NCBI GenBank assembly: GCA_011524535.1
Contig: WTKD01000010.1
Coordinates: 1,233 to 65,232 of the forward strand
Length of the DNA: 64,000 nucleotides
Source: Spirochaetaceae bacterium
Lineage (GTDB): Bacteria > Spirochaetota > Spirochaetia > WTKD01
Direction: 5' to 3'
Shown: one piece after another, positions 1 through 64,000 of the stretch
How positions within the stretch are numbered: position 1 is the stretch's first letter
Layout: each line of letters starts with the position of its first letter
The notes under the pieces: generated by a model
What the model was told of the DNA's origin: nothing
The model's database searches: none
Seen by the model: only the letters and a program-made list of their open reading frames with translations
Program-made: the position numbers and the translations under genes

Positions 1-18
1 GAAAGCATAACCTACCGC

Positions 19-58
19 ACACACCGGTCATCATCGATCGGTGTGTCTTATTTCGTTT
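19..58 (+). terminator. Terminator-like hairpin, probably ending a gene upstream of the window
   Basis: Perfect 8-bp stem ACACACCG (19-26) / CGGTGTGT (39-46) followed by a T-rich tract. Confidence 0.4.
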
Positions 59-194
59 CAACAAAAATCACACTTCTCCCTATGAATATAGTACGTGCAC
101 ACCCTAAAATAACGTAAAAATTGTTATATCAAATTGATACATTAATTTACATGTAGCATGATTACGTGTGCTACCTGCACACAAGAGATATTAC

Positions 195-862
195 ATGAAA
201 CATACTACATATATACTACTCATGCCTGTCGGTGCGTGCGCTCTCGTTCTCGCAGGCTGTGAAGCGCTTGCCAACAACGTGGCGGATGCTAGCGGTTTGA
301 TTAGGTTTATAAATTTTAGCACAAATATCACCATTGAAAAGAATTACAGCGATAGCCACAGTAACCACTCCACAAGCTATTACTGGAGGTCTCATTGTAG
401 GGAATTCTAGGGATTGGTAGTGAAAACGATATTGTTATTACAAAAATTATACAACCGGCGATGTAGAGGTAGCAAATAGCAACACTGGCGGTTTGATTGG
501 AACCCTTGCGTTAATAACAGATATTACCATCGCAGATAATTATACAACAGGAGCTATAGCTGAATCATCAGCCATTACTGGATTAATTAGTAGTTCTTAC
601 AACGTTCAAGAGGATAATTACTCGTAATTATGCAAGCGGTGAAATTATTATGACGCTCCAGAATGAAAATGGACCGCATTATGATGTTGGAACTGGGATA
701 ATTGGAAGCTTCCTGGCGACAAGTTCTACGACTACATACAACTATTGGAGTCAAGAGATTCAGCCCTCCTCCAGGAATTTCTTGAATATGCTGTATGGGT
801 CTAGAACGAGAGTTCTTAGCCAACACTTTTTTGACAAGAGGCTAATTAGTAATACAGTCTAA
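195..862 (+). pseudogene. Decayed paralog of the GLUG-like repeat lipoprotein family
   Basis: The ATG at 195 gives a signal peptide with lipobox LVLAGC. After that the GGLIG / NYxxG repeat units and the family C-terminal YNYW motif can only be read by hopping between frames (ORFs 168-410 and 650-862 plus unlisted pieces). The family 3' tail hairpin (TCGGTGAATACATCCGA) follows at about 869-891. Confidence 0.6.
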
Positions 863-1007
863 TTTTTGTCGGTGAATACATCCGATTATAGCAGCGGGCG
901 AGTCATCTTGGCGCGGTTTTTTATTGATTCATTCAAGTCAGTGTAGTCATACTGTGCAATCACGGAAATGCATTATTTATAATTCACTCTTTAAATTATA
1001 CGTATTA

Positions 1008-1036
1008 TTTACATTAATGTTTATATAAATTATACT
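1008..1036 (+). promoter_or_regulatory. Sigma70-like promoter of lipoprotein paralog A
   Basis: TTTACA (1008-1013), 17-nt spacer, TATACT (1031-1036). The same architecture is conserved upstream of the paralogs. Confidence 0.45.
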
Positions 1037-1113
1037 TTTATTTAGAAGATGTTACCCTCTTCTGACTATTCTGATAGTGGATATATTTCCACACACCATA
1101 TAAGGAGTTTTTT

Positions 1114-2517
1114 ATGCAACAATTACTCATCAGTACACTGTTTTGTATCTTTATATTTACTGCTTGCGGCACTGCATCACCGAGTAGTGATTCTAATGGA
1201 GATACTATCGCTGATCCAGACCCAACAGATATATCTACGGGAGAGTTTTGGAGTATTGGTCCTACATCCGAATTACGTATGGAGACAATGAATAATGAAT
1301 CCATATACTTCATTGACACCTGGCGCGATCTTGAATACATAAGTGCTAATTTCATGACCACACCCGATCTTTTGACCTATACCTATCACATAACAAATAA
1401 TATACGCTTTCCTAATCTTAAGGACTCCGCTATCCCGACAACCCCTGAAGCAAGAATAGATACCGAATACGAAAGTTTTTATGTCGATAATAATGGTCTC
1501 ATTCCCATTGGTTCAGACGGAAATCCTTTTACAGGATCTTTCGATGGTTCATACGGGAGTAATAGCCATTCTATTGCAGACCTTGTAATCACTCAACCTA
1601 ATCAAACAAATGTCGCTCTCTTTGGTGTTATCGGTTCAGATTCTACAGGAGCTACTCTCAAAAACATACATCTGAAAAATATCACTGTAATAGGTGACCA
1701 AAAAGTTGGAGGACTAGTTGGAAGCGTACTTGGAGAAAACATCATAGTCGAAAACAACTCCGCTCAAGGATCGATTTCAGCAGAAGGTAATAATTCTGGT
1801 GGTCTTATTGGGTACATTGATTCAACAAGAGTAGACATAGAAAACAGCTATACGAGCGGTTCTATAGAAGCAAATAACAACTCCGGTGGTCTGATAGGAT
1901 TCATATCGAGCAGTATGAATATAACCATTAAAAATAATTACAGTTCTAGTATGGTCACTTCGCGGAGTACAGCTTCTGGGGGCTTCATTGGCTATATCGA
2001 TACTAGCGATAATGTTGTCATCACAAAGAATTATGCAAGCGGTGATGTAACGAGCCAAAAAGGAGCAAGCGGTGGATTCCTTGGAATAAGCAGTTCGTTG
2101 ATGACGAACAGTACTATTTCGAATAATTATGCAAGCGGAAATATAGAAACAACTTCCGGCACCGCCGGTGGATTTGTTGGTGATTTTTACATTAACGGAA
2201 GCAATGTACTCACGAGTAATTATGCGCGTGGGGCAGTAACAAGAACAGGTGTGACCGGTGACCCTGCAGGTGGCTTCATAGGAGCTTTATACACATCTAA
2301 CCCACCCATAGCATACAATTATTGGGATCAGGAAGCTCAACATTCTCCAGGTGTTTCCTATGGGATCGGATCACTCACAAGTAATACCGGAGCGACCCCT
2401 TTGCAAGCCTCTCCTCAGAAATCAGACTTTCAAACATGGAATTTCGATGGTGAGGGTGCCGTATGGGTTTGGAATGAAGGCTCTTGGCCAACACTTGCAT
2501 GGGAAGATGAAAGTTAG
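1114..2517 (+). CDS. Repeat lipoprotein, GLUG-motif-like (paralog A)
   Basis: AAGGAG RBS lies 7 nt upstream. Signal peptide has lipobox IFTAC. About ten 25-30-aa repeats are centred on GGLIG/GGFIG and NY(A/S)SG. Conserved C-terminus YNYWDQ...FDGE.AVWVWN.G.WPTLAW. Confidence 0.9.
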   Translation: MQQLLISTLFCIFIFTACGTASPSSDSNGDTIADPDPTDISTGEFWSIGPTSELRMETMNNESIYFIDTWRDLEYISANFMTTPDLLTYTYHITNNIRFPNLKDSAIPTTPEARIDTEYESFYVDNNGLIPIGSDGNPFTGSFDGSYGSNSHSIADLVITQPNQTNVALFGVIGSDSTGATLKNIHLKNITVIGDQKVGGLVGSVLGENIIVENNSAQGSISAEGNNSGGLIGYIDSTRVDIENSYTSGSIEANNNSGGLIGFISSSMNITIKNNYSSSMVTSRSTASGGFIGYIDTSDNVVITKNYASGDVTSQKGASGGFLGISSSLMTNSTISNNYASGNIETTSGTAGGFVGDFYINGSNVLTSNYARGAVTRTGVTGDPAGGFIGALYTSNPPIAYNYWDQEAQHSPGVSYGIGSLTSNTGATPLQASPQKSDFQTWNFDGEGAVWVWNEGSWPTLAWEDES

Positions 2518-2559
2518 TAATACATTCTAATACTCATCGGTAAATAACGCCGATTACAG

Positions 2560-2590
2560 AAAAGCTGGGTCACTATTGGCTCGGCTTTTT
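2560..2590 (+). terminator. Rho-independent terminator-like hairpin after paralog A (degenerate version of the family terminator)
   Basis: AAAAGCTGGG...CTCGGCTTTTT, a stem with G-U pairs plus a T tract. Confidence 0.35.
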
Positions 2591-2756
2591 GTCATTACTA
2601 CATTCTAACAACAGCAAAAGTACGTAAAAACTATCTATAGATTTCTAAAAAGACTCTAAAATTTCGGCGATAAAGCAAAAATATGTTCATTCACCTATCA
2701 TTTTCTTTCTACACTTACTCACTACTTATATTTTATTTAATTAAATGTACAATTTA

Positions 2757-2785
2757 TTTGTATTAATATTTAAATATAGTATAAT
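2757..2785 (+). promoter_or_regulatory. Sigma70-like promoter of paralog B
   Basis: TTTGTA (2757-2762), 17-nt spacer, TATAAT (2780-2785). It sits at the same distance from the conserved leader as in the other copies. Confidence 0.4.
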
Positions 2786-2860
2786 TTAATTAGTAGATGT
2801 TACCCTTCTGCTCCATTACGATGTGGATACATATTCCACACACCATATAAGGAGTTTCTT

Positions 2861-4327
2861 ATGAAACAATTACTCATTGGCGCAATACTCTGTGTCTTTT
2901 TATTTGCTGCCTGCGATGTCGTTTCGACTGTCAGTAAGCCTATCGACGATATAGTCGAATCAAACAATGATGATCCAACCTTTGACCTTACCATTAACCC
3001 AAGCCCAGAACCAACAGATATTCCTGCGGTTGACCCCTGGAGCCTTGGTATTACAACCGAATTACGCACGGAAATGATGAATGATGAACCCATATACCTC
3101 ATCGAAACTTGGCGTGATCTTGAATATCTCAGCGCCAATTTCATAAGCACAACCGATCTTTTAACCTATACATACCACGTAACAAAAAATATCCGCTTTC
3201 CCGATCTTACTGATTCCGCTATCCCAGAAACCGCGGAAGAAAGGACGGACACTGTATACGAAAGTTTTTACGTAGACAATAATGGGCTCGTTCCCATTGG
3301 CGCCAATGGCAATCCTTTCATAGGAACCTTCGATGGTCTGTATGAAGGGTATACATATACCATTACCGACCTTGTGATAAATAAACCTAATCAAGATAAC
3401 GTCGGATTCTTCGGAGTTGCTGGCAACAGTCACAAAGGAGCCTATTTCAAAAATGTTCAACTGGAAAACTCTACCATAAAAGGAAGAAACTATGTCGGAG
3501 GGCTTATTGGAAAAATGAGTGGCGGTAACTCCTTAATCGAAAAAAGTTATGTCCACGGCTCTGTAACAACACAGGGGTATATCGGCGGTGGTTTAGTTGG
3601 TTATATCGGTCAAAACAACTCAACAACAATTGTTCGCAGTCATTCTAGCGGTTCCGTAACCTCTCTGGGCAGCAACTTTCTTATTAAAAGTTATACCGGT
3701 GGATTGATTGGCTCAATTATCAACTCTCAAATGATCACTATAGAAGAAAGCTATAGCACCAGTGATGTAACAGGTTTTAATGACATAGGTGGTCTGATCG
3801 GAAATATAGACGCAGAAGAAATCAGTATAACCAAAACGTATGCAACGGGTAACGTATTCGGAAAACAACGGGTAGGCGTGACTGGATACGCAGGCGGGTT
3901 GATTGGACACGCGATCATGCAAGATTCCACATTCAACTACAATTATGCACATGGTAACACAGCAAGTACTTCTGGACATCATGGTGGGTTATTTGGATAC
4001 TTTTTTAGTCTAAACACCGATTTCACACAAAATTATGCGACTGGAAGTATGTCAAACGGTACTAACATTGGTGGGCTTGTTGGATTTTTTCGCCAAGACT
4101 CAGCTCCTGAATACAATTATTGGAATGAAGAAGCTGCAAACACGAATGCGACACACGGTATCGGGCTTTCAGCAGAAATATCTGTGCCGAGCAACGCTGG
4201 GGCAGAACCCCTGTCATCCTCCCCTCAGCAGTCCGATTTTGAAACATGGGATTTTGATGGAGAAGATGCTGTATGGGTTTGGAATGACGGTGAATGGCCA
4301 ACCCTTGCCTGGCAAGAGAGCAACTAA
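2861..4327 (+). CDS. Repeat lipoprotein, GLUG-motif-like (paralog B)
   Basis: AAGGAG RBS, lipobox LFAAC, GGLIG repeats, C-terminal WPTLAWQESN. Confidence 0.9.
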   Translation: MKQLLIGAILCVFLFAACDVVSTVSKPIDDIVESNNDDPTFDLTINPSPEPTDIPAVDPWSLGITTELRTEMMNDEPIYLIETWRDLEYLSANFISTTDLLTYTYHVTKNIRFPDLTDSAIPETAEERTDTVYESFYVDNNGLVPIGANGNPFIGTFDGLYEGYTYTITDLVINKPNQDNVGFFGVAGNSHKGAYFKNVQLENSTIKGRNYVGGLIGKMSGGNSLIEKSYVHGSVTTQGYIGGGLVGYIGQNNSTTIVRSHSSGSVTSLGSNFLIKSYTGGLIGSIINSQMITIEESYSTSDVTGFNDIGGLIGNIDAEEISITKTYATGNVFGKQRVGVTGYAGGLIGHAIMQDSTFNYNYAHGNTASTSGHHGGLFGYFFSLNTDFTQNYATGSMSNGTNIGGLVGFFRQDSAPEYNYWNEEAANTNATHGIGLSAEISVPSNAGAEPLSSSPQQSDFETWDFDGEDAVWVWNDGEWPTLAWQESN

Positions 4328-4371
4328 TAATTGCATTATATATGCTGATCGGTGAATACCACCGATTACAG

Positions 4372-4404
4372 AAAAGCCGGGTCCATAGCGATTCGGCTTT
4401 TTTT
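4372..4404 (+). terminator. Rho-independent terminator after paralog B
   Basis: Stem AAAAGCCG (4372-4379) / CGGCTTTT (4394-4401) running into a T tract. Confidence 0.6.
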
Positions 4405-4551
4405 ATTATGTGTTCCCATGAATTATGTTCTATATTTGACTACCGTGATGGTTTTTGCGGCCTTCCAGGGTTTTCCACGACAAATTTGCAGTGTTACCTG
4501 GTAAGACCTCTTTTTTTTCTTTTGTATTTTTTATTTTAAATTGTTTTTTTA

Positions 4552-4580
4552 TTTACATTAAATTTTATATATACTATACT
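4552..4580 (+). promoter_or_regulatory. Sigma70-like promoter of paralog C
   Basis: TTTACA (4552-4557), 17-nt spacer, TATACT (4575-4580). Confidence 0.45.
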
Positions 4581-4656
4581 CTTACTTAGTGGAGGTTACC
4601 TATCTTCGCTATTCTGATGCGGATGTATACGTAACACCCCATACAAGGAGTTCTCT

Positions 4657-5949
4657 ATGAGACAATTATTCATTGGCGCAGTACTCTGTGTCGTTATATT
4701 TACTGCTTGCGATCTCGCTTCAAATGGCAGCCTTCCTATCGACGATATAGTCGGATCAAACAATGATGATCCTAATATCAACCCTACAATTGATCCACCA
4801 ACAATCGATCCATGGGCCTTCCCCGTCGTTACTGGGCTCTGGGATCCTGTCGGCTACACTAATGATGCGGGCATATCTGTCACCGATGCCTACCCCATCG
4901 ACAACTGGCGTCAATTGCAGTTTATCGGTGAAACGTTCTTGGAGGATATTACCCTTCTAGCGCATACATACTACCTCACCGATGACATTATCTTCCCCTC
5001 TCGTGATACTGATGTACCGGATGAACACAGCAATGATCCCTATGTCGTAGATGGATTTGTACCCATCGGAACCTATGACGAAAGATTCCTTGGTAATTTC
5101 GATGGTCAAGGATACATTATTTCTGACATAAACATTATTCAAAACGTAAACGACTCTAATGACGATTATATTGGACTTTTTGGTGTCGTTGGAGATATAA
5201 CTGCAAACCAAGCAGGAATTACACCGGTGATACAAAATCTCACCCTACGCAATGCACAGGTAACAGGAAACGAACTTGTCGGTATACTAGCGGGTTCAAC
5301 TCGCTATGCTACTGTAAAGAATATTACTATTGAGGGGGGATCTGTTCAGGGAGAATCTTCAGCAGGTGGATTAGTTGGAGTGAGTGTTCATGGAATTGTG
5401 TCGTACTGCGGTGCAAGTGCATCGGTGAGCGGAGATTATGTAACCGGAGGACTCATAGGAAGGTCAACTTATACAACAATTGAGTTAAACTATGCAACAG
5501 GAGATGTCACAGGAGCACTCCGTACAGGTGGATTGATTGGATATACCTACGAAGCAACAATAGAAAACAACTATTCTCTTGGAACGATCAATGCACAGGT
5601 AAGCCGAACCGGCGGATTGATTGGGCATGCACAAGGATCTAGAATTGCCACCAATTATTCACGTTCAGAAGTTACCGGAAACGTAGACGTCGGTGGATTA
5701 GTCGGATATTCTAGCAATGACATACTAGAAAATAACTTTTGGGATATATCGTCAAACAGTGGAACGCTACCAAGCGGTATATATCCATCCTATGGTATAG
5801 GAAACCCAGAAAATAACACTGGAGCTACAGCGTTGACATCACCAACATCAAGTAGCTTCATTGGCTTTACATTTGGTAGCACCACCGAGGGTTGGAACAC
5901 ACCCGCAGACGGTGAATGGCCAACCCTTGCCTGGCAAGAGAGCAACTAA
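4657..5949 (+). CDS. Repeat lipoprotein, GLUG-motif-like (paralog C, the most divergent body)
   Basis: AAGGAG RBS, lipobox IFTAC, GGLIG/GGLVG repeats, C-terminal EWPTLAWQESN. Confidence 0.9.
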   Translation: MRQLFIGAVLCVVIFTACDLASNGSLPIDDIVGSNNDDPNINPTIDPPTIDPWAFPVVTGLWDPVGYTNDAGISVTDAYPIDNWRQLQFIGETFLEDITLLAHTYYLTDDIIFPSRDTDVPDEHSNDPYVVDGFVPIGTYDERFLGNFDGQGYIISDINIIQNVNDSNDDYIGLFGVVGDITANQAGITPVIQNLTLRNAQVTGNELVGILAGSTRYATVKNITIEGGSVQGESSAGGLVGVSVHGIVSYCGASASVSGDYVTGGLIGRSTYTTIELNYATGDVTGALRTGGLIGYTYEATIENNYSLGTINAQVSRTGGLIGHAQGSRIATNYSRSEVTGNVDVGGLVGYSSNDILENNFWDISSNSGTLPSGIYPSYGIGNPENNTGATALTSPTSSSFIGFTFGSTTEGWNTPADGEWPTLAWQESN

Positions 5950-5993
5950 TAATTGCATTATATATGCTGATCGGTGAATACCACCGATTACAG

Positions 5994-6026
5994 AAAAGCC
6001 GGGTCCATAGCGATTCGGCTTTTTTT
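5994..6026 (+). terminator. Rho-independent terminator after paralog C
   Basis: Identical sequence to 4372-4404. Confidence 0.6.
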
Positions 6027-6173
6027 ATTATGTGTTCCCATGAATTATGTTCTATATTTGACTACCGTGATGGTTTTTGCGGCCTTCCAGGGTTTTCCAC
6101 GACAAATTTGCAGTGTTACCTGGTAAGACCTCTTTTTTTTCTTTTGTATTTTTTATTTTAAATTGTTTTTTTA

Positions 6174-6202
6174 TTTACATTAAATTTTATATATACTATA
6201 CT
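6174..6202 (+). promoter_or_regulatory. Sigma70-like promoter of paralog D
   Basis: Identical to 4552-4580: TTTACA, 17-nt spacer, TATACT. Confidence 0.45.
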
Positions 6203-6278
6203 CTTACTTAGTGGAGGTTACCTATCTTCGCTATTCTGATGCGGATGTATACGTAACACCCCATACAAGGAGTTCTCT

Positions 6279-7709
6279 ATGAGACAATTATTCATTGGCG
6301 CAGTACTCTGTGTCGTTATATTTACTGCTTGCGATCTCGCTTCAAATGGCAGCCTTCCTATCGACGATATAAGCGAATCAGGCGATGATCCCAACATCAA
6401 CCCTACCATTACAACAGATATTCCGGCGGTTGATCCCTGGAGCGTTGGTATTACAACCGAGCTACGCACCGAAACAATAAATAACGAAACTGTATACCTC
6501 ATCGATACTTGGCGTGATCTTGAATATCTCAGCGCCAATTTCATAAGCACAACCGATCTTTTAACCTATACATACCACGTAACAAAAAATATCCGCTTTC
6601 CCGATCTTACTGATTCCGCTATCCCAGAAACCGCGGAAGAAAGGACGGACACTGTATACGAAAGTTTTTACGTAGACAATAATGGGCTCGTTCCCATTGG
6701 CGCCGATAGGAATCCCTTTATAGGAACCTTCGATGGTTCGTACGAAGGATACAGCTATGTTATTTCGGACCTTGTGATACATCAGCCAAGTCGAGTAAGT
6801 ACGGCTTTCTTTGGGTTTGTTGGTTCTAATCTTGTCGGAGCAACGTTCAAAAACGTGCACCTCGAAAACATCGATGTAACGGGCCACCAAGTCGTTGGGG
6901 GTCTGATAGGTCATATACTTGGAGGAACCACCATGGTCGAAAACAGCTCCGTGCAAGGAACTATCTCAGCAGGAGAAAATTTTGCTGGTGGTCTCATTGC
7001 TTATATTAATGCCTCAGAAGTACATGTAAGAAACAACCACACCAGCGGTTCTGTAGAAGCATACGAAACATCTGGTGGGTTGATAGGACTCATATCGAGT
7101 AGCACAAATATCACCATTGAACATAACTACAGCGACAGTTCGGTAAACTCTTCAAACCTTGCTGCAGGAGGGTTCATTGGGTATATAGATAATAGCAACA
7201 ATGTTCTCGTCACAAAGAATTATGCAAATGGACATGTATCTTCGTCTAAGGGAATAAGTGGAGGTTTTCTCGCCTATATTGGAGTTGAAACGAATAACAG
7301 CACCATTTCAGATAATTATGCACTCGGAAATGTAACTACCGCCGTCGATGGGGCAAATGGTGGGTTTATCGGCAATTTTTTTGATTCTGGAACCAGTACC
7401 CTCATACGAAATTATTCACGCGGTACAGCAACAACAACGAATGGTGATTACAGTTTTGCAGGTGGGTTTATGGGAGCTTCACTCTCAGGCAATCTATCTA
7501 TTTCATACAACTACTGGGATCAAGATGCTCAATCTTCTCCAGGAGCTTCCTTTGGAATCGGATCCCTCACAAGTAATACCGGAGCGGCCCCTTTGCAAGC
7601 CTCTCCTCAGCAATCAGACTTTCAAACATGGAATTTCGATGGTGAAGATGCTGTATGGGTATGGAATGACGGAGCTTGGCCAACCCTTGCATGGCAAGAG
7701 AGCAACTAA
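6279..7709 (+). CDS. Repeat lipoprotein, GLUG-motif-like (paralog D, mosaic)
   Basis: RBS and lipobox as in C. The N-terminus is identical to C, 6507-6704 is identical to B (3107-3304), and the repeat body and C-terminus are closest to A. Confidence 0.9.
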   Translation: MRQLFIGAVLCVVIFTACDLASNGSLPIDDISESGDDPNINPTITTDIPAVDPWSVGITTELRTETINNETVYLIDTWRDLEYLSANFISTTDLLTYTYHVTKNIRFPDLTDSAIPETAEERTDTVYESFYVDNNGLVPIGADRNPFIGTFDGSYEGYSYVISDLVIHQPSRVSTAFFGFVGSNLVGATFKNVHLENIDVTGHQVVGGLIGHILGGTTMVENSSVQGTISAGENFAGGLIAYINASEVHVRNNHTSGSVEAYETSGGLIGLISSSTNITIEHNYSDSSVNSSNLAAGGFIGYIDNSNNVLVTKNYANGHVSSSKGISGGFLAYIGVETNNSTISDNYALGNVTTAVDGANGGFIGNFFDSGTSTLIRNYSRGTATTTNGDYSFAGGFMGASLSGNLSISYNYWDQDAQSSPGASFGIGSLTSNTGAAPLQASPQQSDFQTWNFDGEDAVWVWNDGAWPTLAWQESN

Positions 7710-7754
7710 TAATTTCATTCTAATCCTGATCGGTTAATCATTCCGATTACACCA

Positions 7755-7784
7755 AAAGCCGAGTCATTATTGGCTCGGTTTTTT
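7755..7784 (+). terminator. Rho-independent terminator after paralog D
   Basis: Stem AAGCCGAG / CTCGGTTT followed by TTTT. Confidence 0.55.
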
Positions 7785-7935
7785 GTTATTTGTCGCCATA
7801 CCAATAAATCATGTAATACGTTTGATCACCTCGATAGATTTCTGAGCCCTTCTACCCCTTCTCAAGAAAAAGTCAAGAATATTTCCATCTGCCTAACTTC
7901 TTTTTTTACGTATTTACTTTTTATTTGTTTTTAAA

Positions 7936-7964
7936 TTTACATTAATTATTACATATACTATACT
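7936..7964 (+). promoter_or_regulatory. Sigma70-like promoter of paralog E
   Basis: TTTACA (7936-7941), 17-nt spacer, TATACT (7959-7964). Confidence 0.45.
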
Positions 7965-8039
7965 CATATCTAGCAGATATATCTTTCTGCACAATCTTGA
8001 TGTGGATATATGTTCCACACACCATATAAGGAGTTCTCT

Positions 8040-9509
8040 ATGAGACAATTACTCATTAGCACAATGATTTGTGTCTTTGTATTTGCTGCCTGCGACATCT
8101 CAGTATCAGGCACCGTTCCTGTTGATAATATAAACGGATCAAACGATGATGATCCCAGTATCAACCCTACCATTGATCCTGAGCCAGAACCAGATGAAAT
8201 CCCTACGGGTGATCCCTGGAGCATTCCCATTACAAACGAATTAAGTATGGAAACAATAGACAATGAATCCGTATACCTCATCGAAACCTGGCGGGATATC
8301 GAATACATAAGCGCTAATTTCGAAACTAACTCGGATTTATTAACCTATACCTACCACGTAACAAAAAATATACGTTTTCCTGATCTCACCGATGAGAACA
8401 TTCCGACGAATGCCCAAGATAGATCGGGAACAAAATACGAAAGCTTTTACGTAGACAACGACGGACTTATTCCTATTGGAGTAGTAGCCAATCCTTTCAC
8501 AGGAACCTTCGATGGATTGTATGAAGGAAATACCTATATCATTGATGATCTTGTCATTGATAAACAAAATCAAACTGATGTTGGTCTTTTTGGTGCAGTA
8601 GGATCTAATACTACAGGAGCGACACTCAAAAACATAGTGCTGAAAAATGCCACAGTACATGGAAATGACTATGTTGGAGGGCTGGTTGGGAGTATACACG
8701 GAACAAATACCGTAATCGATAACAGTTCTGTGCAGGGAGACATAACAGGTCGTTTGCATGTTGGCGGACTCGCTGGGTTTATCAAACAGGGAACAAGAAT
8801 AACCATAACCAACAGCCATACGAGTGGTTCCGTGAAAATAACAGGAGCTGTTGGTGGCGGTTTAATAGGATCTATAGATTCTAGTCAGATGATCGCTATT
8901 AGAGATACTTCCAGCAACAGTACAATTACCGGTACACAAAATGTAATCGGAGGTCTCATTGGATTTATCGCTGGAACGGAAGTGTTGACCATTACAACGA
9001 GCTTTGCTAGTGGTGATGTATCGGGCTCTGATGATGTCGGAGGTCTCATTGGCACTATGAACGGAATAGGGGACGGTAACGTGTCAGATAATTATGCAAC
9101 AGGACAGGTAACATCAGGTTCTCGTAATACTGGTGGACTGATTTCTTCTTTAGACAATATTAGTTCCTCCCTCTCAATCACACGTAACTACGCAGGTAGT
9201 GCGGTGAAATTGTTGAACAATCAATATGCTTATGCAGGAGGCATTATTGGGGTCAGTGATCAAGAATCTTCAATTGATTCACTCATACACAACTACTGGG
9301 ATCAAGATGCTCAGTCATCTCCAGGGGTTTCTTATGGAATTGGGAAAACAACGGAGGGTTTTTTAGGTCAATCGAGTAATGCAGGAGCAGCGCCATTGCA
9401 ATCTCCTCAACAGTCCGAATTTGAAACATGGGACTTCGATGGGGAAGATGCCGTATGGGTATGGAATGACGGAGCTTGGCCAACCCTTGTATGGCAAGAA
9501 GAAAATTAA
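8040..9509 (+). CDS. Repeat lipoprotein, GLUG-motif-like (paralog E)
   Basis: I chose the ATG at 8040 (MRQLLIST...) because it has the family AAGGAG RBS; the ORF-track start at 8010 lies in the conserved leader. Lipobox VFAAC, GGLIG repeats, C-terminal WPTLVWQEEN. Confidence 0.9.
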   Translation: MRQLLISTMICVFVFAACDISVSGTVPVDNINGSNDDDPSINPTIDPEPEPDEIPTGDPWSIPITNELSMETIDNESVYLIETWRDIEYISANFETNSDLLTYTYHVTKNIRFPDLTDENIPTNAQDRSGTKYESFYVDNDGLIPIGVVANPFTGTFDGLYEGNTYIIDDLVIDKQNQTDVGLFGAVGSNTTGATLKNIVLKNATVHGNDYVGGLVGSIHGTNTVIDNSSVQGDITGRLHVGGLAGFIKQGTRITITNSHTSGSVKITGAVGGGLIGSIDSSQMIAIRDTSSNSTITGTQNVIGGLIGFIAGTEVLTITTSFASGDVSGSDDVGGLIGTMNGIGDGNVSDNYATGQVTSGSRNTGGLISSLDNISSSLSITRNYAGSAVKLLNNQYAYAGGIIGVSDQESSIDSLIHNYWDQDAQSSPGVSYGIGKTTEGFLGQSSNAGAAPLQSPQQSEFETWDFDGEDAVWVWNDGAWPTLVWQEEN

Positions 9510-9554
9510 TAATAGATTCTATATGTTGATCGGTGAATACCGCCGATTACACCA

Positions 9555-9582
9555 AAGCCGGGTCAATAACGATCCGGTTTTT
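9555..9582 (+). terminator. Rho-independent terminator after paralog E
   Basis: Stem CCGGGTC (9558-9564) / GATCCGG (9571-9577) followed by TTTTT. Confidence 0.55.
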
Positions 9583-9678
9583 ACTTCTATGTAGTGAAAA
9601 AAAAATCTCTTTTGAAGAAAGCGTTTTGCGATTTTTCTAGAATGGAGGATCTCATTGATGCTCTATTGCCTGTTCATC

Positions 9679-10737
9679 CTATCCATGAATTCTTGCAAAT
9701 TGATGAATAACATTTGAGAGTTCTTCAGCCCATTCAAGGGGCACCGCGTTATAGAGCGATGCACGAATGCCACCGATACTTCGATGCCCGCGCAATCCAA
9801 CGAATTTCTTTTCTTTAGAAAAATTCAAAAATACATTGGTTTGTTCTTCTGACTGAAGCCTCCAAACAATATTCATAAGAGACCTATTGCATTCCACCGT
9901 GCTATATACATCAGGGTACTCGTCGAGGGCGTCATAAATAATGTTCGCTTTTTTTGCATTTGATTTTTCAATTTTTCTTACACCGCCCTGCGATTGTATC
10001 CATTGCAGAACAAGGTCTAGAGCACGCACCGCAAATACCGGAGGCGTATTGTACAAAGAATTTTTTTCTACATGGACCCCATAATTCATATAGGCAGGAA
10101 CATCATCGGGAATACGAGCAATCAGATCATTTCTAATAATCACAACCGTAAGCCCTGCAATACCGATATTTTTTTGCGTGCCTCCATACAAAAGAGCATA
10201 TTGTGTCAGATCGATTACCCTACTACCAATATCGCTCGATACATCAACAACCGTATCTAATCCATCGCACGATGGAATACCTCTCCATTGTACCCCTTCG
10301 ATGGTCTCATTGCTTGTATAATGAATATACCCAAGCGGTTCATCGCAGTGCAAGGCTTTTGGAAAGGGCTCATCCTTATGATGTTCCCACACAACTTTTG
10401 CAGAGGCAACCCGTTTCATATCTTGATAAGCCTTTTTCGACCAGCTGCCCGTTATTGTAATTCCCGCCCCCCTATCTCTAGCAAAACAATACGGAATCAC
10501 ACCAAACTGCAAACTTGCCCCACCCGCAAGTAATAACACGCTATGTGTATCTGGAACATCGAGTATGGTACGGATACCTTGTATTGCTCGGGTGTGCACC
10601 TCTTCATACACAGCACTGCGATGCGATGTACACAATAGGGAATATCCCTGCCCCTCAAAATCAAGCATCTCGCTTTTCAGTTGCAGAAGAACCGATGAAG
10701 GAATTGCAGAAGGCCCCGCTGAAAAATTATACACCAT
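9679..10737 (-). CDS. serC: Phosphoserine aminotransferase
   Basis: N-terminus YNFSAGPSAIP and the full-length class V aminotransferase pattern typical of SerC. Confidence 0.85.
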   Translation of the reverse strand: MVYNFSAGPSAIPSSVLLQLKSEMLDFEGQGYSLLCTSHRSAVYEEVHTRAIQGIRTILDVPDTHSVLLLAGGASLQFGVIPYCFARDRGAGITITGSWSKKAYQDMKRVASAKVVWEHHKDEPFPKALHCDEPLGYIHYTSNETIEGVQWRGIPSCDGLDTVVDVSSDIGSRVIDLTQYALLYGGTQKNIGIAGLTVVIIRNDLIARIPDDVPAYMNYGVHVEKNSLYNTPPVFAVRALDLVLQWIQSQGGVRKIEKSNAKKANIIYDALDEYPDVYSTVECNRSLMNIVWRLQSEEQTNVFLNFSKEKKFVGLRGHRSIGGIRASLYNAVPLEWAEELSNVIHQFARIHG

Positions 10738-12230
10738 TACACTAATCCAATACGTCGTGCCATGTTATACAGTACCAGGTCAGATCTGGGATCATGCAAT
10801 ATTTGATTCGTCAGCCGTTTTCCTAGTTGCACCCCTTCCTGATCAAAGCTATTTATGTTCCACAAAAACCCTTGGAACATGATCTTGTTTTCAAAATGTG
10901 CAATAATACTCCCCATGACCTCTGCGCTGAGAGAATCCGCCAGCAATAACGTCGACGGGCGCCCCCCAAGAAATCGTTTGTTTGGATTTTGATTCTCCTG
11001 TCCCCGCGCGAGTGCGACCATTTGTGCAGCAAGATTTGCATTCAATAAAGACTGCTTACGCTGCGAATCCTCCGAAGAATCTAAGGGGTTACGCATACCA
11101 ACAAACTGCAATGGGACGGTTATTGTCCCTTGGTGCAAAAATTGAAAAAAACTATGCTGAGCATCGGTCCCTGGTTCCCCAAACACGATGGGCCCCGTTG
11201 CATAGTCAACCAATTCACCGGTCACATCGCTCTGTTTTCCATTGCTTTCCATGTCTAACTGCTGGAGGTAGGCGCTTAATCTCTGCAACACATGCACATA
11301 CGAAATCACTGCGATCGCAGGATATTCACGGGCATTGCGATAATATACTCCAAGCACAGCGTCTAACAGAGCCGCATTTTCTGTGATGTTTTCCCCATGA
11401 CATAATACATCGCTCCGCTCCATGCCTCTCAAAAATGCAAAAAATTGTTCCGCTCCATACACCAAAGATATGATACAAGCCCCAATGGGAGAGGAGATAG
11501 AATATCGTCCTCCTATAGATTCCTCCATGTACAGAACCGACAGAAAATCGTCTGGTCTGTCCAAACTGCTTTTCGGCGTTGTGATTGCAATTACTTGTTT
11601 TTTACTATCTATATTCAATGACTGAAGATTCGCGTTCGTCTCTTGGGTTGTCCCACTTTTACTCACAACCAAAAACAATGTTCGCTCGGGATTCAACCCC
11701 TTCATCGCAGAAATCAAGGCCTGCGGGTCAACATTCGATACAACACGAACTATGTACCGCTGAGGCAGGTATGACAATGCTTCCATCACTAGTTCGGGAC
11801 CCAATGCCGAACCTCCAATACCAATATGCACTACCGCATCAAAGCGCTTTTCTTGCCATAATTCTTCCGCGAGCTCGCACGCACGCACGTTTTCCACACG
11901 AAATCGTTTCCATACAGGAGATAAAGATGCATTCGGGGCGCTCTGTGCACGAAGCAAATGATGAAGCACCGACCTCTGCTCGCCTATGTTTATTCGCTCT
12001 CCGTTACACATGTCCGCAAATTTTTCACGAACACGCATATCATCCACAATAGAGGCAAAATGGTCGATATGTTCGTTGCCAATACCGGCTGTAGCCCAAT
12101 GGAACTCAAGATTGCCCCCCGCCGTCACGCGATGAGAATCATCCGTTGCATTGTACAATCCCGAGAAATCGAGTGGCATAGAACACAAAGCATTAAAAGA
12201 AGAAAGATCATTCAGTTTTTTGGTAAGCAC
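10737..12230 (-). CDS. pgi: Glucose-6-phosphate isomerase
   Basis: Length 497 aa. GIGGS, SKSGTT.ET and GG.YS..S motifs of the PGI family are present. Confidence 0.85.
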   Translation of the reverse strand: MLTKKLNDLSSFNALCSMPLDFSGLYNATDDSHRVTAGGNLEFHWATAGIGNEHIDHFASIVDDMRVREKFADMCNGERINIGEQRSVLHHLLRAQSAPNASLSPVWKRFRVENVRACELAEELWQEKRFDAVVHIGIGGSALGPELVMEALSYLPQRYIVRVVSNVDPQALISAMKGLNPERTLFLVVSKSGTTQETNANLQSLNIDSKKQVIAITTPKSSLDRPDDFLSVLYMEESIGGRYSISSPIGACIISLVYGAEQFFAFLRGMERSDVLCHGENITENAALLDAVLGVYYRNAREYPAIAVISYVHVLQRLSAYLQQLDMESNGKQSDVTGELVDYATGPIVFGEPGTDAQHSFFQFLHQGTITVPLQFVGMRNPLDSSEDSQRKQSLLNANLAAQMVALARGQENQNPNKRFLGGRPSTLLLADSLSAEVMGSIIAHFENKIMFQGFLWNINSFDQEGVQLGKRLTNQILHDPRSDLVLYNMARRIGLV

Positions 12231-12315
12231 AATTCATTGTCAAACATTTCATCGTTAGTGTGAAGTCTCAAAACGACTGCGTTTACTGCATAGAACGAAC
12301 ACTGTACAGTGTATT

Positions 12316-13068
12316 ATGCTCCTCAAAAATTTCGATATACACATGCAAAACCTTCTGTCTATCCCTGATTTTACCAGAATAGACCCAGGATTGAATGGCA
12401 TCCAGGTTGGCGACATTTCACAACCCATCACATCAATAATCACAGCGGTCGACGCCTGCCAAGCAAGCGTTAAGGCCGCCATCGAACACAAAGCACAGGT
12501 ATTATTCGTACATCACGGTATATATTGGCAAACATTACCCGCAATCACAGGACCTCTTTTTTCACTCCTGCAGGCATTATTCGTCCACAATATCGCACTC
12601 TATGCCTGCCATCTCCCTCTTGACGCCCATCCAGTACATGGAAATAACGCCTGCATAGCAACTATGATGCACCTAACCGCCACAAAACCTTTTGGCATCT
12701 TTTCAGGGGAATCCATCGGTATTCAAGGATCATTGCCAAACCCAATGAGTCTGCAAGATATACATCAAACATATTTTCCCCAGGCATTGGCAACACACAA
12801 TGCAAGAAATAAACCAATAAAAACCGTCGGAATAATATCCGGAGGAGCAACCCGAGAACTAAGCCAGGCGATTTCTGCCGGGCTAGACCTGTACATCACG
12901 GGTGACGCAAACCACCTCATGTACCACAGTGCACAAGAGGCAGGAATTGACTTTATTTGTGGGGGACATTATGCTACAGAGACACTTGGGGTGAAAAGCA
13001 TTTCGAATTATTGCAATAATGAGCTCTCCATCAAAGCAGAATTTGTCGACATCCCCACAGGGCTTTAA
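12316..13068 (+). CDS. NIF3-family dinuclear metal-centre protein (GTP cyclohydrolase 1 type 2 homologue)
   Basis: Length 250 aa. The pattern DPGLNGIQVG...VHHG...GGHYATE is characteristic of NIF3/YbgI. Confidence 0.75.
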   Translation: MLLKNFDIHMQNLLSIPDFTRIDPGLNGIQVGDISQPITSIITAVDACQASVKAAIEHKAQVLFVHHGIYWQTLPAITGPLFSLLQALFVHNIALYACHLPLDAHPVHGNNACIATMMHLTATKPFGIFSGESIGIQGSLPNPMSLQDIHQTYFPQALATHNARNKPIKTVGIISGGATRELSQAISAGLDLYITGDANHLMYHSAQEAGIDFICGGHYATETLGVKSISNYCNNELSIKAEFVDIPTGL

Positions 13069-13071
13069 CCC

Positions 13072-13605
13072 ATGAAATCTTTTGTTTCGAAAAAAATTGC
13101 TGTCATTTTCTTTTCGATTTTGCTCGCTACCTTTGCTCTCGACCAAATAAGCAAAATTATTGTGGTACAGACTATACCCTCCTATCCAGAAAAAGGGTCT
13201 ATAGTTCCTCTTGCAGGAGATTTTTTACGTTTCACCCACGTCGCAAACAAAAACATGGCGTTTAGCCTTGGTTCAAATCTCCCCCCAATACTAAGAAGCA
13301 TCCTTCTATTTATCCTACCCATAGCAGTCCTAGGATGGCTCATATATACCGCATTATTCGATAAAAAACTATCACCCATGCTTAAATACACCCTTGGGAT
13401 CATCATAGGCGGCGGGTTTGGAAATCTCGTAGATCGTATATTCCGCCCATCGGGCGTTGTCGATTTCATCGATGTGAAAACATATGGGTTGTTTGGATTT
13501 GAACGATGGCCCATCTTCAACGTCGCTGATATTGCCGTAGTGGTCGGCGTTATATTATTTTTGATTCTTACATTTACTCAAAGAGGAGAAAAACATGCTC
13601 GGTAA
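13072..13605 (+). CDS. lspA: Lipoprotein signal peptidase II
   Basis: Four transmembrane segments. Motifs N.G.AF.L, GG.GNL.DR and FN.AD (FGNLVDRI, WPIFNVADIAV). Confidence 0.9.
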   Translation: MKSFVSKKIAVIFFSILLATFALDQISKIIVVQTIPSYPEKGSIVPLAGDFLRFTHVANKNMAFSLGSNLPPILRSILLFILPIAVLGWLIYTALFDKKLSPMLKYTLGIIIGGGFGNLVDRIFRPSGVVDFIDVKTYGLFGFERWPIFNVADIAVVVGVILFLILTFTQRGEKHAR

Positions 13606-13858
13606 GACAACAAGGGTCGTTTTGTTTATTATTCTAGCATCAGTCGGAAACATATTGCTCATGGGAACCATTTTTATCATCCTTATGTCGTTGTACCTCT
13701 CTTTCCTTGCTCCCTTGTTTCCAGTTGGAGTAAATACAACGCTCGGGCTGGTATTGTTTTGTGCCTCGGTGGTTCTTACTTATATCGTATACCAGCAAGT
13801 ATTAAAAAAATTCGGCAAAAAACTAAAACTTGATACACTTGTATCAAAAAAAAAATAG
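13595..13858 (+). CDS. Small hydrophobic membrane protein, function unknown
   Basis: 87 aa with two predicted transmembrane helices. It overlaps the lspA stop by 11 nt, suggesting coupling. No recognisable motif. Confidence 0.4.
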   Translation: MLGKTTRVVLFIILASVGNILLMGTIFIILMSLYLSFLAPLFPVGVNTTLGLVLFCASVVLTYIVYQQVLKKFGKKLKLDTLVSKKK

Positions 13859-13865
13859 CCGCCTG

Positions 13866-15470
13866 CTAGTACATCGAAGACGCGCCACGAGTTATATCTT
13901 TTTTATATAACTCGCGGTACACATACCCCATGTTTCGAAGCTTTTCTCTGAGTTCTCTCGGAAAGGGTAGGTATCGCCAGAATACCGATCGAACGTCCCG
14001 TGATAATTTCTGCGTGCCTGTGGATTCCTTGGTCATCCAGAGCACATAATCAGCAATAAAAGATATGCGAATATCCCCCTTGAGCTTTAGGCGCGTGAAG
14101 CATTCGTAATATTGTCCTGTAATCCCTTCTTCCATCCAAAACCGGTCGGCCTTCTCTTTGGCCACTTGCCAGCGTAGGTCTCCCAATGCAGTAATAACCG
14201 CAAATTTGAGATCCCTTGGAAACATCGGAATTGCCAGCCTCCCCTTGCTTGAAGATCTACTGTATTTGTCGAATGGCTCCCAACAAATACCCTGCGAACC
14301 ATAACAAGGAATCAAAAGAAAATACGGCACAATACGCGTTGTGACCCCCTTGAATGTTCGCAAGAACATCCCTCTATCGAGATATTCTAAATCTACAAGG
14401 ACATTATTTACGTTCTCACGTGTAGCAATACTAGATTCTGAAGAAGAAAAATAAGAATTGATAAGAAAGGGAAGATGATTGCCCGATCTTCCAACACACA
14501 TTTTTATCATATTTCTGATATTTTGTACTTCTTGTTCGACGATACTCGCGCTAAATGTTGTCTTGGACGGAGTTTTTTGTCCAAGATCTTCTTGATACTG
14601 TTGTGCTTCTTTTTTTGTGTCTAAATAATCTGCACGACTATTTTTAAACTTCCGATTGGCCAAAATAAGCTCTTGGGCTACCTTTCCCAATGTCGTCAGA
14701 GACATTGCTTGTTCTTTGCTATATGAAAGACTAATATTTTCTCCTGGAGTATTTCGTTCCCTTTCGCAAACACTAGCGATAATCTGTTTGAGAACTTCTT
14801 CCAGGCGCTCCACTTCATTCTGATGGGCTTTCGCAACCGTATGTTTGTGGCTTACCTCACCAACGACTTTCTTTTTTTTCGCTTCCTCGCGTTCTTCTTT
14901 TGTTTTTCTGTATGTATTTACTTCATCCCCACGAGTAGCTGCGATTTCTTCGCGTCCTATTAGAAGTAGCCATTCATCAAGATAGTAAAAAGGATCTTCC
15001 ATCTGTCGTTCTTCAACAACCGTCGAAAGAAAAGATATTTGCTCCTGGGTGAGCAATTGTCCGGAAACAAGTCCGTATCGCAATAATAATTTTAAGGTAT
15101 CATTACCAAAAAAGTTTTTCTTAACGATATGCAGGAGCATATTCCAATACGCAGGAATAAGGCGTAGACGCAATGTTGATCTTTCGCCTGTATCTTCCGT
15201 CGAAAGAAACTGCTTCAACAAAGTATAAAATGTTTTTCCCTCAGATTCTCCCAGCTGTATAATTGTTTTTAAATGTTCTTGTTCGTATTCTATTAATACG
15301 CGGGGAGGAGTGAATAATGTGCTAATTTTGGAAAACTGTTCCGTCGGGGAGACCGAATAGTCATTGTCAAAATCGCTGTTTGTAGGAGCGTCTACGCTTT
15401 CAGAAGAATCACCCGATCCACCATCATCGAATGATGGATCTTCTAAAAAAAGATCGTCTATATCAACCAT
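13866..15470 (-). CDS. Hypothetical protein (acidic N-terminus, charged coiled-coil-like middle)
   Basis: Long ORF. I moved the start to the ATG at 15470 (MVDIDDLF) because the track start at 15524 runs into tRNA-Ala. Confidence 0.6.
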   Translation of the reverse strand: MVDIDDLFLEDPSFDDGGSGDSSESVDAPTNSDFDNDYSVSPTEQFSKISTLFTPPRVLIEYEQEHLKTIIQLGESEGKTFYTLLKQFLSTEDTGERSTLRLRLIPAYWNMLLHIVKKNFFGNDTLKLLLRYGLVSGQLLTQEQISFLSTVVEERQMEDPFYYLDEWLLLIGREEIAATRGDEVNTYRKTKEEREEAKKKKVVGEVSHKHTVAKAHQNEVERLEEVLKQIIASVCERERNTPGENISLSYSKEQAMSLTTLGKVAQELILANRKFKNSRADYLDTKKEAQQYQEDLGQKTPSKTTFSASIVEQEVQNIRNMIKMCVGRSGNHLPFLINSYFSSSESSIATRENVNNVLVDLEYLDRGMFLRTFKGVTTRIVPYFLLIPCYGSQGICWEPFDKYSRSSSKGRLAIPMFPRDLKFAVITALGDLRWQVAKEKADRFWMEEGITGQYYECFTRLKLKGDIRISFIADYVLWMTKESTGTQKLSRDVRSVFWRYLPFPRELREKLRNMGYVYRELYKKDITRGASSMY

Positions 15471-15478
15471 TGAATCAT

Positions 15479-15552
15479 TGGAGGTGACGGGACTTGAACC
15501 CGTGACCCCTTGAATGCCATTCAAGTACTCTAGCCAACTGAGCTACACCCCC
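15479..15552 (-). tRNA. tRNA-Ala (anticodon GGC)
   Basis: The reverse complement reads GGGGGTGTAGCTCAGTTGG...CTTGA-ATGGCAT-TCAAG...GGTTCAAGTCC...CACCTCCA. It folds as a cloverleaf and has the G3:U70 alanine identity pair. CCA is not encoded. Confidence 0.9.
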
Positions 15553-15842
15553 TACTCTTCCATTTGTAACACACTGCATACAGTAAATCAAGCTACTATG
15601 GCTTATTGATAGACATTCTGAAAATTTTAGCAAGAATTTACTTCCTACATTAAAAAGATAAACCTAGGCCTGTCGCCCATCGCCTCTCATACCAAAAATT
15701 GCTTATTTTATACACAGTACTCATTATACTTCTAAAAAAACAGCTACGTGACATCGATTATTCTCTGTCTCTACGCACAAACATGCGCCTGCAATCTTAT
15801 AAAAACCTAGTCCCGAATACCTAACATATACCGATAACAGAT

Positions 15843-15915
15843 TCGGGCTGGGCGGATTTGAACCGCCGACCCCATGTCCCCCAGACATGTGCGCTAGCCC
15901 CTGCGCTACAGCCCG
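15843..15915 (-). tRNA. tRNA-Pro (anticodon GGG)
   Basis: The reverse complement reads CGGGCTGTAGCGCAGGGGCTAGCGCA-CATGT-CTGGGGG-ACATG-GGGTC-GGCGGTTCAAATCCGCC-CAGCCCGA. All four stems pair. Confidence 0.85.
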
Positions 15916-16031
15916 CTTTTTTATTGTAGCCTGCACCCTTATGCGTGTCAGTTAGAAAAGTTCTATTGTTTTTTCTCACCTTGAGTACTATAGTAAAAAT
16001 GCGTCTATACCCAAAGTATCACATGGTGGCT

Positions 16032-17375
16032 ATGAATCAATCATTTCAATCATATCAGTCGCAAAAGCAACAACAAGGATTGCACCATGTCCAAACCCTT
16101 CGAATCGTACAGATGTCAACCAAGGAATTGATTGAATCTATACAAACCGAATTGAACACGAATCCAGCACTTGAAATAGACCCTACCAAAAATAAATCAT
16201 CTTTTTATCGTGACGAACATGGAAACATTGTTTCGCATGAAGAACCCCAGCACAAAATATCATTCCAGGGCTCATTGCCGACCGAATCGATGCCGGACCA
16301 GTTCGCAAATATACCACAAGAACAAGACGGAGAATCGCTTCACGATCATCTCATGTTCCAGATAGAACTATGCCAATTCACCCCCAAGGAAAAAAGACTG
16401 GCGACCATAGTTATTGAAAACCTGGATGAAAATGGGTTCCATATTCTCCCCCCACATCATATAGCAGCAGGGTATTCGCGAGATATCGTAGACCGGGTTC
16501 TCAACGCTCTACAATCGCTAGACCCCGTTGGGATAGCGGTTACAAATACTATCGAATCATTGATTGTACAAGCTCATCAAACCGAACAGTGCCCCGAACA
16601 TTTCGATGCCTTCCTCCGCTCCTTGTTTTCTACAGAATCCACTCAATCCAATACCCCTAGCCGGCTCTCTCTCTCTGAAACAGAAAAAACACAATACATG
16701 ACATTCCTACGCACATTACACCCTTTTCCCGGAAAACTATTTAGTTCAAAAAAAGTACATTACATCAAACCCGACGCAAAAATAATCATCGATAAAGAAA
16801 CCGTCTCCATCGAATTCACGACCCACAACGCACCCCCTATACGAATAAACCCCAAATATCAGGAAATGCTCGAAAAAAAACATACATCGATCGACGATGA
16901 AGAAACCCAAAACACCTCTTTGGATAGAAAATCAGTACGCTCCTATATCCGCAAAGGAGAACAATTTTTGACAATACTTGCGCTTCGAGAAAAGACGAAT
17001 GAACGTATTATTACGCGAATTATTGAACATCAAACAGCCTATTTTTTGCATGGTCTACGCCATCTCAAGGTTTTGAAGATGTATGTATTGGCAGATGAAT
17101 TGCAATTGAGCACTTCAACGATTTCTCGTATCGCAAATACACGCTACGTGCAAACGCCAACCGGTATCCACTCCCTGAGATTTTTCTTCTCGCTCGGGAC
17201 GAATACCCCTCACAAAGCAATTTCAAGAGCAGCCATCAAGGATGAAATAAGACTCATTCTCGAAAAAAATGAAAAACGTCCCTCAGACGAGACCATTCGA
17301 ATCCATTTAGAACAAAAAGACATTTTCATTGCACGTAGAACCGTGGCAAAATATAGGAAAGAACTAAACGTATAA
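16032..17375 (+). CDS. rpoN: RNA polymerase sigma-54 factor
   Basis: Gln-rich N-terminus and a C-terminal RpoN box ARRTVAKYR preceded by an HTH. The start is uncertain among ATGs at 16023 and 16032 and the track start at 15945. Confidence 0.85.
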   Translation: MNQSFQSYQSQKQQQGLHHVQTLRIVQMSTKELIESIQTELNTNPALEIDPTKNKSSFYRDEHGNIVSHEEPQHKISFQGSLPTESMPDQFANIPQEQDGESLHDHLMFQIELCQFTPKEKRLATIVIENLDENGFHILPPHHIAAGYSRDIVDRVLNALQSLDPVGIAVTNTIESLIVQAHQTEQCPEHFDAFLRSLFSTESTQSNTPSRLSLSETEKTQYMTFLRTLHPFPGKLFSSKKVHYIKPDAKIIIDKETVSIEFTTHNAPPIRINPKYQEMLEKKHTSIDDEETQNTSLDRKSVRSYIRKGEQFLTILALREKTNERIITRIIEHQTAYFLHGLRHLKVLKMYVLADELQLSTSTISRIANTRYVQTPTGIHSLRFFFSLGTNTPHKAISRAAIKDEIRLILEKNEKRPSDETIRIHLEQKDIFIARRTVAKYRKELNV

Positions 17376-17384
17376 GGAGTATGC

Positions 17385-17675
17385 ATGACATCAACTATAG
17401 AAGGAATTCATTGGGATTTACCCGATGAGGTATCAGAAACATTGCAAAAAAAACTTGCAAAATTGGAAAAATGGGATCAGGCATTACAATCAATAAATGT
17501 CAAAGTCATCAAAGATTCGAATGAATATGTTCTCGAAGGAATTGTTACATTCTCATGGGGGAGCAATGCAATCGTGAAAAACTCTCATCACTACATCAAA
17601 GAAAGCATAGATGCTTTTGTCGATTCTCTCAGCAATAAAATCAGAAAAGAAATAGACAAATCCCACAACAAATGA
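17385..17675 (+). CDS. hpf: Ribosome hibernation promoting factor / sigma-54 modulation protein (short HPF/RaiA family)
   Basis: 96 aa, lies directly after rpoN as in many bacteria, and has the family-like N-terminal pattern. Confidence 0.7.
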   Translation: MTSTIEGIHWDLPDEVSETLQKKLAKLEKWDQALQSINVKVIKDSNEYVLEGIVTFSWGSNAIVKNSHHYIKESIDAFVDSLSNKIRKEIDKSHNK

Positions 17676-17679
17676 AGTG

Positions 17680-18618
17680 ATGAAAGTATATAGCTTATTA
17701 AGCCTCGGAGAGAAGCATAAAGAAAACTTCTCGTTTAAAGTATTGGTTCATGGTGAAAACCGTAATTTATCCCACGCAACAATGAATCGCCCTGGATTGG
17801 CATTAACAGGAAACTTTCAGATTTTTTCAAACAATAGAATCCAATTGTTTGGAAAAGGAGAGACCGCATTTTTGTATCAGGAACAGCACAATCCGGGTCT
17901 TCTTGTGAACTGCAAAAAACTCATGCAGGAGCCGGTACCATGCTGGATATTCACCCATGGCCTGTTTCCTCCCAAGGCTATCATTGATTTAGCCGATGAA
18001 ATGAAATGCCCCGTATTCTCTTCGAACCTTTCTACCTCGCTATTCGCGATACGCTCAAACCAGATACTCACCGATGAATTTGCCCCGCGAGGAGTCGTCC
18101 ATGGTGTTTTAGTGGACATATTTGGAGTTGGAATTTTGTTAACGGGTAAAAGCGGTATCGGAAAAAGCGAAACCGCCCTAGAACTTATCCAACGTGGGCA
18201 TAGACTCGTCGCCGATGATGCCATCGAAATAAAGAGCATCAAGGGAGGCAACATATTACTCGGCGCAGGAATCCGAAAGGAAGTTGCTCATTTTATGGAA
18301 ATACGAGGGCTTGGCATTATCAATATACCCCATCTATTTGGTACAGGAGCCGTCCGGGAGTCAAAAGTAATTCAACTTATTGTGTATTTAGAAGAATGGA
18401 CCGACACAACAACATTCGATAGATTGGGAATCGAACGCCATTACAAACAACTGCTCGATGTAACCGTGCCTTTTCGCAAAATACCTGTGCGTATCGGGCG
18501 AAATATTGCAATTATTGTGGAAGTTGCTGCAATGAATGCACGCCTCGACAATATGGGATATAATGCGACAAGAGATTTGGACGATACTATGAAGCGTTAT
18601 ATGGAAAAAAATAAATAA
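17680..18618 (+). CDS. hprK: HPr kinase/phosphorylase
   Basis: Walker A GKSGIGKSETALELI.RGH.LVADD signature. A GTG at 17677 is an alternative start. Confidence 0.9.
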   Translation: MKVYSLLSLGEKHKENFSFKVLVHGENRNLSHATMNRPGLALTGNFQIFSNNRIQLFGKGETAFLYQEQHNPGLLVNCKKLMQEPVPCWIFTHGLFPPKAIIDLADEMKCPVFSSNLSTSLFAIRSNQILTDEFAPRGVVHGVLVDIFGVGILLTGKSGIGKSETALELIQRGHRLVADDAIEIKSIKGGNILLGAGIRKEVAHFMEIRGLGIINIPHLFGTGAVRESKVIQLIVYLEEWTDTTTFDRLGIERHYKQLLDVTVPFRKIPVRIGRNIAIIVEVAAMNARLDNMGYNATRDLDDTMKRYMEKNK

Positions 18619-18628
18619 AAGGGTACGT

Positions 18629-18892
18629 ATGACAACCGCAGAAATAACTGTTCTTAATAAATCAGGAATCCATGCAAGACCTGCAGCGCTTATCGTTCAG
18701 ATAGCCGGAAAGTTCTCTTCAGATATTCATTTTGCCCGCGATGAAGACAGAATAAACGCAAAATCAATCCTTGGAGTGATTGCACTTGGTGCATCACACA
18801 ATACAACGCTTACCATAGAAGCCGACGGACCCGATGAAAAGGAGGCCGTCGCCGCACTTGTAGAAATATTTCAGAGCAAATTTAGTTCCTAA
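18629..18892 (+). CDS. ptsH: Phosphocarrier protein HPr
   Basis: 87 aa with the active-site His motif GIHARPA and a regulatory Ser region (INAKSILGV). Confidence 0.9.
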   Translation: MTTAEITVLNKSGIHARPAALIVQIAGKFSSDIHFARDEDRINAKSILGVIALGASHNTTLTIEADGPDEKEAVAALVEIFQSKFSS

Positions 18893-19065
18893 TTTCCTAT
18901 CTTTCCCCAAATACTCGTATAAATTTATACAGTTTCATTTTATGTTCTTATTTTTTATGATAGAATGAACTAATTAATAAGACAAAATTATTCCAATATG
19001 TGCTATGTAAGTAGTTGGAATACGTTACTGCATGCGTATATAAAAATAGTACAAAAGAGGTTACC

Positions 19066-19662
19066 ATGAGAGACTTAACAAAAAGACAAGAAGAAATCTT
19101 GAATTACATCAAAAGTAATATCATGACTAATAAAAATGCCCCAACGTTTCGGGAAATCGGAAATAACTTTAATATATCCGTAAAAGCCGCGTATGATCAC
19201 GTTAAAGCGCTAGAAAAGAAAAATATTCTAGAATGTCGCCCAAACCGTGCGCGCAGCATCAGCCTTTCAGAATCGGTCAACGAAAATCTTATGATTGAAA
19301 TTCCACTGATTGAAAAGCTCACCCCCCACAAAAGCATCACATCAGAAGAAAATATTGTGGATGTGTTGCGGGTTCCCCAAAACTTTATTGGTGAAGGTAT
19401 ATATTTTGCAATTCGAGTTATGGATGATGCCATGGTCGGGATTGGCGTAATGGAAAGCGATACTGCCGTTATTCGTCACCAAAATATAGTCCGTAATGGC
19501 GAAATAATAGCAACATCGATAAACGAAAAGCTAATTTTGCGAAGGTATTACGTAGAAACAAACCGGATAAAACTTTCCGCAGAAAATGAGAAATACAACG
19601 TAATGTATACTCACGACGTAAATATCTTGGGACGACTCGCACATATAATACGTTCTTATTAG
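19066..19662 (+). CDS. lexA: LexA-like repressor (winged HTH plus S24 peptidase fold) with substituted self-cleavage residues
   Basis: The ATG at 19066 has an AAAGAGG RBS. The N-terminus LTKRQEEIL.YI....PTFREI aligns with the LexA DNA-binding domain, and the C-terminal half aligns with the E. coli LexA S24 domain. See the findings for the catalytic substitutions. Confidence 0.75.
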   Translation: MRDLTKRQEEILNYIKSNIMTNKNAPTFREIGNNFNISVKAAYDHVKALEKKNILECRPNRARSISLSESVNENLMIEIPLIEKLTPHKSITSEENIVDVLRVPQNFIGEGIYFAIRVMDDAMVGIGVMESDTAVIRHQNIVRNGEIIATSINEKLILRRYYVETNRIKLSAENEKYNVMYTHDVNILGRLAHIIRSY

Positions 19663-19669
19663 AGAGTAT

Positions 19670-20659
19670 ATGCAATCTGCAGTATATGCGTTCCTTGGTT
19701 CCGATCATGGAAGAAAAAGGAATAGTATTCAGCGGATAAGGAAAAAACACCCCGATGCAGATTTTCTTTCTTATTCGCTCCTGCAAGGTGAACTAGAGCA
19801 GGTAATTGATTCTTTAGAACACAATACTCTGTTTACATCTGAACGTGTGATTGTGGTGAGTGGAGTCGATGCGCCGATAAAGAAAAGCCATCTAACCCTA
19901 TTCGCCACACACTGCAAAGATCCAGGCGAAAACACAATCCTCCTACTTCTCAGTGATGAACCAACACTTCCCCCTCCCCTGGCATCGGTGATACCAAGAA
20001 ACCATGTACGGATATATTCTGAATTCAAGAAGCTAGAACGCTTTGATTGGATGATGAAAAAAACCCAGGAAAAAGGCATTGAAATATCCCCCCAGGTTTG
20101 CGAACAACTTGCTGAAATGGCTGGAGGTCATCAGGACGATCTTGAAAACATCCTTAGCTACCTGGTCTCATTGGATAAGAAAAATATTTCTTCCATAGAT
20201 ACCATTCTTGTCAGAGAATACGCATCGCAGAAACATGTGTTCGCCATCGTCGATGCCTGCTACGAAAAAAAAGCCTCCGAAATTCTCAGAATACTAGAAC
20301 AACTACGTATCCAAAAAGAATCAGGGGTTTCAATTATAACCCGAATACGATCACATTTTCGCAAACTCCACGCCATTGCAATAGCCATACAAAGCGGAAC
20401 AAGCGAATCTCGGGCCTGTTCTGAACACGGGCTCTTTAATAGATCCGCGGTTAGGGCAGCAATTACCTACGTGAAAGAACGAGGCGTAGCGTCCTTGAGC
20501 GCAACCCTCACCACATTTGCAATAACCGATACATTGCTGCGCAGCACTCCACTACCTTGCCACCATACCATCCTCGAACTGTGTTTTCTCCGTATCGTGA
20601 GAGACCTTCCTTTAAAAAGAATTTTTCAACCCGGAAAACAAACAGCACATATTGAATAG
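19670..20659 (+). CDS. holA: DNA polymerase III delta subunit (probable)
   Basis: 329 aa with the N-terminal YAFLGSD pattern and the overall length and helical C-terminus typical of HolA. The call is made by eye only. Confidence 0.55.
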   Translation: MQSAVYAFLGSDHGRKRNSIQRIRKKHPDADFLSYSLLQGELEQVIDSLEHNTLFTSERVIVVSGVDAPIKKSHLTLFATHCKDPGENTILLLLSDEPTLPPPLASVIPRNHVRIYSEFKKLERFDWMMKKTQEKGIEISPQVCEQLAEMAGGHQDDLENILSYLVSLDKKNISSIDTILVREYASQKHVFAIVDACYEKKASEILRILEQLRIQKESGVSIITRIRSHFRKLHAIAIAIQSGTSESRACSEHGLFNRSAVRAAITYVKERGVASLSATLTTFAITDTLLRSTPLPCHHTILELCFLRIVRDLPLKRIFQPGKQTAHIE

Positions 20660-20689
20660 CGCTTCATTCTCTATGAATATTCTTAAACA

Positions 20690-22528
20690 TTACTTGCCTT
20701 CAAATGAGGAATTATTCAAATGCTCCTTGATCTTCTCTTGCATGGTCACAGCAGTATCAGTCGATATACCGAGTGTTTTTGCAAGGATTTCAGGTGAAAT
20801 TTCAAGCGTTGCAGACAATCGTTTGAATTCTCGTAAAATCTTTTCGGCTCTTTTTTTCCCTATATTGGGTATGGATAGCAAAAACCCTGCACCTACATCC
20901 TTGTGCTGTCTTCTAGCGCGCGCCTTTGTCGCGAATCTGTGTGCTTCATCGCGTACTTTTTGAACAACCCGCAATGCTGGATGTCCTTCGCGAAGTTTGA
21001 TCCCCACCTTCGAAGCAGGGGTATACAAGCGTTCTTCACGCTTTGCAATCGCAACAAGTGGTATATCCAATTCGAGTATATGCAAGCCATCGAGAGCTGC
21101 TCGCAATTGAGCTATACCCCCATCAATCACAATGAGATCTGGTAATTTTTTTTGTTCATTCTTCAATCGTGTATAGCGCCGGATAACACATTCCTTTATA
21201 GATGCAACATCATTGGGCTTTCCATCTTCTATACTTCGCAAACTAAACAGGCGGTGTTTGCTAGAGTCTACATTCCCCTCTATGACGCTCACCATGGCTC
21301 CCACGGTGTGTTTGCCGCCTATATGCGCAATATCAAACCCCTCGACTACCTGAGGCGGACCTGGCAAATCAAGAATTTCTTGGAGAACAATAAGATCACT
21401 TTTTGTTCCAATATCTGTTCTTACCTTCCGTATCTCCCCCCATGCGTTGTTAATCGCCATATGCACCAAGCGCGCATCTTGTCCATCCTTTGGCAACCCA
21501 ATCGATACTTTTTTTCCATGTTCCTGTTGAAACCATTGGATGATCATATCATTGTTGCCTAATTTCTTGTGTGTATATACATATTCCGGAACATCACGTG
21601 CCCCATCATAATGCTGCATAATGCATTGCATGATCACATCGTCCGTATCGTCTATTGAATTTGTAACGATATATTGATACGTTTCGTCCAGTTTTCCGCC
21701 TTGCATATGTAAGATCACACAGGCCCCTTTGTCATCTTCTTCAACATAGGCAAGATAATCCCGGCATGCGGTATTAAAATCCTCTATACGTTGCTCTATA
21801 AGCAATGATTTGATCGATTGCAAAGCATTTCTATATTCCATTGCTTGTTCAAATTTCAAGCCATCCGCAGCCTCTTTCATTTTTTGTTCCAACATCCGCT
21901 CGTATCCTCCCGAAGATCCGCGGAGCAATTTTTTTATCATACTCACACGAGCAAGATATTCATCGTTTGTGATTTTCTGAGCGCATACAGCCGCACAGCG
22001 CCCAATATGATAATACAAACAAGGCGATGTACGGGGTTTGATTTTCTTACATCGACGGAGTGGCACAGTTTTCCACAAAATTTCGAGATATTTATTCAGC
22101 GCGTCTACATTTGGATAGGGTCCAAAATAATCCGATCCATCTTTCACGATATTTCTGGTTTTGAACACCCGGGGATATTCTTCCGCAGTGATGCGTATCA
22201 CCGGGTAACTCTTTCCGTCCTTCAAAAAAACATTGAATCGTGGTTGATGTTTTTTGATAAGATTATTTTCAAGCAATAAAGCCTCGTATTCATTGCTGGT
22301 TACTATATATGAAATGGTATGGAGGGATCTAAGGATAAAAGAAACTTTGTATGGTGCACTCTTTGAAAAATAAGAAGAAACCCGATTTCTCAACCGTTTT
22401 GCTTTTCCAATATATATTATGGTCCCATTGCTATCCCGCATGAGATAGACTCCAGGTTCGAATGGAAAATTTTTTATTTCATGTTTCAAAGAAGCAATAT
22501 GGTCAATATTTGTCCCTTGTTCTGACAC
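20690..22528 (-). CDS. uvrC: Excinuclease ABC subunit C
   Basis: N-terminal GIY-YIG domain (GVYLMRD...IYIGKAKRLRNRVSSYF), a UVR domain, and a C-terminal Endo V-like domain with (HhH)2. Confidence 0.9.
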   Translation of the reverse strand: MSEQGTNIDHIASLKHEIKNFPFEPGVYLMRDSNGTIIYIGKAKRLRNRVSSYFSKSAPYKVSFILRSLHTISYIVTSNEYEALLLENNLIKKHQPRFNVFLKDGKSYPVIRITAEEYPRVFKTRNIVKDGSDYFGPYPNVDALNKYLEILWKTVPLRRCKKIKPRTSPCLYYHIGRCAAVCAQKITNDEYLARVSMIKKLLRGSSGGYERMLEQKMKEAADGLKFEQAMEYRNALQSIKSLLIEQRIEDFNTACRDYLAYVEEDDKGACVILHMQGGKLDETYQYIVTNSIDDTDDVIMQCIMQHYDGARDVPEYVYTHKKLGNNDMIIQWFQQEHGKKVSIGLPKDGQDARLVHMAINNAWGEIRKVRTDIGTKSDLIVLQEILDLPGPPQVVEGFDIAHIGGKHTVGAMVSVIEGNVDSSKHRLFSLRSIEDGKPNDVASIKECVIRRYTRLKNEQKKLPDLIVIDGGIAQLRAALDGLHILELDIPLVAIAKREERLYTPASKVGIKLREGHPALRVVQKVRDEAHRFATKARARRQHKDVGAGFLLSIPNIGKKRAEKILREFKRLSATLEISPEILAKTLGISTDTAVTMQEKIKEHLNNSSFEGK

Positions 22529-22679
22529 CGTGCCCTAAGAATATCATATTGAATAATATATGTGACAACCTCTATAACAACATACTCATTATCTCGACTA
22601 AGAAATAACTCGTCATATGTATACATAATATGTGTACAATGTTGCTTGAGAAGCTTATAGATTAGATTTATGCTTCACT

Positions 22680-24095
22680 ATGCAGTATTCGCACGACATA
22701 ATAGTCATCGGAGGAGGCGCCGCTGGGCTGGTATGCGTTTCCGGATGTGCACAGCTAGGAATGAAGGTAGCACTTGTAGAGCGGGCTTCTCTCGGGGGAG
22801 ATTGTCTTCATTTTGGATGTGTACCCAGTAAAACTCTCCTTTCACAATCTGCTGCCTACCAGCGAAGTGGTGCATCGGACCTATCTGCGCGGGATATTTT
22901 TTCGACGATTGACGACACAATAAACACAATCGCGGTTCACGACAGTAAAGAACGATTTGAATCACTCGGCGCCGAAGTGTATATGGGAGAGGCAAAATTC
23001 CTCAACAAACACACGGTCGTAATACAAGAACATACAACCCCAGCATATCTTTCAGCAAAAAAAATAGTTATCGCAACGGGGAGTTCTCCAAAAATTCCTC
23101 CCATAAAGGGACTCAAATACGCTTCATATGTGACAAATAAATCCATTTTTTCTTTGAATTACATTCCAAAGCGCTTGGTTATTCTTGGGGGTGGGCCCAT
23201 AGGAGTTGAGATGGCACAGGCATTTATTCAGCTCGGAAGCTCTGTAATTCTCATAGAGGCCGCCGACGATATCCTGATGAATGAAGACCAAGAAGCCATT
23301 GAACTAATTACCGAGCAACTGATTCACCAAGGAGTACGGGTATTAACCAATACACAGGTCCAGGAAGTGAGCCAGGAGAGAACAAAAAAAATAATTCACA
23401 TATCGGATGGTTCTCCCATCAGTTGTGATACCCTACTGGTAGCAGCCGGCAGAAAAGGAAATACAGACCGGCTGGGACTTTCAGAAATCAACGTTGCCAC
23501 GGATAGAGGATTTATCCAAGTCGACAAAAAACTACGCACTTCTCAGAAGCATATTACAGCAATAGGCGATGTTAATGGGCAGTGTCTGTTTACCCATGTG
23601 GCTGAGGCTGAAGGCTCTCTCGCGATACGACGATTGGCACTCCGTCTTGGTGGAACCATGGATTACACCAATGTTCCCTCTGTCGTGTATACGAATCCAG
23701 AAATAGCAAAGGTCGGGTATACCGAAAAAAGAGCCAACCAAGAAGGGCTTGCCTATGATGTATATCGACAGCCATTTTCCTCGGTGGACAGAGCTCATGC
23801 AGAACAAAATATCCAAGGCTTTTTGAAAATCCTCTGCCATCGAAGATCAAAAAAGATCATCGGTGGACAAATAGTTGGACCACAGGCCGGAGAATTGCTT
23901 ACCCCACTCTTGTTTGCGGTGTATCGCAGGTGGCGAGTTTCAGATTTTCGTATGATGTTTCCCTATCCCATCCGCTCAGAGATATACAAAAAATTGTCTT
24001 CAAAATACCTCCACCCATACCTATTTAATAATCGTGTTCGAGGAATCCTTCGCTTCTTTTTTCGCTATCGAGGAACTCGATTCGAGAAAAACTAA
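22680..24095 (+). CDS. FAD-dependent pyridine nucleotide-disulfide oxidoreductase (dihydrolipoyl dehydrogenase / mercuric reductase-like)
   Basis: GGGAAG FAD site, redox-active GGDCLHFGCVPSK, a second GGGPIG NAD site and a dimerisation domain. Confidence 0.75.
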   Translation: MQYSHDIIVIGGGAAGLVCVSGCAQLGMKVALVERASLGGDCLHFGCVPSKTLLSQSAAYQRSGASDLSARDIFSTIDDTINTIAVHDSKERFESLGAEVYMGEAKFLNKHTVVIQEHTTPAYLSAKKIVIATGSSPKIPPIKGLKYASYVTNKSIFSLNYIPKRLVILGGGPIGVEMAQAFIQLGSSVILIEAADDILMNEDQEAIELITEQLIHQGVRVLTNTQVQEVSQERTKKIIHISDGSPISCDTLLVAAGRKGNTDRLGLSEINVATDRGFIQVDKKLRTSQKHITAIGDVNGQCLFTHVAEAEGSLAIRRLALRLGGTMDYTNVPSVVYTNPEIAKVGYTEKRANQEGLAYDVYRQPFSSVDRAHAEQNIQGFLKILCHRRSKKIIGGQIVGPQAGELLTPLLFAVYRRWRVSDFRMMFPYPIRSEIYKKLSSKYLHPYLFNNRVRGILRFFFRYRGTRFEKN

Positions 24096-24151
24096 TCCGC
24101 TTTTGCTATGCGATTGCTAGACCATTGCACCGAGTTAACCGGACAACGGGT

Positions 24152-25213
24152 CTATTGCTCTACAGAAAATTGGTGTACTGTACGCTCGTGAAATTGGACA
24201 TCGGGCCCAAATATAGTATTCGGGAAATGGTCGTGATTAACACTATCTGAAAAATATTGGGTTTCAAGACAAAGAGAATTGTGTTTTTTGCCCAGCGTCC
24301 CATCTCGTAACGGAACATCCCCCATATTATTTGCTGTATATACCTGAACCGCAGGAAAACTTGTAGATACAGCCATTGCAATACCCGTCTTTGAACTCCT
24401 TGCTCGAGCAGCATGAGAGAGTTTAGATGCAAGTGTTTTTTCCTGGTGTATCACATAACAGGTATCGATACCCTCCAAGCCCGTTTTTTCGCAATCAGAA
24501 AGAACATCATTCAGACAACGCTCTCGCTGCATATCGTAAACTGTGTCATTCACAGAAAGAATTTTCCCAGTCGGTAGGGTATTTTTATCGGCTTCAAGGT
24601 ATCTATCACAGGGTATTTCAAGATAATGACCGCCTATCGACTCTCTTCCTTCCTCCCCGTCAAGATTCCAATACGCATGATTTGTCAGATTTAATGGGCA
24701 TGGGGCATCACAAAGGGCATGAAAATCAAATACCAATTCCCGTGTATCGCGGATTTCAATAGTATACGTGACATCTATGTTTGCCGGGTACAGGCCTCTC
24801 TCATATCGATAATAGCAACTGATTCCTTTAAATCCATCGCCCGAATAGGGCTCTACTGTCCACTTCTTGTTGTGAAATCCAGATGATCCACCATGTATAT
24901 GCAGGTCTCCATGATTGGCATCTAAAGCATGCCAGGAACCCCCAATATCAAACCCTCCCCCGCTGATCCGATTCGCATAGGGCCCAACTATAGTACCAAT
25001 ATACTGTCTGTCATCCATGTAAGCTGCGGCATCCCCGTATCCAAGGGTTACCTCGACTGGGCGATTGGAAGCATCCATGATACGCACCGAGGTCAGACGT
25101 GCCCCGAATTCACTGATCGATATGCTGTCCCCTCGCAAAGATTGTACTGTTATTTCATGTATCGCACCGCCATCTTTCCATTGGCCGGTTTGACGAACGC
25201 TGTGCTTGTTCAT
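24152..25213 (-). CDS. galM: Aldose 1-epimerase (galactose mutarotase)
   Basis: GPYANRI...F...G..Y.L..N.G...LHGG and NHAYWNL motifs. Confidence 0.85.
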   Translation of the reverse strand: MNKHSVRQTGQWKDGGAIHEITVQSLRGDSISISEFGARLTSVRIMDASNRPVEVTLGYGDAAAYMDDRQYIGTIVGPYANRISGGGFDIGGSWHALDANHGDLHIHGGSSGFHNKKWTVEPYSGDGFKGISCYYRYERGLYPANIDVTYTIEIRDTRELVFDFHALCDAPCPLNLTNHAYWNLDGEEGRESIGGHYLEIPCDRYLEADKNTLPTGKILSVNDTVYDMQRERCLNDVLSDCEKTGLEGIDTCYVIHQEKTLASKLSHAARARSSKTGIAMAVSTSFPAVQVYTANNMGDVPLRDGTLGKKHNSLCLETQYFSDSVNHDHFPNTIFGPDVQFHERTVHQFSVEQ

Positions 25214-25249
25214 AGAACGTTTCTAATACTTTCTGTACAGTGTATCCAT

Positions 25250-27847
25250 ATGCTAAAAACTATTCCAGATTGGATTATAGCTATGCTTTCAATCGGATAC
25301 CGTGTTGTAGTTCCCACTCGTGCCTGCGCTTTATTTTATCGCATGTATCTCTTAAGAAGTGGCAAATGCACCGTATTAAGAAAACAATCCATAACTACAT
25401 TCGATGAACTTCGATTGCCCCCTGGCATGACCTATGCAGGAAAAACAGATAGGTTATTATATGCCCTCGTTTTACTCGAAGATAGATCATTGATCAAACC
25501 TCTGACCGAATTTTTTGAATTACCAACTACAAACCCCAGCATAGTGCTACAATATCTTGCGCAAACCCTTCCCTATCTCGTAGAGTGTGCATCGTCATCG
25601 GATTTTGTTGCTCGGCATCCCTGGATAACGAATATAGCGGAAAGATACACATCCATACTGGCATCCCAAAGGATGATCGATCCATTGCTCCCAGACAGCC
25701 GGATGCCTGTGAATTCCAAAGAAAACAATCAACAAAAATCACCTACAGCCTGTTTGTTTCCCAATCTCCAAAGAACAGAAGAATGTCCCTCCCTACACCC
25801 AGAAGAACTTACAAAAAACACCCTCAAAAGCACTATATATTCATCCTTTGAAGAAGAATGCGCCCATGCCTGTTCACGCATCGCTGCACTCATTGCAGAG
25901 GGCATCCCCCTGTACGATATTGTTGTAACCGTCTGCGATTTACCAAAATTGCGCGAAACCATCACACATATCGCCGCCCTGTACGATATACCCGTGCATC
26001 TCGTGCAAGCGACTTCGATGAATGAAATTCCAGGAGCTCGAATCATAGCATTGCTAGACAAAGTCATTCATAGTAATTTTAGCGTTGAGTCCTGCACTGC
26101 CCTGTTTCTCGATGAAAGCATACCTTGGAAAGAAAAAAATGCATTGACAACCCTTGTGCAAATCGGGCTGGAACACGATCTCAAAGAAAACCATCATGGA
26201 TCAGATAGATGGGAATATGTTTTTTCACAGGAAAAATACAAACAATTACTCACCGTCTACAACACAATTCGTTCCTGCATTACCACAGTGCACCAAGCCC
26301 CCGACATAGACTCCCTCCTTGACTCGTTTCAAACCTTAATCACCGAACATCTAGATCTGCGCGTATACCAAATGGAGTATAAATACAGTCGTGCGATAAA
26401 AAACATTCAGTACGTACAAGCACAATGTACGATGTATGCAAAAAAAATTGCCAGCATACAGGCAAGCTCAGCCGTACAGACTCATGGCCCCTGGGAATTA
26501 TTACTAGTCATATACAACCAATTAACCTACGTTCCCGACACAAATGCCGATGTTGTGTTTTTCTATTCTTATCCCATAAGCGCCGGTATCGCCCCCCGAT
26601 TTCATTTTTTACTGAATCAAAACTACACCGATTCGCGTATCTCTGGCATCATTTCGGGCAATGGCCCCGACCCCATACTTGCCAAACTTCCAACCCCACA
26701 AACCATCGCACAAAAAGATTATATCACCTGTTATCAGCACAGCGGAAACGTCATATATTCCTCATACAATACAGGAGGTCACAACAGCCTACCCAATGTA
26801 CTCATTGATGCCCCGGAGACAAAAAAAACCTGGGAAGAACTCAAAGCCCTCCAATTATCGCATCAAGAAAAACGCCCGCGTATGCCAATTACCTTGCTCA
26901 ATAGCCTAAAAAACTATGCCCACAGGATGAGCCAAGAAACACAATGCTCAAAAGGAAACGCTCGGAACCATCCATTATCCCATGTAAAAAATGTCCTCGT
27001 TTCAGACAGGCCAGAAACAAAAAACACCCTTTCCGTAAGCGATTTAAACACTTATTTGAAATCTCCATACGCATTTTTTTGGTATACACTCGGCATCCGT
27101 CATTCTCCGAACGCCTTCATGTCGCTCATCGGGGTAATGTATCACGAGATACTATATCAATGCATTAGAAATGATCTCGCCTCACAACTCGACCAGAAAA
27201 ATATCCCCTCTGTGGAAATTATCCATACCTATATTTCAAAAGAAAAACTCGGAAACGTAACGCAATTTAGTAATACCCTAGGTCGGTTCATGGCAGAAAA
27301 ATTATACGAAACGCTGACCTATCTTTGTAAGACATTTCCAGGTTTTCGTATGGGTAGCGCAGAAGAAGAACGCACCATACCATTAGCCTCCTACACCCTG
27401 CGCTCCAGGATCGATATCCTTCTTGAATCTCCCGCCAAGGAAAAATGTATTCTTGATCTAAAATCAAAATTCGTGGTAGAAAAAAAACAATTTTCAGATA
27501 TCACTACCTATGAATCAATCGAAGAGTTTTCCGATTTTCAAGTCCCTTGCTATCTCTACATATTCCAAGATGAACGCCTGTGCCATGCAGGATACCTTTC
27601 TATAGAAAGAGAAAAAAATAAACACACCCCCGTATTGCTAGATTCCTCGAATGCTCAAGAGCATCATACGAAATTTCTCGAACAATTTACTATGTTTTTA
27701 GAAAAAAAACTGGACCTGCTAACAAAGGGAAATGTTATGTGTCCTCCGCAAGGTTGTTTATATTGTCCAATACCCGGAGTATGCAGAAATTACCTGCGCA
27801 TCACATCTTCTACCCCGCCTCAATCTCCTCAGGTAATTCGTTCATGA
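25250..27847 (+). CDS. addB: AddB/RexB-like helicase-nuclease subunit B (PD-(D/E)XK nuclease, C-terminal Cys cluster)
   Basis: The start is trimmed to the first ATG (25250) past the divergent galM. The C-terminus carries RIDIL...LDLKSK...QVPCYLY and CPPQGCLYCPIPGVC. The stop overlaps the addA ATG (ATGA at 27844-27847). Confidence 0.6.
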   Translation: MLKTIPDWIIAMLSIGYRVVVPTRACALFYRMYLLRSGKCTVLRKQSITTFDELRLPPGMTYAGKTDRLLYALVLLEDRSLIKPLTEFFELPTTNPSIVLQYLAQTLPYLVECASSSDFVARHPWITNIAERYTSILASQRMIDPLLPDSRMPVNSKENNQQKSPTACLFPNLQRTEECPSLHPEELTKNTLKSTIYSSFEEECAHACSRIAALIAEGIPLYDIVVTVCDLPKLRETITHIAALYDIPVHLVQATSMNEIPGARIIALLDKVIHSNFSVESCTALFLDESIPWKEKNALTTLVQIGLEHDLKENHHGSDRWEYVFSQEKYKQLLTVYNTIRSCITTVHQAPDIDSLLDSFQTLITEHLDLRVYQMEYKYSRAIKNIQYVQAQCTMYAKKIASIQASSAVQTHGPWELLLVIYNQLTYVPDTNADVVFFYSYPISAGIAPRFHFLLNQNYTDSRISGIISGNGPDPILAKLPTPQTIAQKDYITCYQHSGNVIYSSYNTGGHNSLPNVLIDAPETKKTWEELKALQLSHQEKRPRMPITLLNSLKNYAHRMSQETQCSKGNARNHPLSHVKNVLVSDRPETKNTLSVSDLNTYLKSPYAFFWYTLGIRHSPNAFMSLIGVMYHEILYQCIRNDLASQLDQKNIPSVEIIHTYISKEKLGNVTQFSNTLGRFMAEKLYETLTYLCKTFPGFRMGSAEEERTIPLASYTLRSRIDILLESPAKEKCILDLKSKFVVEKKQFSDITTYESIEEFSDFQVPCYLYIFQDERLCHAGYLSIEREKNKHTPVLLDSSNAQEHHTKFLEQFTMFLEKKLDLLTKGNVMCPPQGCLYCPIPGVCRNYLRITSSTPPQSPQVIRS

Positions 27848-30800
27848 AAACTGAAATACATCGCCATCCATCACTCGATGTACAACAACAATCGTGCATG
27901 TCCAATGATCGCAATCTACTTATTCATGCAAGTGCTGGCAGCGGAAAAACAACCGTCATAGTCGAACGATTTTTACATCTTGTGCAATTGGGAACTTCTC
28001 CAGAGCGATTGCTCCTCCTTACATTCACAAACAAGGCAGCAAAAGAAATGTCAGAACGTGTATTTTCCCGATTATTCGCCGAGCCATATGTAACGCTGCC
28101 GCATGTGAGAACAGCGATCGAAGAAGGGCGCATTTTTTCAATACAAACCATCGATGCCTTTTGTGCCAATCTTGCTCGAAACTATGCTCATCGAATGGAT
28201 ATACAGCATTACACCTCTCTCTCTTCACACCAATTCGATATATCGATTACACGCATCTGTCGTACCTATCTTGCACAAAATCAGCAGAATCCCATCCTAA
28301 TGCGCTTTTTACACGCAATGAATCATAGAAACAGTGAAAAAAAACTCCTTAATGCACTCCTTGTTCCTATCGCAAAGCGCATGCGTCCGCTTAAGTCGGA
28401 AACCTGGCTCACCCGCCTAGACACTATCATTTCATTTCTTGAAACAGAGCGTTCAACTCTCAAAAAAACCATTACCGCCTCGGTCAAAGAAATTACGACC
28501 GAAGAACCCAGCTCTCCGAAATCGCTTGAGTTTATAACACAGTGCAAAGAACTCATCTCCGACCATTCAGAAGATACTTTTTTTCAGCTCTGCCAACTTT
28601 TATGGAATGAAAACCTTAGGTCCCATAGCAAATCTCCAGAAATAAAAAAACAAGTGCAGTTTCTCCGAGGAGAAAAAAAATCTCCCCGTTCTCTACTTTC
28701 TAATTACACCCTTTTGTACCGATACCATAAAAATCCCGAGGAGTTACGCGATGTATGCACGATGCTAGATGATTTTGAGCGCTACATACGAAAGGCAAAA
28801 AAAAGAGAAGATATATACGGATTTTCCGATACCTTTTCGCTCGTTTTGACATTGCTTAATCGATATCCTGATATTCTTGCTACCATACACTCACTATTCG
28901 ACCACATCATGGTTGATGAATTTCAAGACAATAACAGCGAACAGTTTGATTTCATCCAATTGCTGTGCGGAAATCCCCGACCCCAGAAACAAGGAACCCC
29001 AGAACCAATGCGCACACTCTGTTGTGTAGGGGATGAAAAACAATCAATCTATGGATTCAGAGGAGCAGATTTACAGGCCTACGACATCCTGTGTGCCACC
29101 ATGCTAGAACGTGGAGGCGAAAAAATAGAGCTCTACAACAATTACCGTAGCATTTCTTTTCTTGTTTCGTTTTTCAATGACGTATTCCCTCGAATATTTC
29201 CAACCCTTGCTGAAGCGCCCTCTCAAATATCAACGAAGAACGATCCTCTACCAAAGGGTATAACCTATACCAAGGTCCAGGCAGTTCGTGACCGGGGCCC
29301 TCTCCATAATAAGATACACATAGCCATAGCCCCGTATTCTTCAGAAGCTCATATGCACGAAGCTCGCTGGGTAGCAAGTCATATTTCCCTCTTATTTCAA
29401 GACCATATACACATCGTTCATGACGCCGGTGATCGACCCATCCGCTACAGCGATATAGCTATTCTTTTTCGAAAACGAACCCATAGCCTACAGTTTGAAC
29501 GCGCCCTAAACCAGGCTCATATCCCATTCATTAATCCATTTACCAAAGGTATCGAAGAAGAAGAATTTTATCATTTCTTTTCTGCTTTCCTGGAACTTTT
29601 TTCTTTCCAGGATCCGCTTTCAATCGCCTATCTTACTATTCTAAAGTCGCCCTTGATCATGATTTCTGACGAAACAATTGCAAATATCCTTGCACAACAT
29701 AATCCAGTATTTTCTACTAACGCCAAATCTATCATAAAAAACCCCGAAGAATCTGCCCTTTATGTACAAGCCTGCGCGCACTGGGAGCATCTCATACTCC
29801 ATACATCCTCTCCCTTGTACATACTTGATTATATTTGGTACCGCTGGGGCTTTTTTTGGTATGCAAGCGATTCTGCGCCACAACTTATCCATCATTATCA
29901 ATATCTTAGAGAATTGGTACAAGAATCAAACATTACATCTGCTGCAGCCTTCCACGTATTCCTGCAAGAGCAGCGAGAACAAGGTATTTCCACACAACCC
30001 GGGGCAAATATGTCTACAAAGGATATCGATGCGGTGCAATTATTGAGTATCCATGCTGCCAAAGGCCTTGAATTTCCTGTAGTGTTCATCGCAGATGCCC
30101 AAGCCCACTCTCGAATAACCAGTAGTCCACAATTATTCGCTCCACATGCTTGCGGGCTCATCCCAAGCATGCCCTGCCTTATCTCCGAAGATTCAGAGTT
30201 CCAAAATATCCCTACACAAAACACATACATACATCCTCAAGATGCTCGTGCTCACCAAGAGCTTGAAGATGCTGAAACAAAGCGATTGCTGTACGTTGCC
30301 CTTACCCGTGCGATGCAAATGGTATTCATAAGCGGAACATTTCCAAAATACAACACGCATCATTCCACGCTCTTGTCATTGTTATGCGATGCGCTCGATC
30401 TTCCTATTGATCAGGTTTTCACAAAAGAATCTCCTACAAACACGGTACTCTCTTCGCCAAGATGCCCTGATGTATGCATCTATTCCATCCCAGAAGAAAA
30501 GCAAAACCCTACTGCGAATAACGCTCAACCGTCTATACCCGAAGTTTCTAGTACACCGCCCAAAGAGCAGCCTATTTCCCCGAACATACTCTATCGCAGC
30601 ATATTCTCTGAAATTCCAGAGACTTCTTTTCTCCCTACTATTCCATCTACCATCATACGGTTCAGCGTCACTCAGCTTGCATTGGTAGATACCACCAATA
30701 AACACCCCCTCAAACATACCAACGCCCACAGCCCCTCGCGCGATAGCGCAAAACTTTTCGGAACCTGCGTACATACCTTGATCAACCAAGGAATACACGA

Positions 30801-31395
30801 TGCAGTACTCCGATCAAGTATCCGTCAATTTCCCCAGTCTCGAGAAAAAACCCTCTCATTGATTACCTCAATCCTTCAAAGTTATAACCCTCTTCTCTAT
30901 CAAAACCCCGACAACCCAAAACCAATCTTAGACAAGATTATAGAACACGCACAAACTTTCTTTAACTCCGTGTGTTGGCGAAATTATTCAGAACACGTAC
31001 TCGCGACCGAAGAATCCTTTTTGTTTGGATTTCCCCCGGAAGACCCTCGACATACAATTGAAGGAGTCATAGACCTCCTCATCGATCCAACATCTACATC
31101 GAACCAATCCCTACCCTTATGTGCAATAAAAACCCCCGAACAATCATCCGCATCCCCACTCATTTTGGTAGATTATAAAACCGACGCCATAAGAAATTCG
31201 ATGCACCACCTTTTTCAATTGGAAACATACGCATACGTTATTGAAACGTTGTTTAATCGCCCCTGCGATATGTATCTGTTTTATACACGCCCCAATTCTA
31301 TTTCTAGCCCGTTTGTACATGTCGAAAAGCATACAAAGGATCTACCCGCAGAAATAGCAAAAAGAATATCCCGTTACGAAAGTCTTGGTTCATAG
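27844..31395 (+). CDS. addA: AddA/UvrD-family ATP-dependent helicase-nuclease subunit A
   Basis: Walker A HASAGSGKTT, DEFQD box, and a C-terminal RecB-type nuclease (IDLLID...LVDYKTD...QLETYAYV). Confidence 0.8.
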   Translation: MKTEIHRHPSLDVQQQSCMSNDRNLLIHASAGSGKTTVIVERFLHLVQLGTSPERLLLLTFTNKAAKEMSERVFSRLFAEPYVTLPHVRTAIEEGRIFSIQTIDAFCANLARNYAHRMDIQHYTSLSSHQFDISITRICRTYLAQNQQNPILMRFLHAMNHRNSEKKLLNALLVPIAKRMRPLKSETWLTRLDTIISFLETERSTLKKTITASVKEITTEEPSSPKSLEFITQCKELISDHSEDTFFQLCQLLWNENLRSHSKSPEIKKQVQFLRGEKKSPRSLLSNYTLLYRYHKNPEELRDVCTMLDDFERYIRKAKKREDIYGFSDTFSLVLTLLNRYPDILATIHSLFDHIMVDEFQDNNSEQFDFIQLLCGNPRPQKQGTPEPMRTLCCVGDEKQSIYGFRGADLQAYDILCATMLERGGEKIELYNNYRSISFLVSFFNDVFPRIFPTLAEAPSQISTKNDPLPKGITYTKVQAVRDRGPLHNKIHIAIAPYSSEAHMHEARWVASHISLLFQDHIHIVHDAGDRPIRYSDIAILFRKRTHSLQFERALNQAHIPFINPFTKGIEEEEFYHFFSAFLELFSFQDPLSIAYLTILKSPLIMISDETIANILAQHNPVFSTNAKSIIKNPEESALYVQACAHWEHLILHTSSPLYILDYIWYRWGFFWYASDSAPQLIHHYQYLRELVQESNITSAAAFHVFLQEQREQGISTQPGANMSTKDIDAVQLLSIHAAKGLEFPVVFIADAQAHSRITSSPQLFAPHACGLIPSMPCLISEDSEFQNIPTQNTYIHPQDARAHQELEDAETKRLLYVALTRAMQMVFISGTFPKYNTHHSTLLSLLCDALDLPIDQVFTKESPTNTVLSSPRCPDVCIYSIPEEKQNPTANNAQPSIPEVSSTPPKEQPISPNILYRSIFSEIPETSFLPTIPSTIIRFSVTQLALVDTTNKHPLKHTNAHSPSRDSAKLFGTCVHTLINQGIHDAVLRSSIRQFPQSREKTLSLITSILQSYNPLLYQNPDNPKPILDKIIEHAQTFFNSVCWRNYSEHVLATEESFLFGFPPEDPRHTIEGVIDLLIDPTSTSNQSLPLCAIKTPEQSSASPLILVDYKTDAIRNSMHHLFQLETYAYVIETLFNRPCDMYLFYTRPNSISSPFVHVEKHTKDLPAEIAKRISRYESLGS

Positions 31396-31679
31396 CGCCG
31401 CCCCTACTCCTGTAACTGCGCGGCCTCAAGATCGCTGTTCGTCACATATCCGAATGAGATATACATGTATCTCATTTTCTTATGCGCGTAGAAGATAGTT
31501 TTTTATTGGATGATTTTTTGAAATACTAGCTATGTATTTCACATAAACATCCATGACCATTCGCCGATGGCTCTCGATCAGAAAGGATTTGTACATTTTT
31601 ATCACCATGATCAAATATAACCAGTCCAAAAACGATCGGGAGAAAAAATACAATGTAATGACTAATGCCTGTGCTTGTC

Positions 31680-32678
31680 TCAAAATCTAATTACAGAAGC
31701 CCCATAACTAAAACCAGCACCAAATCCAAGAACCAACACAATGGAGCCTTTTTTGATTACTCCTTCGGTAGCTACATCCACCAATGCAATCGGAATACTG
31801 GCTGAAGAAGTATTTGCGTATTCTGATATGTTAGAATAAAAAAGCTCCCTAGGAATCGAATGCATCCTGCAAGTAGCTTCTATAAGCCTCAGATTTGCCT
31901 GATGCGGAACGATAACATCAATATCACCAATCCTAAGTTTCTCACGTTCTAATACTTCTCTTATTAATTTGGGGATTATTTCCACCGCAAAATTGAAAAC
32001 TTTCCGACCGTTCATTGCGATATAGCTGCAATCGAGGGGGAATTCTTCAGCCTGCATGGGAAACTTACTTTCGCCCGCTTTGCGCACAAGTGCCTGCGAT
32101 TTACTTCCATCCGTCCCGAGTATTGCTGTCGAGATTTCTCCATACAAACCTTTCTCAGATGGCTCAGAAGAAATTAAAACCGCCCCCGCTCCATCGCCAA
32201 ACAGGATACAGGTGTTCCTATCTTTCCAGTTGACGATTCTACTATAGACTTCGCTGCAAATAAACAAAACCCTGTCCACACTCCCAGAAACCACCAAGGA
32301 ACGCGCAACCTCCAACCCATAAACAAATCCGCTACATGCGTTGCCAATATCCAAAGCAGCAGCATTACTCGCTCCTATAGCGTCCTGTACAATGCAGGCC
32401 GTTGCAGGTAGATTACCCGGATAATCTGGTGTGGAGGTACTGAGTAGCAAAAAGTCTATACTGCCGGCTGAAGTATTCGATATCTTCAAGGCCTCCTTTG
32501 CCGCTCGTATCGCAAGGTCCGAGGTAGACTCTTCAGCATCAACAACATACCTCGCACGAATACCCGTATGTCCGTATATCCACTCGTCGCTGGTGTCTAA
32601 TCTGGAAGAAAGTTCATGGTTGGTGACTCGCTTGTGTGGAATATACCGAGCAAATCCTGTTACGTACGCCGAACTCAT
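31680..32678 (-). CDS. fabH: 3-oxoacyl-ACP synthase III
   Basis: Active-site region NACSGFVY, then HQAN.R.I and GFGAG motifs. Confidence 0.9.
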   Translation of the reverse strand: MSSAYVTGFARYIPHKRVTNHELSSRLDTSDEWIYGHTGIRARYVVDAEESTSDLAIRAAKEALKISNTSAGSIDFLLLSTSTPDYPGNLPATACIVQDAIGASNAAALDIGNACSGFVYGLEVARSLVVSGSVDRVLFICSEVYSRIVNWKDRNTCILFGDGAGAVLISSEPSEKGLYGEISTAILGTDGSKSQALVRKAGESKFPMQAEEFPLDCSYIAMNGRKVFNFAVEIIPKLIREVLEREKLRIGDIDVIVPHQANLRLIEATCRMHSIPRELFYSNISEYANTSSASIPIALVDVATEGVIKKGSIVLVLGFGAGFSYGASVIRF

Positions 32679-32721
32679 AGCAAGAGATGTTAATTACAAA
32701 AATGTGGTAGAGAATTAAATA

Positions 32722-33009
32722 CTATATGTCGAAAACTTGCATGAGCTTTTCAGCTACAGATTCAAGGACATCCATGTTTTGAGAAAGCTCTTCAAGCCTA
32801 TTTTTTGCGCTTTCAACTTTATCAGTACGAATATCTGGTGAGTCCTTAACAGCTCGATGAGCATAATAATTGCTGGATTGCTGCACGGCCTCTTGAGATA
32901 TAGAGATGGAGTCGAAAGATTTCTTTTCTTCTACTGCTTCCCTTTTTTCTGTCTTATTTAATTTTCGTACGTTTTCTACTGGACCGATACCTTCAATAGT
33001 CATCTTCAC
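32722..33009 (-). CDS. flgM: Anti-sigma-28 factor FlgM (probable)
   Basis: 95 aa. The pattern DSISIS.EA......DIRTDKVESAKNRL is typical of the FlgM C-terminal half. Confidence 0.6.
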   Translation of the reverse strand: MKMTIEGIGPVENVRKLNKTEKREAVEEKKSFDSISISQEAVQQSSNYYAHRAVKDSPDIRTDKVESAKNRLEELSQNMDVLESVAEKLMQVFDI

Positions 33010-33122
33010 AACCTACATAACAATATCGTCATATTCTACCAAACAATTAACCAAACTATGCGCCTTCACTCAACCTTTCGATAATTTCCTCACGAAGACA
33101 CATATAAGATATACTATAAACC

Positions 33123-33461
33123 ATGAATACTATATTTGACAAGATACTGAATAAAGAAATTCCTGCTGATATCGTGTATGAGAATCAATATGCACTGGCA
33201 TTTAAAGATATCAATCCTCAAGCCCCTGTGCATATCCTTGTTATCCCAAAAACTCGTTGCAAGACCTTGTCCGAACTTTCACTCATCGATGACGATTCGC
33301 AACTGGGCTATCTCCAAGGCCTCGCTGCAACAATTTCACTACTTGGGTTGACCTCAGGATATCGGGTTGTATTTAATGCAGGAACGCATGGACAACAAAC
33401 CGTGGATTATTTGCACGCGCATATATTGGGAGAAAGACAACTTAAGTGGCCTCCAGGATAA
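33123..33461 (+). CDS. HIT-family (histidine triad) nucleotide-binding protein
   Basis: 112 aa with the histidine triad LHAHILG near the C-terminus. Confidence 0.85.
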   Translation: MNTIFDKILNKEIPADIVYENQYALAFKDINPQAPVHILVIPKTRCKTLSELSLIDDDSQLGYLQGLAATISLLGLTSGYRVVFNAGTHGQQTVDYLHAHILGERQLKWPPG

Positions 33462-33616
33462 TTCCCATATTTCTCAAGTGCTCGCGAAAACCTAGCCATT
33501 TCCTTCTAGATTTTTTCGCCATGCACGGCGCATGTCGATCCATACCCCAGCCCGCGGTTTCTATACAAAGGGCCATATATTCGCTACCATGATTTATATA
33601 TAGTCGATAACTTCGT

Positions 33617-33886
33617 ATGCTACCATTCCGATCAGAATCTTTAACCAGAAGCCTCATAAAAACGATTTCCTGGCGTATTATTGCAACCACTACGACTATA
33701 TTGCTTGCCTATCTCGTAACCAAAAAATGGAGCCTTGCTCTTTCGGTAGGAATCCTTGAAACTATTTCGAAAACGATACTCTACTATCTTCATGAACGGG
33801 CGTGGAACAAAATAAACCTATTCCCTACAATCAAAAAGGATATCTCCCCTTTAAAAGAAAAAGAAGCAGAATCCCCGAAAGCATGA
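33617..33886 (+). CDS. DUF2061-type small membrane protein
   Basis: The pattern RSL.KTISWR...T fits DUF2061. Its stop overlaps the cysH ATG (ATGA at 33883). Confidence 0.6.
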   Translation: MLPFRSESLTRSLIKTISWRIIATTTTILLAYLVTKKWSLALSVGILETISKTILYYLHERAWNKINLFPTIKKDISPLKEKEAESPKA

Positions 33887-34590
33887 AGAACTCTGATATA
33901 CTTCTAAAACTTGAATCTATAACCGAAGCCGAAGAACTACTAGCGCGTGCTGCGGCTGAATTTGATCAACATCTCCTTCTAGCTTCCAGTCTGAGCGTAG
34001 AAGATCAAGTTTTGACCCATATGTTTCTAAATATCACACAAAAACCCCGAATTTTTGTTCTCGATACCGGGCGACTCCCGCAAGAAACATACGATACCAT
34101 GGAAAAAACCATGATCAAATATGGCATAACGTATGAAGTATGCACACCGCCACAGGATAAATTGATGAGCTTACTTACAGAAAAAGGACCAAACTCGTTT
34201 TATCACAGCGTCGAAAACAGAAAGGAATGTTGTTTTATCCGTAAAGTCATTCCTCTTCAAGAGAAATTAAAAACAGGACAAGCATGGATGACAGGACTGC
34301 GACAAGAACAGTCCCCCCAACGTAACTTAGTACCCATGGTCGAATGGGACACCCCCCACGATATGATCAAATTGAATCCGCTCGCACACTGGACGACAGA
34401 AAAAGTATGGGATTATATTAAAAAAAATTCCATCCCGTACAACCTCCTACACGACAAAGGATATCCAAGCATCGGCTGTGCCCCCTGTACACGGGCCATT
34501 AAATCAGGAGCGCCCATGAGGTCGGGACGTTGGTGGTGGGAAGACCCCACGCACAAAGAATGCGGACTGCATACAGGTACTAGATCATGA
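33883..34590 (+). CDS. cysH: Adenylylsulfate (APS) / PAPS reductase, thioredoxin-dependent, Fe-S type
   Basis: C-terminal ECGLH motif plus the CC...CxxC cysteines ([14 protein letters not shown]) that mark the 4Fe-4S APS-reductase subgroup. Confidence 0.85.
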
Positions 34591-35468
34591 ATTATCTTTC
34601 TCAACTCGAAGCAAAAAGTGTGTATATTTTTCGTGAGGCGTACAAGTCCTTCAAAGATTTATGTATGCTATGGTCCATAGGAAAAGATAGCACTGTTTTA
34701 CTTTGGCTGGCAAAAAAGGCATTCTTTGGACATGTTCCGTTCCCCTTGGTACACATTGATACATCCTATAAAATCCCCGAAATGATAGCCTATCGAGACA
34801 AACTCGCGATGGAATGGAATCTTACAATGATCGTGGGACAAAATGAAGTAGCTCTAAAAAATAAGCAAACCTTCCCCGATGGAAACGCTACTCGCCTGCA
34901 ATGCTGCAAGAGATTAAAAAGTGATGCTCTTCATCGGACTCTCGATGCAACGTACCCAAGGAAAAAACTCAATCTCGATACCGGGGAATACGAAACGGAA
35001 AAAAACGCTATCCCATTTACAGGGGTCATAGCTGGCATACGCTCGGATGAAGAAGGGAGTCGTTCGAAGGAGAGATATTTCTCTCCCCGTGAAACGACAA
35101 ACGATTGGAACATAGAAGAACAACCACCCGAGCTTTGGAATCAATTCAACACAGATTTTGCTCCGGGTACACATATTCGCATACATCCACTCCTCGATTG
35201 GACCGAACTCAATATATGGGAATACATACATCAAGAAAACATTCCAATCATCCCACTCTATTTTGATCAAGGCAAAGGTACTCGGTATCGTTCCATCGGC
35301 TGCGCACCCTGTACTTTTCCTATACAATCAACCGCAAAAACGGTCCCCGATATCATTGAAGAACTACGTACGGGAAAATTATCGAATATTGCTGAACGCT
35401 CTGGTCGTGCTCAAGACGCCGAAGACGGCGGAGGACTCGAAACCCTACGGCAAGATGGCTATATGTGA
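34587..35468 (+). CDS. cysD: Sulfate adenylyltransferase subunit 2
   Basis: PAPS-reductase-fold ATP pyrophosphatase with SIGKDS and RSDEE...R.KER motifs. It overlaps both neighbouring genes. Confidence 0.9.
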
Positions 35469-37210
35469 TGCTTGAACAAAAAGAACGCATGGACATAGTC
35501 ATGGCCGGACATGTGGACCATGGCAAAAGCACTTTGATTGGACGGTTGTTGGCAGATACGCATTCGCTCCCAGAGGGAAAGCTGGAAGCCATTCGCGCTC
35601 TATGCGAAAAAAATTCCAAACCATTCGAATACTCCTTCCTCCTCGATGCCCTAAAAGACGAACGTTCACAGGGCATCACTATTGATTCAGCACGCTGCTT
35701 TTTCGAAACAGAAAAAAGATATTACATCATTATCGATTCACCCGGACATATAGAATTTCTAAAAAACATGATAACCGGAGCAACCCGCGCAGAAGCTGCA
35801 ATCCTCATAATAGATGCTCAGGAAGGCATCCAAGAAAATTCACGTAGACACGGGTTTTTGTTGTCGGTTTTGGGGATATCCCAGGTGTTGATTGTTGTAA
35901 ACAAGATGGACCTTGTCCAATACAACAAGGAACGCTACGATTCCATCGTGCAAGAATATGAAACCTTCTTGAACAATCTAGGAGTCCACCCTAAACAATT
36001 CATTCCTGTTTCCGCTTTTTTGGGAGAAAATCTTGTTACTCAATCTACACGTATGCCCTGGTACACAGGCGACGCATTACTTCCTTGTATGGAGGCAATA
36101 CAAAAAGAAACCGCCCGAGATAAAAAAGATCTACGATTACCCGTCCAGGATATCTATAAATTCACCGCACAAAACGATACAAGACGTATCATCGCCGGCA
36201 CTATCCAATCAGGGACATTGACCGTTGGGGACACACTCACCGCCTATCCATCCATGAAAGAAACCAAGGTAACCAGCATAGAACGATTTTCTTCTCCAAA
36301 ACTAGAAACAGCTCTTCCAGACGAAGCCATTGGCATTACCTATAGTCCTCAGATATACCTGAAACCCGGAGAAATACTTTGTAAACGGGAAGAACTTGCC
36401 CCCCTCATCGACACACTTTTTCGCGTCCGTATCTTTTGGATGGCACAAACTCCAATGCAAACAGGCAAGACATATACATTAAAATTGGCGACCATGCGGG
36501 TGAATGTATCCTTAGAAGAAATTGTGCATGTTTTTGATACTCAACAGCTGACCCAGACAACCGGACATACTAGGGTCAAACGATACGAAGTAGCCGAATG
36601 CATCCTCACATCTACAAAACCAATAGCATTCGATATCCCCGATGTTTGTCTAGAAACGAGCCGTTTTGTCCTCGTTCACAACCACGCCATTGTTGCAGGT
36701 GGGACGATATCCGCATCGATTCATCATTCACAAAACTCGGAGGTGCATGAAGCTCTGCAAGGAAACACCCAGTTTTCTTACGGGACAATAACTCCAGCTC
36801 AGCGAAAAAAGCACCTTGGTCATGAAGCAGCAACCATCGTGTTCTGCGGAAAAAAAGCAAACGACTATGCGCGTTCCTTTGAATATATCCTATACACCCA
36901 GGGATATACGAGCGCAAGCATTATTTTCGAAAAGCAAAAAAACGTAACGCGGGAAGTAGAATCTCTCTACGGTTCGCAGCTGCGTATCACAATAAAAACT
37001 GCCCTTTCTGCTGGTCTTATTTGTGTATGTGCGGTTGATTCGGCAACCCTCGAAGAATTAACACACACTCAGCTCGGTCCCCTTGGTCTAATCAATTGTA
37101 ACGAGTCTCCCTCTCAAGAATCCAGCTATCATTGCTCATCGCTCGACGATCTTCCAAGATTGGTCAAAGATCTCATCGCTGACAATATCATTTCGAATAT
37201 CGAGAAATAA
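35468..37210 (+). CDS. cysN: Sulfate adenylyltransferase subunit 1 (GTPase) with a degenerate APS-kinase-like C-terminal extension
   Basis: G1 motif GHVDHGKST, then DSPGH and NKMD. About 150 extra C-terminal residues resemble CysC but lack the P-loop. A GTG at 35465 is an alternative start. Confidence 0.85.
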
Positions 37211-37357
37211 CCCTCGCCCAGACATAGATGCCCGAGTCATTTCTAAAAAATAGCGATTTTCAAAAAATGTAGCCTCTAGAATCCTTGAATCTGACTAGTC
37301 TTACGTTAGTGGCAGAAATTATCGTATTCGTTGTGGTATGAGTGAAAACTAATTGGT

Positions 37358-38041
37358 TTATTTTATTAAAGCAAGAGCAATACCATCGAGACCTTTTTTT
37401 GATACCAATGGCAAAATAGTTGCATCAAGCTTTGGGTGTTTTGCGATAGCTTGATTGAATTGATGGATTCCTGAAGCCATTTCGTCGTTTTCCTTAGGCT
37501 CAATGACATCTTCTGAAAAAATAACATTGTCTGCAACAATAATCGATCCGGGACGAGAGAGGGAAAGAGCATGATTCAAATATTGCTTGTATGAAGGCTT
37601 GTGAGCATCGAGAAACATCAAATCAAATGGAGCTTCTTCTGATTTAATCATCGATTTAAGAATGGCTAAGGCGTCTCCAATACGAATATCAACTTTCTCT
37701 TTCATTCCTGCTTCTTCTATGTTTGCACGTGCTGTGTCTGCGTAATTTTCTTGCCGTTCTAGAGTAACCAATGTCCCATCTTCTGGCAAAGCCCTTGCCA
37801 ACCAAATCGCACTATACCCACCCAATGTCCCAATCTCAAGAATACGCTTCGATTTGCTAATCTTCACCAACAAGGACAGAAAGTGACCTAGGTTCGGGTA
37901 GACACTTATTTGTGGCATTCCTGATTTCTGGATAGATGTTATTGTTTTTTCAAGAACCGCATCGTTCTTTAAGAACAATGATTCTACGTATGTATCAACG
38001 GCATCATATCCATACTCAAAGTTATTACTCATTAGTCGCAT
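37358..38041 (-). CDS. Class I SAM-dependent O-methyltransferase (caffeoyl-CoA OMT family)
   Basis: SAM motif ILEIGTLGGYSAIWLA and the FLDA(H)K motif of the family 3 OMTs. Confidence 0.8.
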   Translation of the reverse strand: MRLMSNNFEYGYDAVDTYVESLFLKNDAVLEKTITSIQKSGMPQISVYPNLGHFLSLLVKISKSKRILEIGTLGGYSAIWLARALPEDGTLVTLERQENYADTARANIEEAGMKEKVDIRIGDALAILKSMIKSEEAPFDLMFLDAHKPSYKQYLNHALSLSRPGSIIVADNVIFSEDVIEPKENDEMASGIHQFNQAIAKHPKLDATILPLVSKKGLDGIALALIK

Positions 38042-38265
38042 GTTATGCTATCCTCACGCACAAACCAACTCAAACCATTGAAAAAATAATAAAGGAACAA
38101 AATACTAATTCATAGCTTATTAGTGATTCCAAATATAGTCAATAAAAGTGGCTCAGCGCTGTATTTAATACTCAAAACCCAAACAAGCTTGTTCATTCTA
38201 TACTTTGCCCATTGCATGACACAATCGGCTCTATAGAAACACAGGAATAACTCCTATTTTCACCA

Positions 38266-38673
38266 TCAAGAGATAGAGGGAACCATACAATGAGCTACCG
38301 TTTCAGATTCATACCATTCTATGCAACATCCAGTTTTATCGGCCTTGTCCATCGCAAGTAATTCTTGAAAAATATTTCCGAATTCATCTCGATGGTCCAT
38401 GTAATTCTCTATCCGCCGGGATATGTATACTCCTTTTGGAATAACCATCGTGGTAAATTTGCTCGCGTCATCACTTGCAAGCAAGGGGGTTCCTACACGA
38501 TATGTAATTGACCCATCTGTTTGCATAGCAGAATACCCAACGTAAGTAATGCGTTTATCTACATCTGGGAGTATTGTGAATATTTTTTGCCAAACAGCAT
38601 CGATTCCATCTGGGAAAGAATCAGCTTGAATATATATAATATTTATGTCTTCGTGTAACGTTCGTGTTTCCAT
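38266..38673 (-). CDS. Small GyrI-like / effector-binding-domain-like protein (tentative)
   Basis: 135 aa lying beside ada. The call rests on the alternating beta-strand pattern only, with no firm motif. Confidence 0.35.
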   Translation of the reverse strand: METRTLHEDINIIYIQADSFPDGIDAVWQKIFTILPDVDKRITYVGYSAMQTDGSITYRVGTPLLASDDASKFTTMVIPKGVYISRRIENYMDHRDEFGNIFQELLAMDKADKTGCCIEWYESETVAHCMVPSIS

Positions 38674-38748
38674 CGTTAATTGTACAATATCTGTGTCTTT
38701 TCTTGCATTACTCGTTGAAAGAGCATCCCTCGGATCCTATGCATATCA

Positions 38749-39813
38749 TTATTCTTTTCTGCCAACCAACTCATGGTTAAGGAGCCAGGCTTTCCGCTCA
38801 ACCCCTCCTCCATACCCTCCTAAACTGCCATCTTTCCGTATCATCCGATGACAGGGTACCACAATCGCGATACCATTCATTCCGTTTGCGGTCCCCACAG
38901 CACGACAAACGTTTTGTCCGAAGAGGTCGTATGCGACATCACTATAGTTCCTTGTTTCTCCCCATGAAACCCCAAGCAAATAACCCCACACTCCATTTTG
39001 AAATGTAGTACCAACTTGGCGAATCGGAATAGTAAATCTGGTCAATCTTCCTTCAAAATAAGCATTCAATTCACCATGTGCTTGTTCAAGAATTGCGCTT
39101 GTATGCGAGCGTATGCCTAGGGCATATTTTTTTTGGAGATATTTTATTCTCTTTCCAAGATATGGCCGGTCTATATATTCAAGAAAATATAGATGTTCAG
39201 ATGTCGCTATCGCGATCATAGTCCCGATCGGGGTAGATAATAACGCAGCTGAAGCCTGCAAGATTTCACTTTCCGTACCGGAGGGAGGAGCCATGCACCA
39301 AGCCCGCGAAGAACGAGGCAAATGTTCGAAGCGATACACCCCTGCGCATATACGCCCTACATCGCGTACTCGAAGATACCGTAAAAGAGAAATTCCATGA
39401 GCATTTTTGAATTCCTCGTTTGCAATCTCGTACCCTTTTTGAGACAGTAATCCCTCTGCAAGCAAGTTACCTGTACTCAAACCTTCTTCTATATACCTCA
39501 AAATACTAGCAAGAAGATTTGAGCATGCGAGGGGGTGTAGGGGTGTGCAACGTTTGCAGGGCCGAAATCCCTCCAACATACTGTCTTGTACATTCAAAAA
39601 GAAGATACATCGATCGAATCCTGGCTTCCTGGCGCTACATTCTGGGCGACAAAATATCCCTGTGCTCCGAACTCCAACAAAAAATTTCCTGAGCCCCAAG
39701 GAAGACCTCGCAAGTAGTGCCGAATAATATTCTGGATATTCTTTTTGATCTATCCTATATGTCGTATGCACATATTCCATCGATTTCTTCTTCGTGTTTA
39801 TTTCTTTAGTCAT
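38749..39813 (-). CDS. ada: Bifunctional Ada: methylphosphotriester-DNA alkyltransferase/AraC-type regulator fused to O6-methylguanine-DNA methyltransferase
   Basis: N-terminal Ada zinc site TGIFCRPECSAR...FRPCKRC and the C-terminal active site VPCHRMI. Confidence 0.85.
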   Translation of the reverse strand: MTKEINTKKKSMEYVHTTYRIDQKEYPEYYSALLARSSLGLRKFFVGVRSTGIFCRPECSARKPGFDRCIFFLNVQDSMLEGFRPCKRCTPLHPLACSNLLASILRYIEEGLSTGNLLAEGLLSQKGYEIANEEFKNAHGISLLRYLRVRDVGRICAGVYRFEHLPRSSRAWCMAPPSGTESEILQASAALLSTPIGTMIAIATSEHLYFLEYIDRPYLGKRIKYLQKKYALGIRSHTSAILEQAHGELNAYFEGRLTRFTIPIRQVGTTFQNGVWGYLLGVSWGETRNYSDVAYDLFGQNVCRAVGTANGMNGIAIVVPCHRMIRKDGSLGGYGGGVERKAWLLNHELVGRKE

Positions 39814-39881
39814 CGACCAAAAACATCTTTTTTACTCTGTGTTGTACTGCACAGTATCATATTGCATCCCAATTAGAATAA

Positions 39882-40775
39882 TTAGATAAAGACGAGCATC
39901 GTAACACTTATGATTATAATCGCCATACCAATAATTTCATGGCGGTAAATTTTTTCACGGAACATCAAATAAGAATACAAAATAGATAGGGGCATTTGTA
40001 TTTGCGCCAATGCTTTTACGTAAGAAGCATATGCCGTTGCAAAAGCCATAAACCAAAATACAGACCCTATGCAGCTGGTCAGACCGACCATCGTTGATTT
40101 TTTCATGTATTTGGCGATCATAGAAAAAGAATTTCTTTGACGAATACACAGATAGGCGAATAATATCACCACCTGCATAACAACCACAACAACGAGGGTT
40201 GTTGTCGATGCCATGAACACACTCGTTGCGTCCAGTTGCAGAATGGCCTGACGAATGCCCAGGGCGGTGAGAGCAAAACACGAACCGGTCAAAATGCCAA
40301 TCTGTGCTCCTTTATTTCCTCTTATATCAAGAAAGCTCTTCACACTCATCGAATCTCTTTCCACAGAGACCAACAAGACCCCGGCAAATCCAGCAATCAC
40401 CATAGCAAGTTCCAAAATACCCAGCGCCTCTCCAAACAAGACCCAGCCCAACAAAGCGGTCTGAATACTATCAGATTTTCCGTAACAGGTGCCAACCATG
40501 AAACTGCGGAGGGTAAAAACCTTGAGTAGGAGGTTCGTAGCAACAATTTGTAAGACTCCCGCTGCGATAGAATACAACCAAAAGAGCAATGTAAACGAAT
40601 AGACTTGCTCACCAAGTCCCCATAATACCGCCCACAGGATGAGGCAAAAAGGCAGTCCAAAAGCATACCTCACCCATGTAGCTGCCAATCGAGGAATACT
40701 GTCGGCAAGTTCTTTTTGCAATGCAGTACGTGTTACCTGAAATCCGATCGCAATCAGTCCATACATCAACCACAT
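39882..40775 (-). CDS. EamA/DMT-family transporter
   Basis: 297 aa with about ten transmembrane helices arranged as two EamA-like halves. Confidence 0.7.
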   Translation of the reverse strand: MWLMYGLIAIGFQVTRTALQKELADSIPRLAATWVRYAFGLPFCLILWAVLWGLGEQVYSFTLLFWLYSIAAGVLQIVATNLLLKVFTLRSFMVGTCYGKSDSIQTALLGWVLFGEALGILELAMVIAGFAGVLLVSVERDSMSVKSFLDIRGNKGAQIGILTGSCFALTALGIRQAILQLDATSVFMASTTTLVVVVVMQVVILFAYLCIRQRNSFSMIAKYMKKSTMVGLTSCIGSVFWFMAFATAYASYVKALAQIQMPLSILYSYLMFREKIYRHEIIGMAIIIISVTMLVFI

Positions 40776-40992
40776 ATCTACAAATACTTCACTTTTCTAC
40801 CATAAAAACAATCTCATATATACGAACACATCCAAACTTTTCCCACGTAGCATGCCGATATATATCGTCTCATATTAGTGCATTTTGTCAAATATAAGAA
40901 TCATACGCATTAGCTAGATTCATTGTTCCTTTAACCACACCGAATAATCTCACTATGCAATGAGAGCTATCAAATAGCTTTACTGGAGAGGA

Positions 40993-41673
40993 TCAGCGCA
41001 TTATAAGGAAATATAACAAAACAAATATGGGCAGGCTAAGTAGCATATTGCTGACCCGTATTTTTTTTAATTCCAAAAGATTTATTCCGAGCCCCATAAG
41101 CAAAACGCCTCCCACCGCGCTTATTTCTGTTATAAATCCATCGGTCATGAAGGGCTGCACCGAACGAGCCATCAAGGCAATGCTTCCCTGAACGATAATA
41201 AGCGGAATGGAAGCAAACAATACCCCGTTTCCAAGTCGTACAGAAAGTATTATTGCTGCAATCCCATCCAATAACGACTTTGTCAGTAATATTGCCATGC
41301 CCCTACCGAGCCCTTCTTCCAGGGGTCCGAGAATCGTAAGGGAGCCCACACAAAACAAGAAAAAGGAATCTATCAGCCCTTCAGAAAATTTTGGATTATT
41401 TTTTGCAAAATGACGTTTGAGAAAGGAGCTTACATGTATTATTCCATTATCAAAACGTATGAGCTCACCAATGAAGGTGCCGATTACCACCGTCATAAAT
41501 ACGAATACAAGATTTTCAGATTGTAGGGCCATTGAAACGCCCAATAGCAATGTACACAACCCAATGGCGTTGAATAAAGATTCGACCAATTTTTCAGAGA
41601 GTGAGCGCTTTAACAATAACCCTATAAACGCCCCAATAACAACGGTTGTTCCGTTTAATAATGTACCTATCAT
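40993..41673 (-). CDS. DUF554-family membrane protein (YdfK/YqgA-like)
   Basis: N-terminus MIGTLLNG..V..GA.IG and a polytopic profile typical of DUF554. Confidence 0.65.
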   Translation of the reverse strand: MIGTLLNGTTVVIGAFIGLLLKRSLSEKLVESLFNAIGLCTLLLGVSMALQSENLVFVFMTVVIGTFIGELIRFDNGIIHVSSFLKRHFAKNNPKFSEGLIDSFFLFCVGSLTILGPLEEGLGRGMAILLTKSLLDGIAAIILSVRLGNGVLFASIPLIIVQGSIALMARSVQPFMTDGFITEISAVGGVLLMGLGINLLELKKIRVSNMLLSLPIFVLLYFLIMR

Positions 41674-41860
41674 AGTTTAATGCACCGACCAGTTGGTATT
41701 GTAACAAGCAAGGCTAACTGCTTCAGTACAGAACCTCCTTATAAGGACAGCAGCCAATCTCCACTATACTTCGCCCCACCAACGCAGTATCTATCTGGCT
41801 CATTTTTACCCTTGGCATTGATCATTATAGCAGATAATCCTGTCGATTAGAGGCTGTTCA

Positions 41861-43285
41861 TCAGGACGATAATGAGGAGTATATCTCAAGCGCTCTCTTT
41901 CTCGAGGTAGCCAGATCAACGATAGGATGTGGGTAATCCTCGCCTAACACAATTCCGGCATTGCGCAACACATCTTGAGGAGCTTCGTATGGGGCATGTA
42001 TGTGCTCGACCGGTAACCGAGTAAGCACGGGCAGATATTTGAGTATATAATCAGCATTGGGGTCGAATTTCTTACTCTGCAATACGGGGTTAAATATACG
42101 GAAATAAGGCGCAGCATCGATTCCAGACCCGGTAACCCATTGCCACCCCGCACTATTATTGGCCAAATCAGCATCAAATAAACAGTCCCAAAACCAACGT
42201 TCCCCATGATGCCAATGCATGCGTAGGTTTTTTACCAAGAACGATCCAACCACCATCCTCACACGATTATGCATATACCCGGTTTGCCATAATTCCCGCA
42301 TTCCTGCGTCTATCAATGGAATACCGGTCTCACCACGCTGCCAGGCCTCGATCTGAGCATCGTTTGATTCCCAAGGAAAATCATCAAACATCGGACGAAT
42401 ATTTTTCTTCGGAAGTTCAGGATTAAAATATAGTTGGTTGTAAGAAAATTCCCGCCAGCCAAGTTCGCGACAAAATCCCTCAATGTGTAGTTTTTCCACT
42501 GTACCGGTAGAAACCGCTTGTGCCGCATGCCAGATTTGGTGTGGGGATATTTCCCCAAAATGTAGATGAGGAGATAATCGGGACACCGAACACTTCCCCG
42601 GCATATCTCGACCCCCGATATAGCTATTCAGTCCTTCGTGCAAAAAAGTTTTTAATCGGTTTTGTGCTCCTAGTTCACCCATTTTCCAGTGCAAAACCAT
42701 TTTTTTGTCCCATCGAATAGTGGGTAATAAGGATAATTCATCTATCGTCTTCGATGCATTATCTTTTTCGAAATGTGCTTTATCCGTCTTGGTCACGGGC
42801 ATTCGAGGAGGCTCGTATTGGAGACATCCCTTATTGTAATAGGGTGTAAAAACGCGATATGGACTACTATCGCTCTTTACAATGTCCCAGGGTTCCCAAA
42901 GCAAACTTCCATTGTAACTGTATACGGGTATGTCTTTTTCACCTAGCATTTTTTTTATGCCGGTATCTCTTGCAATACGCCACGGCTCATAACATCGATT
43001 CCAGCAGACCCCTCGTACATCAAAGCGGGAAATTAGTTCTTCGAAAATAGCGCTGGCATCACCACGATAACAGGAAAGCATTCCTCCCAAGGATTCGCTC
43101 AAACTTGTCAAAGAATGATGGAGCCAAACACGACTGGCGGAGCCCATAGCGTATTCACCGGCATTGATATCATCGAAAATATATATTGGTAACACGCATC
43201 CTAGTTCAGATGCCTGTAGAAAGGCTGGATTATCATTCAGACGAAGATCTTGTCGAAACCAATGAATATACACCGAAGCGCTCAT
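41861..43285 (-). CDS. phrB: Deoxyribodipyrimidine photolyase (cryptochrome/photolyase family)
   Basis: N-terminus IHWFRQDLRLNDNPAF and a C-terminal FAD-binding region (W..GYMHNR.RM...SF, GWQW). Confidence 0.9.
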   Translation of the reverse strand: MSASVYIHWFRQDLRLNDNPAFLQASELGCVLPIYIFDDINAGEYAMGSASRVWLHHSLTSLSESLGGMLSCYRGDASAIFEELISRFDVRGVCWNRCYEPWRIARDTGIKKMLGEKDIPVYSYNGSLLWEPWDIVKSDSSPYRVFTPYYNKGCLQYEPPRMPVTKTDKAHFEKDNASKTIDELSLLPTIRWDKKMVLHWKMGELGAQNRLKTFLHEGLNSYIGGRDMPGKCSVSRLSPHLHFGEISPHQIWHAAQAVSTGTVEKLHIEGFCRELGWREFSYNQLYFNPELPKKNIRPMFDDFPWESNDAQIEAWQRGETGIPLIDAGMRELWQTGYMHNRVRMVVGSFLVKNLRMHWHHGERWFWDCLFDADLANNSAGWQWVTGSGIDAAPYFRIFNPVLQSKKFDPNADYILKYLPVLTRLPVEHIHAPYEAPQDVLRNAGIVLGEDYPHPIVDLATSRKRALEIYSSLSS

Positions 43286-43384
43286 GCAGATAGTATATAG
43301 ATTTTCATCGAAAGCATCCCTTTGACGGTGTTACTGGGTGATAACTACTGTCCTTGAGAATAGTTTCAATAATAGTGGATGTGT

Positions 43385-43558
43385 TCATACGTTCCTCCGT
43401 GAGATTTTCTCTTGTTCTACAATCCATCGGTCTATCTCGCTTTTACGAAATCGCCGTGCACTACCCACTTTGAAGCCCGGCACCTTGCCCTCAAACGCAA
43501 ATAGACAGGACGTCTTTTTAGCAATTTTGAAGTAATCGGCGAGTTCCTTCACGGTCAT
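43385..43558 (-). CDS. Excisionase/MerR-type small HTH DNA-binding protein
   Basis: MTVKELADYFKI.KKT.......GK.PGFKVG...RF.K.EIDRWI is the classic Xis-family HTH pattern. The start was chosen at the ATG at 43558, with 43576 as an alternative. Confidence 0.6.
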   Translation of the reverse strand: MTVKELADYFKIAKKTSCLFAFEGKVPGFKVGSARRFRKSEIDRWIVEQEKISRRNV

Positions 43559-44008
43559 AATGTCATCATTGGGCATAAGTTTACCGTCCTTCTCAGGATA
43601 TATGGATTGAAAATAATAGAAAATGGATGAATAATCAAGTAATTTATCGAGGAAATCACGTGATAAGACATGATCATGCAACAATCAGATTCTTTATTCA
43701 CCATCGGACTTTTCCACCTTTTTTTGGAGGGGCGCAATGCAAGCTTTTTTGATGTGAAGGCGCTGCGCGAAGATTTAGACAAGTTCGATACCGGCACTAC
43801 TGCATACTATTTTTTACAAAAACGCCACTACTGTATTTTTATGTTTGGTACGCAGACCATTTCGTGATACATTACTAGTAAAAGCAATCGAATTACAGAG
43901 TTTTATCGGGATGATCTTGAAGTTAAAAGATATAGCCATGGTTTCATCGAGTGTTACGTTTCGCTCTCGAATTGATGCATCTAAGGGTGGTGCCGTTAGA
44001 GTACTCAA

Positions 44009-44512
44009 ATGAAAGACCTTGGTGACGACAACTTCATGCACCTGAGCAAAAGCATCCACATCGACCACACCAAGCCTAAGCCCAATCAACTTACCAAGCT
44101 AGGGGATATTATTTTCCGCTCTCGTGACCAGACAAATACCGCTGCACTACTGAATGAAAATATGGAGAACACAATTGTGGCAGCTCCATTATTCCGTGTA
44201 CGGTCAGATGTAAAAAAGGTTGTGCCAAAATTTTTGCTTTGGTGGATCAATCAACCATCTTCGCAGTCGTATCTCGCATCCAGATCAAAAGGCACCGTGG
44301 TAAAAATGATCAGTAAGCAAAGTTTGGAAGATTTAAAAGTTAACTTACCATCATTTGAGAAGCAAGCAACCATAGTTAAACTTTTCAATCTCTCAATGCG
44401 AGAGCAACAGCTTTTAGAAGAAATTAAAAACCGTAGAGCGATCTATACCCAAGGAATTTTGATGCAGATAGTATCGCAAAACACAAAAAAGGTAACGGGG
44501 GCACAAAGATGA
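44009..44512 (+). CDS. hsdS: Half-size (single-TRD) type I specificity subunit, possibly split from an upstream 33-codon ORF (43911-44012)
   Basis: One target-recognition domain plus the conserved helix LPSFEKQ..IVKLF......LL. The stop overlaps the hsdM ATG (ATGA at 44509). Confidence 0.7.
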   Translation: MKDLGDDNFMHLSKSIHIDHTKPKPNQLTKLGDIIFRSRDQTNTAALLNENMENTIVAAPLFRVRSDVKKVVPKFLLWWINQPSSQSYLASRSKGTVVKMISKQSLEDLKVNLPSFEKQATIVKLFNLSMREQQLLEEIKNRRAIYTQGILMQIVSQNTKKVTGAQR

Positions 44513-46023
44513 CAAATGAAGCAATTAAACAACAAGACGTAAATAACGCTGCATGGGCTGCTTGCGACACCTTTCGTGGCGTGATGGATGCAGCTAGTTA
44601 TAAGGATTATATCCTGGTGATGCTATTCCTGAAATACATCTCGGATGCATGGAAGGATCATTATGAGGAATATCGCAAGCAGTATGGTGGTGACGATGTG
44701 CGTATTCACCGCAATCTAGGGCGTGAGCGTTTTATTCTGCCGAAAAATGCAAGTTTTTACGACCTCTATGAAAAGCGCAATGAAGCCAATATTGGTGAGC
44801 TGATTAACATCGCATTGGACTCAATTGAGACATCCAATAAAAGCAAGCTGGAAGGCGTATTTCGTAATATTGATTTTAACTCAGAAGCTAATCTGGGCAA
44901 AACCAAGGACCGTAACCGCCGCCTGAAAATGCTGCTGGAAGACTTCCACAAGCCTCAACTTGATATGCGCCCAAGCCGTATTTCTGAAGATGTTATCGGT
45001 AATGTTTATATTTACCTGATCGAACGATTTGCCTCTGATGCAGGTAAAAAAGCTGGGGAGTTCTACACCCCGCACAAAGTCTCTGAACTGGTTGCCAAAT
45101 TGTGTAAGCCAAAGGTTGGCGCTCGCATCTGCGACCCGGCATGCGGTTCGGGTGGTCTATTGATTGAGGCTGCCAAGGCTGTCGGTGACCGCAACTACGC
45201 TATCTACGGAATGGAAGTAAACGGCAGCACATGGGCTTTGTGCCGCATGAATATGTTCCTGCATGGGGCCGACTCAGCTCGAATTGAATGGTGCAATACG
45301 CTGACCTCACCAACATTGGTGGAAAATGATCGCCTGATGAAATTCGACAATATCGTCGCAAACCCGCCATTCTCGCTTGATAAGTGGGGCGCTGACGAAG
45401 CTGAGTCCGATGCATATAAGCGCTTCTGGCGCGGTGTACCGCCAAAATCAAAGGGTGATTATGCCTTTATCAGTCACATGATCGAGGCAGCTGTTGAGAA
45501 AAAAGGTCGTGTTGCCGTTGTTGTACCGCATGGGGTTCTGTTCCGTGGTGCTGCTGAAGGGCGCATCCGCGAAAAGCTGATCGAAGATAATTTGCTGGAT
45601 GCCGTCATTGGCCTGCCGGGTAATCTGTTCCCGACCACATCCATCCCGGTCGCTATTTTAATCTTTGACCGCTCCCGCGAGAAAGGCGGCGCCTTTGAGG
45701 ACCGCAAGGACGTTCTCTTCATTGATGCCAGCCAAGATTACCAACCGGGTAAAAACCAAAATGCCCTGATGGATGAACATATGAAGAAAATCCTGCACGC
45801 CTACGAAGCGCGTGAAGAGATTGAAAAATATGCTCATTTGGCAAGCTACGACGAACTGAAAGAAAATGATTTTAACCTGAATATCCCGCGCTATGTCGAC
45901 ACCTTTGAAGAAGAAGCAGAAATTGACATCGAAGCCGTTCAGCAAGAAATCGATACGCTCGAAGGTGAGTTGGCAGAAGTGCGCGGCAAGATGGCTAAGT
46001 TGCTGAAAGAGGTGAAAGCATGA
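44509..46023 (+). CDS. hsdM: Type I restriction-modification N6-adenine DNA methyltransferase subunit
   Basis: HsdM N-terminal domain, SAM motif DPACGSGG and catalytic NPPF (IVANPPFS). Confidence 0.92.
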   Translation: MTNEAIKQQDVNNAAWAACDTFRGVMDAASYKDYILVMLFLKYISDAWKDHYEEYRKQYGGDDVRIHRNLGRERFILPKNASFYDLYEKRNEANIGELINIALDSIETSNKSKLEGVFRNIDFNSEANLGKTKDRNRRLKMLLEDFHKPQLDMRPSRISEDVIGNVYIYLIERFASDAGKKAGEFYTPHKVSELVAKLCKPKVGARICDPACGSGGLLIEAAKAVGDRNYAIYGMEVNGSTWALCRMNMFLHGADSARIEWCNTLTSPTLVENDRLMKFDNIVANPPFSLDKWGADEAESDAYKRFWRGVPPKSKGDYAFISHMIEAAVEKKGRVAVVVPHGVLFRGAAEGRIREKLIEDNLLDAVIGLPGNLFPTTSIPVAILIFDRSREKGGAFEDRKDVLFIDASQDYQPGKNQNALMDEHMKKILHAYEAREEIEKYAHLASYDELKENDFNLNIPRYVDTFEEEAEIDIEAVQQEIDTLEGELAEVRGKMAKLLKEVKA

Positions 46024-46877
46024 ACCAAGTAACCAATCAACATCGCCAAACTTTTGAGGATATTCGTCAGTACAGAGAAGAAGGCCGTGAATTCTGGTCT
46101 GCCAGAGACCTGCTGCCTGTTTTGGAATATAGCAGCTGGGACAAGTTTGAGGCGGTTATTCGCAAAGCGATACAAGCCTGTGATAACTCGGGCATTCCAT
46201 CGGCAGACCATTTTTCCCAAGTCGGGAAAAAGGTCACCATCGGATCAGGAGCCGAGCGTCATATTTCAGACTATGACTGTCATCTCTCAAGATATGCCTG
46301 TTATCTGATTGTTCAAAATGGTGATCCGACAAAGCCAGTTATTGCGAACGGTCAGACATACTTTGCCTTGCAAACGCGCAGGCAGGAATTGGCAGATGAT
46401 TTAGCTTTCCAGCAACTGGATGAAGACAAAAAGCGTGTCTTCCTTCGTAATGAGCTGAAGGAGCATAACAAGCAGCTTGTTGAAGCCGCCAATCAGGCAG
46501 GCATTGAAAGCGGGTTGGATTTTGCGATCTTCCAAAACCATGGCTATCAAGGTCTTTATGGAGGACTGGATGCCAAGGGTATTCACCAGAAAAAGGGCCT
46601 AAAGAAACGTCAACAAATTCTTGATCATATGGGCAGTACCGAATTGGCAGCAAACCTGTTCCGCGCAACGCAGGCAGAAGAAAAGCTGCGCCGTGAAGGT
46701 ATAAAAGGCAAACAGAAGGCTAACCAAGCCCATTACGAGGTAGGCGCAAAAGTACGCCAAACCATTGAGGATTTGGGGGGCACCATGCCAGAGGAACTTC
46801 CAACACCAAAAACAAGCACCAAATCTCTTGAAAAACAACATAAGAAGCAGATCGGTGCGGGCGGTGGGGATGAATAA
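46020..46877 (+). CDS. dinD: DinD-like (DNA-damage-inducible protein D family) protein
   Basis: WSARDL....YS.W..F..VI.KA..AC.NSG......HF and SRYACYLIVQNGDP.KPVIA.GQTYFA.QTRRQE closely match my recollection of E. coli DinD. Confidence 0.75.
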   Translation: MNQVTNQHRQTFEDIRQYREEGREFWSARDLLPVLEYSSWDKFEAVIRKAIQACDNSGIPSADHFSQVGKKVTIGSGAERHISDYDCHLSRYACYLIVQNGDPTKPVIANGQTYFALQTRRQELADDLAFQQLDEDKKRVFLRNELKEHNKQLVEAANQAGIESGLDFAIFQNHGYQGLYGGLDAKGIHQKKGLKKRQQILDHMGSTELAANLFRATQAEEKLRREGIKGKQKANQAHYEVGAKVRQTIEDLGGTMPEELPTPKTSTKSLEKQHKKQIGAGGGDE

Positions 46878-48027
46878 CCAGAATTTACCAGATGACTGGA
46901 AAGTACTTCCTTTGTCTCAACTCGGTTCATTTTCAAAAGGGAAAGGCATTACCAAGTCTGATTTGCAAAATGAAGAGCTTCCATGCATACGATATGGAGA
47001 AATATATACGCTTCATCATCATTCAGTAAAAAGATTTCATTCGTTTATCAATACTGATGTAGCTAGAAGTAGTAAAAAGTTAAAGTTTAACGATTTGCTT
47101 TTTGCTGGATCTGGAGAAACGCTTGAGGAAATTGGAAAAGCTGTTGGCTATCGGCTAAAGCAAGAAGCTTTTGCGGGTGGAGATATAGTGATTTTGAGTT
47201 TAAAAGATCAATATAGAGCCGATTATATCGCCTACTATTTGAACACTTTGGGCAGAAAACAGATAAATAAACTAGGCACTGGACATTCCGTTGTTCATAT
47301 TTATTCGAGGGCTCTGGAAAAAGTATTTGTAATTTTACCTCCTCTTCATATTCAAGAATCTATTGTGGAGTATATTGAACAATGGGACACAGCCATTGAA
47401 AAAACCGAAGCGCTGATTGATGCCAAAGAGCGCCAATTCGGGTGGTTGAGATCTCAACTTATAAAATCTTGTAGCGGCAAAATCTATAAACTTGAAGAAC
47501 TTGAAGCCTTAAAGATCATAAAGCTCGGGCGTGGTGACGTCATTTCTAAAAAAGACTTTGAAAAGTATCCAGGAAGTTATCCAGTTTATTCATCTTCAGT
47601 GAAAAAGAATGGTGTTTTTGGCAAATACGGCAAATTTATGTTTGAACAAAAACTTATTACATGGTCGATAGATGGAGGTGGTGACTTTTTCTATAGACCG
47701 AAACACAAGTTCTCAGTGACGAACGTATGTGGATATATGACTGTAAATGAAGAGAAACTTGATTATGCATTTTTGACAGCACAACTTCAGTTACTACATG
47801 CACGTTTAGTTTTTGATTATCAGTACAAGGCACATCCAAGTGTGATTAGAAAGATTTATAAGGCAAAGCTTCCATCTCTGGAAGAACAAAAACGCATTGC
47901 CCATATCCTCAACACAGCTCAGCAGGAAATCACACTCCTCAAAAAGCTTTGCCGTAAATATCGCACGCAAAAGCGTGGGTTGATGCAAAAGCTACTTAGT
48001 GGACAACGGAAAATTAATCATGGATAA
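46870..48027 (+). CDS. hsdS: Type I specificity subunit, full length with two TRDs
   Basis: The ATG at 46870 lies 8 nt inside the dinD end. MNNQNLPDDWKVLPL is followed by two TRDs separated by the conserved helices LPPL..Q..IV and LPSLEEQKRIA.IL. Confidence 0.88.
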   Translation: MNNQNLPDDWKVLPLSQLGSFSKGKGITKSDLQNEELPCIRYGEIYTLHHHSVKRFHSFINTDVARSSKKLKFNDLLFAGSGETLEEIGKAVGYRLKQEAFAGGDIVILSLKDQYRADYIAYYLNTLGRKQINKLGTGHSVVHIYSRALEKVFVILPPLHIQESIVEYIEQWDTAIEKTEALIDAKERQFGWLRSQLIKSCSGKIYKLEELEALKIIKLGRGDVISKKDFEKYPGSYPVYSSSVKKNGVFGKYGKFMFEQKLITWSIDGGGDFFYRPKHKFSVTNVCGYMTVNEEKLDYAFLTAQLQLLHARLVFDYQYKAHPSVIRKIYKAKLPSLEEQKRIAHILNTAQQEITLLKKLCRKYRTQKRGLMQKLLSGQRKINHG

Positions 48028-49276
48028 CGGAAAACAAAAAGTAAGATTACTTACTTACAGTGAGCTTCTGGAAAAACTCAGTACTGATTCACCTAGTCAC
48101 TTATTGCTTGGAAATGGTTTCAATAATTCTTTGGGTGTAAAAACCAATTATTCAGAAATTTTTGCACAAATGAAAAGAACCTACTCAGGCTATGAACAAG
48201 TTGAAAGCTATCTTAAGGGTGAATATTTCGATATAGAAAAATTGATTGGTTATTTAAAAGGGCAGATTAACCATGATAATGAAGACTTTTTGCCAAGTTA
48301 CATTGAAAGAAAAGTAAAATTGGACTTTATGAATGCAACAAATGAGATTATTCAAGAAAGTATAAAAAACGTTTATCAAGATAATAATGAAAGTATTCAT
48401 TTACTGCTGAAAAATTTTACGAATTACTTCACACTTAATTATGATCCATTTTTATACCTTCTCCTGATGAAATTTAAAAAAGATGATGAAATTAAAAATG
48501 AGGTGTTAACGATTCAAAACACCTTTCTCTTTCAAGAAGAAGACTTGAATCAGGCTCAAAACAATATTTATAAAAAAATTAAACAGGCTAAAACAAATGG
48601 TAAGCTCACTATTAATGTAAACAACAACAATAAAACTGTAGATTTAAAATCGGTAAAAAAAACACAGTTTGTTTTATCAGTAAAAACCTATTTTCAAGAT
48701 GAAGCATGGAAGGGTAAAGATATAGAAAAAGTCTGTAATCAAATATGGAAAGAAGAAGCTAAGCAGTCAAAGCTAAAAGTTGATGACGGGTTTCGAGGAG
48801 AACAGTTAAAATTATATCAAGAAACTGAAGAACAAAACCTCTATTTTTTACATGGTGCTTTTCATATTGTTAAAAACAAAACCGATATTCAAAAAATTAT
48901 AGCCAAACAGAATAAATCTTTCATACAAAAATTAGAAAAGGCAATACACAGTGAAAGTAAAGATATTGTGTGTATTTTAACGAATAACTCCGAAGAGAAA
49001 AAAGTACAGATAGAGGAAAATAAATATTTAGAAAAATGTTTTGATGCTCTGTCTAAAATTGATGGAGCTTTAGTTATCCTAGGAAGTTCTCTGGCAGAAA
49101 ACGACAACCATATTTTTGAACAAATCAACAAAAGTTTTATAAGCAAGGTTTATATCTCTAGCTGCGAAGAAACTCACACAAAAGATTTGAATCGTGCCAA
49201 GGATGTATTCCCTAAAAAAAAGATAATCTTATTTGATTACAAAACTATTTCTTACAGAGAGGAAAACCAAAAATGA
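48020..49276 (+). CDS. SIR2-like protein, DUF4917-type (paralog 1), embedded in the type I R-M operon
   Basis: The ATG at 48020 lies 8 nt inside the hsdS end, and the stop overlaps the hsdR ATG (ATGA at 49273). Motifs LLLGNGF, NYFTLNYDPFLY, LYFLHGAFHI and GSSLAENDNHIFEQI. Confidence 0.7.
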   Translation: MDNGKQKVRLLTYSELLEKLSTDSPSHLLLGNGFNNSLGVKTNYSEIFAQMKRTYSGYEQVESYLKGEYFDIEKLIGYLKGQINHDNEDFLPSYIERKVKLDFMNATNEIIQESIKNVYQDNNESIHLLLKNFTNYFTLNYDPFLYLLLMKFKKDDEIKNEVLTIQNTFLFQEEDLNQAQNNIYKKIKQAKTNGKLTINVNNNNKTVDLKSVKKTQFVLSVKTYFQDEAWKGKDIEKVCNQIWKEEAKQSKLKVDDGFRGEQLKLYQETEEQNLYFLHGAFHIVKNKTDIQKIIAKQNKSFIQKLEKAIHSESKDIVCILTNNSEEKKVQIEENKYLEKCFDALSKIDGALVILGSSLAENDNHIFEQINKSFISKVYISSCEETHTKDLNRAKDVFPKKKIILFDYKTISYREENQK

Positions 49277-52200
49277 CCACCTTCCACCACACCGAAAAAC
49301 ATCTTTCCAAAATTCCCGCGCTGCAACTGCTGGCTAGTTGTGGCTATCAAATCCTGACCCCTCAAAAAGCCTTAGAAGAACGTAAAAACAAATACAGTAA
49401 TGTGCTATTAGAAAATATCCTTCGTCAGCAATTACAGAAATTCAACCGCATCCACTACAAGGGTAAGGACTATCACTTTTCAGAAGCCAATATTCAGAAA
49501 GCAATCCAGAAGATCAAAAAAGTCAAATATAACGGTCTGCAAAAGACCAATGAAATTATCTATGACCTCATTACCCTTGGCACCGCACTGGAGCAGACGG
49601 TCGAAGGCACCAGCAAAAGTTTTAACCTGAATTATATTGACTGGAAAGCACCATTTAATAACGTGTTTCATGTCGTGCCGGAATTCGCTGTAGGGCGTAA
49701 CCGTAGCGTTAAAAAGATTAGACCAGACATTGTTTTGTTCGTCAACGGCATCCCTTTGGCGGTGATTGAATGTAAATCCCCTACGGTGGAGGTTGAGCAA
49801 GCTGTTTCGCAAAACATCCGCAATCAGGGTGATGAATACATCCCAAAACTGTTTACCTATGTGCAATTGGTGATGGGTGTGAATAAGAACGCGGCTCAAT
49901 ATGCGACCACAGGTACACCTGCCAAATTCTGGGGCGTGTGGAAGGAGTTAGAAGACAAAGAAGACAAGATCACTAAAATCATCAATACGCTATTAGGCGA
50001 TGATAAAAAAAATGCACCATTCTCCGGTGAATTTGCACCTGCGCGTGGGCTCTTTGATGCGTTAGAAAATGAAGGTGAGCGCATGCTTACCGAACAGGAT
50101 AAAGCACTTTACAGCCTTTGTCGTCCGGAACGATTGCTGGAGCTGACCTATCGCTTTACGCTATTTGATGCGGGGATTAAAAAAATTGCGCGTTATCAAC
50201 AGTTCTTTGTGGTTCGCTCTACGGTTGATCGTATTAAGCATCGCGACAGTGAGGGTATCAGAACAGGCGGTGTTATCTGGCACACACAAGGCTCTGGTAA
50301 ATCCATCACCATGGCGATGCTGACACGCGCGCTCACTTTGGACATCGAGGTTGCGAATCCGCGCATCATCCTTGTAACGGACCGAGATGATCTGGATAAA
50401 CAGCTGAATAATACGTTTGCCGCCTGCGGTCTTTCTAAAAAACGTGCCACATCTGGTCGTAACCTTGTGAAACACCTGAAAGAAAAAATTGGCATTATCA
50501 CCACGCTCATTCATAAATTTGACAAAGGCTGGGCGTTCGAAAAATACGTCGATGAATCTCAGGACATTTTTGTACTAGTAGATGAAAGCCACAGGACAAA
50601 CTTTGGTTCGCTCGCAGCCAGAATGCGCCAGATGCTGCCAAACTCCTGCTATCTGGGCTTTACGGGTACACCGCTTCTGAAAAAAGAGAAAAATAGCTTC
50701 TTAAAATTTGGCGGAATGATCGAACCGCATTACTCCATCAAACAAGCGGTAAAAGACAAAGCAGTACTGCCATTGCTCTATGAAGGTCGTCACGTAGAAA
50801 TGGAGCAGAATAGAGCAGCTATCGACTTGTGGTTTGATCGCCATACATCAGATCTAAACAAAGATCAGCAGGCTGACCTGAAAAAGAAATATGCCCGCGC
50901 CGAGAGACTGAATAGATCTGATCAGGTTATTTATATGCGGGCCTTTGATGTCAGTGAGCATTATCGCGCCAACTGGCAAGGCACAGGCTTCAAAGCCCAG
51001 CTTGTGGCCCCCAGCAAAGCAGCAGCGATTAAGTATCATGAACACCTGAAGGATATTGGATTCGTTACATCTGAAGTTATTATTTCACCACCGGATATTC
51101 GTGAAGGCTATGAAAAAGTAGATGAAGGACCAACAGATGAAGTTGGCAAGTTCTGGGATAACATGATGAAGCGCTTTGGTTCCGAAGAGGAATATACCAA
51201 ACAGGTCATCAACCAGTTCAAATATGATAAAAAGCCGGAAATTCTGATCGTTGTTGATAAACTACTGACCGGATTTGATGCTCCAAAAAACACAGTTCTC
51301 TACCTTTGTCGCACGCTGCGCGAGCACGCTCTGTTACAGGCCATTGCGCGTGTGAACCGCTTACACGAAGGCAAAGACTTCGGGTATATCGTTGACTATG
51401 CCAGCGTTCTAGGTGAGCTGGATAAAGCCCTAACAATGTATGATGCGTTCGAAGGTTTTGACGAAGAAGACCTTTTGGATACGCTCGCTTCGGTTCACTC
51501 AGAAGTACAAAGGCTTCCTCAGCGCTATTCTGACTTATGGGATATCTTCCGAAAAGTAAAAAATAAGCATAATGAAGAGGCGTTCGAGGTTCTTCTGGCG
51601 GATGATGAGTTGCGTGATGACTTCTACGAAAGACTGGCTGAGTATAGTAAAACCCTCGGGATTGCGCTTTCAACTGACAAATTCATCAGAAAAACGGATG
51701 AAGCCAAGCTACAAACTTATAAGGGTGATCTGAAAAGATTCCAGAACCTGAAAAAATCAGTAAAGCTACGTTATGCAGAGGCCATCGACTACCGTGATTA
51801 CGAGCCTAAGATTAAAAAAATGCTCAATACGCATATTCAGGCCAATGAAGTCATTCAGCTCAATCCGCCTGTCGATATTTTTGACGATCAAAGTTTTGAT
51901 ACGGTCAAAAAAGGGCAAGGTATTCACCTTGGTACATCAACAGCTGCCAGAGCTGACACCATCGCCCATGCGACGAAAAAGGGCATCTTTAAGAAAATGA
52001 ATGAAGACCCTGCGTTTTATAAGAAGTTTTCAAAACTGATCCAGCAAGCCATTGATGACTTTAAAGCACGTCGCATCTCTGATCTCGATTATCTTAACAA
52101 GGTTAGTGATATTCGTGACTCAGTGGTTTTGAAAAAGCATGATAATGTCCCTGAAAGCATCCGCAACAATGATGAAGCATGCGCCTACTATGGGATGATG

Positions 52201-52464
52201 AAAGATTATTTTGCCAATGAAGGCCTGGAAGTGAAAGAACAGGCTATTGCCTATACGGCAGCGAATTCTCAGAAAGCATTTGAACAGGAAAAAATGGTAG
52301 ACTTTTGGGATAATGAAAATGCTATCAACAAGGTTAAAGGAAAAATTGATGATTATCTTTACGACGAATTAAAAGACAAACAAGGTATAGAATTGACGAC
52401 AAAACAAATGGATGAAATCATTGACAAAACGATGCAGATAGCCAAAAGTAGGAGGCATGCATAA
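49273..52464 (+). CDS. hsdR: Type I restriction endonuclease/translocase subunit
   Basis: 1063 aa. N-terminal PD-(D/E)XK region (PDIVLFVNGIPLAVIECK), SF2 helicase motifs TQGSGKS and VDESHR, and the typical C-terminal helical domain. Confidence 0.92.
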   Translation: MTTFHHTEKHLSKIPALQLLASCGYQILTPQKALEERKNKYSNVLLENILRQQLQKFNRIHYKGKDYHFSEANIQKAIQKIKKVKYNGLQKTNEIIYDLITLGTALEQTVEGTSKSFNLNYIDWKAPFNNVFHVVPEFAVGRNRSVKKIRPDIVLFVNGIPLAVIECKSPTVEVEQAVSQNIRNQGDEYIPKLFTYVQLVMGVNKNAAQYATTGTPAKFWGVWKELEDKEDKITKIINTLLGDDKKNAPFSGEFAPARGLFDALENEGERMLTEQDKALYSLCRPERLLELTYRFTLFDAGIKKIARYQQFFVVRSTVDRIKHRDSEGIRTGGVIWHTQGSGKSITMAMLTRALTLDIEVANPRIILVTDRDDLDKQLNNTFAACGLSKKRATSGRNLVKHLKEKIGIITTLIHKFDKGWAFEKYVDESQDIFVLVDESHRTNFGSLAARMRQMLPNSCYLGFTGTPLLKKEKNSFLKFGGMIEPHYSIKQAVKDKAVLPLLYEGRHVEMEQNRAAIDLWFDRHTSDLNKDQQADLKKKYARAERLNRSDQVIYMRAFDVSEHYRANWQGTGFKAQLVAPSKAAAIKYHEHLKDIGFVTSEVIISPPDIREGYEKVDEGPTDEVGKFWDNMMKRFGSEEEYTKQVINQFKYDKKPEILIVVDKLLTGFDAPKNTVLYLCRTLREHALLQAIARVNRLHEGKDFGYIVDYASVLGELDKALTMYDAFEGFDEEDLLDTLASVHSEVQRLPQRYSDLWDIFRKVKNKHNEEAFEVLLADDELRDDFYERLAEYSKTLGIALSTDKFIRKTDEAKLQTYKGDLKRFQNLKKSVKLRYAEAIDYRDYEPKIKKMLNTHIQANEVIQLNPPVDIFDDQSFDTVKKGQGIHLGTSTAARADTIAHATKKGIFKKMNEDPAFYKKFSKLIQQAIDDFKARRISDLDYLNKVSDIRDSVVLKKHDNVPESIRNNDEACAYYGMMKDYFANEGLEVKEQAIAYTAANSQKAFEQEKMVDFWDNENAINKVKGKIDDYLYDELKDKQGIELTTKQMDEIIDKTMQIAKSRRHA

Positions 52465-53225
52465 TGAAAAGTATTGCCTGCACCATCAGCTACGGAAAAA
52501 CAGACATTGACTACGAACTGTTGCTGATGAAACGCACATCGTTAGAAATTGCGGTCCATCCTGACAAAAGTGTCGTGGTCAAAGCGCCGAAGACTTCAAC
52601 GCTTGAAGCTATTGAAGGCAAAATCAAGAAAAGAGCCCGATGGATTAAGCGGCAAATTGCTTATTTTAACCAGTTCTATCCAAGGACCCCGGACAAGAAA
52701 TATTTAGGCGGTGAAAGTCACCTTTATCTAGGTCGACAATACTTTCTTAAAATAGAGGTGTCTGACAAAGATACGTTGATTGTGGGGAATGGGCATTACT
52801 GTACCGAGTCGATACCCGAGAAACCGGAACATATAAGAAATGGATATTTTTTTATCGAGTCGACATCCAGCAAACCGGAACATATAAAGAAGATTTTAGA
52901 TTCTTGGTATAGAAGACAAGCGAAAATGTATCTACCCAAAATTTTTAATGATTGCTGGGATGGTTTCAAAAAAGGAGCCCTGAATAAACCAAATCTGAAA
53001 TTACAAAAAATGGATAAGCGCTGGGGCAGTTTGTCAATTAATGGCAGACTGACACTTAATGTCAATCTTATTAAAACGCCCAAGGAGTGTATTGAATATG
53101 TTGTTATTCACGAACTTTGCCACCTCATCCACCATAATCATAGTACCGAGTTTTATAAACTACTCGACCGCACATTGCCTGATTGGATGAAGCGTAAACA
53201 CAAGCTCGAAATGACTTTAATCTAG
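52464..53225 (+). CDS. YgjP/DUF45-type (M48-like) zinc metallopeptidase
   Basis: WGS......L..N..L...P...I.YV..HEL.HL...NHS..F motif with HELCH zinc site. The start overlaps the hsdR stop (TAATG). Confidence 0.8.
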   Translation: MKSIACTISYGKTDIDYELLLMKRTSLEIAVHPDKSVVVKAPKTSTLEAIEGKIKKRARWIKRQIAYFNQFYPRTPDKKYLGGESHLYLGRQYFLKIEVSDKDTLIVGNGHYCTESIPEKPEHIRNGYFFIESTSSKPEHIKKILDSWYRRQAKMYLPKIFNDCWDGFKKGALNKPNLKLQKMDKRWGSLSINGRLTLNVNLIKTPKECIEYVVIHELCHLIHHNHSTEFYKLLDRTLPDWMKRKHKLEMTLI

Positions 53226-53400
53226 ACATCATATAACTCGGTCTCGACTACCCGTTGCCGAACCGACCTTTCGAGCTTACGACCACCAGCCCAAACCCAG
53301 CGTATGAATTGCTCCGAAACTTCAGCATTTTCCTCGCGGCTGATTTTGTTGAGCGTTGCTGATAATGTGTTCCGGTACGAAAATCAGAGGAGTCAAGGCA

Positions 53401-53490
53401 TGGAGCTCACCTTGGCGAATGCTGTCGTTGAAGTTTTACGGCAAAAATCGGAGTAAAAACTTACTGCTCAGGAAATCACCAATTGAACAT
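53401..53490 (+). pseudogene. Truncated gene start resembling a HARE-HTH / Mrr-type N-terminal wHTH
   Basis: An AGGAG RBS is followed by MELTLANAVVEVLRQKSE, a stop, then KLTAQEIT and another stop. The reading frame collapses after 18 codons. Confidence 0.35.
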
Positions 53491-53517
53491 TGAGACTCCG
53501 CTAGATAGTTTTTCAAC

Positions 53518-54290
53518 GTGAGATACCTCCACCGCCTTTCCCAAACCAAATACGATCCTCTTTAGGCAATTGCAAAAAGACAGATTCAATACTTTTCCAA
53601 CACCGATCTTTTGACAGCTCATAGACTATTTCATAAGGAGTTGTAATTGAATACCTTTTGATTCGGGCGAAAATCTCATACTGTATGATCTATGGATCCT
53701 CAGAAGCCACTTGAATCAAGGTCTAGGTTTTTGTAACCTGTCTTTTACTTTTCTGTTTTTGGAAATTACTTGAGTATTTTTTTAAAAGTCGATATATCAT
53801 GTGCATAAACTAAAGTATGGTCGTGTCCGGCTCCAAGTGTTGCACGCATACCAGATGACGTCCCCTTTTACCAAATGACGTTTGCAACAAAGTTTTTGTG
53901 ACCAAACGCCGCATCACACAATACCCTTAAGTAATGCGCCTCATTATCATCTACAGAAATCCACAGAGCTCCTTTGTTTGACGACCAACCTTCTGAGCAA
54001 TGGAAGGCGTTCTCACATTAAACCGAGCCAAATTGAATGTTCTAATCCGCCATCGTAATGTTCAAACGCAGCTCCCGTATTATATGATGAATCTATATAG
54101 ATACTGCTTGACCTTGCCTGTATATTCTTGCTCTAGGGCTTTTAGGGCTAGGTGGTCATCCAAAAAATTAGCTTGTTTTCTGTCTCTTCATCAACAGTGT
54201 AGGATAAGCCACTTATCTTCCAGCAGGGTGCACGTTTCTAACTTTTTGCGATCCTTTTTCTCCATCCATGCCAGCTCAATTTTTTTCTAT
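53518..54290 (-). pseudogene. Decayed type III Mod-like / N6-N4 DNA methyltransferase
   Basis: Minus-strand translation gives ALWISVDDNEAHYLRVLCDAAFGHKNFVANVIW, a stop, KGTSSG...HDHTLVYAHD, and after a frame change LPKEDRIWFGKGGGGISR. These are typical Mod segments interrupted by several stops and frameshifts. Confidence 0.6.
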
Positions 54291-54475
54291 CCATTGTCGT
54301 CTTTTAGTCCTATGGTTATCTTGCGGTCATTTTTGAGGAAGTCCGTAATAACATATCGCACGACCCATGCAACAGATAAATCATGCTCTTTTGCCATCTT
54401 CAAAACTTGCTCATACACATCCTGGGATACAATAACAAAAAAGCACGCGGTTTTATCGTCAGTGTTTTTTAGCAT
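54287..54475 (-). CDS. Ribbon-helix-helix (CopG-like) small DNA-binding protein
   Basis: 62 aa. The pattern FFVIVSQDVYEQVLKMAKEHDLSVAWVVRYVITDFL reads as strand-helix-helix typical of RHH regulators or antitoxins. Confidence 0.45.
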   Translation of the reverse strand: MLKNTDDKTACFFVIVSQDVYEQVLKMAKEHDLSVAWVVRYVITDFLKNDRKITIGLKDDNG

Positions 54476-54564
54476 CTTTTATTTTCCTTACTTCTGTAAG
54501 CTAACAAAGATATTTTATACAATGGAAATGTGCTTTGCACTAAAAAAATGATAAAGATCAAGAT

Positions 54565-56439
54565 ATGAAGCTGCAAAAAATAAAAATACAAAATTATAAA
54601 TCCATCAGACAAATTGACTTTGAGGTAGTCAAATGTGGAGATAGCTATACAACCGTTCTACTTGGAAAAAATGAAACAGGAAAAAGTAATATTTTAAGAG
54701 CAATGGCACTTCTCACCTGTCCAAAAGACGAGGTGGATTTTTTAAAAATCCGAAATCAAGATGCTAAAACTAACATCGTTTCATCCTCGTTTGAAATGGA
54801 ATGCGATCAAGATAATGAAATTGCAGAGTATAAAAAATCTATATCTAAAAAATCTAAACTACCAGAAGATATCGTCTCTCGCATTAGAGTTAAAAAAGCT
54901 GTTAAAGAAGTCTGCATAGAAGAAAACGAAGTTCGATTTTCTGAAAAGTGGCATTTTGAATTAGATACAATACCACTAAATGCCTATGTTTACAAAGGAA
55001 ATGAAGAAGTCGCGCTTAAAATTGGAGTGGCTGATTTAAACTCATATCAAGAGCTTACAATTGAAATACTTAAAAGAATGATTGAGGTGCCTTTAGAAGA
55101 CTTCTTTTCGACACATGAACCAAAAGTATCTTTCTGGAGTGCATCTAAAAATCACTTAATTAATGGGAAAATTTCTTTAAAAAATTTTGCCCAAACGCCG
55201 AATACGTATCCTGCGTTAAGAAATATGTTTTATTTGTGTGGTTTCGATACAAATCAAACAATAGAAACACAAATAGAAAACGCTGACAAAAATGATAGCC
55301 TTAGAATTCGTCTTCAAAAAACTTTACAAAAGAAAACGACCGAGTATATAAATAAAATATGGCAAAAGCATCCAGTGAAAATTGCAGTAGAAATACTTTC
55401 TGATAATGAAATGAATGCAACTGTAACGGTTCAGGATGAGGGTAATGATTATGGAGTTTATGCAATGTCTGATCGAAGTCAGGGATTTCAACAGTTTATT
55501 TCTCTTATCTTAAGCTTATCGATTGCCAATCACACACAGAAAATCAAAAACCAGCTTATCCTTATTGACGAACCTGAAACCCATCTTCATCCTTCAGGCA
55601 TTCGTTGGATGATGAAGGAACTTTTGAAAATCGGAGCAAATAATTATCTCTTTATTGCGACTCATTCCAACTTTATAATTGATCAGAAACATCCAGAAAG
55701 ACATATTCTTTTGAAAAAAAATAGCGTTAATGGAACATACAAAAAACACATCGAAAACAATCAGAATATGTTCGATGATGAAATATTAAAAGATGCATTT
55801 GGAATTAATGTTATAAGGGATTTCCTGTCACCTCAGAAAATCCTTGTCGAAGGGGGCTCTGACAAAGTACTTATAAATAAAGCATTGAAATGTATAAGTG
55901 GAGAATCCAACATAACGATTTCCAATGGAAAAGGAGATAATCTAACCGCCGCCGCCAGCATGTTGGCTCTCAATGATATTTATCCATTAGTAATTACAGA
56001 CGATGACAAAAAGGGCAAAAAAATCAAGGACGATATTATCAAAATTGATGGGAAGTTTTCTACAGAAAATGTATTCACAATTCGAGATCTGAATGGCGAT
56101 CTTAACGAAGGTAGTACAATAGAGGATACCCTTCCTAAGGAGTATGTCCTATCAAAAATAAATCAATGTCTGAAACATAATTCTGTTATTGAAATTAATG
56201 CTAAAATTTTAGACGACAGTAAACCCTTTATGGGTCAGGTTAAAGCGTTCCTAAATAAACATATTTCAGAGGGTGATGGCAAAAAACAAAAGAAAGAAAA
56301 AGTATCTTCTGTTTTAGAGAATATAAAGATAAGAGTATCTGAAGATTATAATGCTAACGCTATTGCAGAGAAAGCTCCACTTTTAAAGACTCTCGCTGAA
56401 AAAATTCTAGAACATGTAAGACGTCTTGAAAATTTTTAA
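54565..56439 (+). CDS. OLD-family nuclease (ABC-type ATPase fused to TOPRIM), stand-alone
   Basis: N-terminus IKIQNYKSIR...LLGKNETGKSNILRA (Walker A), LILIDEPETHLHPS (Walker B/D-loop), and C-terminal TOPRIM ILVEGGSDK...ITDDD. Confidence 0.8.
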   Translation: MKLQKIKIQNYKSIRQIDFEVVKCGDSYTTVLLGKNETGKSNILRAMALLTCPKDEVDFLKIRNQDAKTNIVSSSFEMECDQDNEIAEYKKSISKKSKLPEDIVSRIRVKKAVKEVCIEENEVRFSEKWHFELDTIPLNAYVYKGNEEVALKIGVADLNSYQELTIEILKRMIEVPLEDFFSTHEPKVSFWSASKNHLINGKISLKNFAQTPNTYPALRNMFYLCGFDTNQTIETQIENADKNDSLRIRLQKTLQKKTTEYINKIWQKHPVKIAVEILSDNEMNATVTVQDEGNDYGVYAMSDRSQGFQQFISLILSLSIANHTQKIKNQLILIDEPETHLHPSGIRWMMKELLKIGANNYLFIATHSNFIIDQKHPERHILLKKNSVNGTYKKHIENNQNMFDDEILKDAFGINVIRDFLSPQKILVEGGSDKVLINKALKCISGESNITISNGKGDNLTAAASMLALNDIYPLVITDDDKKGKKIKDDIIKIDGKFSTENVFTIRDLNGDLNEGSTIEDTLPKEYVLSKINQCLKHNSVIEINAKILDDSKPFMGQVKAFLNKHISEGDGKKQKKEKVSSVLENIKIRVSEDYNANAIAEKAPLLKTLAEKILEHVRRLENF

Positions 56440-56799
56440 TCTTCGTTTCTTAACCCACCAGCCTCGCCATTTGAATATGCAGAGTGGTGTTAATGTTACT
56501 TTGCATTTCAACAACTAGAGCGACGGATGTCGATATTTCCAAAGTATCATCCCGCTTTTGTAAAAGATTTGTTTTGTAAAGCTCCAGCAGCCCTTCGACG
56601 AACCTTTCGGCTTCATTGCGGTGAAAGCACCAAGCACTGGGTCTTTTTGCATCGGATCACTTTGGGTGCAGCGGGTTAAAGTATAAACGCTATAATCTAT
56701 CTTCTATTGATGTATGCACCACTTGCAGTAGGCATACACGCTTCCTTCACGCCTTTTATCAAGTCAAAGGCGAATAAAGTATGTTTCACACCTGAACGC

Positions 56800-57577
56800 A
56801 ATAAATCTTAGGATTCCCCCAGAGGGCGAACAAATAAGAAAACAAAAATAGAGACCACTTACTCGTATCTACTTTATTACATTCAAGGATATTCTTGAAT
56901 GTGATAGTATCGGAATTCTCAACTCGGATTTTGAAAATATAAACAGTAAGCTAAAATCTCTGAAGAGCACCATGACGGGATCGTCAGTCGCACACTTTTT
57001 GAACGGGCACAGACTGTCTTACGCAACAACAAAAAGACCACACGAAAAGAGATGTAAAAGTCCAAATCTCATTTTTATGTGGCTGGTCAAATGCTCCCGC
57101 TGCGAACGACCCATGTCACTCGCTTATACCAAAAAAAGGATTATATCTACCGCTATTATTTCTGCCAAAAGGCATTTAAGAGCGGCTATAAAAGCCGTCT
57201 CCTGGAAAACATACTAGCATGGGATATCGAGGATTTGACTACCGTAAGACTCAAATTTTTTTCGAAACGAGAGCTTGATTGCAACCGTCATTCAAAAGGT
57301 AAAAGCCCTTGATAAAAACAACCTCGACATGGATGAAAATAATGTCATCCAAAACATCAATCAATTTGATCAACTTGGAAATGAGCTCCCCCAAGGGGCA
57401 AGAAGAAATCCCGCAGATGCTGACCAAAGATATCGCGATTTCAACGAAGAACGTCTGCACCCACTTAATATACAGAGCTTTGAAAAGATTGCCAAAGAGC
57501 TGGTCGCAGCCAACAAAAGACGGCAAACCTTACCCAATCTATGGCAGGAAGAGTTGGAGTTGTTTGGATCTATATAA
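56800..57577 (+). pseudogene. Decayed large serine recombinase (recombinase and zinc-ribbon domains only)
   Basis: Segments HHDGIVSRTLFERAQTVL, LVKCSRCERPMS and KKDYIYRYYFCQKAF.SGY.S.LLENI..DIEDL plus a coiled-coil tail lie in three different frames. The shifts fall at the A7 run (about 57131-57137) and the T-run (about 57255). No N-terminal catalytic resolvase domain is visible. Confidence 0.6.
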
Positions 57578-57617
57578 AACATTTGCAAATTGCCATTACG
57601 ATCCTAAGAGGAATACG

Positions 57618-59336
57618 TTAAAAGCGTATTCCTAGCAAGCTTCCTGTTTCATCTTCATCAGAAAGTTTTAGCTTAATATGTTCATCGAAATTGAAATCAT
57701 CATGGAAATCGTCGTATGGTACCCTATCTGAATTAATTGCCATGATATATTGGAAATTGTATTTTTGTGCTTTCTGAGCGGCCTGCTCAATAGCATGAGC
57801 AATTTGACGTTCATCTACACCTTCATAAATGATACTATCATGGACTAGAAAGTCGATATTTCTTCCCAATATTTTTTGCATACACATAACCGTAAGGTCG
57901 TAACAAAAAATCATCATCTTTCCGATTCCAGCACCACGGCCACCAGGAATATCTACCTTAAAGTCATATCCTTTTTCAGAAATATCGATTATAAACTCCC
58001 CAGGAATACCATACAAAGCTTTAGCTGACTCGTTAAACAATCTGATGACCTGTTCCCAGAATTCTCTTTTTTCCTCATAGTCAATGGTAGCATCTTTATC
58101 TAGTTCCAATGTCGATGACTTAATTTCTTTACGTTTTTTTGTTATGTTTCGAATATCTTCTATCTTATTCGAAAGATGTTCACGCTTTTTATATATCTTT
58201 GCATGCTCTTCTTGCAAACGAGAATGTTCCTCAAGTGCACCATGAGTTTTAAGTATTTTCATGCGAGAGGCTCGTTTGTCGGTCAATGTTCGAATAAGAC
58301 CTTCTCTTTGAGATATTCCATTCTCGATTCGGGATATTTCGGCATCTAGAAAGTAGGCACGGTTCTTAATAATTTTCTCATGAAAGACCGACGCTTCCTT
58401 CAAAGTACGCTTTACTGACTCTGGAAAAACCAACCCCGTTTCTTCATAAATAGCTCCTAGTTTACCGTTATCAGGTGGTGTCTCTTCAGATATAGAGCTT
58501 TTATACTGTTGAAGCTTTTGGGACTCAACAACATTCTGATTAGCTAGCTGGTGCAATTCGTTAGTTAATTTGTTGGCTTCAACTTGAATGTCTTTGTATT
58601 TTTCATGAACTTTAAAGTTCGATAAGATTTTTCGGCTCCTTGACAGCTTTTCTTCAAGTTCTACTTTTTTCGCCTCAAGTGCACCTTGTGTTTCATATAC
58701 CCCAGCCTTGATTGAAGCATCCAGGTTTCTAAGCGCTTTGTCTTTCTTATCTAACTTACACCACTCATTGGCATACTTGTGATCTAATCCAAAAAAGAAC
58801 GCATTATTGACATATGCACTGTTATTAGCCTGGCTAGAAAAAAACTTTAATGGCTTACTATATGCATCGTTTCCAGAACGCAAGAAATAAGATAGCAGAC
58901 TGCGAACTGAAAGATCGCTATCTTCTGGCAGATGAAAAAAAGCTTGACCAAGCAACTGTTTCCACTTATCCAACCTAAGAAAGTGTGTATTTGTTTCCTC
59001 ATCAAGATCAGGTTCAATAGACCAATTATTGGTATGACCTTTGATGAGAAACTTTGTTGGATTGTCAATTGCACGTGTTACTTGAACACGATTTTCTAGC
59101 AATGTAATATCGATGGTAAAATCCCAGCCAGATAGCTCGTCGATACACAGACCGCTTCGAGCCGCATCACTGCCTAGGCAAAAATTTATAATTACAATTA
59201 AGGTCGATTTGCCTCGACTATTCGTAGTTTTCTTCTGACCAGAAGTTTCTTGCCTTTCTGCAATAACAACATTCAGCCCCTTATCAAACTCAATGTTTTT
59301 AAAAGAAGACTTATTTGAAGAAATACCGTGAATCAT
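57618..59336 (-). CDS. DUF2326/YydD-like ABC (SMC-like) ATPase with a long coiled-coil insert; ATPase of an ABC-3C-type system
   Basis: N-terminal FKNIEF.KGLNVV.A......NS.GKST (Walker A), a 250-aa coiled-coil middle, and C-terminal FLVHDS (Walker B). The ATG overlaps the upstream stop (ATGA). Confidence 0.7.
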   Translation of the reverse strand: MIHGISSNKSSFKNIEFDKGLNVVIAERQETSGQKKTTNSRGKSTLIVIINFCLGSDAARSGLCIDELSGWDFTIDITLLENRVQVTRAIDNPTKFLIKGHTNNWSIEPDLDEETNTHFLRLDKWKQLLGQAFFHLPEDSDLSVRSLLSYFLRSGNDAYSKPLKFFSSQANNSAYVNNAFFFGLDHKYANEWCKLDKKDKALRNLDASIKAGVYETQGALEAKKVELEEKLSRSRKILSNFKVHEKYKDIQVEANKLTNELHQLANQNVVESQKLQQYKSSISEETPPDNGKLGAIYEETGLVFPESVKRTLKEASVFHEKIIKNRAYFLDAEISRIENGISQREGLIRTLTDKRASRMKILKTHGALEEHSRLQEEHAKIYKKREHLSNKIEDIRNITKKRKEIKSSTLELDKDATIDYEEKREFWEQVIRLFNESAKALYGIPGEFIIDISEKGYDFKVDIPGGRGAGIGKMMIFCYDLTVMCMQKILGRNIDFLVHDSIIYEGVDERQIAHAIEQAAQKAQKYNFQYIMAINSDRVPYDDFHDDFNFDEHIKLKLSDEDETGSLLGIRF

Positions 59337-59560
59337 TTTTCAACCCTCCTAATCAGGAGGTTATCCAATTCTACGACTCCAATGATATAAAGCATATCAA
59401 GCGTTAAAACGAAGCGCTCATAATTTTCAATCGAAGAAACCTCTCTAACAACTTCCCAAAGTGCAGACACAGATTTTGGGGTGCGTAATTCTTGTAGAAT
59501 TACCGCACCTGCTCCGATCAACGCTTGATTTGTTGGAATATGTTTGGTTGGTAAAATCAT
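59333..59560 (-). CDS. Small (75 aa) middle component of the ABC-3C-type system
   Basis: It is coupled by ATGA overlaps to both flanking genes. The size and position match the wHTH-like middle components of ABC-3C systems. Confidence 0.5.
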   Translation of the reverse strand: MILPTKHIPTNQALIGAGAVILQELRTPKSVSALWEVVREVSSIENYERFVLTLDMLYIIGVVELDNLLIRRVEK

Positions 59561-60324
59561 TGTTCAAACACTTCACATATTTCAAACAGGTGAACTACTA
59601 TCATCTCCCCGGCAGCTCTTAGGTTGAAGTCATGGGAGTTACCACTTGCAAAGTAAACCATGGATTTGAATAAATCGTCCGAGAGAATATTTTCATCTAC
59701 AAGACGATTATATTCTTTTCTAAATCCCGCTTTCAATCTATCAGGGAAATTTGCATCTCTTTTCGAGCGCGCTTCAATAAACTGTCCAACTACATGGCTT
59801 CTGCTTAATCCCCTAGCGAGAGAGGTATGTGTGCTCTCTGTGAGATTATTTTTTTTTATTTTTTGTCGTAGAGGAGTAAGTGCAAAATTTTCTTCCTCCG
59901 ATGTTAAATTGAGCTTGGGAATTGCCTTGTTGAGAATTGCCTTGATAGTCAGCTCTAGTTCTTCAAATCCAATGTTCATCCCTGCTACGGTAAGCGATTC
60001 GACTACCCATGATTCATGGTCTTTTTTCATCTTACGTAGAATTTCTGCAGTATATTTATCCTCTGCTCCATCGATGGTGTCATGGTGTGTGCCACACAAC
60101 AATATCCAGTTATCATAGGTATCGAGTTTATCTTGAGGATAAGAACTATCGGCTCGCGGACCATTCTTACTATGTGCAACTATATGAGCTATCTTACCAA
60201 TCTGCTTCTTCTCTCCTGACACATCTTCTACTTCTAGAATGATCTGGCAGCCTGGAAAACTACAGCGTAAAGCAGCATTTCCATATAAAATTTTTACGTC
60301 TGATTGTGGATATTTTCTCCCCAT
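59557..60324 (-). CDS. HNH endonuclease-domain protein with a helical C-terminal domain (ABC-3C effector component)
   Basis: HNH motif AHIVAHSKNGP........DNWILLCGTHHDTID preceded by a Cys pair (CSFPGC). The ATG is at 60324, and the track start at 60330 is TTG. Confidence 0.7.
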   Translation of the reverse strand: MGRKYPQSDVKILYGNAALRCSFPGCQIILEVEDVSGEKKQIGKIAHIVAHSKNGPRADSSYPQDKLDTYDNWILLCGTHHDTIDGAEDKYTAEILRKMKKDHESWVVESLTVAGMNIGFEELELTIKAILNKAIPKLNLTSEEENFALTPLRQKIKKNNLTESTHTSLARGLSRSHVVGQFIEARSKRDANFPDRLKAGFRKEYNRLVDENILSDDLFKSMVYFASGNSHDFNLRAAGEMIVVHLFEICEVFEQ

Positions 60325-60504
60325 ACTCAAGTCCGTACTCCACAGTTATTTTCACCATACACTATCATTTTCAATGATTCAATTTCTTTAGAGGGTTTTG
60401 TTATATTTATGATGCTTTAAAATGCACAGGATCATTAAAACCCGAGGGAAAACTCTTCTGGTTCTTAAAATTCTTGATCCGAAAATTAATCGTTAAGTAT
60501 CTAG

Positions 60505-61791
60505 CTATGTAGTGCTCGTCTTAGTATAAGAAACGGTAGTGTAATCGAATAGCACTATTTTTTTATTCCCAAAAAGCTCTTTGGCTCTTTTTTTGTCTTC
60601 TTCATAGCTTTCCGAACAACTAGAAAGGTAAATCGTTTCTACCGCGCTTTTATTGATTTGTTCAAAAATGTGATTATCATTTTTGTCTAAAGAGCTTCCA
60701 AAAATGGTTAAGTCACCGCTCAGGGTGGGCAGAACGTCAAAACCTTTCTCTAAGTACGTACTGTTTTGTATTTGGTTTTTCTTTTCCTCAGATGTCCCGC
60801 TAAAGACTATAACCATCTTCTGCCATCCGGTATACACTTCTTGAGCTACCCGTTCCTGAAAAGTACTTTTCTCTGTTCGCGTTATTCTCTGGATGGTGTT
60901 ATTCCTTTCAACGATGTGAAATGCTCCATGCAAAAAATATAGATTTTGCTGGTTTGATGCGTCAAATGTGTATAAATATTTTTCCTTTCTGGAAAATCCG
61001 TCATAAGGGATAGTTTCTTTAGAAGATTCTACTGGGGGAAGATCAAACAAATCAGGCGTTTCTTCTGCATCATTGTGTGTGTGAGATGCCTGTGCATTAT
61101 CACCGTTTGAGTTTTTTTCTTCATTTGTAAGATGATCATAAGATTTTCCTATCAGGTAGTCAGCGTAAATAGCGTAATCAGACCATTCCTTTTTTGCCCA
61201 ATCTCTCATTATTTCAAAGTAAACCCTCTTTGAATATTTATATACAGGGTGTATATATTCCCCTTGGTCTGATACGAAGAGGTTTTTATTCATCAATGCT
61301 AAAATTTCTGGTAATTTAATTTTTTCTAGCAGTAAAAGATACAAGAGTGGGTCGTAATTCAGTGTAAAATAATTCGTGAAATGATCTAATAGTTTGAAAA
61401 CACCTTTATTGGAAAAGGTTTCGTCTTTTTTATCAAATCCTTCAGTTATTATCTTCATAGCTGCATATATAAAGTCTTGTTTAATTTCATCCTCAAGACG
61501 TCTTTTTATGAATTCATAACGACTCTTAGAGGCATTCGAGATTACTTCCATCAATTGGCGAGGCAATTTTTCAATGTCAAAATTGTCTTCTTTGAGCCTC
61601 GCTTCTATGCTTAGATATTCTGGATGAGATTTTTTAATTTTTGAAAAAATATTTTCATAGCTTGTGTCGATCTTCAGGGAAATGTTAAACCCGTTTCCAA
61701 GCAGCAAATGATGATCCCGCTTATTGTTTTCTAATCTTTGTAACAATCCGTCATAAGTAATTAGCTTGTTTTCTTCTTGAGCGATATTCAT
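60505..61791 (-). CDS. SIR2-like protein, DUF4917-type (paralog 2)
   Basis: It shares LLLGNGF, FDIEKL, NYFTLNYDPLLYLLL, QNLYFLHGAFHIV, SEEKK.QI....YLEK.FD, GSSL..NDNHIFEQINKS and LFDY.T.SY with the 48020-49276 protein. By eye the overall identity is only about 35-40 percent. Confidence 0.7.
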   Translation of the reverse strand: MNIAQEENKLITYDGLLQRLENNKRDHHLLLGNGFNISLKIDTSYENIFSKIKKSHPEYLSIEARLKEDNFDIEKLPRQLMEVISNASKSRYEFIKRRLEDEIKQDFIYAAMKIITEGFDKKDETFSNKGVFKLLDHFTNYFTLNYDPLLYLLLLEKIKLPEILALMNKNLFVSDQGEYIHPVYKYSKRVYFEIMRDWAKKEWSDYAIYADYLIGKSYDHLTNEEKNSNGDNAQASHTHNDAEETPDLFDLPPVESSKETIPYDGFSRKEKYLYTFDASNQQNLYFLHGAFHIVERNNTIQRITRTEKSTFQERVAQEVYTGWQKMVIVFSGTSEEKKNQIQNSTYLEKGFDVLPTLSGDLTIFGSSLDKNDNHIFEQINKSAVETIYLSSCSESYEEDKKRAKELFGNKKIVLFDYTTVSYTKTSTT

Positions 61792-62391
61792 CGGTGCGTG
61801 TTCTTACTCCTGGAAAAGATTCTTTTCTTGGGAGAGCATAGCCTCGCTTCGCGTAAGGGATGTTTTGCCAGGGGCTGTAAAAGTAGTTCTTTCAGGTTCA
61901 TTGCTCCCCAAAGGAAAAGTTATATTCTCAAACTTCCATCGGTTGAAGTTTTTAATGCATTATATAGGCATACATAAAAATATTTAACTTTAATTACACT
62001 GTATAAGTATCACCATTTTTATGTCAATAGGGTGTACGTATGTATAAATCTATATGCGGTGCGACTGATAATGCTATCATCCACTGAGATTCCAAGAATG
62101 TTCTTTGATGACATAGTTTTTTCTACAATCGTGACTTTATAGCTTGGAGTGGATATGAACTCACAAACTTCTTCTGGCTCGACGGAAAGCTTAGTTTGTC
62201 CTAACTCTTCGAGCAAGACGTTCAGCCTCATTTACGGGGTCAGTCATTGTTTCGTTTCTTAAGACTTTTAGCCAAATTCAAAATAATTTTCTAGTCTTTC
62301 TCGTAGAACGGTAAGGAATTTTTTTATAAAAAACTTTTGGTAGACAGAATTAATATTAACGAAGTCAAAAACAGGGTGCTTTTTTCCGGTA

Positions 62392-63264
62392 TCATTGCCG
62401 ATCGATGCCTTTTTCTAGATATTGTACTGCTTTTTTTGCGGTATCAACGTTTAAGTTGTTACTTACAAACAGTAGTTCTCTTACTCTATTTCCTGAAGAT
62501 CCGTATCGTAACTTCCAACTTAATTTTACGTTGCACGTACGGTATAGATCACGTATAAGTTCATTGTCATCATAAGAAAGCAACCAAGGAAATTCGTTTT
62601 TATTTGAAAGCAGAAACTGGGCTATGTTTTTGTGTCCATCAGAAGTGTAAACATTCATGTAGAGGGCTTTAGCCTTTTCTACGTACGGTGGGTCCAAATA
62701 CACAAATACGTTTTTACATCCAGACAATAGATCCAAAACATCTTTGTTTTCAACTGTTATCCTATCTTTATATCTGTGTATTTTTTCGATTCTGCGTATC
62801 AAAGATCGTTTATTAAATCGTGCATCCATTTTGTATCTTCCAGATTGATTTTTTCCTCCTATGACCCCTCCCTTGATCACACCAGACACATTAGTTCTAT
62901 TCAGATAAAACGTTGAAAATCCCAGGTCGAACAAATTTGCATGTTCTTTGTTGTTTTGTATTTCTTTTTGTCCATACCATGTTTCCATAGTGATTTTGGT
63001 TTCATTTATTTTTTGACACAATCGTTCATTTTCGTGCACGGTGCTGTGCCAAAAAGCATAGATAGAACGATCAAGATCATTGATGGTTATTCTCGATGCA
63101 TGGTCATCGAACAGCAGAGACAGTGCAACGCCAGCCCCGCCAGCAAACGGTTCGACATACTCACATCCAACGAGGTTGTTTTCGTGAAGTAAAGACGCAA
63201 TAAAAGGAACAAGTTTTGTTTTCCCCCCGGGATATCTGAACGGCGAGTAGAATTTATTTTCCAT
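62392..63264 (-). CDS. D12-class (Dam-like) N6-adenine DNA methyltransferase
   Basis: N-terminus FRYPGGK, SAM motif EPFAGGAGV and catalytic DPPY. Confidence 0.85.
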   Translation of the reverse strand: MENKFYSPFRYPGGKTKLVPFIASLLHENNLVGCEYVEPFAGGAGVALSLLFDDHASRITINDLDRSIYAFWHSTVHENERLCQKINETKITMETWYGQKEIQNNKEHANLFDLGFSTFYLNRTNVSGVIKGGVIGGKNQSGRYKMDARFNKRSLIRRIEKIHRYKDRITVENKDVLDLLSGCKNVFVYLDPPYVEKAKALYMNVYTSDGHKNIAQFLLSNKNEFPWLLSYDDNELIRDLYRTCNVKLSWKLRYGSSGNRVRELLFVSNNLNVDTAKKAVQYLEKGIDRQ

Positions 63265-63988
63265 GACTAAGTTCTAGCATCTTTCCGATTATAAGAGATA
63301 GAGCAACGGTTTGATCTAAGTTATTGGTTGCAGTGTATCCGTGAGCTCCAATATGAAGCAATGAAAGTATTCTTTTTTTATCAACTTTTTGAGCAAAAAG
63401 AGTCGATTTTTCATCTTGAGTAAATGTTATGCGCGGATCTTTCTCATATTTATCTAAAAATTTAGATATTTTTAGAGGGCCTTCTTCTGTAGAAACGTCC
63501 TCTGCGGCAACTTCAACTAGTAGCCTTAGTCCCATACGGATGATCATGGGAAAATGGCCAGAATACTTAGTCCGTTCTTTGTATATACTTCGCAAATCTT
63601 TGTATAAATTATTAACAGATCCAGCTCTTAGAGGGCGTATAGTACCGAATAATTCGGGCTTTTTTGCATTTACTCTTTTCGTCATTTGGGCAGAACCCTC
63701 TCGAGTTAATTGAAAAGGAGCCTCTGTTCTTTCCACGGGTGTACCAACATTTCCTTGAGTCGGTAGTAAAGACAATGGATTGTCTTTACTACGTAATTTC
63801 TGTAATATCTCTTTACACAACGAATCCTCGTATATTTTTTCCATGAGTACTTTACGATTTTCTCGAGTATCCAGTTTTTTGTTTTTTACTAAGGACACTA
63901 TGGTGCCTAATATATGGTAAGCATCTTCATCGTTTTTGTGGTTCGATTTTAGAACACCATCATCGGCATAAAAGCCCAATGTTTGCAA
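63254..63988 (-). CDS. Hypothetical protein translationally coupled to the D12 methyltransferase (possibly 5'-partial)
   Basis: An ORF of at least 244 aa that overlaps the methyltransferase start by 11 nt. The track start is TTG and the frame stays open to the window edge. I recognise no motif. Confidence 0.5.
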   Translation of the reverse strand: MQTLGFYADDGVLKSNHKNDEDAYHILGTIVSLVKNKKLDTRENRKVLMEKIYEDSLCKEILQKLRSKDNPLSLLPTQGNVGTPVERTEAPFQLTREGSAQMTKRVNAKKPELFGTIRPLRAGSVNNLYKDLRSIYKERTKYSGHFPMIIRMGLRLLVEVAAEDVSTEEGPLKISKFLDKYEKDPRITFTQDEKSTLFAQKVDKKRILSLLHIGAHGYTATNNLDQTVALSLIIGKMLELSHGK

Positions 63989-64000
63989 ATTTTTCCGGGT

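Follow-up and report, generated by a model that had tools for sequence, protein, structure and literature searches.

The window analysed here, a stretch of 64,000 nucleotides from a Spirochaetaceae bacterium, contains between positions 44009 and 53225 a string of seven genes on the plus strand in which six of six junctions overlap (by 4, 4, 8, 8, 4 and 1 nt). The string opens with a half-size hsdS-like ORF of 167 amino acids with one target-recognition domain (44009..44512; Pfam Methylase_S, E 2.3e-5), which overlaps the start of hsdM by 4 nt. The type I methyltransferase subunit gene hsdM (44509..46023; Pfam N6_Mtase, E 2e-102; HsdM_N, E 4e-28) is followed by a dinD-like Bro-N gene (46020..46877; NCBIfam DNA damage-inducible protein D, E 1e-133; PADLOC PDC-S13, E 4e-119; Pfam Bro-N), by hsdS (46870..48027; 385 amino acids from the ATG at 46870; Pfam Methylase_S in two stretches, E 1.7e-25) and by a gene of the DUF4917 family (48020..49276), which is the subject of this report. 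Downstream lie hsdR, encoding the restriction and translocase subunit of 1063 amino acids (49273..52464; Pfam SWI2_SNF2, E 3e-75; HSDR_N, E 3e-40; T1R_D3-like, E 9e-22), and, as the last gene of the string, a YgjP-like zinc metallopeptidase gene (52464..53225; Pfam YgjP-like, E 4e-53), which is also found 3' of hsdR in one of the related loci (L005).

The host type I operon is complete, with full-length Pfam matches for HsdM, HsdS (two target-recognition domains) and HsdR, and the hsdS gene call is repeated on an independent metagenome contig. Two embedded genes are thus carried by a single hsd operon: the dinD-like gene between hsdM and hsdS, and the DUF4917 gene. OLD, ABC-3C/PDC-M68 and PD-Lambda-5_B genes make the part of the window from 43 to 64 kb a defence island. 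An Rfam scan of this part returned nothing, and repeat searches in it gave no inverted repeats of the shufflon type between the hsdS fragment and hsdS.

The DUF4917 ORF runs from an ATG at 48020 to a TGA at 49274-49276 and encodes 418 amino acids, in agreement between the ORF list and the raw sequence. An in-frame GTG at 47999 could add seven residues, but the N-termini of the homologues fit the ATG at 48020 instead. The ORF overlaps the end of hsdS at 48027 by 8 nt, and its TGA overlaps the ATG of hsdR (49273-49275) as ATGA; both junctions, reported in a preliminary description of this DNA, were confirmed in the raw sequence. The end of the gene also holds an AGAGGA element resembling a Shine-Dalgarno sequence for hsdR. 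Because all junctions of the string overlap and a scan of the operon for promoters and terminators gave no signal above shuffled controls, co-transcription and translational coupling of the DUF4917 gene with the restriction genes is the natural reading of the sequence.

With a GC content of 29.0% (GC3 25.8%), against 47.7% in hsdM, 43.4% in hsdR and 41.2 +/- 3.3% in the window, the gene is far richer in AT than the restriction genes, as had been judged by eye, and has the lowest GC content of any 1257-bp stretch across the 64 kb. At this composition stop codons occur at a frequency of about 0.09 per codon, from which we estimate p of about 1e-17 for 418 open codons. Because so long an open frame is improbable and the protein also has 549 homologues (closest non-self match E 1e-161), the ORF is not due to chance. 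An exact-sequence look-up found no record of the protein; an identical fragment with the same upstream genes forms a contig end in the ENA metagenome assembly ERZ27295575. A weak terminator-like hairpin lies within the gene at 49046-49068.

The protein scores 53.4 bits (E 3.6e-14) against Pfam DUF4917 (PF16263; gathering score 28) and 150 bits (E 2.3e-44) against the PADLOC model PDC-S21, so that the family assignment made earlier from the overall pattern holds. The Pfam model aligns only to the C-terminal third of the protein. The accompanying suggestion of a SIR2_2-type domain fared less evenly at the level of profiles: the window protein alone matches no Pfam SIR2 model, nor AbiH at E<=0.01, but among 110 aligned relatives, all of which match DUF4917, eight also match SIR2_2 (best E 7.6e-6) and 22 also match AbiH (best E 5.2e-6). 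A Pfam Imm26 match of the window protein (E 0.0097) falls under its cut-off and was taken as noise.

The PDC models come from guilt-by-embedding applied to genes that lie inside BREX, DISARM and type I R-M systems (Payne, Hughes, Fineran, Jackson 2024, bioRxiv 10.1101/2024.01.29.577857); PDC systems are treated as unvalidated by PADLOC and by later authors. The name PDC-S21 was not found in the main text of Payne et al., nor PDC-S21 or DUF4917 in the parts of its supplementary tables that were covered, and no phage-defence test of DUF4917 or PDC-S21 came up in our literature searches. The family is already listed as a defence candidate under PDC-S21, so that the window gene is a good new example of it, not a new kind of system. 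The window protein is a direct member of PDC-S21 but falls into a clade of long forms, which carry an insertion of about 100 amino acids relative to the family models.

An AF2 model of the window protein (pLDDT 87, pTM 0.79) was compared with the PDB by Foldseek. The top 19 matches were all to the SIR2 of E. coli SIR2-HerA (E 5e-7 to 6e-4, probability 1.0), with moderate TM values of 0.41-0.49 over the full length and a sequence identity of 11-13%; the next matches were KomC, DSR2, Sir2Tm and ThsA. The modelled structure together with the conserved GxG, Asn and His residues supports the SIR2-type fold proposed in the preliminary description, which had named ThsA and DSR2 as comparisons; these two are among the weaker matches. 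PDB sequence searches with the protein and with the 110-sequence profile retrieved no SIR2 entry, and sequence matches to L20, Piwi and designed proteins were rejected as spurious. Alignment of the family profile with Sir2Tm by hhalign (the Sir2Tm sequence used is identical to 1yc5_A) gave a probability of 1%, with the LGSSL loop as the sole aligned segment.

The four motifs quoted in the preliminary description are all present in the translation: LLLGNGF at residues 28-34, NYFTLNYDPFLY at 135-146, LYFLHGAFHI at 274-283 and GSSLAENDNHIFEQI at 355-369. Residues G31-N32-G33 (48110..48118, plus strand, as are all motifs of this copy) form a glycine-rich loop after strand beta-1 (modelled at 26-30) that is predicted to bind NAD phosphate; among the 110 relatives N32 is invariant and G31 and G33 are conserved in at least 90%. 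N140-Y141-D142 (48437..48445), which follows a modelled strand at 135-138, is the counterpart of TQNID with the predicted catalytic Asn; here N140 is invariant and D142 is conserved in at least 90%. H278-G279 (48851..48856), invariant and placed at the end of a modelled strand at 274-276, corresponds to the HG with the catalytic His of sirtuins. A GSS loop starting at G355 (G355-S-S-L; cf. LGSSL of Sir2Tm) is followed in the alignment by a family-specific NDxH (N361-D362-x-H364; 49082..49111 for the whole), in which G355, D362 and H364 are invariant. The order of the SIR2 motifs (GxG, Asn, His) is canonical, and each comes after a predicted strand.

When long and short forms were aligned, the latter represented by three annotated plasmid DUF4917 proteins, the LLLGNGF, TxNYD, LHG and GxS...DxH motifs were all invariant. 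Over the 110 full-length relatives, down to 42% identity with the window protein, 29 positions are invariant; this and the intact ORFs indicate strong purifying selection on the catalytic-type residues. The CxxC zinc motif, present as two pairs in canonical sirtuin deacylases, is absent from both DUF4917 copies of the window, as it is from defence NADases; the copies have four scattered Cys residues (first copy) and one (second copy), and only C318 is conserved.

The second copy, a long-form DUF4917/PDC-S21 paralogue of 428 amino acids (60505..61791, minus strand; Pfam DUF4917, E 5.8e-19; PADLOC PDC-S21, E 1e-42), lies outside any hsd operon. It shares 35% identity with the first copy and keeps all core motifs. 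The clade-specific insertion of the first copy extends over about residues 151-265 (48470..48814, plus strand), between the Asn and His motifs, and is modelled as a helix, a beta-hairpin and two helices; it is missing from the short DUF4917 forms, and the family models span 311-336 positions. Between the two paralogues the insertion is 22% identical and the core 42-47%. Residues 150-268 modelled alone reached a pLDDT of 73, with no structural match (best E 1.8). The insertion is a candidate sensor or regulatory module.

In 40 of 67 related loci the DUF4917 gene stands beside hsd genes, usually in the order hsdS-DUF4917-(other cargo)-hsdR, and at least nine further loci place it beside other R-M genes, so that about 73% of the 67 loci are R-M linked. 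In at least 25 loci hsdS comes immediately before the DUF4917 gene and ends within a few tens of nucleotides of its start, and hsdR is downstream in 30. The slot between hsdS and hsdR, for which a survey across genomes had been suggested, is thus strongly recurrent. Besides type I systems, the long-form clade occurs with type III, IIG and IIS systems, with methylases, and alone; where it is R-M linked, the gene usually follows the one for specificity or methylation and precedes the one for the motor or nuclease, also in a type III locus (L046) and a type IIG locus (L016). Members with no R-M genes nearby occur as well (L006, L050, L051, L053). The genes found elsewhere between DUF4917 and hsdR are unrelated cargo, for example Schlafen/AlbA_2, Fic/SoFic, RhuM, ABC-3C and Ppl-like genes, and TIR-STING, NB-ARC and AAA_21 genes are further neighbours. 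Because the adjoining genes differ from locus to locus, a conserved two-gene system was rejected.

Across loci the DUF4917 proteins are 39-52% identical, compared with 27-36% for the host HsdM and 24-32% for HsdR. In all 36 loci measured the GC content of the DUF4917 gene is below that of hsdM and hsdR, at about 25-39% (25-31% in most loci) whatever the GC content of the host. Because the cargo is more conserved than the Hsd proteins of its hosts and is AT-rich throughout, it behaves as a mobile cassette, which agrees with the earlier impression of a cassette swapped into a conserved slot; its contexts are also scattered over the tree. The family numbers about 2,156 representative clusters. 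Its members come from environmental and symbiont bacteria and from archaea, with no animal host. Among the best 150 of these clusters the longest member has 502 amino acids, and no fusion of DUF4917 with an Hsd protein was found. There was no sign of phages carrying the protein: tblastn against 50,697 phage genomes gave no match, and Foldseek against BFVD nothing below E 0.3.

Taken together, these findings suggest a mobile single-gene, SIR2-fold, NAD+-binding cargo of the hsdS-hsdR slot that would act as a self-contained, NAD+-consuming second-line defence against phages; as a whole we hold this reading to be somewhat better than evenly probable. On this reading the protein is a single-domain SIR2-fold NAD+-binding enzyme without the sirtuin zinc module, and the gene a horizontally mobile single-gene cargo of a permissive slot in an intact type I operon. 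The gene with its junctions, family and fold, the invariant catalytic-type residues, the enrichment of its contexts and the signature of mobility are what the analysis shows directly. Upon infection the enzyme would become active and consume NAD+, as do SIR2-HerA, Thoeris, DSR2 and probably AbiH, and the loss of NAD+ would arrest the infected cell once restriction had failed. We infer autonomy along with the NADase output and the defence role: the module would sense its own trigger, probably through the variable insertion or the helical domain, and its latency would need no specific Hsd complex, while embedding would bring co-expression and co-transfer with the R-M system.

Among known systems, SIR2-HerA (Nezha or Gao_Her; PDB 8sub, 8su9, 8j4u, 8sxx) is the best whole-length structural match; its SIR2, which is solved and acts as an NADase effector, likewise has about 400 amino acids and no zinc module. 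No HerA partner was found beside the window gene or among the neighbours inspected in related loci; where the translocase of that system is HerA, the DNA-translocating neighbour of the window gene is HsdR. ThsA and DSR2, whose output is NAD+ depletion, share the SIR2 fold and the Asn/His pair with the window protein (Foldseek E 0.02-0.4). ThsA senses through a C-terminal SLOG domain and depends on a signal from its TIR partner ThsB, whereas the window protein is a single domain with a small orphan insertion, and neither it nor its operon gave a match to SLOG or TIR. DSR1 and DSR2 have about 1000 amino acids, with a sensor of about 700 in DSR2, compared with 418 here. Lactococcal AbiH (PF14253), for which a phage-resistance phenotype was shown (PMC13064643) and a sirtuin fold is predicted, is a single-gene SIR2-like protein as is the window protein, and its model is the one cross-matched by 22 of the relatives; it differs in residing on conjugative elements and is not described as R-M embedded.

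Guarding in the manner of PrrC, the model of the preliminary description, is the first alternative. In EcoprrI, PrrC occupies the identical position (hsdM-hsdS-X-hsdR), both genes can be seen as embedded effectors of a second line, and latency of PrrC by Hsd binding has been demonstrated. The SIR2 enzyme would accordingly be held inactive by the Hsd complex or an ATP-dependent R-M motor, and a phage anti-restriction factor (for example Ocr, ArdA or Stp) would disturb the complex and release the NADase. In favour of this are the shared slot, the stop/start overlaps with hsdS and hsdR, which would allow stoichiometric co-production, the closeness of hsdS in so many loci, the recurrence of the placement in R-M systems of other types and the nearest solved structure, a SIR2 regulated by a bound DNA translocase (HerA). 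PrrC itself is an ABC ATPase with an anticodon nuclease, and the window protein, with its SIR2 fold, is unrelated and has no such domains. Unlike PrrC, which is almost exclusively type I embedded according to Payne et al. (2024), long-form DUF4917 also accompanies other R-M types or stands alone. A conserved docking surface is hard to picture because the host Hsd subunits are mutually only 24-36% identical and the R-M architectures differ; other cargo often separates DUF4917 from hsdR, the second copy in the window lies outside the hsd operon, and neither the loci devoid of R-M genes nor the lack of Hsd fusions in the best 150 clusters fits a dedicated guard. We therefore regard such a guard as unlikely, and a self-contained NAD-depleting abortive-infection module as more likely than it.

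That the gene is so tightly coupled to its hsd neighbours, and that R-M contexts predominate, could equally reflect functional dependence on R-M. A broader form of guarding, in which long-form DUF4917 reads the state of any ATP-dependent R-M machine (type I, III, IIG/ISP), seems to us rather unlikely. Sensing would then proceed via a common feature of the methylase/specificity or motor parts or via DNA intermediates made by the R-M system, and blocking of the machine by phage anti-restriction would lead to NAD+ depletion; the logic of PrrC would thus extend to several R-M classes, but with another output.

Should the protein prove to be a working NADase, suicide effectors that can replace one another would occupy one fixed position of type I operons far more widely than PrrC, the single paradigm, suggests. 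The guarding of host R-M systems by embedded genes becomes directly testable here. In a compact single-gene SIR2 effector the trigger should be mappable, and the two paralogues, which share the core and differ in the insertion, offer a handle on specificity. Since PADLOC already flags the family as a candidate awaiting validation, the practical gain is moderate.

The sole member of the family studied so far is SliP of C. jejuni (Cjj81176_0779), described as a 'secreted sirtuin' with DUF4917 (Sci Adv 2023; PMC10421069). It has the same G-N-G loop, is a short form of 37 kDa, and its gene lies immediately 5' of a type I hsdR, with which it is co-transcribed (PMC10421069). In vitro the purified protein reduced NAD+ about 2-fold, and GNG (G24/G26) mutants lost activity; SliP was read as a lysine deacetylase that zinc stimulates and that is delivered into neutrophils, not as a free NADase (PMC10421069). 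The statement in the preliminary description that no type I-embedded DUF4917 system had been characterised needs qualifying in view of this hsdR-linked, NAD+-consuming protein, although it was taken for a secreted deacetylase, and of the PADLOC entry for the family.

The window protein might by analogy be an NAD-dependent protein deacylase, either a bacterial regulator or a secreted host-directed effector, for which the R-M placement is incidental. In favour are the reports that SliP deacetylates, consumes NAD+, is secreted in a flagellum-dependent manner and binds histone H3 (PMC10421069), as are the catalytic His and Asn common to true sirtuins. We nevertheless think it improbable: the zinc-binding Cys cluster is missing from both window copies, the top fold matches are defence NADases, the family occurs in bacteria and archaea without an animal host, its contexts are overwhelmingly R-M or defence linked, SliP included, and the window protein carries an insertion beyond the short form. 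The operon of SliP with hsdR raises a concrete re-interpretation of that protein, and if the generic guard of R-M machines were true, SliP would primarily be a defence protein rather than a dedicated virulence effector.

ADP-ribosyltransferases exist among SIR2-family enzymes, and an accessory role is conceivable in which NAD+-dependent ADP-ribosylation or deacylation of an Hsd subunit or of DNA tunes restriction without killing, for example in restriction alleviation or self-protection. Tight operon coupling and recurrent siting beside several R-M types would suit this role, which we nonetheless consider quite improbable, as the gene is missing from most type I systems, the cargo travels on its own and not with its hosts, the slot is shared with classical toxic effectors (Fic, Schlafen-like, ABC-3C) and some members stand alone. 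A selfish hitchhiker, an AT-rich mobile gene with no current host function that is tolerated between hsd genes, would account for the low GC content left unameliorated in every host and for the scattered contexts, but is very improbable in view of the intact full-length ORFs, the 29 invariant positions and the sheer number of representative clusters.

The DUF4917 gene is an open reading frame of 418 codons at 48020-49276 (+), with an ATG at 48020 and a TGA at 49274-49276 according to the raw sequence as well as the ORF list. It overlaps the end of hsdS (48027) by 8 nt, and its stop codon shares the tetranucleotide ATGA with the hsdR start at 49273. An in-frame GTG lies upstream at 47999; the aligned N-termini of homologues fit the ATG instead. 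All four motifs quoted in the preliminary description are present in the translation, and its observation is confirmed in every detail. The gene has a GC content of 29.0% (GC3 25.8%), as compared with 47.7% for hsdM, 43.4% for hsdR and 41.2 +/- 3.3% for the window. Its AT-richness, previously judged by eye, is such that it forms the lowest-GC stretch of 1257 bp in the 64 kb. A 15-nt near-repeat, GTGGACAACGGAAAA / ATGGATAACGGAAAA, at 47999-48034 (+) (13/15 identical, 21 nt apart) spans the end of hsdS and the start of the DUF4917 gene, whose 5' end is therefore echoed within the hsdS tail; it may be a scar left by insertion or recombination.

The gene is part of a seven-gene string at 44009-53225 (+) in the order hsdS fragment, hsdM, dinD-like gene, hsdS, DUF4917 gene, hsdR and YgjP-like peptidase gene. 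All six junctions overlap by 1-8 nt each, and the natural reading, predicted from the gene arrangement, is co-transcription of the string with translational coupling. Promoter-like and terminator-like sites in the operon were not above shuffled controls, and an Rfam scan of 43-64 kb revealed no RNA elements. The half-length hsdS-like ORF at 44009-44512 (+; 167 aa, one TRD) lies directly 5' of hsdM with a 4-nt overlap. No specificity-shufflon inverted repeats were found around it, and a comparable HsdS fragment is located upstream in L005 (L numbers designate DUF4917-bearing loci in other genomes). Between hsdM and hsdS, and overlapping both, sits the dinD-like Bro-N gene at 46020-46877 (+; NCBIfam DinD, E 1e-133; PADLOC PDC-S13). 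L018 and L052 have the same hsdM-dinD-hsdS-DUF4917-hsdR order, and weaker, partial dinD-like matches occupy the same position in three Bacteroidota MAGs (L040, L043, L060). The gene for the YgjP-like zinc metallopeptidase (52464-53225, +) overlaps hsdR by 1 nt, its first base being the third of the hsdR stop codon, and contains a 49-nt direct repeat at 52788-52887 (78% identity, spacing 51 nt) encoding a duplicated peptide (…PEKPEHI… / …SSKPEHI…).

The family and fold assignments of the preliminary description are right. The protein matches Pfam DUF4917 with 53.4 bits (cut-off 28), the model aligning to residues 268-396 only, and PADLOC PDC-S21 with E 2.3e-44; no NCBIfam model matches it. Among 5.8 billion proteins 549 relatives were found, almost all 405-435 aa long, the nearest non-identical ones with about 62% identity. 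When 1.84 billion cluster representatives were searched with a profile, 2,156 clusters passed E<=1e-3, of which 147 reached E<=1e-30; the longest of the best 150 clusters has 502 aa, so fusions to other domains do not occur among these. Invariant positions in an alignment of 110 sequences include N32 (LLLGNGF), N140 (TLNYD), H278-G279 (FLHG), G355, D362 and H364, and these motifs stay invariant after addition of three annotated short plasmid DUF4917 proteins. Aligned with the short forms, the window clade proves to have about 100 extra residues (about aa 151-265), inserted after the Asn motif and before the His motif; modelled alone, this insertion had no structural relatives. A second long-form DUF4917/PDC-S21 gene of 428 aa is located at 60505-61791 (-) and keeps every core motif. 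The two copies share 35% identity overall, with 22% in the insertion versus 42-47% in the core. This second copy is not part of an hsd operon; an ABC-3C system flanks it on one side and a Dam methylase resembling PD-Lambda-5_B on the other.

The AlphaFold2 model built from the alignment has a mean pLDDT of 87 and a pTM of 0.79, and its predicted fold agrees with the SIR2 relationship first read from the motifs. The best 19 Foldseek PDB matches are the SIR2 subunit of E. coli SIR2-HerA (Nezha), aligned over the full length (E 5e-7 to 6e-4, probability 1.0, TM 0.36-0.49 by query length), followed by KomC, DSR2, Sir2Tm, PfSir2A and ThsA at E 0.02-0.4. In alignment and model the motifs are placed as in SIR2 topology, each after a strand, in the order GNG, NYD, HG and GSS. 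For the window protein the relationship is invisible to sequence-only methods; among the 110 relatives Pfam cross-matches were obtained to SIR2_2 (8/110) and AbiH (22/110), the latter a single-gene lactococcal Abi protein with a predicted sirtuin fold (PMC13064643). Both window copies are devoid of a CxxC pair and therefore of the zinc module of true sirtuin deacylases, which is likewise missing in defence NADases.

Genomic contexts were surveyed by a pattern-plus-tblastn scan with one genome per species, which gave 67 loci from many bacterial phyla and some archaea. Iterative HMMs built from the Hsd proteins of the window matched genes adjoining DUF4917 in 43 of the 67 loci, and in 30 of the 49 that extend 1.5 kb or more to each side of it. 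The type I label was rejected for three of these 43, which have large fused methyltransferases and are not classical type I. With 40/67 loci counted as type I, the operon slot noted in the preliminary description is recurrent. The commonest order is hsdM-(x)-hsdS-DUF4917-(x)-hsdR: hsdS lies directly upstream of DUF4917 in at least 25 loci, and hsdR downstream in 30, immediately adjacent in 11. Pfam scans of the remaining neighbourhoods revealed type III contexts in L046 (mod-DUF4917-res) and L032 (ResIII gene downstream), and other R-M genes in L016 (Eco57I-type IIG enzyme upstream), L038 (PLD-SNF2 helicase and large methylase) and L027 (AlwI endonuclease). N6/N4 methylases are found nearby in L001, L009 and L063, other defence neighbours are TIR-STING (L028), NB-ARC/TPR (L064), AAA_21 (L042) and RhuM (L037), and plainly non-defence neighbours occur in L006, L050, L051 and L053. 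About three quarters of all loci are therefore R-M linked. For a random gene we estimate the frequency of such a placement at far below 1%, and the embedded-slot pattern departs strongly from randomness. Short canonical DUF4917 genes on three plasmids (L069, L070, L071; 323-349 aa) also occur in defence settings, flanked by Hhe and DUF4297-ATPase genes in Vibrio europaeus, directly 3' of hsdR in Methylobacter and adjoining toxin-antitoxin pairs in Leptospira.

The genes separating DUF4917 from hsdR vary between loci and include Schlafen/AlbA_2-HATPase (3 loci), Fic/SoFic (2), RhuM/PDC-S05, an ABC-3C pair (PDC-M68) and a Ppl-like protein; DUF4917 therefore behaves as a single-gene unit in a slot of varied cargo. 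Identity to the window proteins in the same loci is 39-52% for DUF4917 versus 27-36% for HsdM and 24-32% for HsdR, with L005 as the sole exception to this order. The GC content of the DUF4917 gene is 25-39% (25-31% in most loci) versus 28-57% for hsdM/hsdR, and is the lower in 36/36 loci (L002-L060), by 12.5 points on average. The deficit persists where the hsd genes exceed 50% GC, a host-independent trait of composition. In a neighbour-joining tree type I contexts occur throughout, with the other contexts dispersed among individual tips; L001, at 58% identity the closest genomic relative, lies outside a type I operon. Conservation, GC content and tree together are the signature of a cassette moving between unrelated R-M operons, in agreement with the earlier impression of a swapped-in gene, and this mobility argues against co-evolved docking to one Hsd complex.

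With moderate confidence, we read the gene as a mobile single-gene effector with a SIR2 fold that would consume NAD+ as a second layer of defence; its embedding in the hsd operon would have it co-expressed with restriction, and it would trigger itself, probably through the variable insertion or the helical domain. A PrrC-like guard of the Hsd complex, as proposed in the preliminary description, is unlikely as a mechanism; the analogy to PrrC is reasonable, yet it stays an unproven minority view. The identity of the slot, the overlapping codons on both gene ends and the dominance of R-M contexts favour it; however, hosts are diverse, other cargo intervenes, stand-alone members exist and the second window copy is unembedded, all of which count against specific latency on Hsd. 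The PADLOC PDC models originate in Payne et al. 2024 (bioRxiv 10.1101/2024.01.29.577857), where genes lying within BREX, DISARM and type I R-M systems yielded 145 untested candidates and where PrrC is described as almost exclusively type I embedded; PDC systems were left out as unvalidated in later work. The sole experimental paper on any DUF4917 protein is the study of C. jejuni SliP (Cjj81176_0779; PMC10421069), interpreted as a secreted histone deacetylase; no paper on phage-defence tests of DUF4917 was found in the literature search. SliP has a G-N-G loop at residues 24-26, and its gene shares a transcript with Cjj81176_0780, which encodes a type I R subunit. In deacetylation reactions NAD+ fell about 2-fold with the purified protein, and GNG mutants were defective. 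SliP is a 37-kDa short form, unlike the long-form window protein, and a deacylase role of this type is improbable here given the missing zinc module and the poor fit with fold neighbours and ecology. An accessory role in R-M is very improbable because the cargo moves independently, and a functionless hitchhiker is hardly credible because purifying selection is strong. DUF4917 is thus already catalogued as an embedding-derived candidate with one member studied biochemically; the useful particulars of this member are the long form with its orphan insertion, the presence of two paralogues within a single island and the higher conservation of the cargo relative to its host.

The defence island of the window spans 43-64 kb; its surroundings are chromosomal, with housekeeping genes such as PGI, UvrC and an AddAB-like pair upstream. 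The dinD-like gene (PDC-S13) and the DUF4917 gene (PDC-S21) are both embedded in its hsd operon. At the left edge, adjoining a photolyase gene, lies a small gene of HTH_17 (excisionase/AlpA-like) type at 43385-43684 (-); neither an integrase nor a flanking tRNA was observed close to the island, and the tRNAs of the window are confined to 15.5-15.9 kb. A stand-alone OLD-family gene (54565-56439, +; AAA_15 ATPase and OLD-like TOPRIM; PADLOC Old, E 1e-28) is also low in GC (32.7%). The three-gene ABC-3C system at 57618-60330 (-) consists of PDC-M68A (HNH and CTD10 effector, E 4e-76), a 75-aa middle gene and PDC-M68B (DUF2326 ABC ATPase, E 4e-184); the same PDC-M68 pair lies between DUF4917 and hsdR in L007. 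A D12-class (Dam-class) adenine methyltransferase is encoded within 62392-63988 (-; PADLOC PD-Lambda-5_B, E 3e-108), and just upstream of it a 244-aa ORF without family match stops some 12 nt short of the window edge. At the other end of the window, five consecutive ORFs of 430-499 aa at 1114-9509 (+), three with a GLUG motif and all otherwise without assignment, share one strand and so look like a paralogue array.

Follow-up and report, generated by a model that had tools for sequence, protein, structure and literature searches.

The SIR2 domains of DSR proteins, ThsA and SIR2-HerA are known to act in defence by depleting NAD+ (10.1101/2021.12.14.472415; PMC11472057). AbiH, an experimentally active single-gene abortive infection (Abi) protein of Lactococcus lactis, has likewise been described as sirtuin-like and possibly NAD-depleting (PMC13064643). 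The only characterised protein of the DUF4917 family is SliP of C. jejuni (Cjj81176_0779), reported to be a secreted NAD-dependent protein deacetylase (PMC10421069). The family is also listed in PADLOC as the candidate PDC-S21 on the basis of 'guilt-by-embedding', a listing that is a prediction only (bioRxiv 10.1101/2024.01.29.577857). In a study of S. thermophilus defence, SIR2-HerA was tested and the DUF4917 family was not among the tests. Searches of the supplement and of full-text literature returned no content specific to PDC-S21, and no biochemical or phage-challenge test of any member of the clade considered here was found in the literature searched.

Two DUF4917 genes are carried by the 64,000-nucleotide stretch of Spirochaetaceae DNA that was analysed (the window), from an organism whose origin is in marine and macroalgal metagenomes:

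60505..61791, minus strand: paralog 2, a DUF4917/PDC-S21 protein with a predicted SIR2-like fold; intact ATG-started ORF of 428 aa
47999..49276, plus strand: paralog 1, a canonical DUF4917/PDC-S21 member, between hsdS and hsdR

Our preferred reading, to which we assign a probability of roughly 50%, is that paralog 2 is a stand-alone, AbiH-like, NAD-consuming abortive-infection effector whose trigger is unlike that of paralog 1; we infer both the activity and the defence role. The membership of both proteins in one family, proposed in the preliminary description, was confirmed. They are 36% identical (56% positives) over their whole length in BLASTP (E 3e-76), and both pass the gathering threshold of 28 bits for Pfam DUF4917 (PF16263), with 69.1 bits for paralog 2 and 53.2 bits for paralog 1. 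The PADLOC PDC-S21 HMMs matched paralog 2 at E 1.2e-42 and paralog 1 at E 1.9e-44, and Pfam DUF4917 was matched by all 69 aligned homologues. The five motif blocks that had been listed earlier (LLLGNGF, NYFTLNYDP, LYFLHGAFHIV, GSSL..NDNHIFEQINKS and LFDY.T.SY) are all present in the alignment of the two paralogs. The paralog 2 sequence was found in runs that are DNA metagenomes only. By sequence comparison, paralog 2 is a strongly diverged member of the already listed candidate family PDC-S21.

Paralog 1 lies inside a type I restriction-modification (R-M) locus, as had been described, with hsdS on one side and hsdR on the other. Pfam, PADLOC and NCBIfam scans delimited this locus as follows:

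44009..53225, plus strand: type I R-M locus
within 44009..53225, listed before hsdM, plus strand: hsdS fragment
44509-46023, plus strand: hsdM
46020-46877, plus strand: DinD/Bro-N gene (PDC-S13)
46765-48027, plus strand: hsdS
49273-52464, plus strand: hsdR
52464-53225, plus strand: YgjP-like gene

The database form of paralog 1 has 418 aa and starts at an internal ATG, compared with 425 aa for the GTG-started ORF. Its GC content is 29% (GC3 26%), against 38-48% in the surrounding locus and 35% in paralog 2. Relatives of paralog 1 in other genomes share 50-59% identity with it, whereas paralog 2 is only 33-43% identical to everything else. The two copies were never exclusive sisters in 100 neighbour-joining (NJ) bootstraps. 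The identity gap, the tree and the differing GC contents bear out the view that no recent duplication took place. Independent acquisition of both copies, as first suggested, is plausible; rapid evolution after an ancient duplication fits as well. By raw identity, the nearest relatives of paralog 2 are paralog 1 and the clade of paralog 1. An NJ grouping of paralog 2 with L066-L068 (83% bootstrap) was discounted as probable long-branch attraction, because raw identity favours the clade of paralog 1 and the middle module of paralog 2 shares nothing with L066-L068.

The model of paralog 2 obtained with AlphaFold has a core pLDDT of 85-97, with the SIR2 core taking up the full 428 aa in the following layout:

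61327..61791, minus strand: residues 1-155, predicted first Rossmann half with glycine loop G32-N33-G34, a helical module, and a strand with N145-x-D147
60982..61326, minus strand: residues 156-270, orphan middle module whose tail (215-265) is acidic, in place of the family's conserved folded insert
60505..60981, minus strand: residues 271-428, predicted second Rossmann half with H288-G289 and G365-S-S-L...D372-x-H374

Residues 1-155 match the family consensus at 41%, and residues 271-428 (pLDDT 80-97) share 43-45% identity with the consensus and with paralog 1; the motif columns of both halves are invariant in the 69-sequence alignment. In Foldseek, the top 20 PDB matches of paralog 2 were all SIR2 structures of SIR2-HerA (probability 1.00, best E 1.3e-5, TM 0.41-0.55). 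The better model of paralog 1 (pLDDT 86) also matched KomC, Sir2Tm, DSR2, ThsA, SPARSA and SIRT3, and each of its matches with E <= 0.4 was a structure of the SIR2 superfamily. Judged from these models, paralog 2 is a protein with a SIR2-type Rossmann fold. Thirty of the 32 columns invariant in the other 68 homologues are kept by paralog 2, including G-N-G, N145, D147, H288-G289, G365, D372 and H374. G32-N-G34, N145, D147 and H288-G289 are invariant in the 69 sequences, their equivalence to sirtuin and ThsA residues being drawn from motif analogy and fold. On this catalytic mapping, the predicted NAD-pocket residues are conserved in paralog 2.

The Rossmann core and, by motif analogy, the pattern of glycine loop, N-x-D and H-G are shared with the best structural matches, namely SIR2-HerA (Nezha), DSR2, ThsA, SPARSA and KomC. 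However, the sequence identity of these defence SIR2 NADases to the window proteins is only 10-14%, with TM 0.41-0.55, and the position and content of the insertion are specific to the DUF4917 clade. DSR1 and DSR2 join SIR2 to a large C-terminal sensor in ~1000 aa, whereas paralog 2 has only 428 aa and is all SIR2 core; for the C-terminal SLOG domain of Thoeris ThsA and the TIR domain of its neighbour ThsB, no match was found in paralog 2 or in the scanned island genes. Pfam and PADLOC scans revealed no HerA-like gene beside either paralog, and neither within the gene nor next to it was there a TIR/SLOG, an Argonaute or a large C-terminal sensor partner. AbiH resembles the window proteins as a single-gene sirtuin-like defence protein and was matched at near full length by the insert-less cores of both paralogs, over profile positions 3-249 of 260 (PF14253, E 1e-3), but at 19.2 and 19.7 bits, below the Pfam gathering score of 30.9. 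The SIR2_2 profile gave 14.9 bits for the core of paralog 2 and 20.0 bits for that of paralog 1 (E-values for the two cores, 8e-4 and 0.03), which did not reach the cut-off of 24.5. AbiH was matched by 12 of the 69 family members at E < 0.01 and SIR2_2 by three of 69; no other family recurred in more than two of them. This pattern of profile matches indicates a remote homology to AbiH, not membership. A profile search of PDB sequences returned only chance-level matches to PIWI MID domains, with SIR2 absent.

The same conserved N-x-D and H-G residues would fit deacylation equally well. Paralog 2 may modify a particular host or phage protein, as a NAD-dependent deacylase or an ADP-ribosyltransferase with SliP-like chemistry in place of bulk NAD+ depletion, and is perhaps not a defence protein. 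The position of its helical module, after the glycine loop and before N-x-D, would be that of the small domain in canonical sirtuins, which would suit such an activity. SliP belongs to the same Pfam family and has a predicted sirtuin-like fold with ThsA as the best template, and the report of its sirtuin-type deacetylase activity counts against the reading of paralog 2 as a defence NADase (PMC10421069). According to its published description, SliP is a secreted, host-directed histone deacetylase whose gene lies downstream of dnaK and grpE (PMC10421069). Against the deacylase reading, the best structural matches of the window proteins are defence NADases rather than deacetylases. The genomic context of the family is overwhelmingly one of restriction and defence, and the marine and macroalgal metagenome source gives no sign of a host-directed secretion context. 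We hold the deacylase reading to be unlikely and retain the NAD-consuming effector as the preferred one.

The clade of ~410-430-aa proteins to which both paralogs belong carries an insertion of about 100-115 residues that the generic profiles of DUF4917 and PDC-S21 lack and that is conserved and folded in canonical members. Paralog 1 retains this insertion and the defining embedded type I position of PDC-S21, whereas paralog 2 lies outside such an operon and carries an insertion with no relation to that of the clade. In the middle module, the match to the family consensus is 16% for paralog 2 versus 57% for paralog 1; residues 158-257 of paralog 2 are modelled at pLDDT < 50, and the equivalent module of paralog 1 is folded at pLDDT 90-95. 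The ~115-residue module of paralog 2 found no homologue but itself among 1.84 billion representative proteins. The acidic insert that had been pointed out at residues 215-265 is present, with 12 D/E versus 3 K/R. The low pLDDT may reflect few aligned homologues or decay of a regulatory part. Paralog 2 could be a decaying or neofunctionalising relic that left the type I slot, lost its regulatory module and is now drifting without function. The orphan, low-confidence module would suit this, as would a terminal branch 2.4 times the family median and a family HMM score of 402 bits (588 bits for paralog 1) that is the lowest among full-length typical members. Against it, the 428-codon ORF is intact, the family-invariant residues are kept at 30 of 32 positions, the identical protein sequence occurs on contigs from at least three separate sample assemblies, and the divergence is concentrated in one module instead of being evenly spread. 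We consider a functionless relic very unlikely.

Upstream of paralog 2 lies a gene pair resembling PD-lambda-5, which is said to be a two-gene RM+Abi-like system reported by Vassallo et al. 2022:

62392..63264, minus strand: D12-class N6-adenine DNA methyltransferase (MTase), B component of the PD-lambda-5-like pair
63254..64000, minus strand: protein A, C-terminal 244 of 428 residues, with a ParB/Srx-like N-terminus; the gene runs past the window
61998..62027, minus strand: promoter-like site (TTGACA, 18 nt, TACAGT; 10/12 in a consensus scan) in the 600 bp that separate paralog 2 from the MTase

The MTase matched Pfam MethyltransfD12 at E 2e-27 and PADLOC PD-Lambda-5_B over its full length at E 2.3e-108. 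Protein A, to which the MTase is translationally coupled, overlaps the start of the MTase by 11 nt, and its full gene lies on the native contig at L001:3615-4901. The likeness to PD-lambda-5 lies in the full-length B match, the N-terminal A match upstream and the gene overlap; however, the A match is weak (seven PD-Lambda-5_A models, best E 1.1e-8, residues 5-120 only) and DUF4917 is not a PD-lambda-5 component. Protein A carries the motifs WTENPRD and YDGNRR in its translation, and one of its homologues is labelled 'ParB/Sulfiredoxin domain-containing protein' in UniRef. A tblastn search of plasmids with protein A gave no match, and an AAA ATPase beside a related MTase in phage phiNP proved unrelated to protein A. 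In promoter and terminator scans, site counts did not exceed those of shuffled sequences, and the promoter prediction is weak.

The distance of 600 bp between paralog 2 and the MTase was correctly given in the preliminary description, but the link drawn between them finds less support than was proposed. The order A-MTase-DUF4917 recurs in two of the five closest relatives of protein A (L080 and L081). On the other hand, in counts drawn from 80 unbiased A loci, 67 of 70 have a D12 MTase after A, and none of 34 has a DUF4917 gene within 3 kb downstream of the pair. The MTase, which has its own overlapping partner in A, was accordingly rejected as a dedicated partner of paralog 2. Since the recurrence in L080 and L081 sits within the type I hsdS-hsdR slot, shared cassette tenancy fits it better than a methylation-linked mechanism does.

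On its other side, paralog 2 is separated by 174 bp, as previously stated, from the first gene of an operon recognised in Pfam and PADLOC scans:

57618..60330, minus strand: three-gene ABC-3C system (PADLOC PDC-M68)
59557-60330, minus strand: HNH-CTD10 effector
59333-59560, minus strand: MC6
57618-59336, minus strand: DUF2326 ABC ATPase

PDC-M68A and PDC-M68B were matched at E 3e-76 and 5e-185. Paralog 2 could be an accessory or second effector of this system, co-transcribed with and controlled by the HNH-CTD10/MC6/DUF2326 module: it lies on the same strand, no terminator is predicted in the gap, and one other locus (L007) repeats DUF4917, a 184-bp gap, a CTD10 effector, MC6 and a DUF2326 ATPase. 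ABC-3C effectors are known to be varied and to include sirtuins (Krishnan et al. 2020, as cited in 10.1101/2024.01.29.577857). Yet paralog 2 lacks the CTD adaptor domain in the Pfam scan, and L007, a distant locus, is the only one of 65 other DUF4917 loci with an ABC-3C neighbour. Relatives of the ATPase at 60-77% identity number more than 20, whereas paralog 2 has none above about 43%, and no orthologues of paralog 2 travel with those ATPases. DUF4917 is absent from all five genomic contexts in which the four closest operons occur, each as a self-contained unit of three genes. An obligate role was rejected on these grounds, and an accessory one is most improbable. The ABC-3C system is a neighbour of paralog 2, and the link is not obligate. 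Together, the recurrences in L080, L081 and L007 may leave room for functional coupling.

A wider comparison covered 67 family genes, consisting of 65 DUF4917 loci from other genomes and the two window copies. Type I hsd genes lie within 5 kb in 41 of the 65 loci (63%), and all 111 neighbouring hsd genes share the strand of DUF4917, an enrichment argued from consistent strand and order and from general knowledge rather than from a random-gene background rate. A DUF4917 gene is also found between mod and res of a type III system (L051), adjoining type II R-M genes (L066/L067) and after Eco57I/PglX-like MTases (L016/L019). The recurrent association of the family with R-M modules, proposed earlier from the two copies, thus extends across genomes. 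No same-strand hsd or Mod gene lies within 5 kb of 18 of the 67 family genes, 17 of them outside the window, and no conserved partner common to these 18 was found. Embedding in an operon of BREX, DISARM or type I R-M, by which PDC-S21 was discovered, applies to paralog 1, which sits in a type I operon, and to 41 of the 65 relatives when counted by hsd genes within 5 kb. It does not apply to paralog 2, which sits between the PD-lambda-5-like pair and the ABC-3C operon.

These neighbourhoods raise the possibility of a restriction guard acting in trans, silent while the restriction complex is intact and firing once that complex is disabled by an anti-restriction factor of a phage. Paralog 2 would then guard a system other than that of paralog 1, which could be the neighbouring PD-lambda-5-like pair or, at a distance of 8 kb, the type I enzyme. 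PrrC, an anticodon nuclease, is a documented precedent for an embedded guard, and in EcoprrI it occupies the same slot of a type I hsd operon as paralog 1 and the canonical members (PMC12707154), between hsdS and hsdR and on the same strand in most loci. PrrC differs in combining an ABC-ATPase with a HEPN-type nuclease, as against a SIR2-like domain, and paralog 2 lies outside any hsd or other R-M operon. The type III, type II and Eco57I/PglX-like contexts and the order in L080 and L081 would also suit a guard. So would the middle modules, the six most divergent of which are all outside type I loci; type I contexts show a higher ratio of middle-module to core conservation (Mann-Whitney p 0.006, a statistic that ignores phylogeny). 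Many solitary members nevertheless keep the canonical middle module, and co-transfer and co-regulation suffice to explain embedding (10.1101/2024.01.29.577857). A specific lock on one enzyme is disfavoured because the family occurs with four mechanistically different restriction types and, in the 17 hsd/Mod-free loci outside the window, alone. We regard a guard of this kind as possible but doubtful. It is unlikely that the insert-bearing clade guards SAM-dependent restriction in general (type I, type III and Eco57I/PglX-like), with the module sensing an anti-restriction insult common to these systems, for instance DNA-mimic proteins or depletion of SAM, and setting off NAD+ collapse, and with paralog 2 re-targeted to the A/D12-MTase pair, to ABC-3C or to another phage cue. 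If that were so, one island would hold two SIR2 alarms with distinct triggers.

We therefore return to the single-gene effector. A phage- or infection-derived cue would activate paralog 2, which would consume NAD+ through its SIR2-type pocket (G32-N-G34, N145-x-D147, H288-G289, G365-S-S) and leave the infected cell arrested or killed. The best candidate for a sensor or gate is the insert of ~110 residues between the N-x-D and H-G motifs. Since this insert is canonical and folded in paralog 1 and is an unrelated, partly acidic, low-confidence segment in paralog 2, each copy would answer a trigger of its own, and neither would be redundant. Paralog 2 probably works alone as a single-gene unit, in keeping with the 17 loci outside the window that lack hsd and Mod genes, with the A-MTase pairs that lack DUF4917 in 34 of 34 loci, and with the closest ABC-3C operons, which lack it too. 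Its adjacency to the A/D12-MTase pair and to ABC-3C would then reflect cassettes that share hsdS-hsdR slots or defence islands and no dedicated partnership. We infer the NADase activity, the abortive infection, the role of the insert as sensor and the autonomy of paralog 2 from these likenesses and contexts.

The hsdS-hsdR gap emerges as a landing slot for several independent cassettes, which include DUF4917, the ParB-like/D12-MTase pair, ABC-3C and DinD/RhuM-like genes, and such shared tenancy bears on the prediction of defence genes by embedding. The DUF4917/PDC-S21 clade is spread over many phyla and lies tightly nested within restriction loci, and a defence test of it was not found in the literature searched. 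The window offers a natural experiment, in which one genome holds two copies with the same catalytic core and different middle modules. Should the clade prove to be NAD-depleting, it would constitute a new single-gene SIR2 branch of NAD-based immunity, tied to AbiH, which has been known for decades and is mechanistically unsolved.

The DUF4917 gene under study (paralog 2) is an intact ORF of 428 aa with an ATG start, located in an island bounded by a photolyase gene (41861-43285) on one side and, outside the window, by an amine-oxidase/SOUL pair on the other. The native contig runs past the end of the window and belongs to a marine or macroalgal metagenome assembly (ENA). The features of the island are as follows:

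46020-46877 (+), DinD/Bro-N gene between hsdM and hsdS (NCBIfam 'DNA damage-inducible protein D', E 1e-133; PADLOC candidate PDC-S13, E 4e-119)
46765-48027, hsdS of the type I R-M locus
47999-49276 (+), the other DUF4917 gene (paralog 1)
49273-52464, hsdR, followed by a YgjP-like gene
54565-56439 (+), OLD-family ATPase-TOPRIM gene (AAA_15/AAA_21 and OLD-like TOPRIM; best PADLOC match Old, E 1e-28)
57618-60330, ABC-3C system (PADLOC candidate PDC-M68)
60505-61791 (-), paralog 2
62392-63264, D12 MTase gene, its start overlapped by 11 nt by the upstream gene of a 428-aa ParB/Srx-like protein (protein A)

Since the DinD/Bro-N gene lies within the hsd locus, the latter holds two separate embedded cassettes, this gene and paralog 1, which is flanked by hsdS and hsdR. 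DinD/Bro-N homologs were found beside DUF4917 in seven other loci. Directly upstream of hsdM lies a short hsdS-like ORF with a single Methylase_S domain (44009-44512, +). Such ORFs also occur in two unrelated contigs whose loci are laid out alike (L081:2345-2980 and L162:2492-3148). With 167-218 aa across the three, they may represent half of an hsdS or an extra specificity module. The OLD-family gene stands alone, with no obvious partner gene. The stretch between it and the ABC-3C ATPase gene (56440-57640) contains no long ORF, but a series of short ones (77-108 aa) that overlap in several frames, and is possibly a decayed gene. In the 1.3 kb past the YgjP-like gene (53226-54564), the sole ORF (183 aa, 54000-54551) had no match in Pfam or PADLOC.

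The two paralogs aligned end to end by BLASTP with 36% identity and 56% positives (E 3e-76), and every signature block named as shared in the preliminary description was found in this alignment. Its spacings of 600 bp to the D12 MTase gene and 174 bp to the ABC-3C system were borne out, as was the acidic stretch of paralog 2 at residues 215-265 (12 D/E versus 3 K/R). Both proteins exceeded the Pfam DUF4917 threshold and matched the PADLOC candidate family PDC-S21 (E about 1e-42 to 1e-44). Paralog 1 shared 50-59% identity with its relatives in other genomes, and canonical family members shared 50-71% among themselves; the identity of paralog 2 to all of these was 33-43%. No full-length relative of paralog 2 above about 40% was present in the whole 5.8-billion-cluster database. 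In addition, its terminal NJ branch was 2.4 times the median, and the two paralogs formed an exclusive sister pair in 0 of 100 bootstraps. A recent duplication, already doubted from the sequence, is thus ruled out. The NJ grouping of paralog 2 with L066-L068, DUF4917 loci from other genomes, is probably long-branch attraction. Independent acquisition of the two paralogs is plausible because both their GC contents and their flanking cassettes differ: paralog 1 (GC 29%, GC3 26%) is compositionally foreign within its operon, where hsdM and hsdR have a GC3 of 46-50%, and paralog 2 (GC 35%) is similar to its neighbours. An old duplication followed by accelerated change is a possible alternative.

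An alignment of 69 homologs contained 30 invariant columns, including the putative NAD-pocket residues G32-N33-G34, N145 and D147 ('TLNYD'), H288-G289 ('LHG') and G365, as well as D372 and H374. Of the 32 columns invariant in the family without paralog 2, the latter kept 30. Its AlphaFold model reached a pLDDT of 85-97 in both Rossmann halves and fell below 50 at residues 158-257. All of its top 20 Foldseek matches in the PDB were the SIR2 subunit of the E. coli SIR2-HerA complex (probability 1.00). The paralog 1 model, the better of the two (pLDDT 86), also matched KomC, Sir2Tm, DSR2, ThsA, SPARSA and SIRT3, and every match with E ≤ 0.4 was a SIR2-superfamily structure. A profile search of PDB sequences returned no solved structure among sequence-level relatives. 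After removal of the middle segment, both cores aligned to Pfam DUF4917 as one continuous stretch and matched AbiH nearly full-length at a sub-threshold score, and SIR2_2 more weakly. The only recurrent secondary matches across the family were AbiH (12/69) and SIR2_2 (3/69). Fold and motif pattern thus support the earlier label 'SIR2-like', although neither protein qualifies formally as a member of Pfam SIR2_2 or AbiH. AbiH, a lactococcal Abi protein encoded by one gene and active in experiments, is described as sirtuin-like and possibly NAD-depleting (PMC13064643). A weak match of family profile positions 258-329 (second Rossmann half) to the Piwi-like protein 1 MID domain (E 0.0035) is probably chance or generic Rossmann-like resemblance.

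Compared with generic DUF4917 and PDC-S21 profiles, the clade of the two paralogs has about 100-115 extra residues inserted between the N-x-D and H-G strands. This middle module is conserved among canonical members (mean consensus frequency 0.51); paralog 1 agreed with the family consensus at 57% of positions and paralog 2 at 16%. In paralog 1 it was confidently modelled as two helices, a beta-hairpin and two more helices (pLDDT 90-95). In paralog 2 its length is unchanged, its second half is acidic and the model confidence is low; a HMMER search of residues 156-270 against 1.84 billion representative proteins retrieved only paralog 2. The catalytic halves of paralog 2 remain 41-45% identical to the family, indicating that its divergence is concentrated in this one module.

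To describe the family context, flanking ORFs of 65 non-redundant DUF4917 loci from GTDB representative genomes of many phyla were clustered without prior labels. The three most populous clusters of neighbours were HsdS (36 loci, immediately upstream in 30), HsdR (33, downstream) and HsdM (30, upstream), always on the strand of DUF4917. By profile searches, hsd genes lay within 5 kb in 41 of the 65 loci, co-oriented in 111 of 111 cases; of the 29 loci whose flanks reached 5 kb or more on both sides, 17 had hsd genes and 20 had some R-M methyltransferase. Other members were flanked by type III mod and res (L051), upstream of Mod-Res (L006), directly 3' of Eco57I/TaqI_C (PglX-like) MTases (L016, L019), or immediately 5' of genes for N6_N4 and D12 MTases and a MutH-like endonuclease (L066, L067). 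In these last two (L066:9965-13609), a divergent 447-aa DUF4917 protein accompanies a type II R-M system with two MTases and a convergent MutH/MvaI-like endonuclease. The association with modification and restriction modules proposed earlier is therefore real and recurrent. It was used by the PADLOC guilt-by-embedding screen that yielded PDC-S21, PDC-S13 and PDC-M68 as candidates (10.1101/2024.01.29.577857). Paralog 2 itself belongs with the 17 of 65 loci that lack a same-strand hsd or Mod gene within 5 kb; these 17 had no conserved partner, and polysaccharide-synthesis genes were mixed with scattered defence genes around them.

Embedding makes a guard of restriction enzymes, for which PrrC is the precedent (PMC12707154), an attractive idea for the embedded members. 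It gains some support from the six most divergent inserts, all outside type I loci (Mann-Whitney p 0.006, uncorrected for phylogeny). However, the family occurs with four different restriction types and also in solitary settings, and we regard such a guard, the main rival, as unlikely for paralog 2.

The D12 MTase, previously offered as a neighbour of functional interest, proved to be the partner of another gene. It matched PD-Lambda-5_B over its full length (E 2e-108), whereas protein A, with ParB/Srx-like motifs, matched seven PD-Lambda-5_A models only weakly. Protein A has more than 1,276 homologs, and in 67 of the 70 loci with enough downstream sequence (82 A-centred loci in all) a D12 MTase overlaps or abuts its end. 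The pair is translationally coupled with overlaps of 3-58 nt (on the native contig L001:3615-5763, window 62392-64000 and beyond), and is a genuine and very widespread two-gene module. DUF4917 occurred within 3 kb downstream of A in 0 of 34 unbiased loci, and A homologs in 0 of 65 DUF4917 loci. The hsd genes were present in 12 of 82 A-centred loci, and several of the closest A relatives have the pair inside type I loci. The best A homolog in the database (L080) lies in the order hsdS, A, D12 MTase, DUF4917, hsdR, and L081 reads hsdS, FRG, A, DUF4917, hsdR. Three further close relatives have A with or without the MTase and no DUF4917: A occupies the hsdS-hsdR slot in L162 and L163, and the pair stands alone in L164, with hsdR-like genes about 2 kb downstream. 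We take A/MTase and DUF4917 to be independent cassettes with a common preferred landing slot. The block A-MTase-DUF4917-ABC-3C resembles what such a slot carries, minus the hsd genes around it; joint inheritance of the A-MTase-DUF4917 trio in a narrow lineage is possible. Neither the 70-aa ORF in the 600-bp gap (62019-62231, -) nor the 146-aa ORF upstream of A (L001:3135-3575) had a family match; the corresponding gap in L080, about 30 bp, would not fit the former. A terminator scan on the plus strand found a perfect hairpin with a 13-bp stem (GTAGTAAAGACAATGGATTGTCTTTACTAC, 63763-63792) within, and antisense to, the A coding region.

An obligate link to ABC-3C is likewise argued against: the ATPase has many 60-77%-identical relatives and paralog 2 none, each of the four closest operons (present in five contexts) is a self-contained unit of three genes, and a Pfam scan found no CTD adaptor domain in paralog 2. 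The order DUF4917, 184 bp, CTD10 effector, MC6 and DUF2326 ATPase does recur inside a type I locus (L007). In this locus, from a Ca. Oxydemutatoraceae MAG (L007:6550-17141), the hsdM-hsdR interval accommodates three embedded units, namely a HepT-like/NTase-substrate-binding gene, DUF4917 and an entire ABC-3C system. Elsewhere (L075/L076:5025-12768), two distinct ABC-3C systems, CTD10/MC6/DUF2326 and then CTD12/MC8/DUF2326, are separated by about 2 kb and share one strand.

Our main reading, with a probability of about 0.5, is that paralog 2 is an autonomous single-gene AbiH-like SIR2 enzyme. When triggered, it would consume NAD+, which may lead to abortive infection; the inserted middle module would sense or gate, tuned to a cue other than that of paralog 1. 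The analysis itself establishes family membership, fold, conservation of the putative pocket residues, the orphan insert and the context statistics, whereas chemistry, abortive outcome, sensing and autonomy are inferred. A specific protein-modifying activity is a possible alternative, because the one DUF4917 protein characterised so far, SliP, is reported to be a secreted deacetylase (PMC10421069).

Databases already record the family together with its SIR2 likeness and R-M embedding, so the finding does not define a new category. The novelty lies in a further DUF4917 copy that is no closer to one known member than to another and whose middle module is an orphan, sharing its island with a canonical copy. 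It also lies in the evidence for this DUF4917 clade as a resident of type I, III, II and IIG-like systems, and in its sharing of slots with the ParB-like/D12-MTase pair and ABC-3C. Although no surprise in kind, paralog 2 is a good experimental entry point to a candidate defence family.
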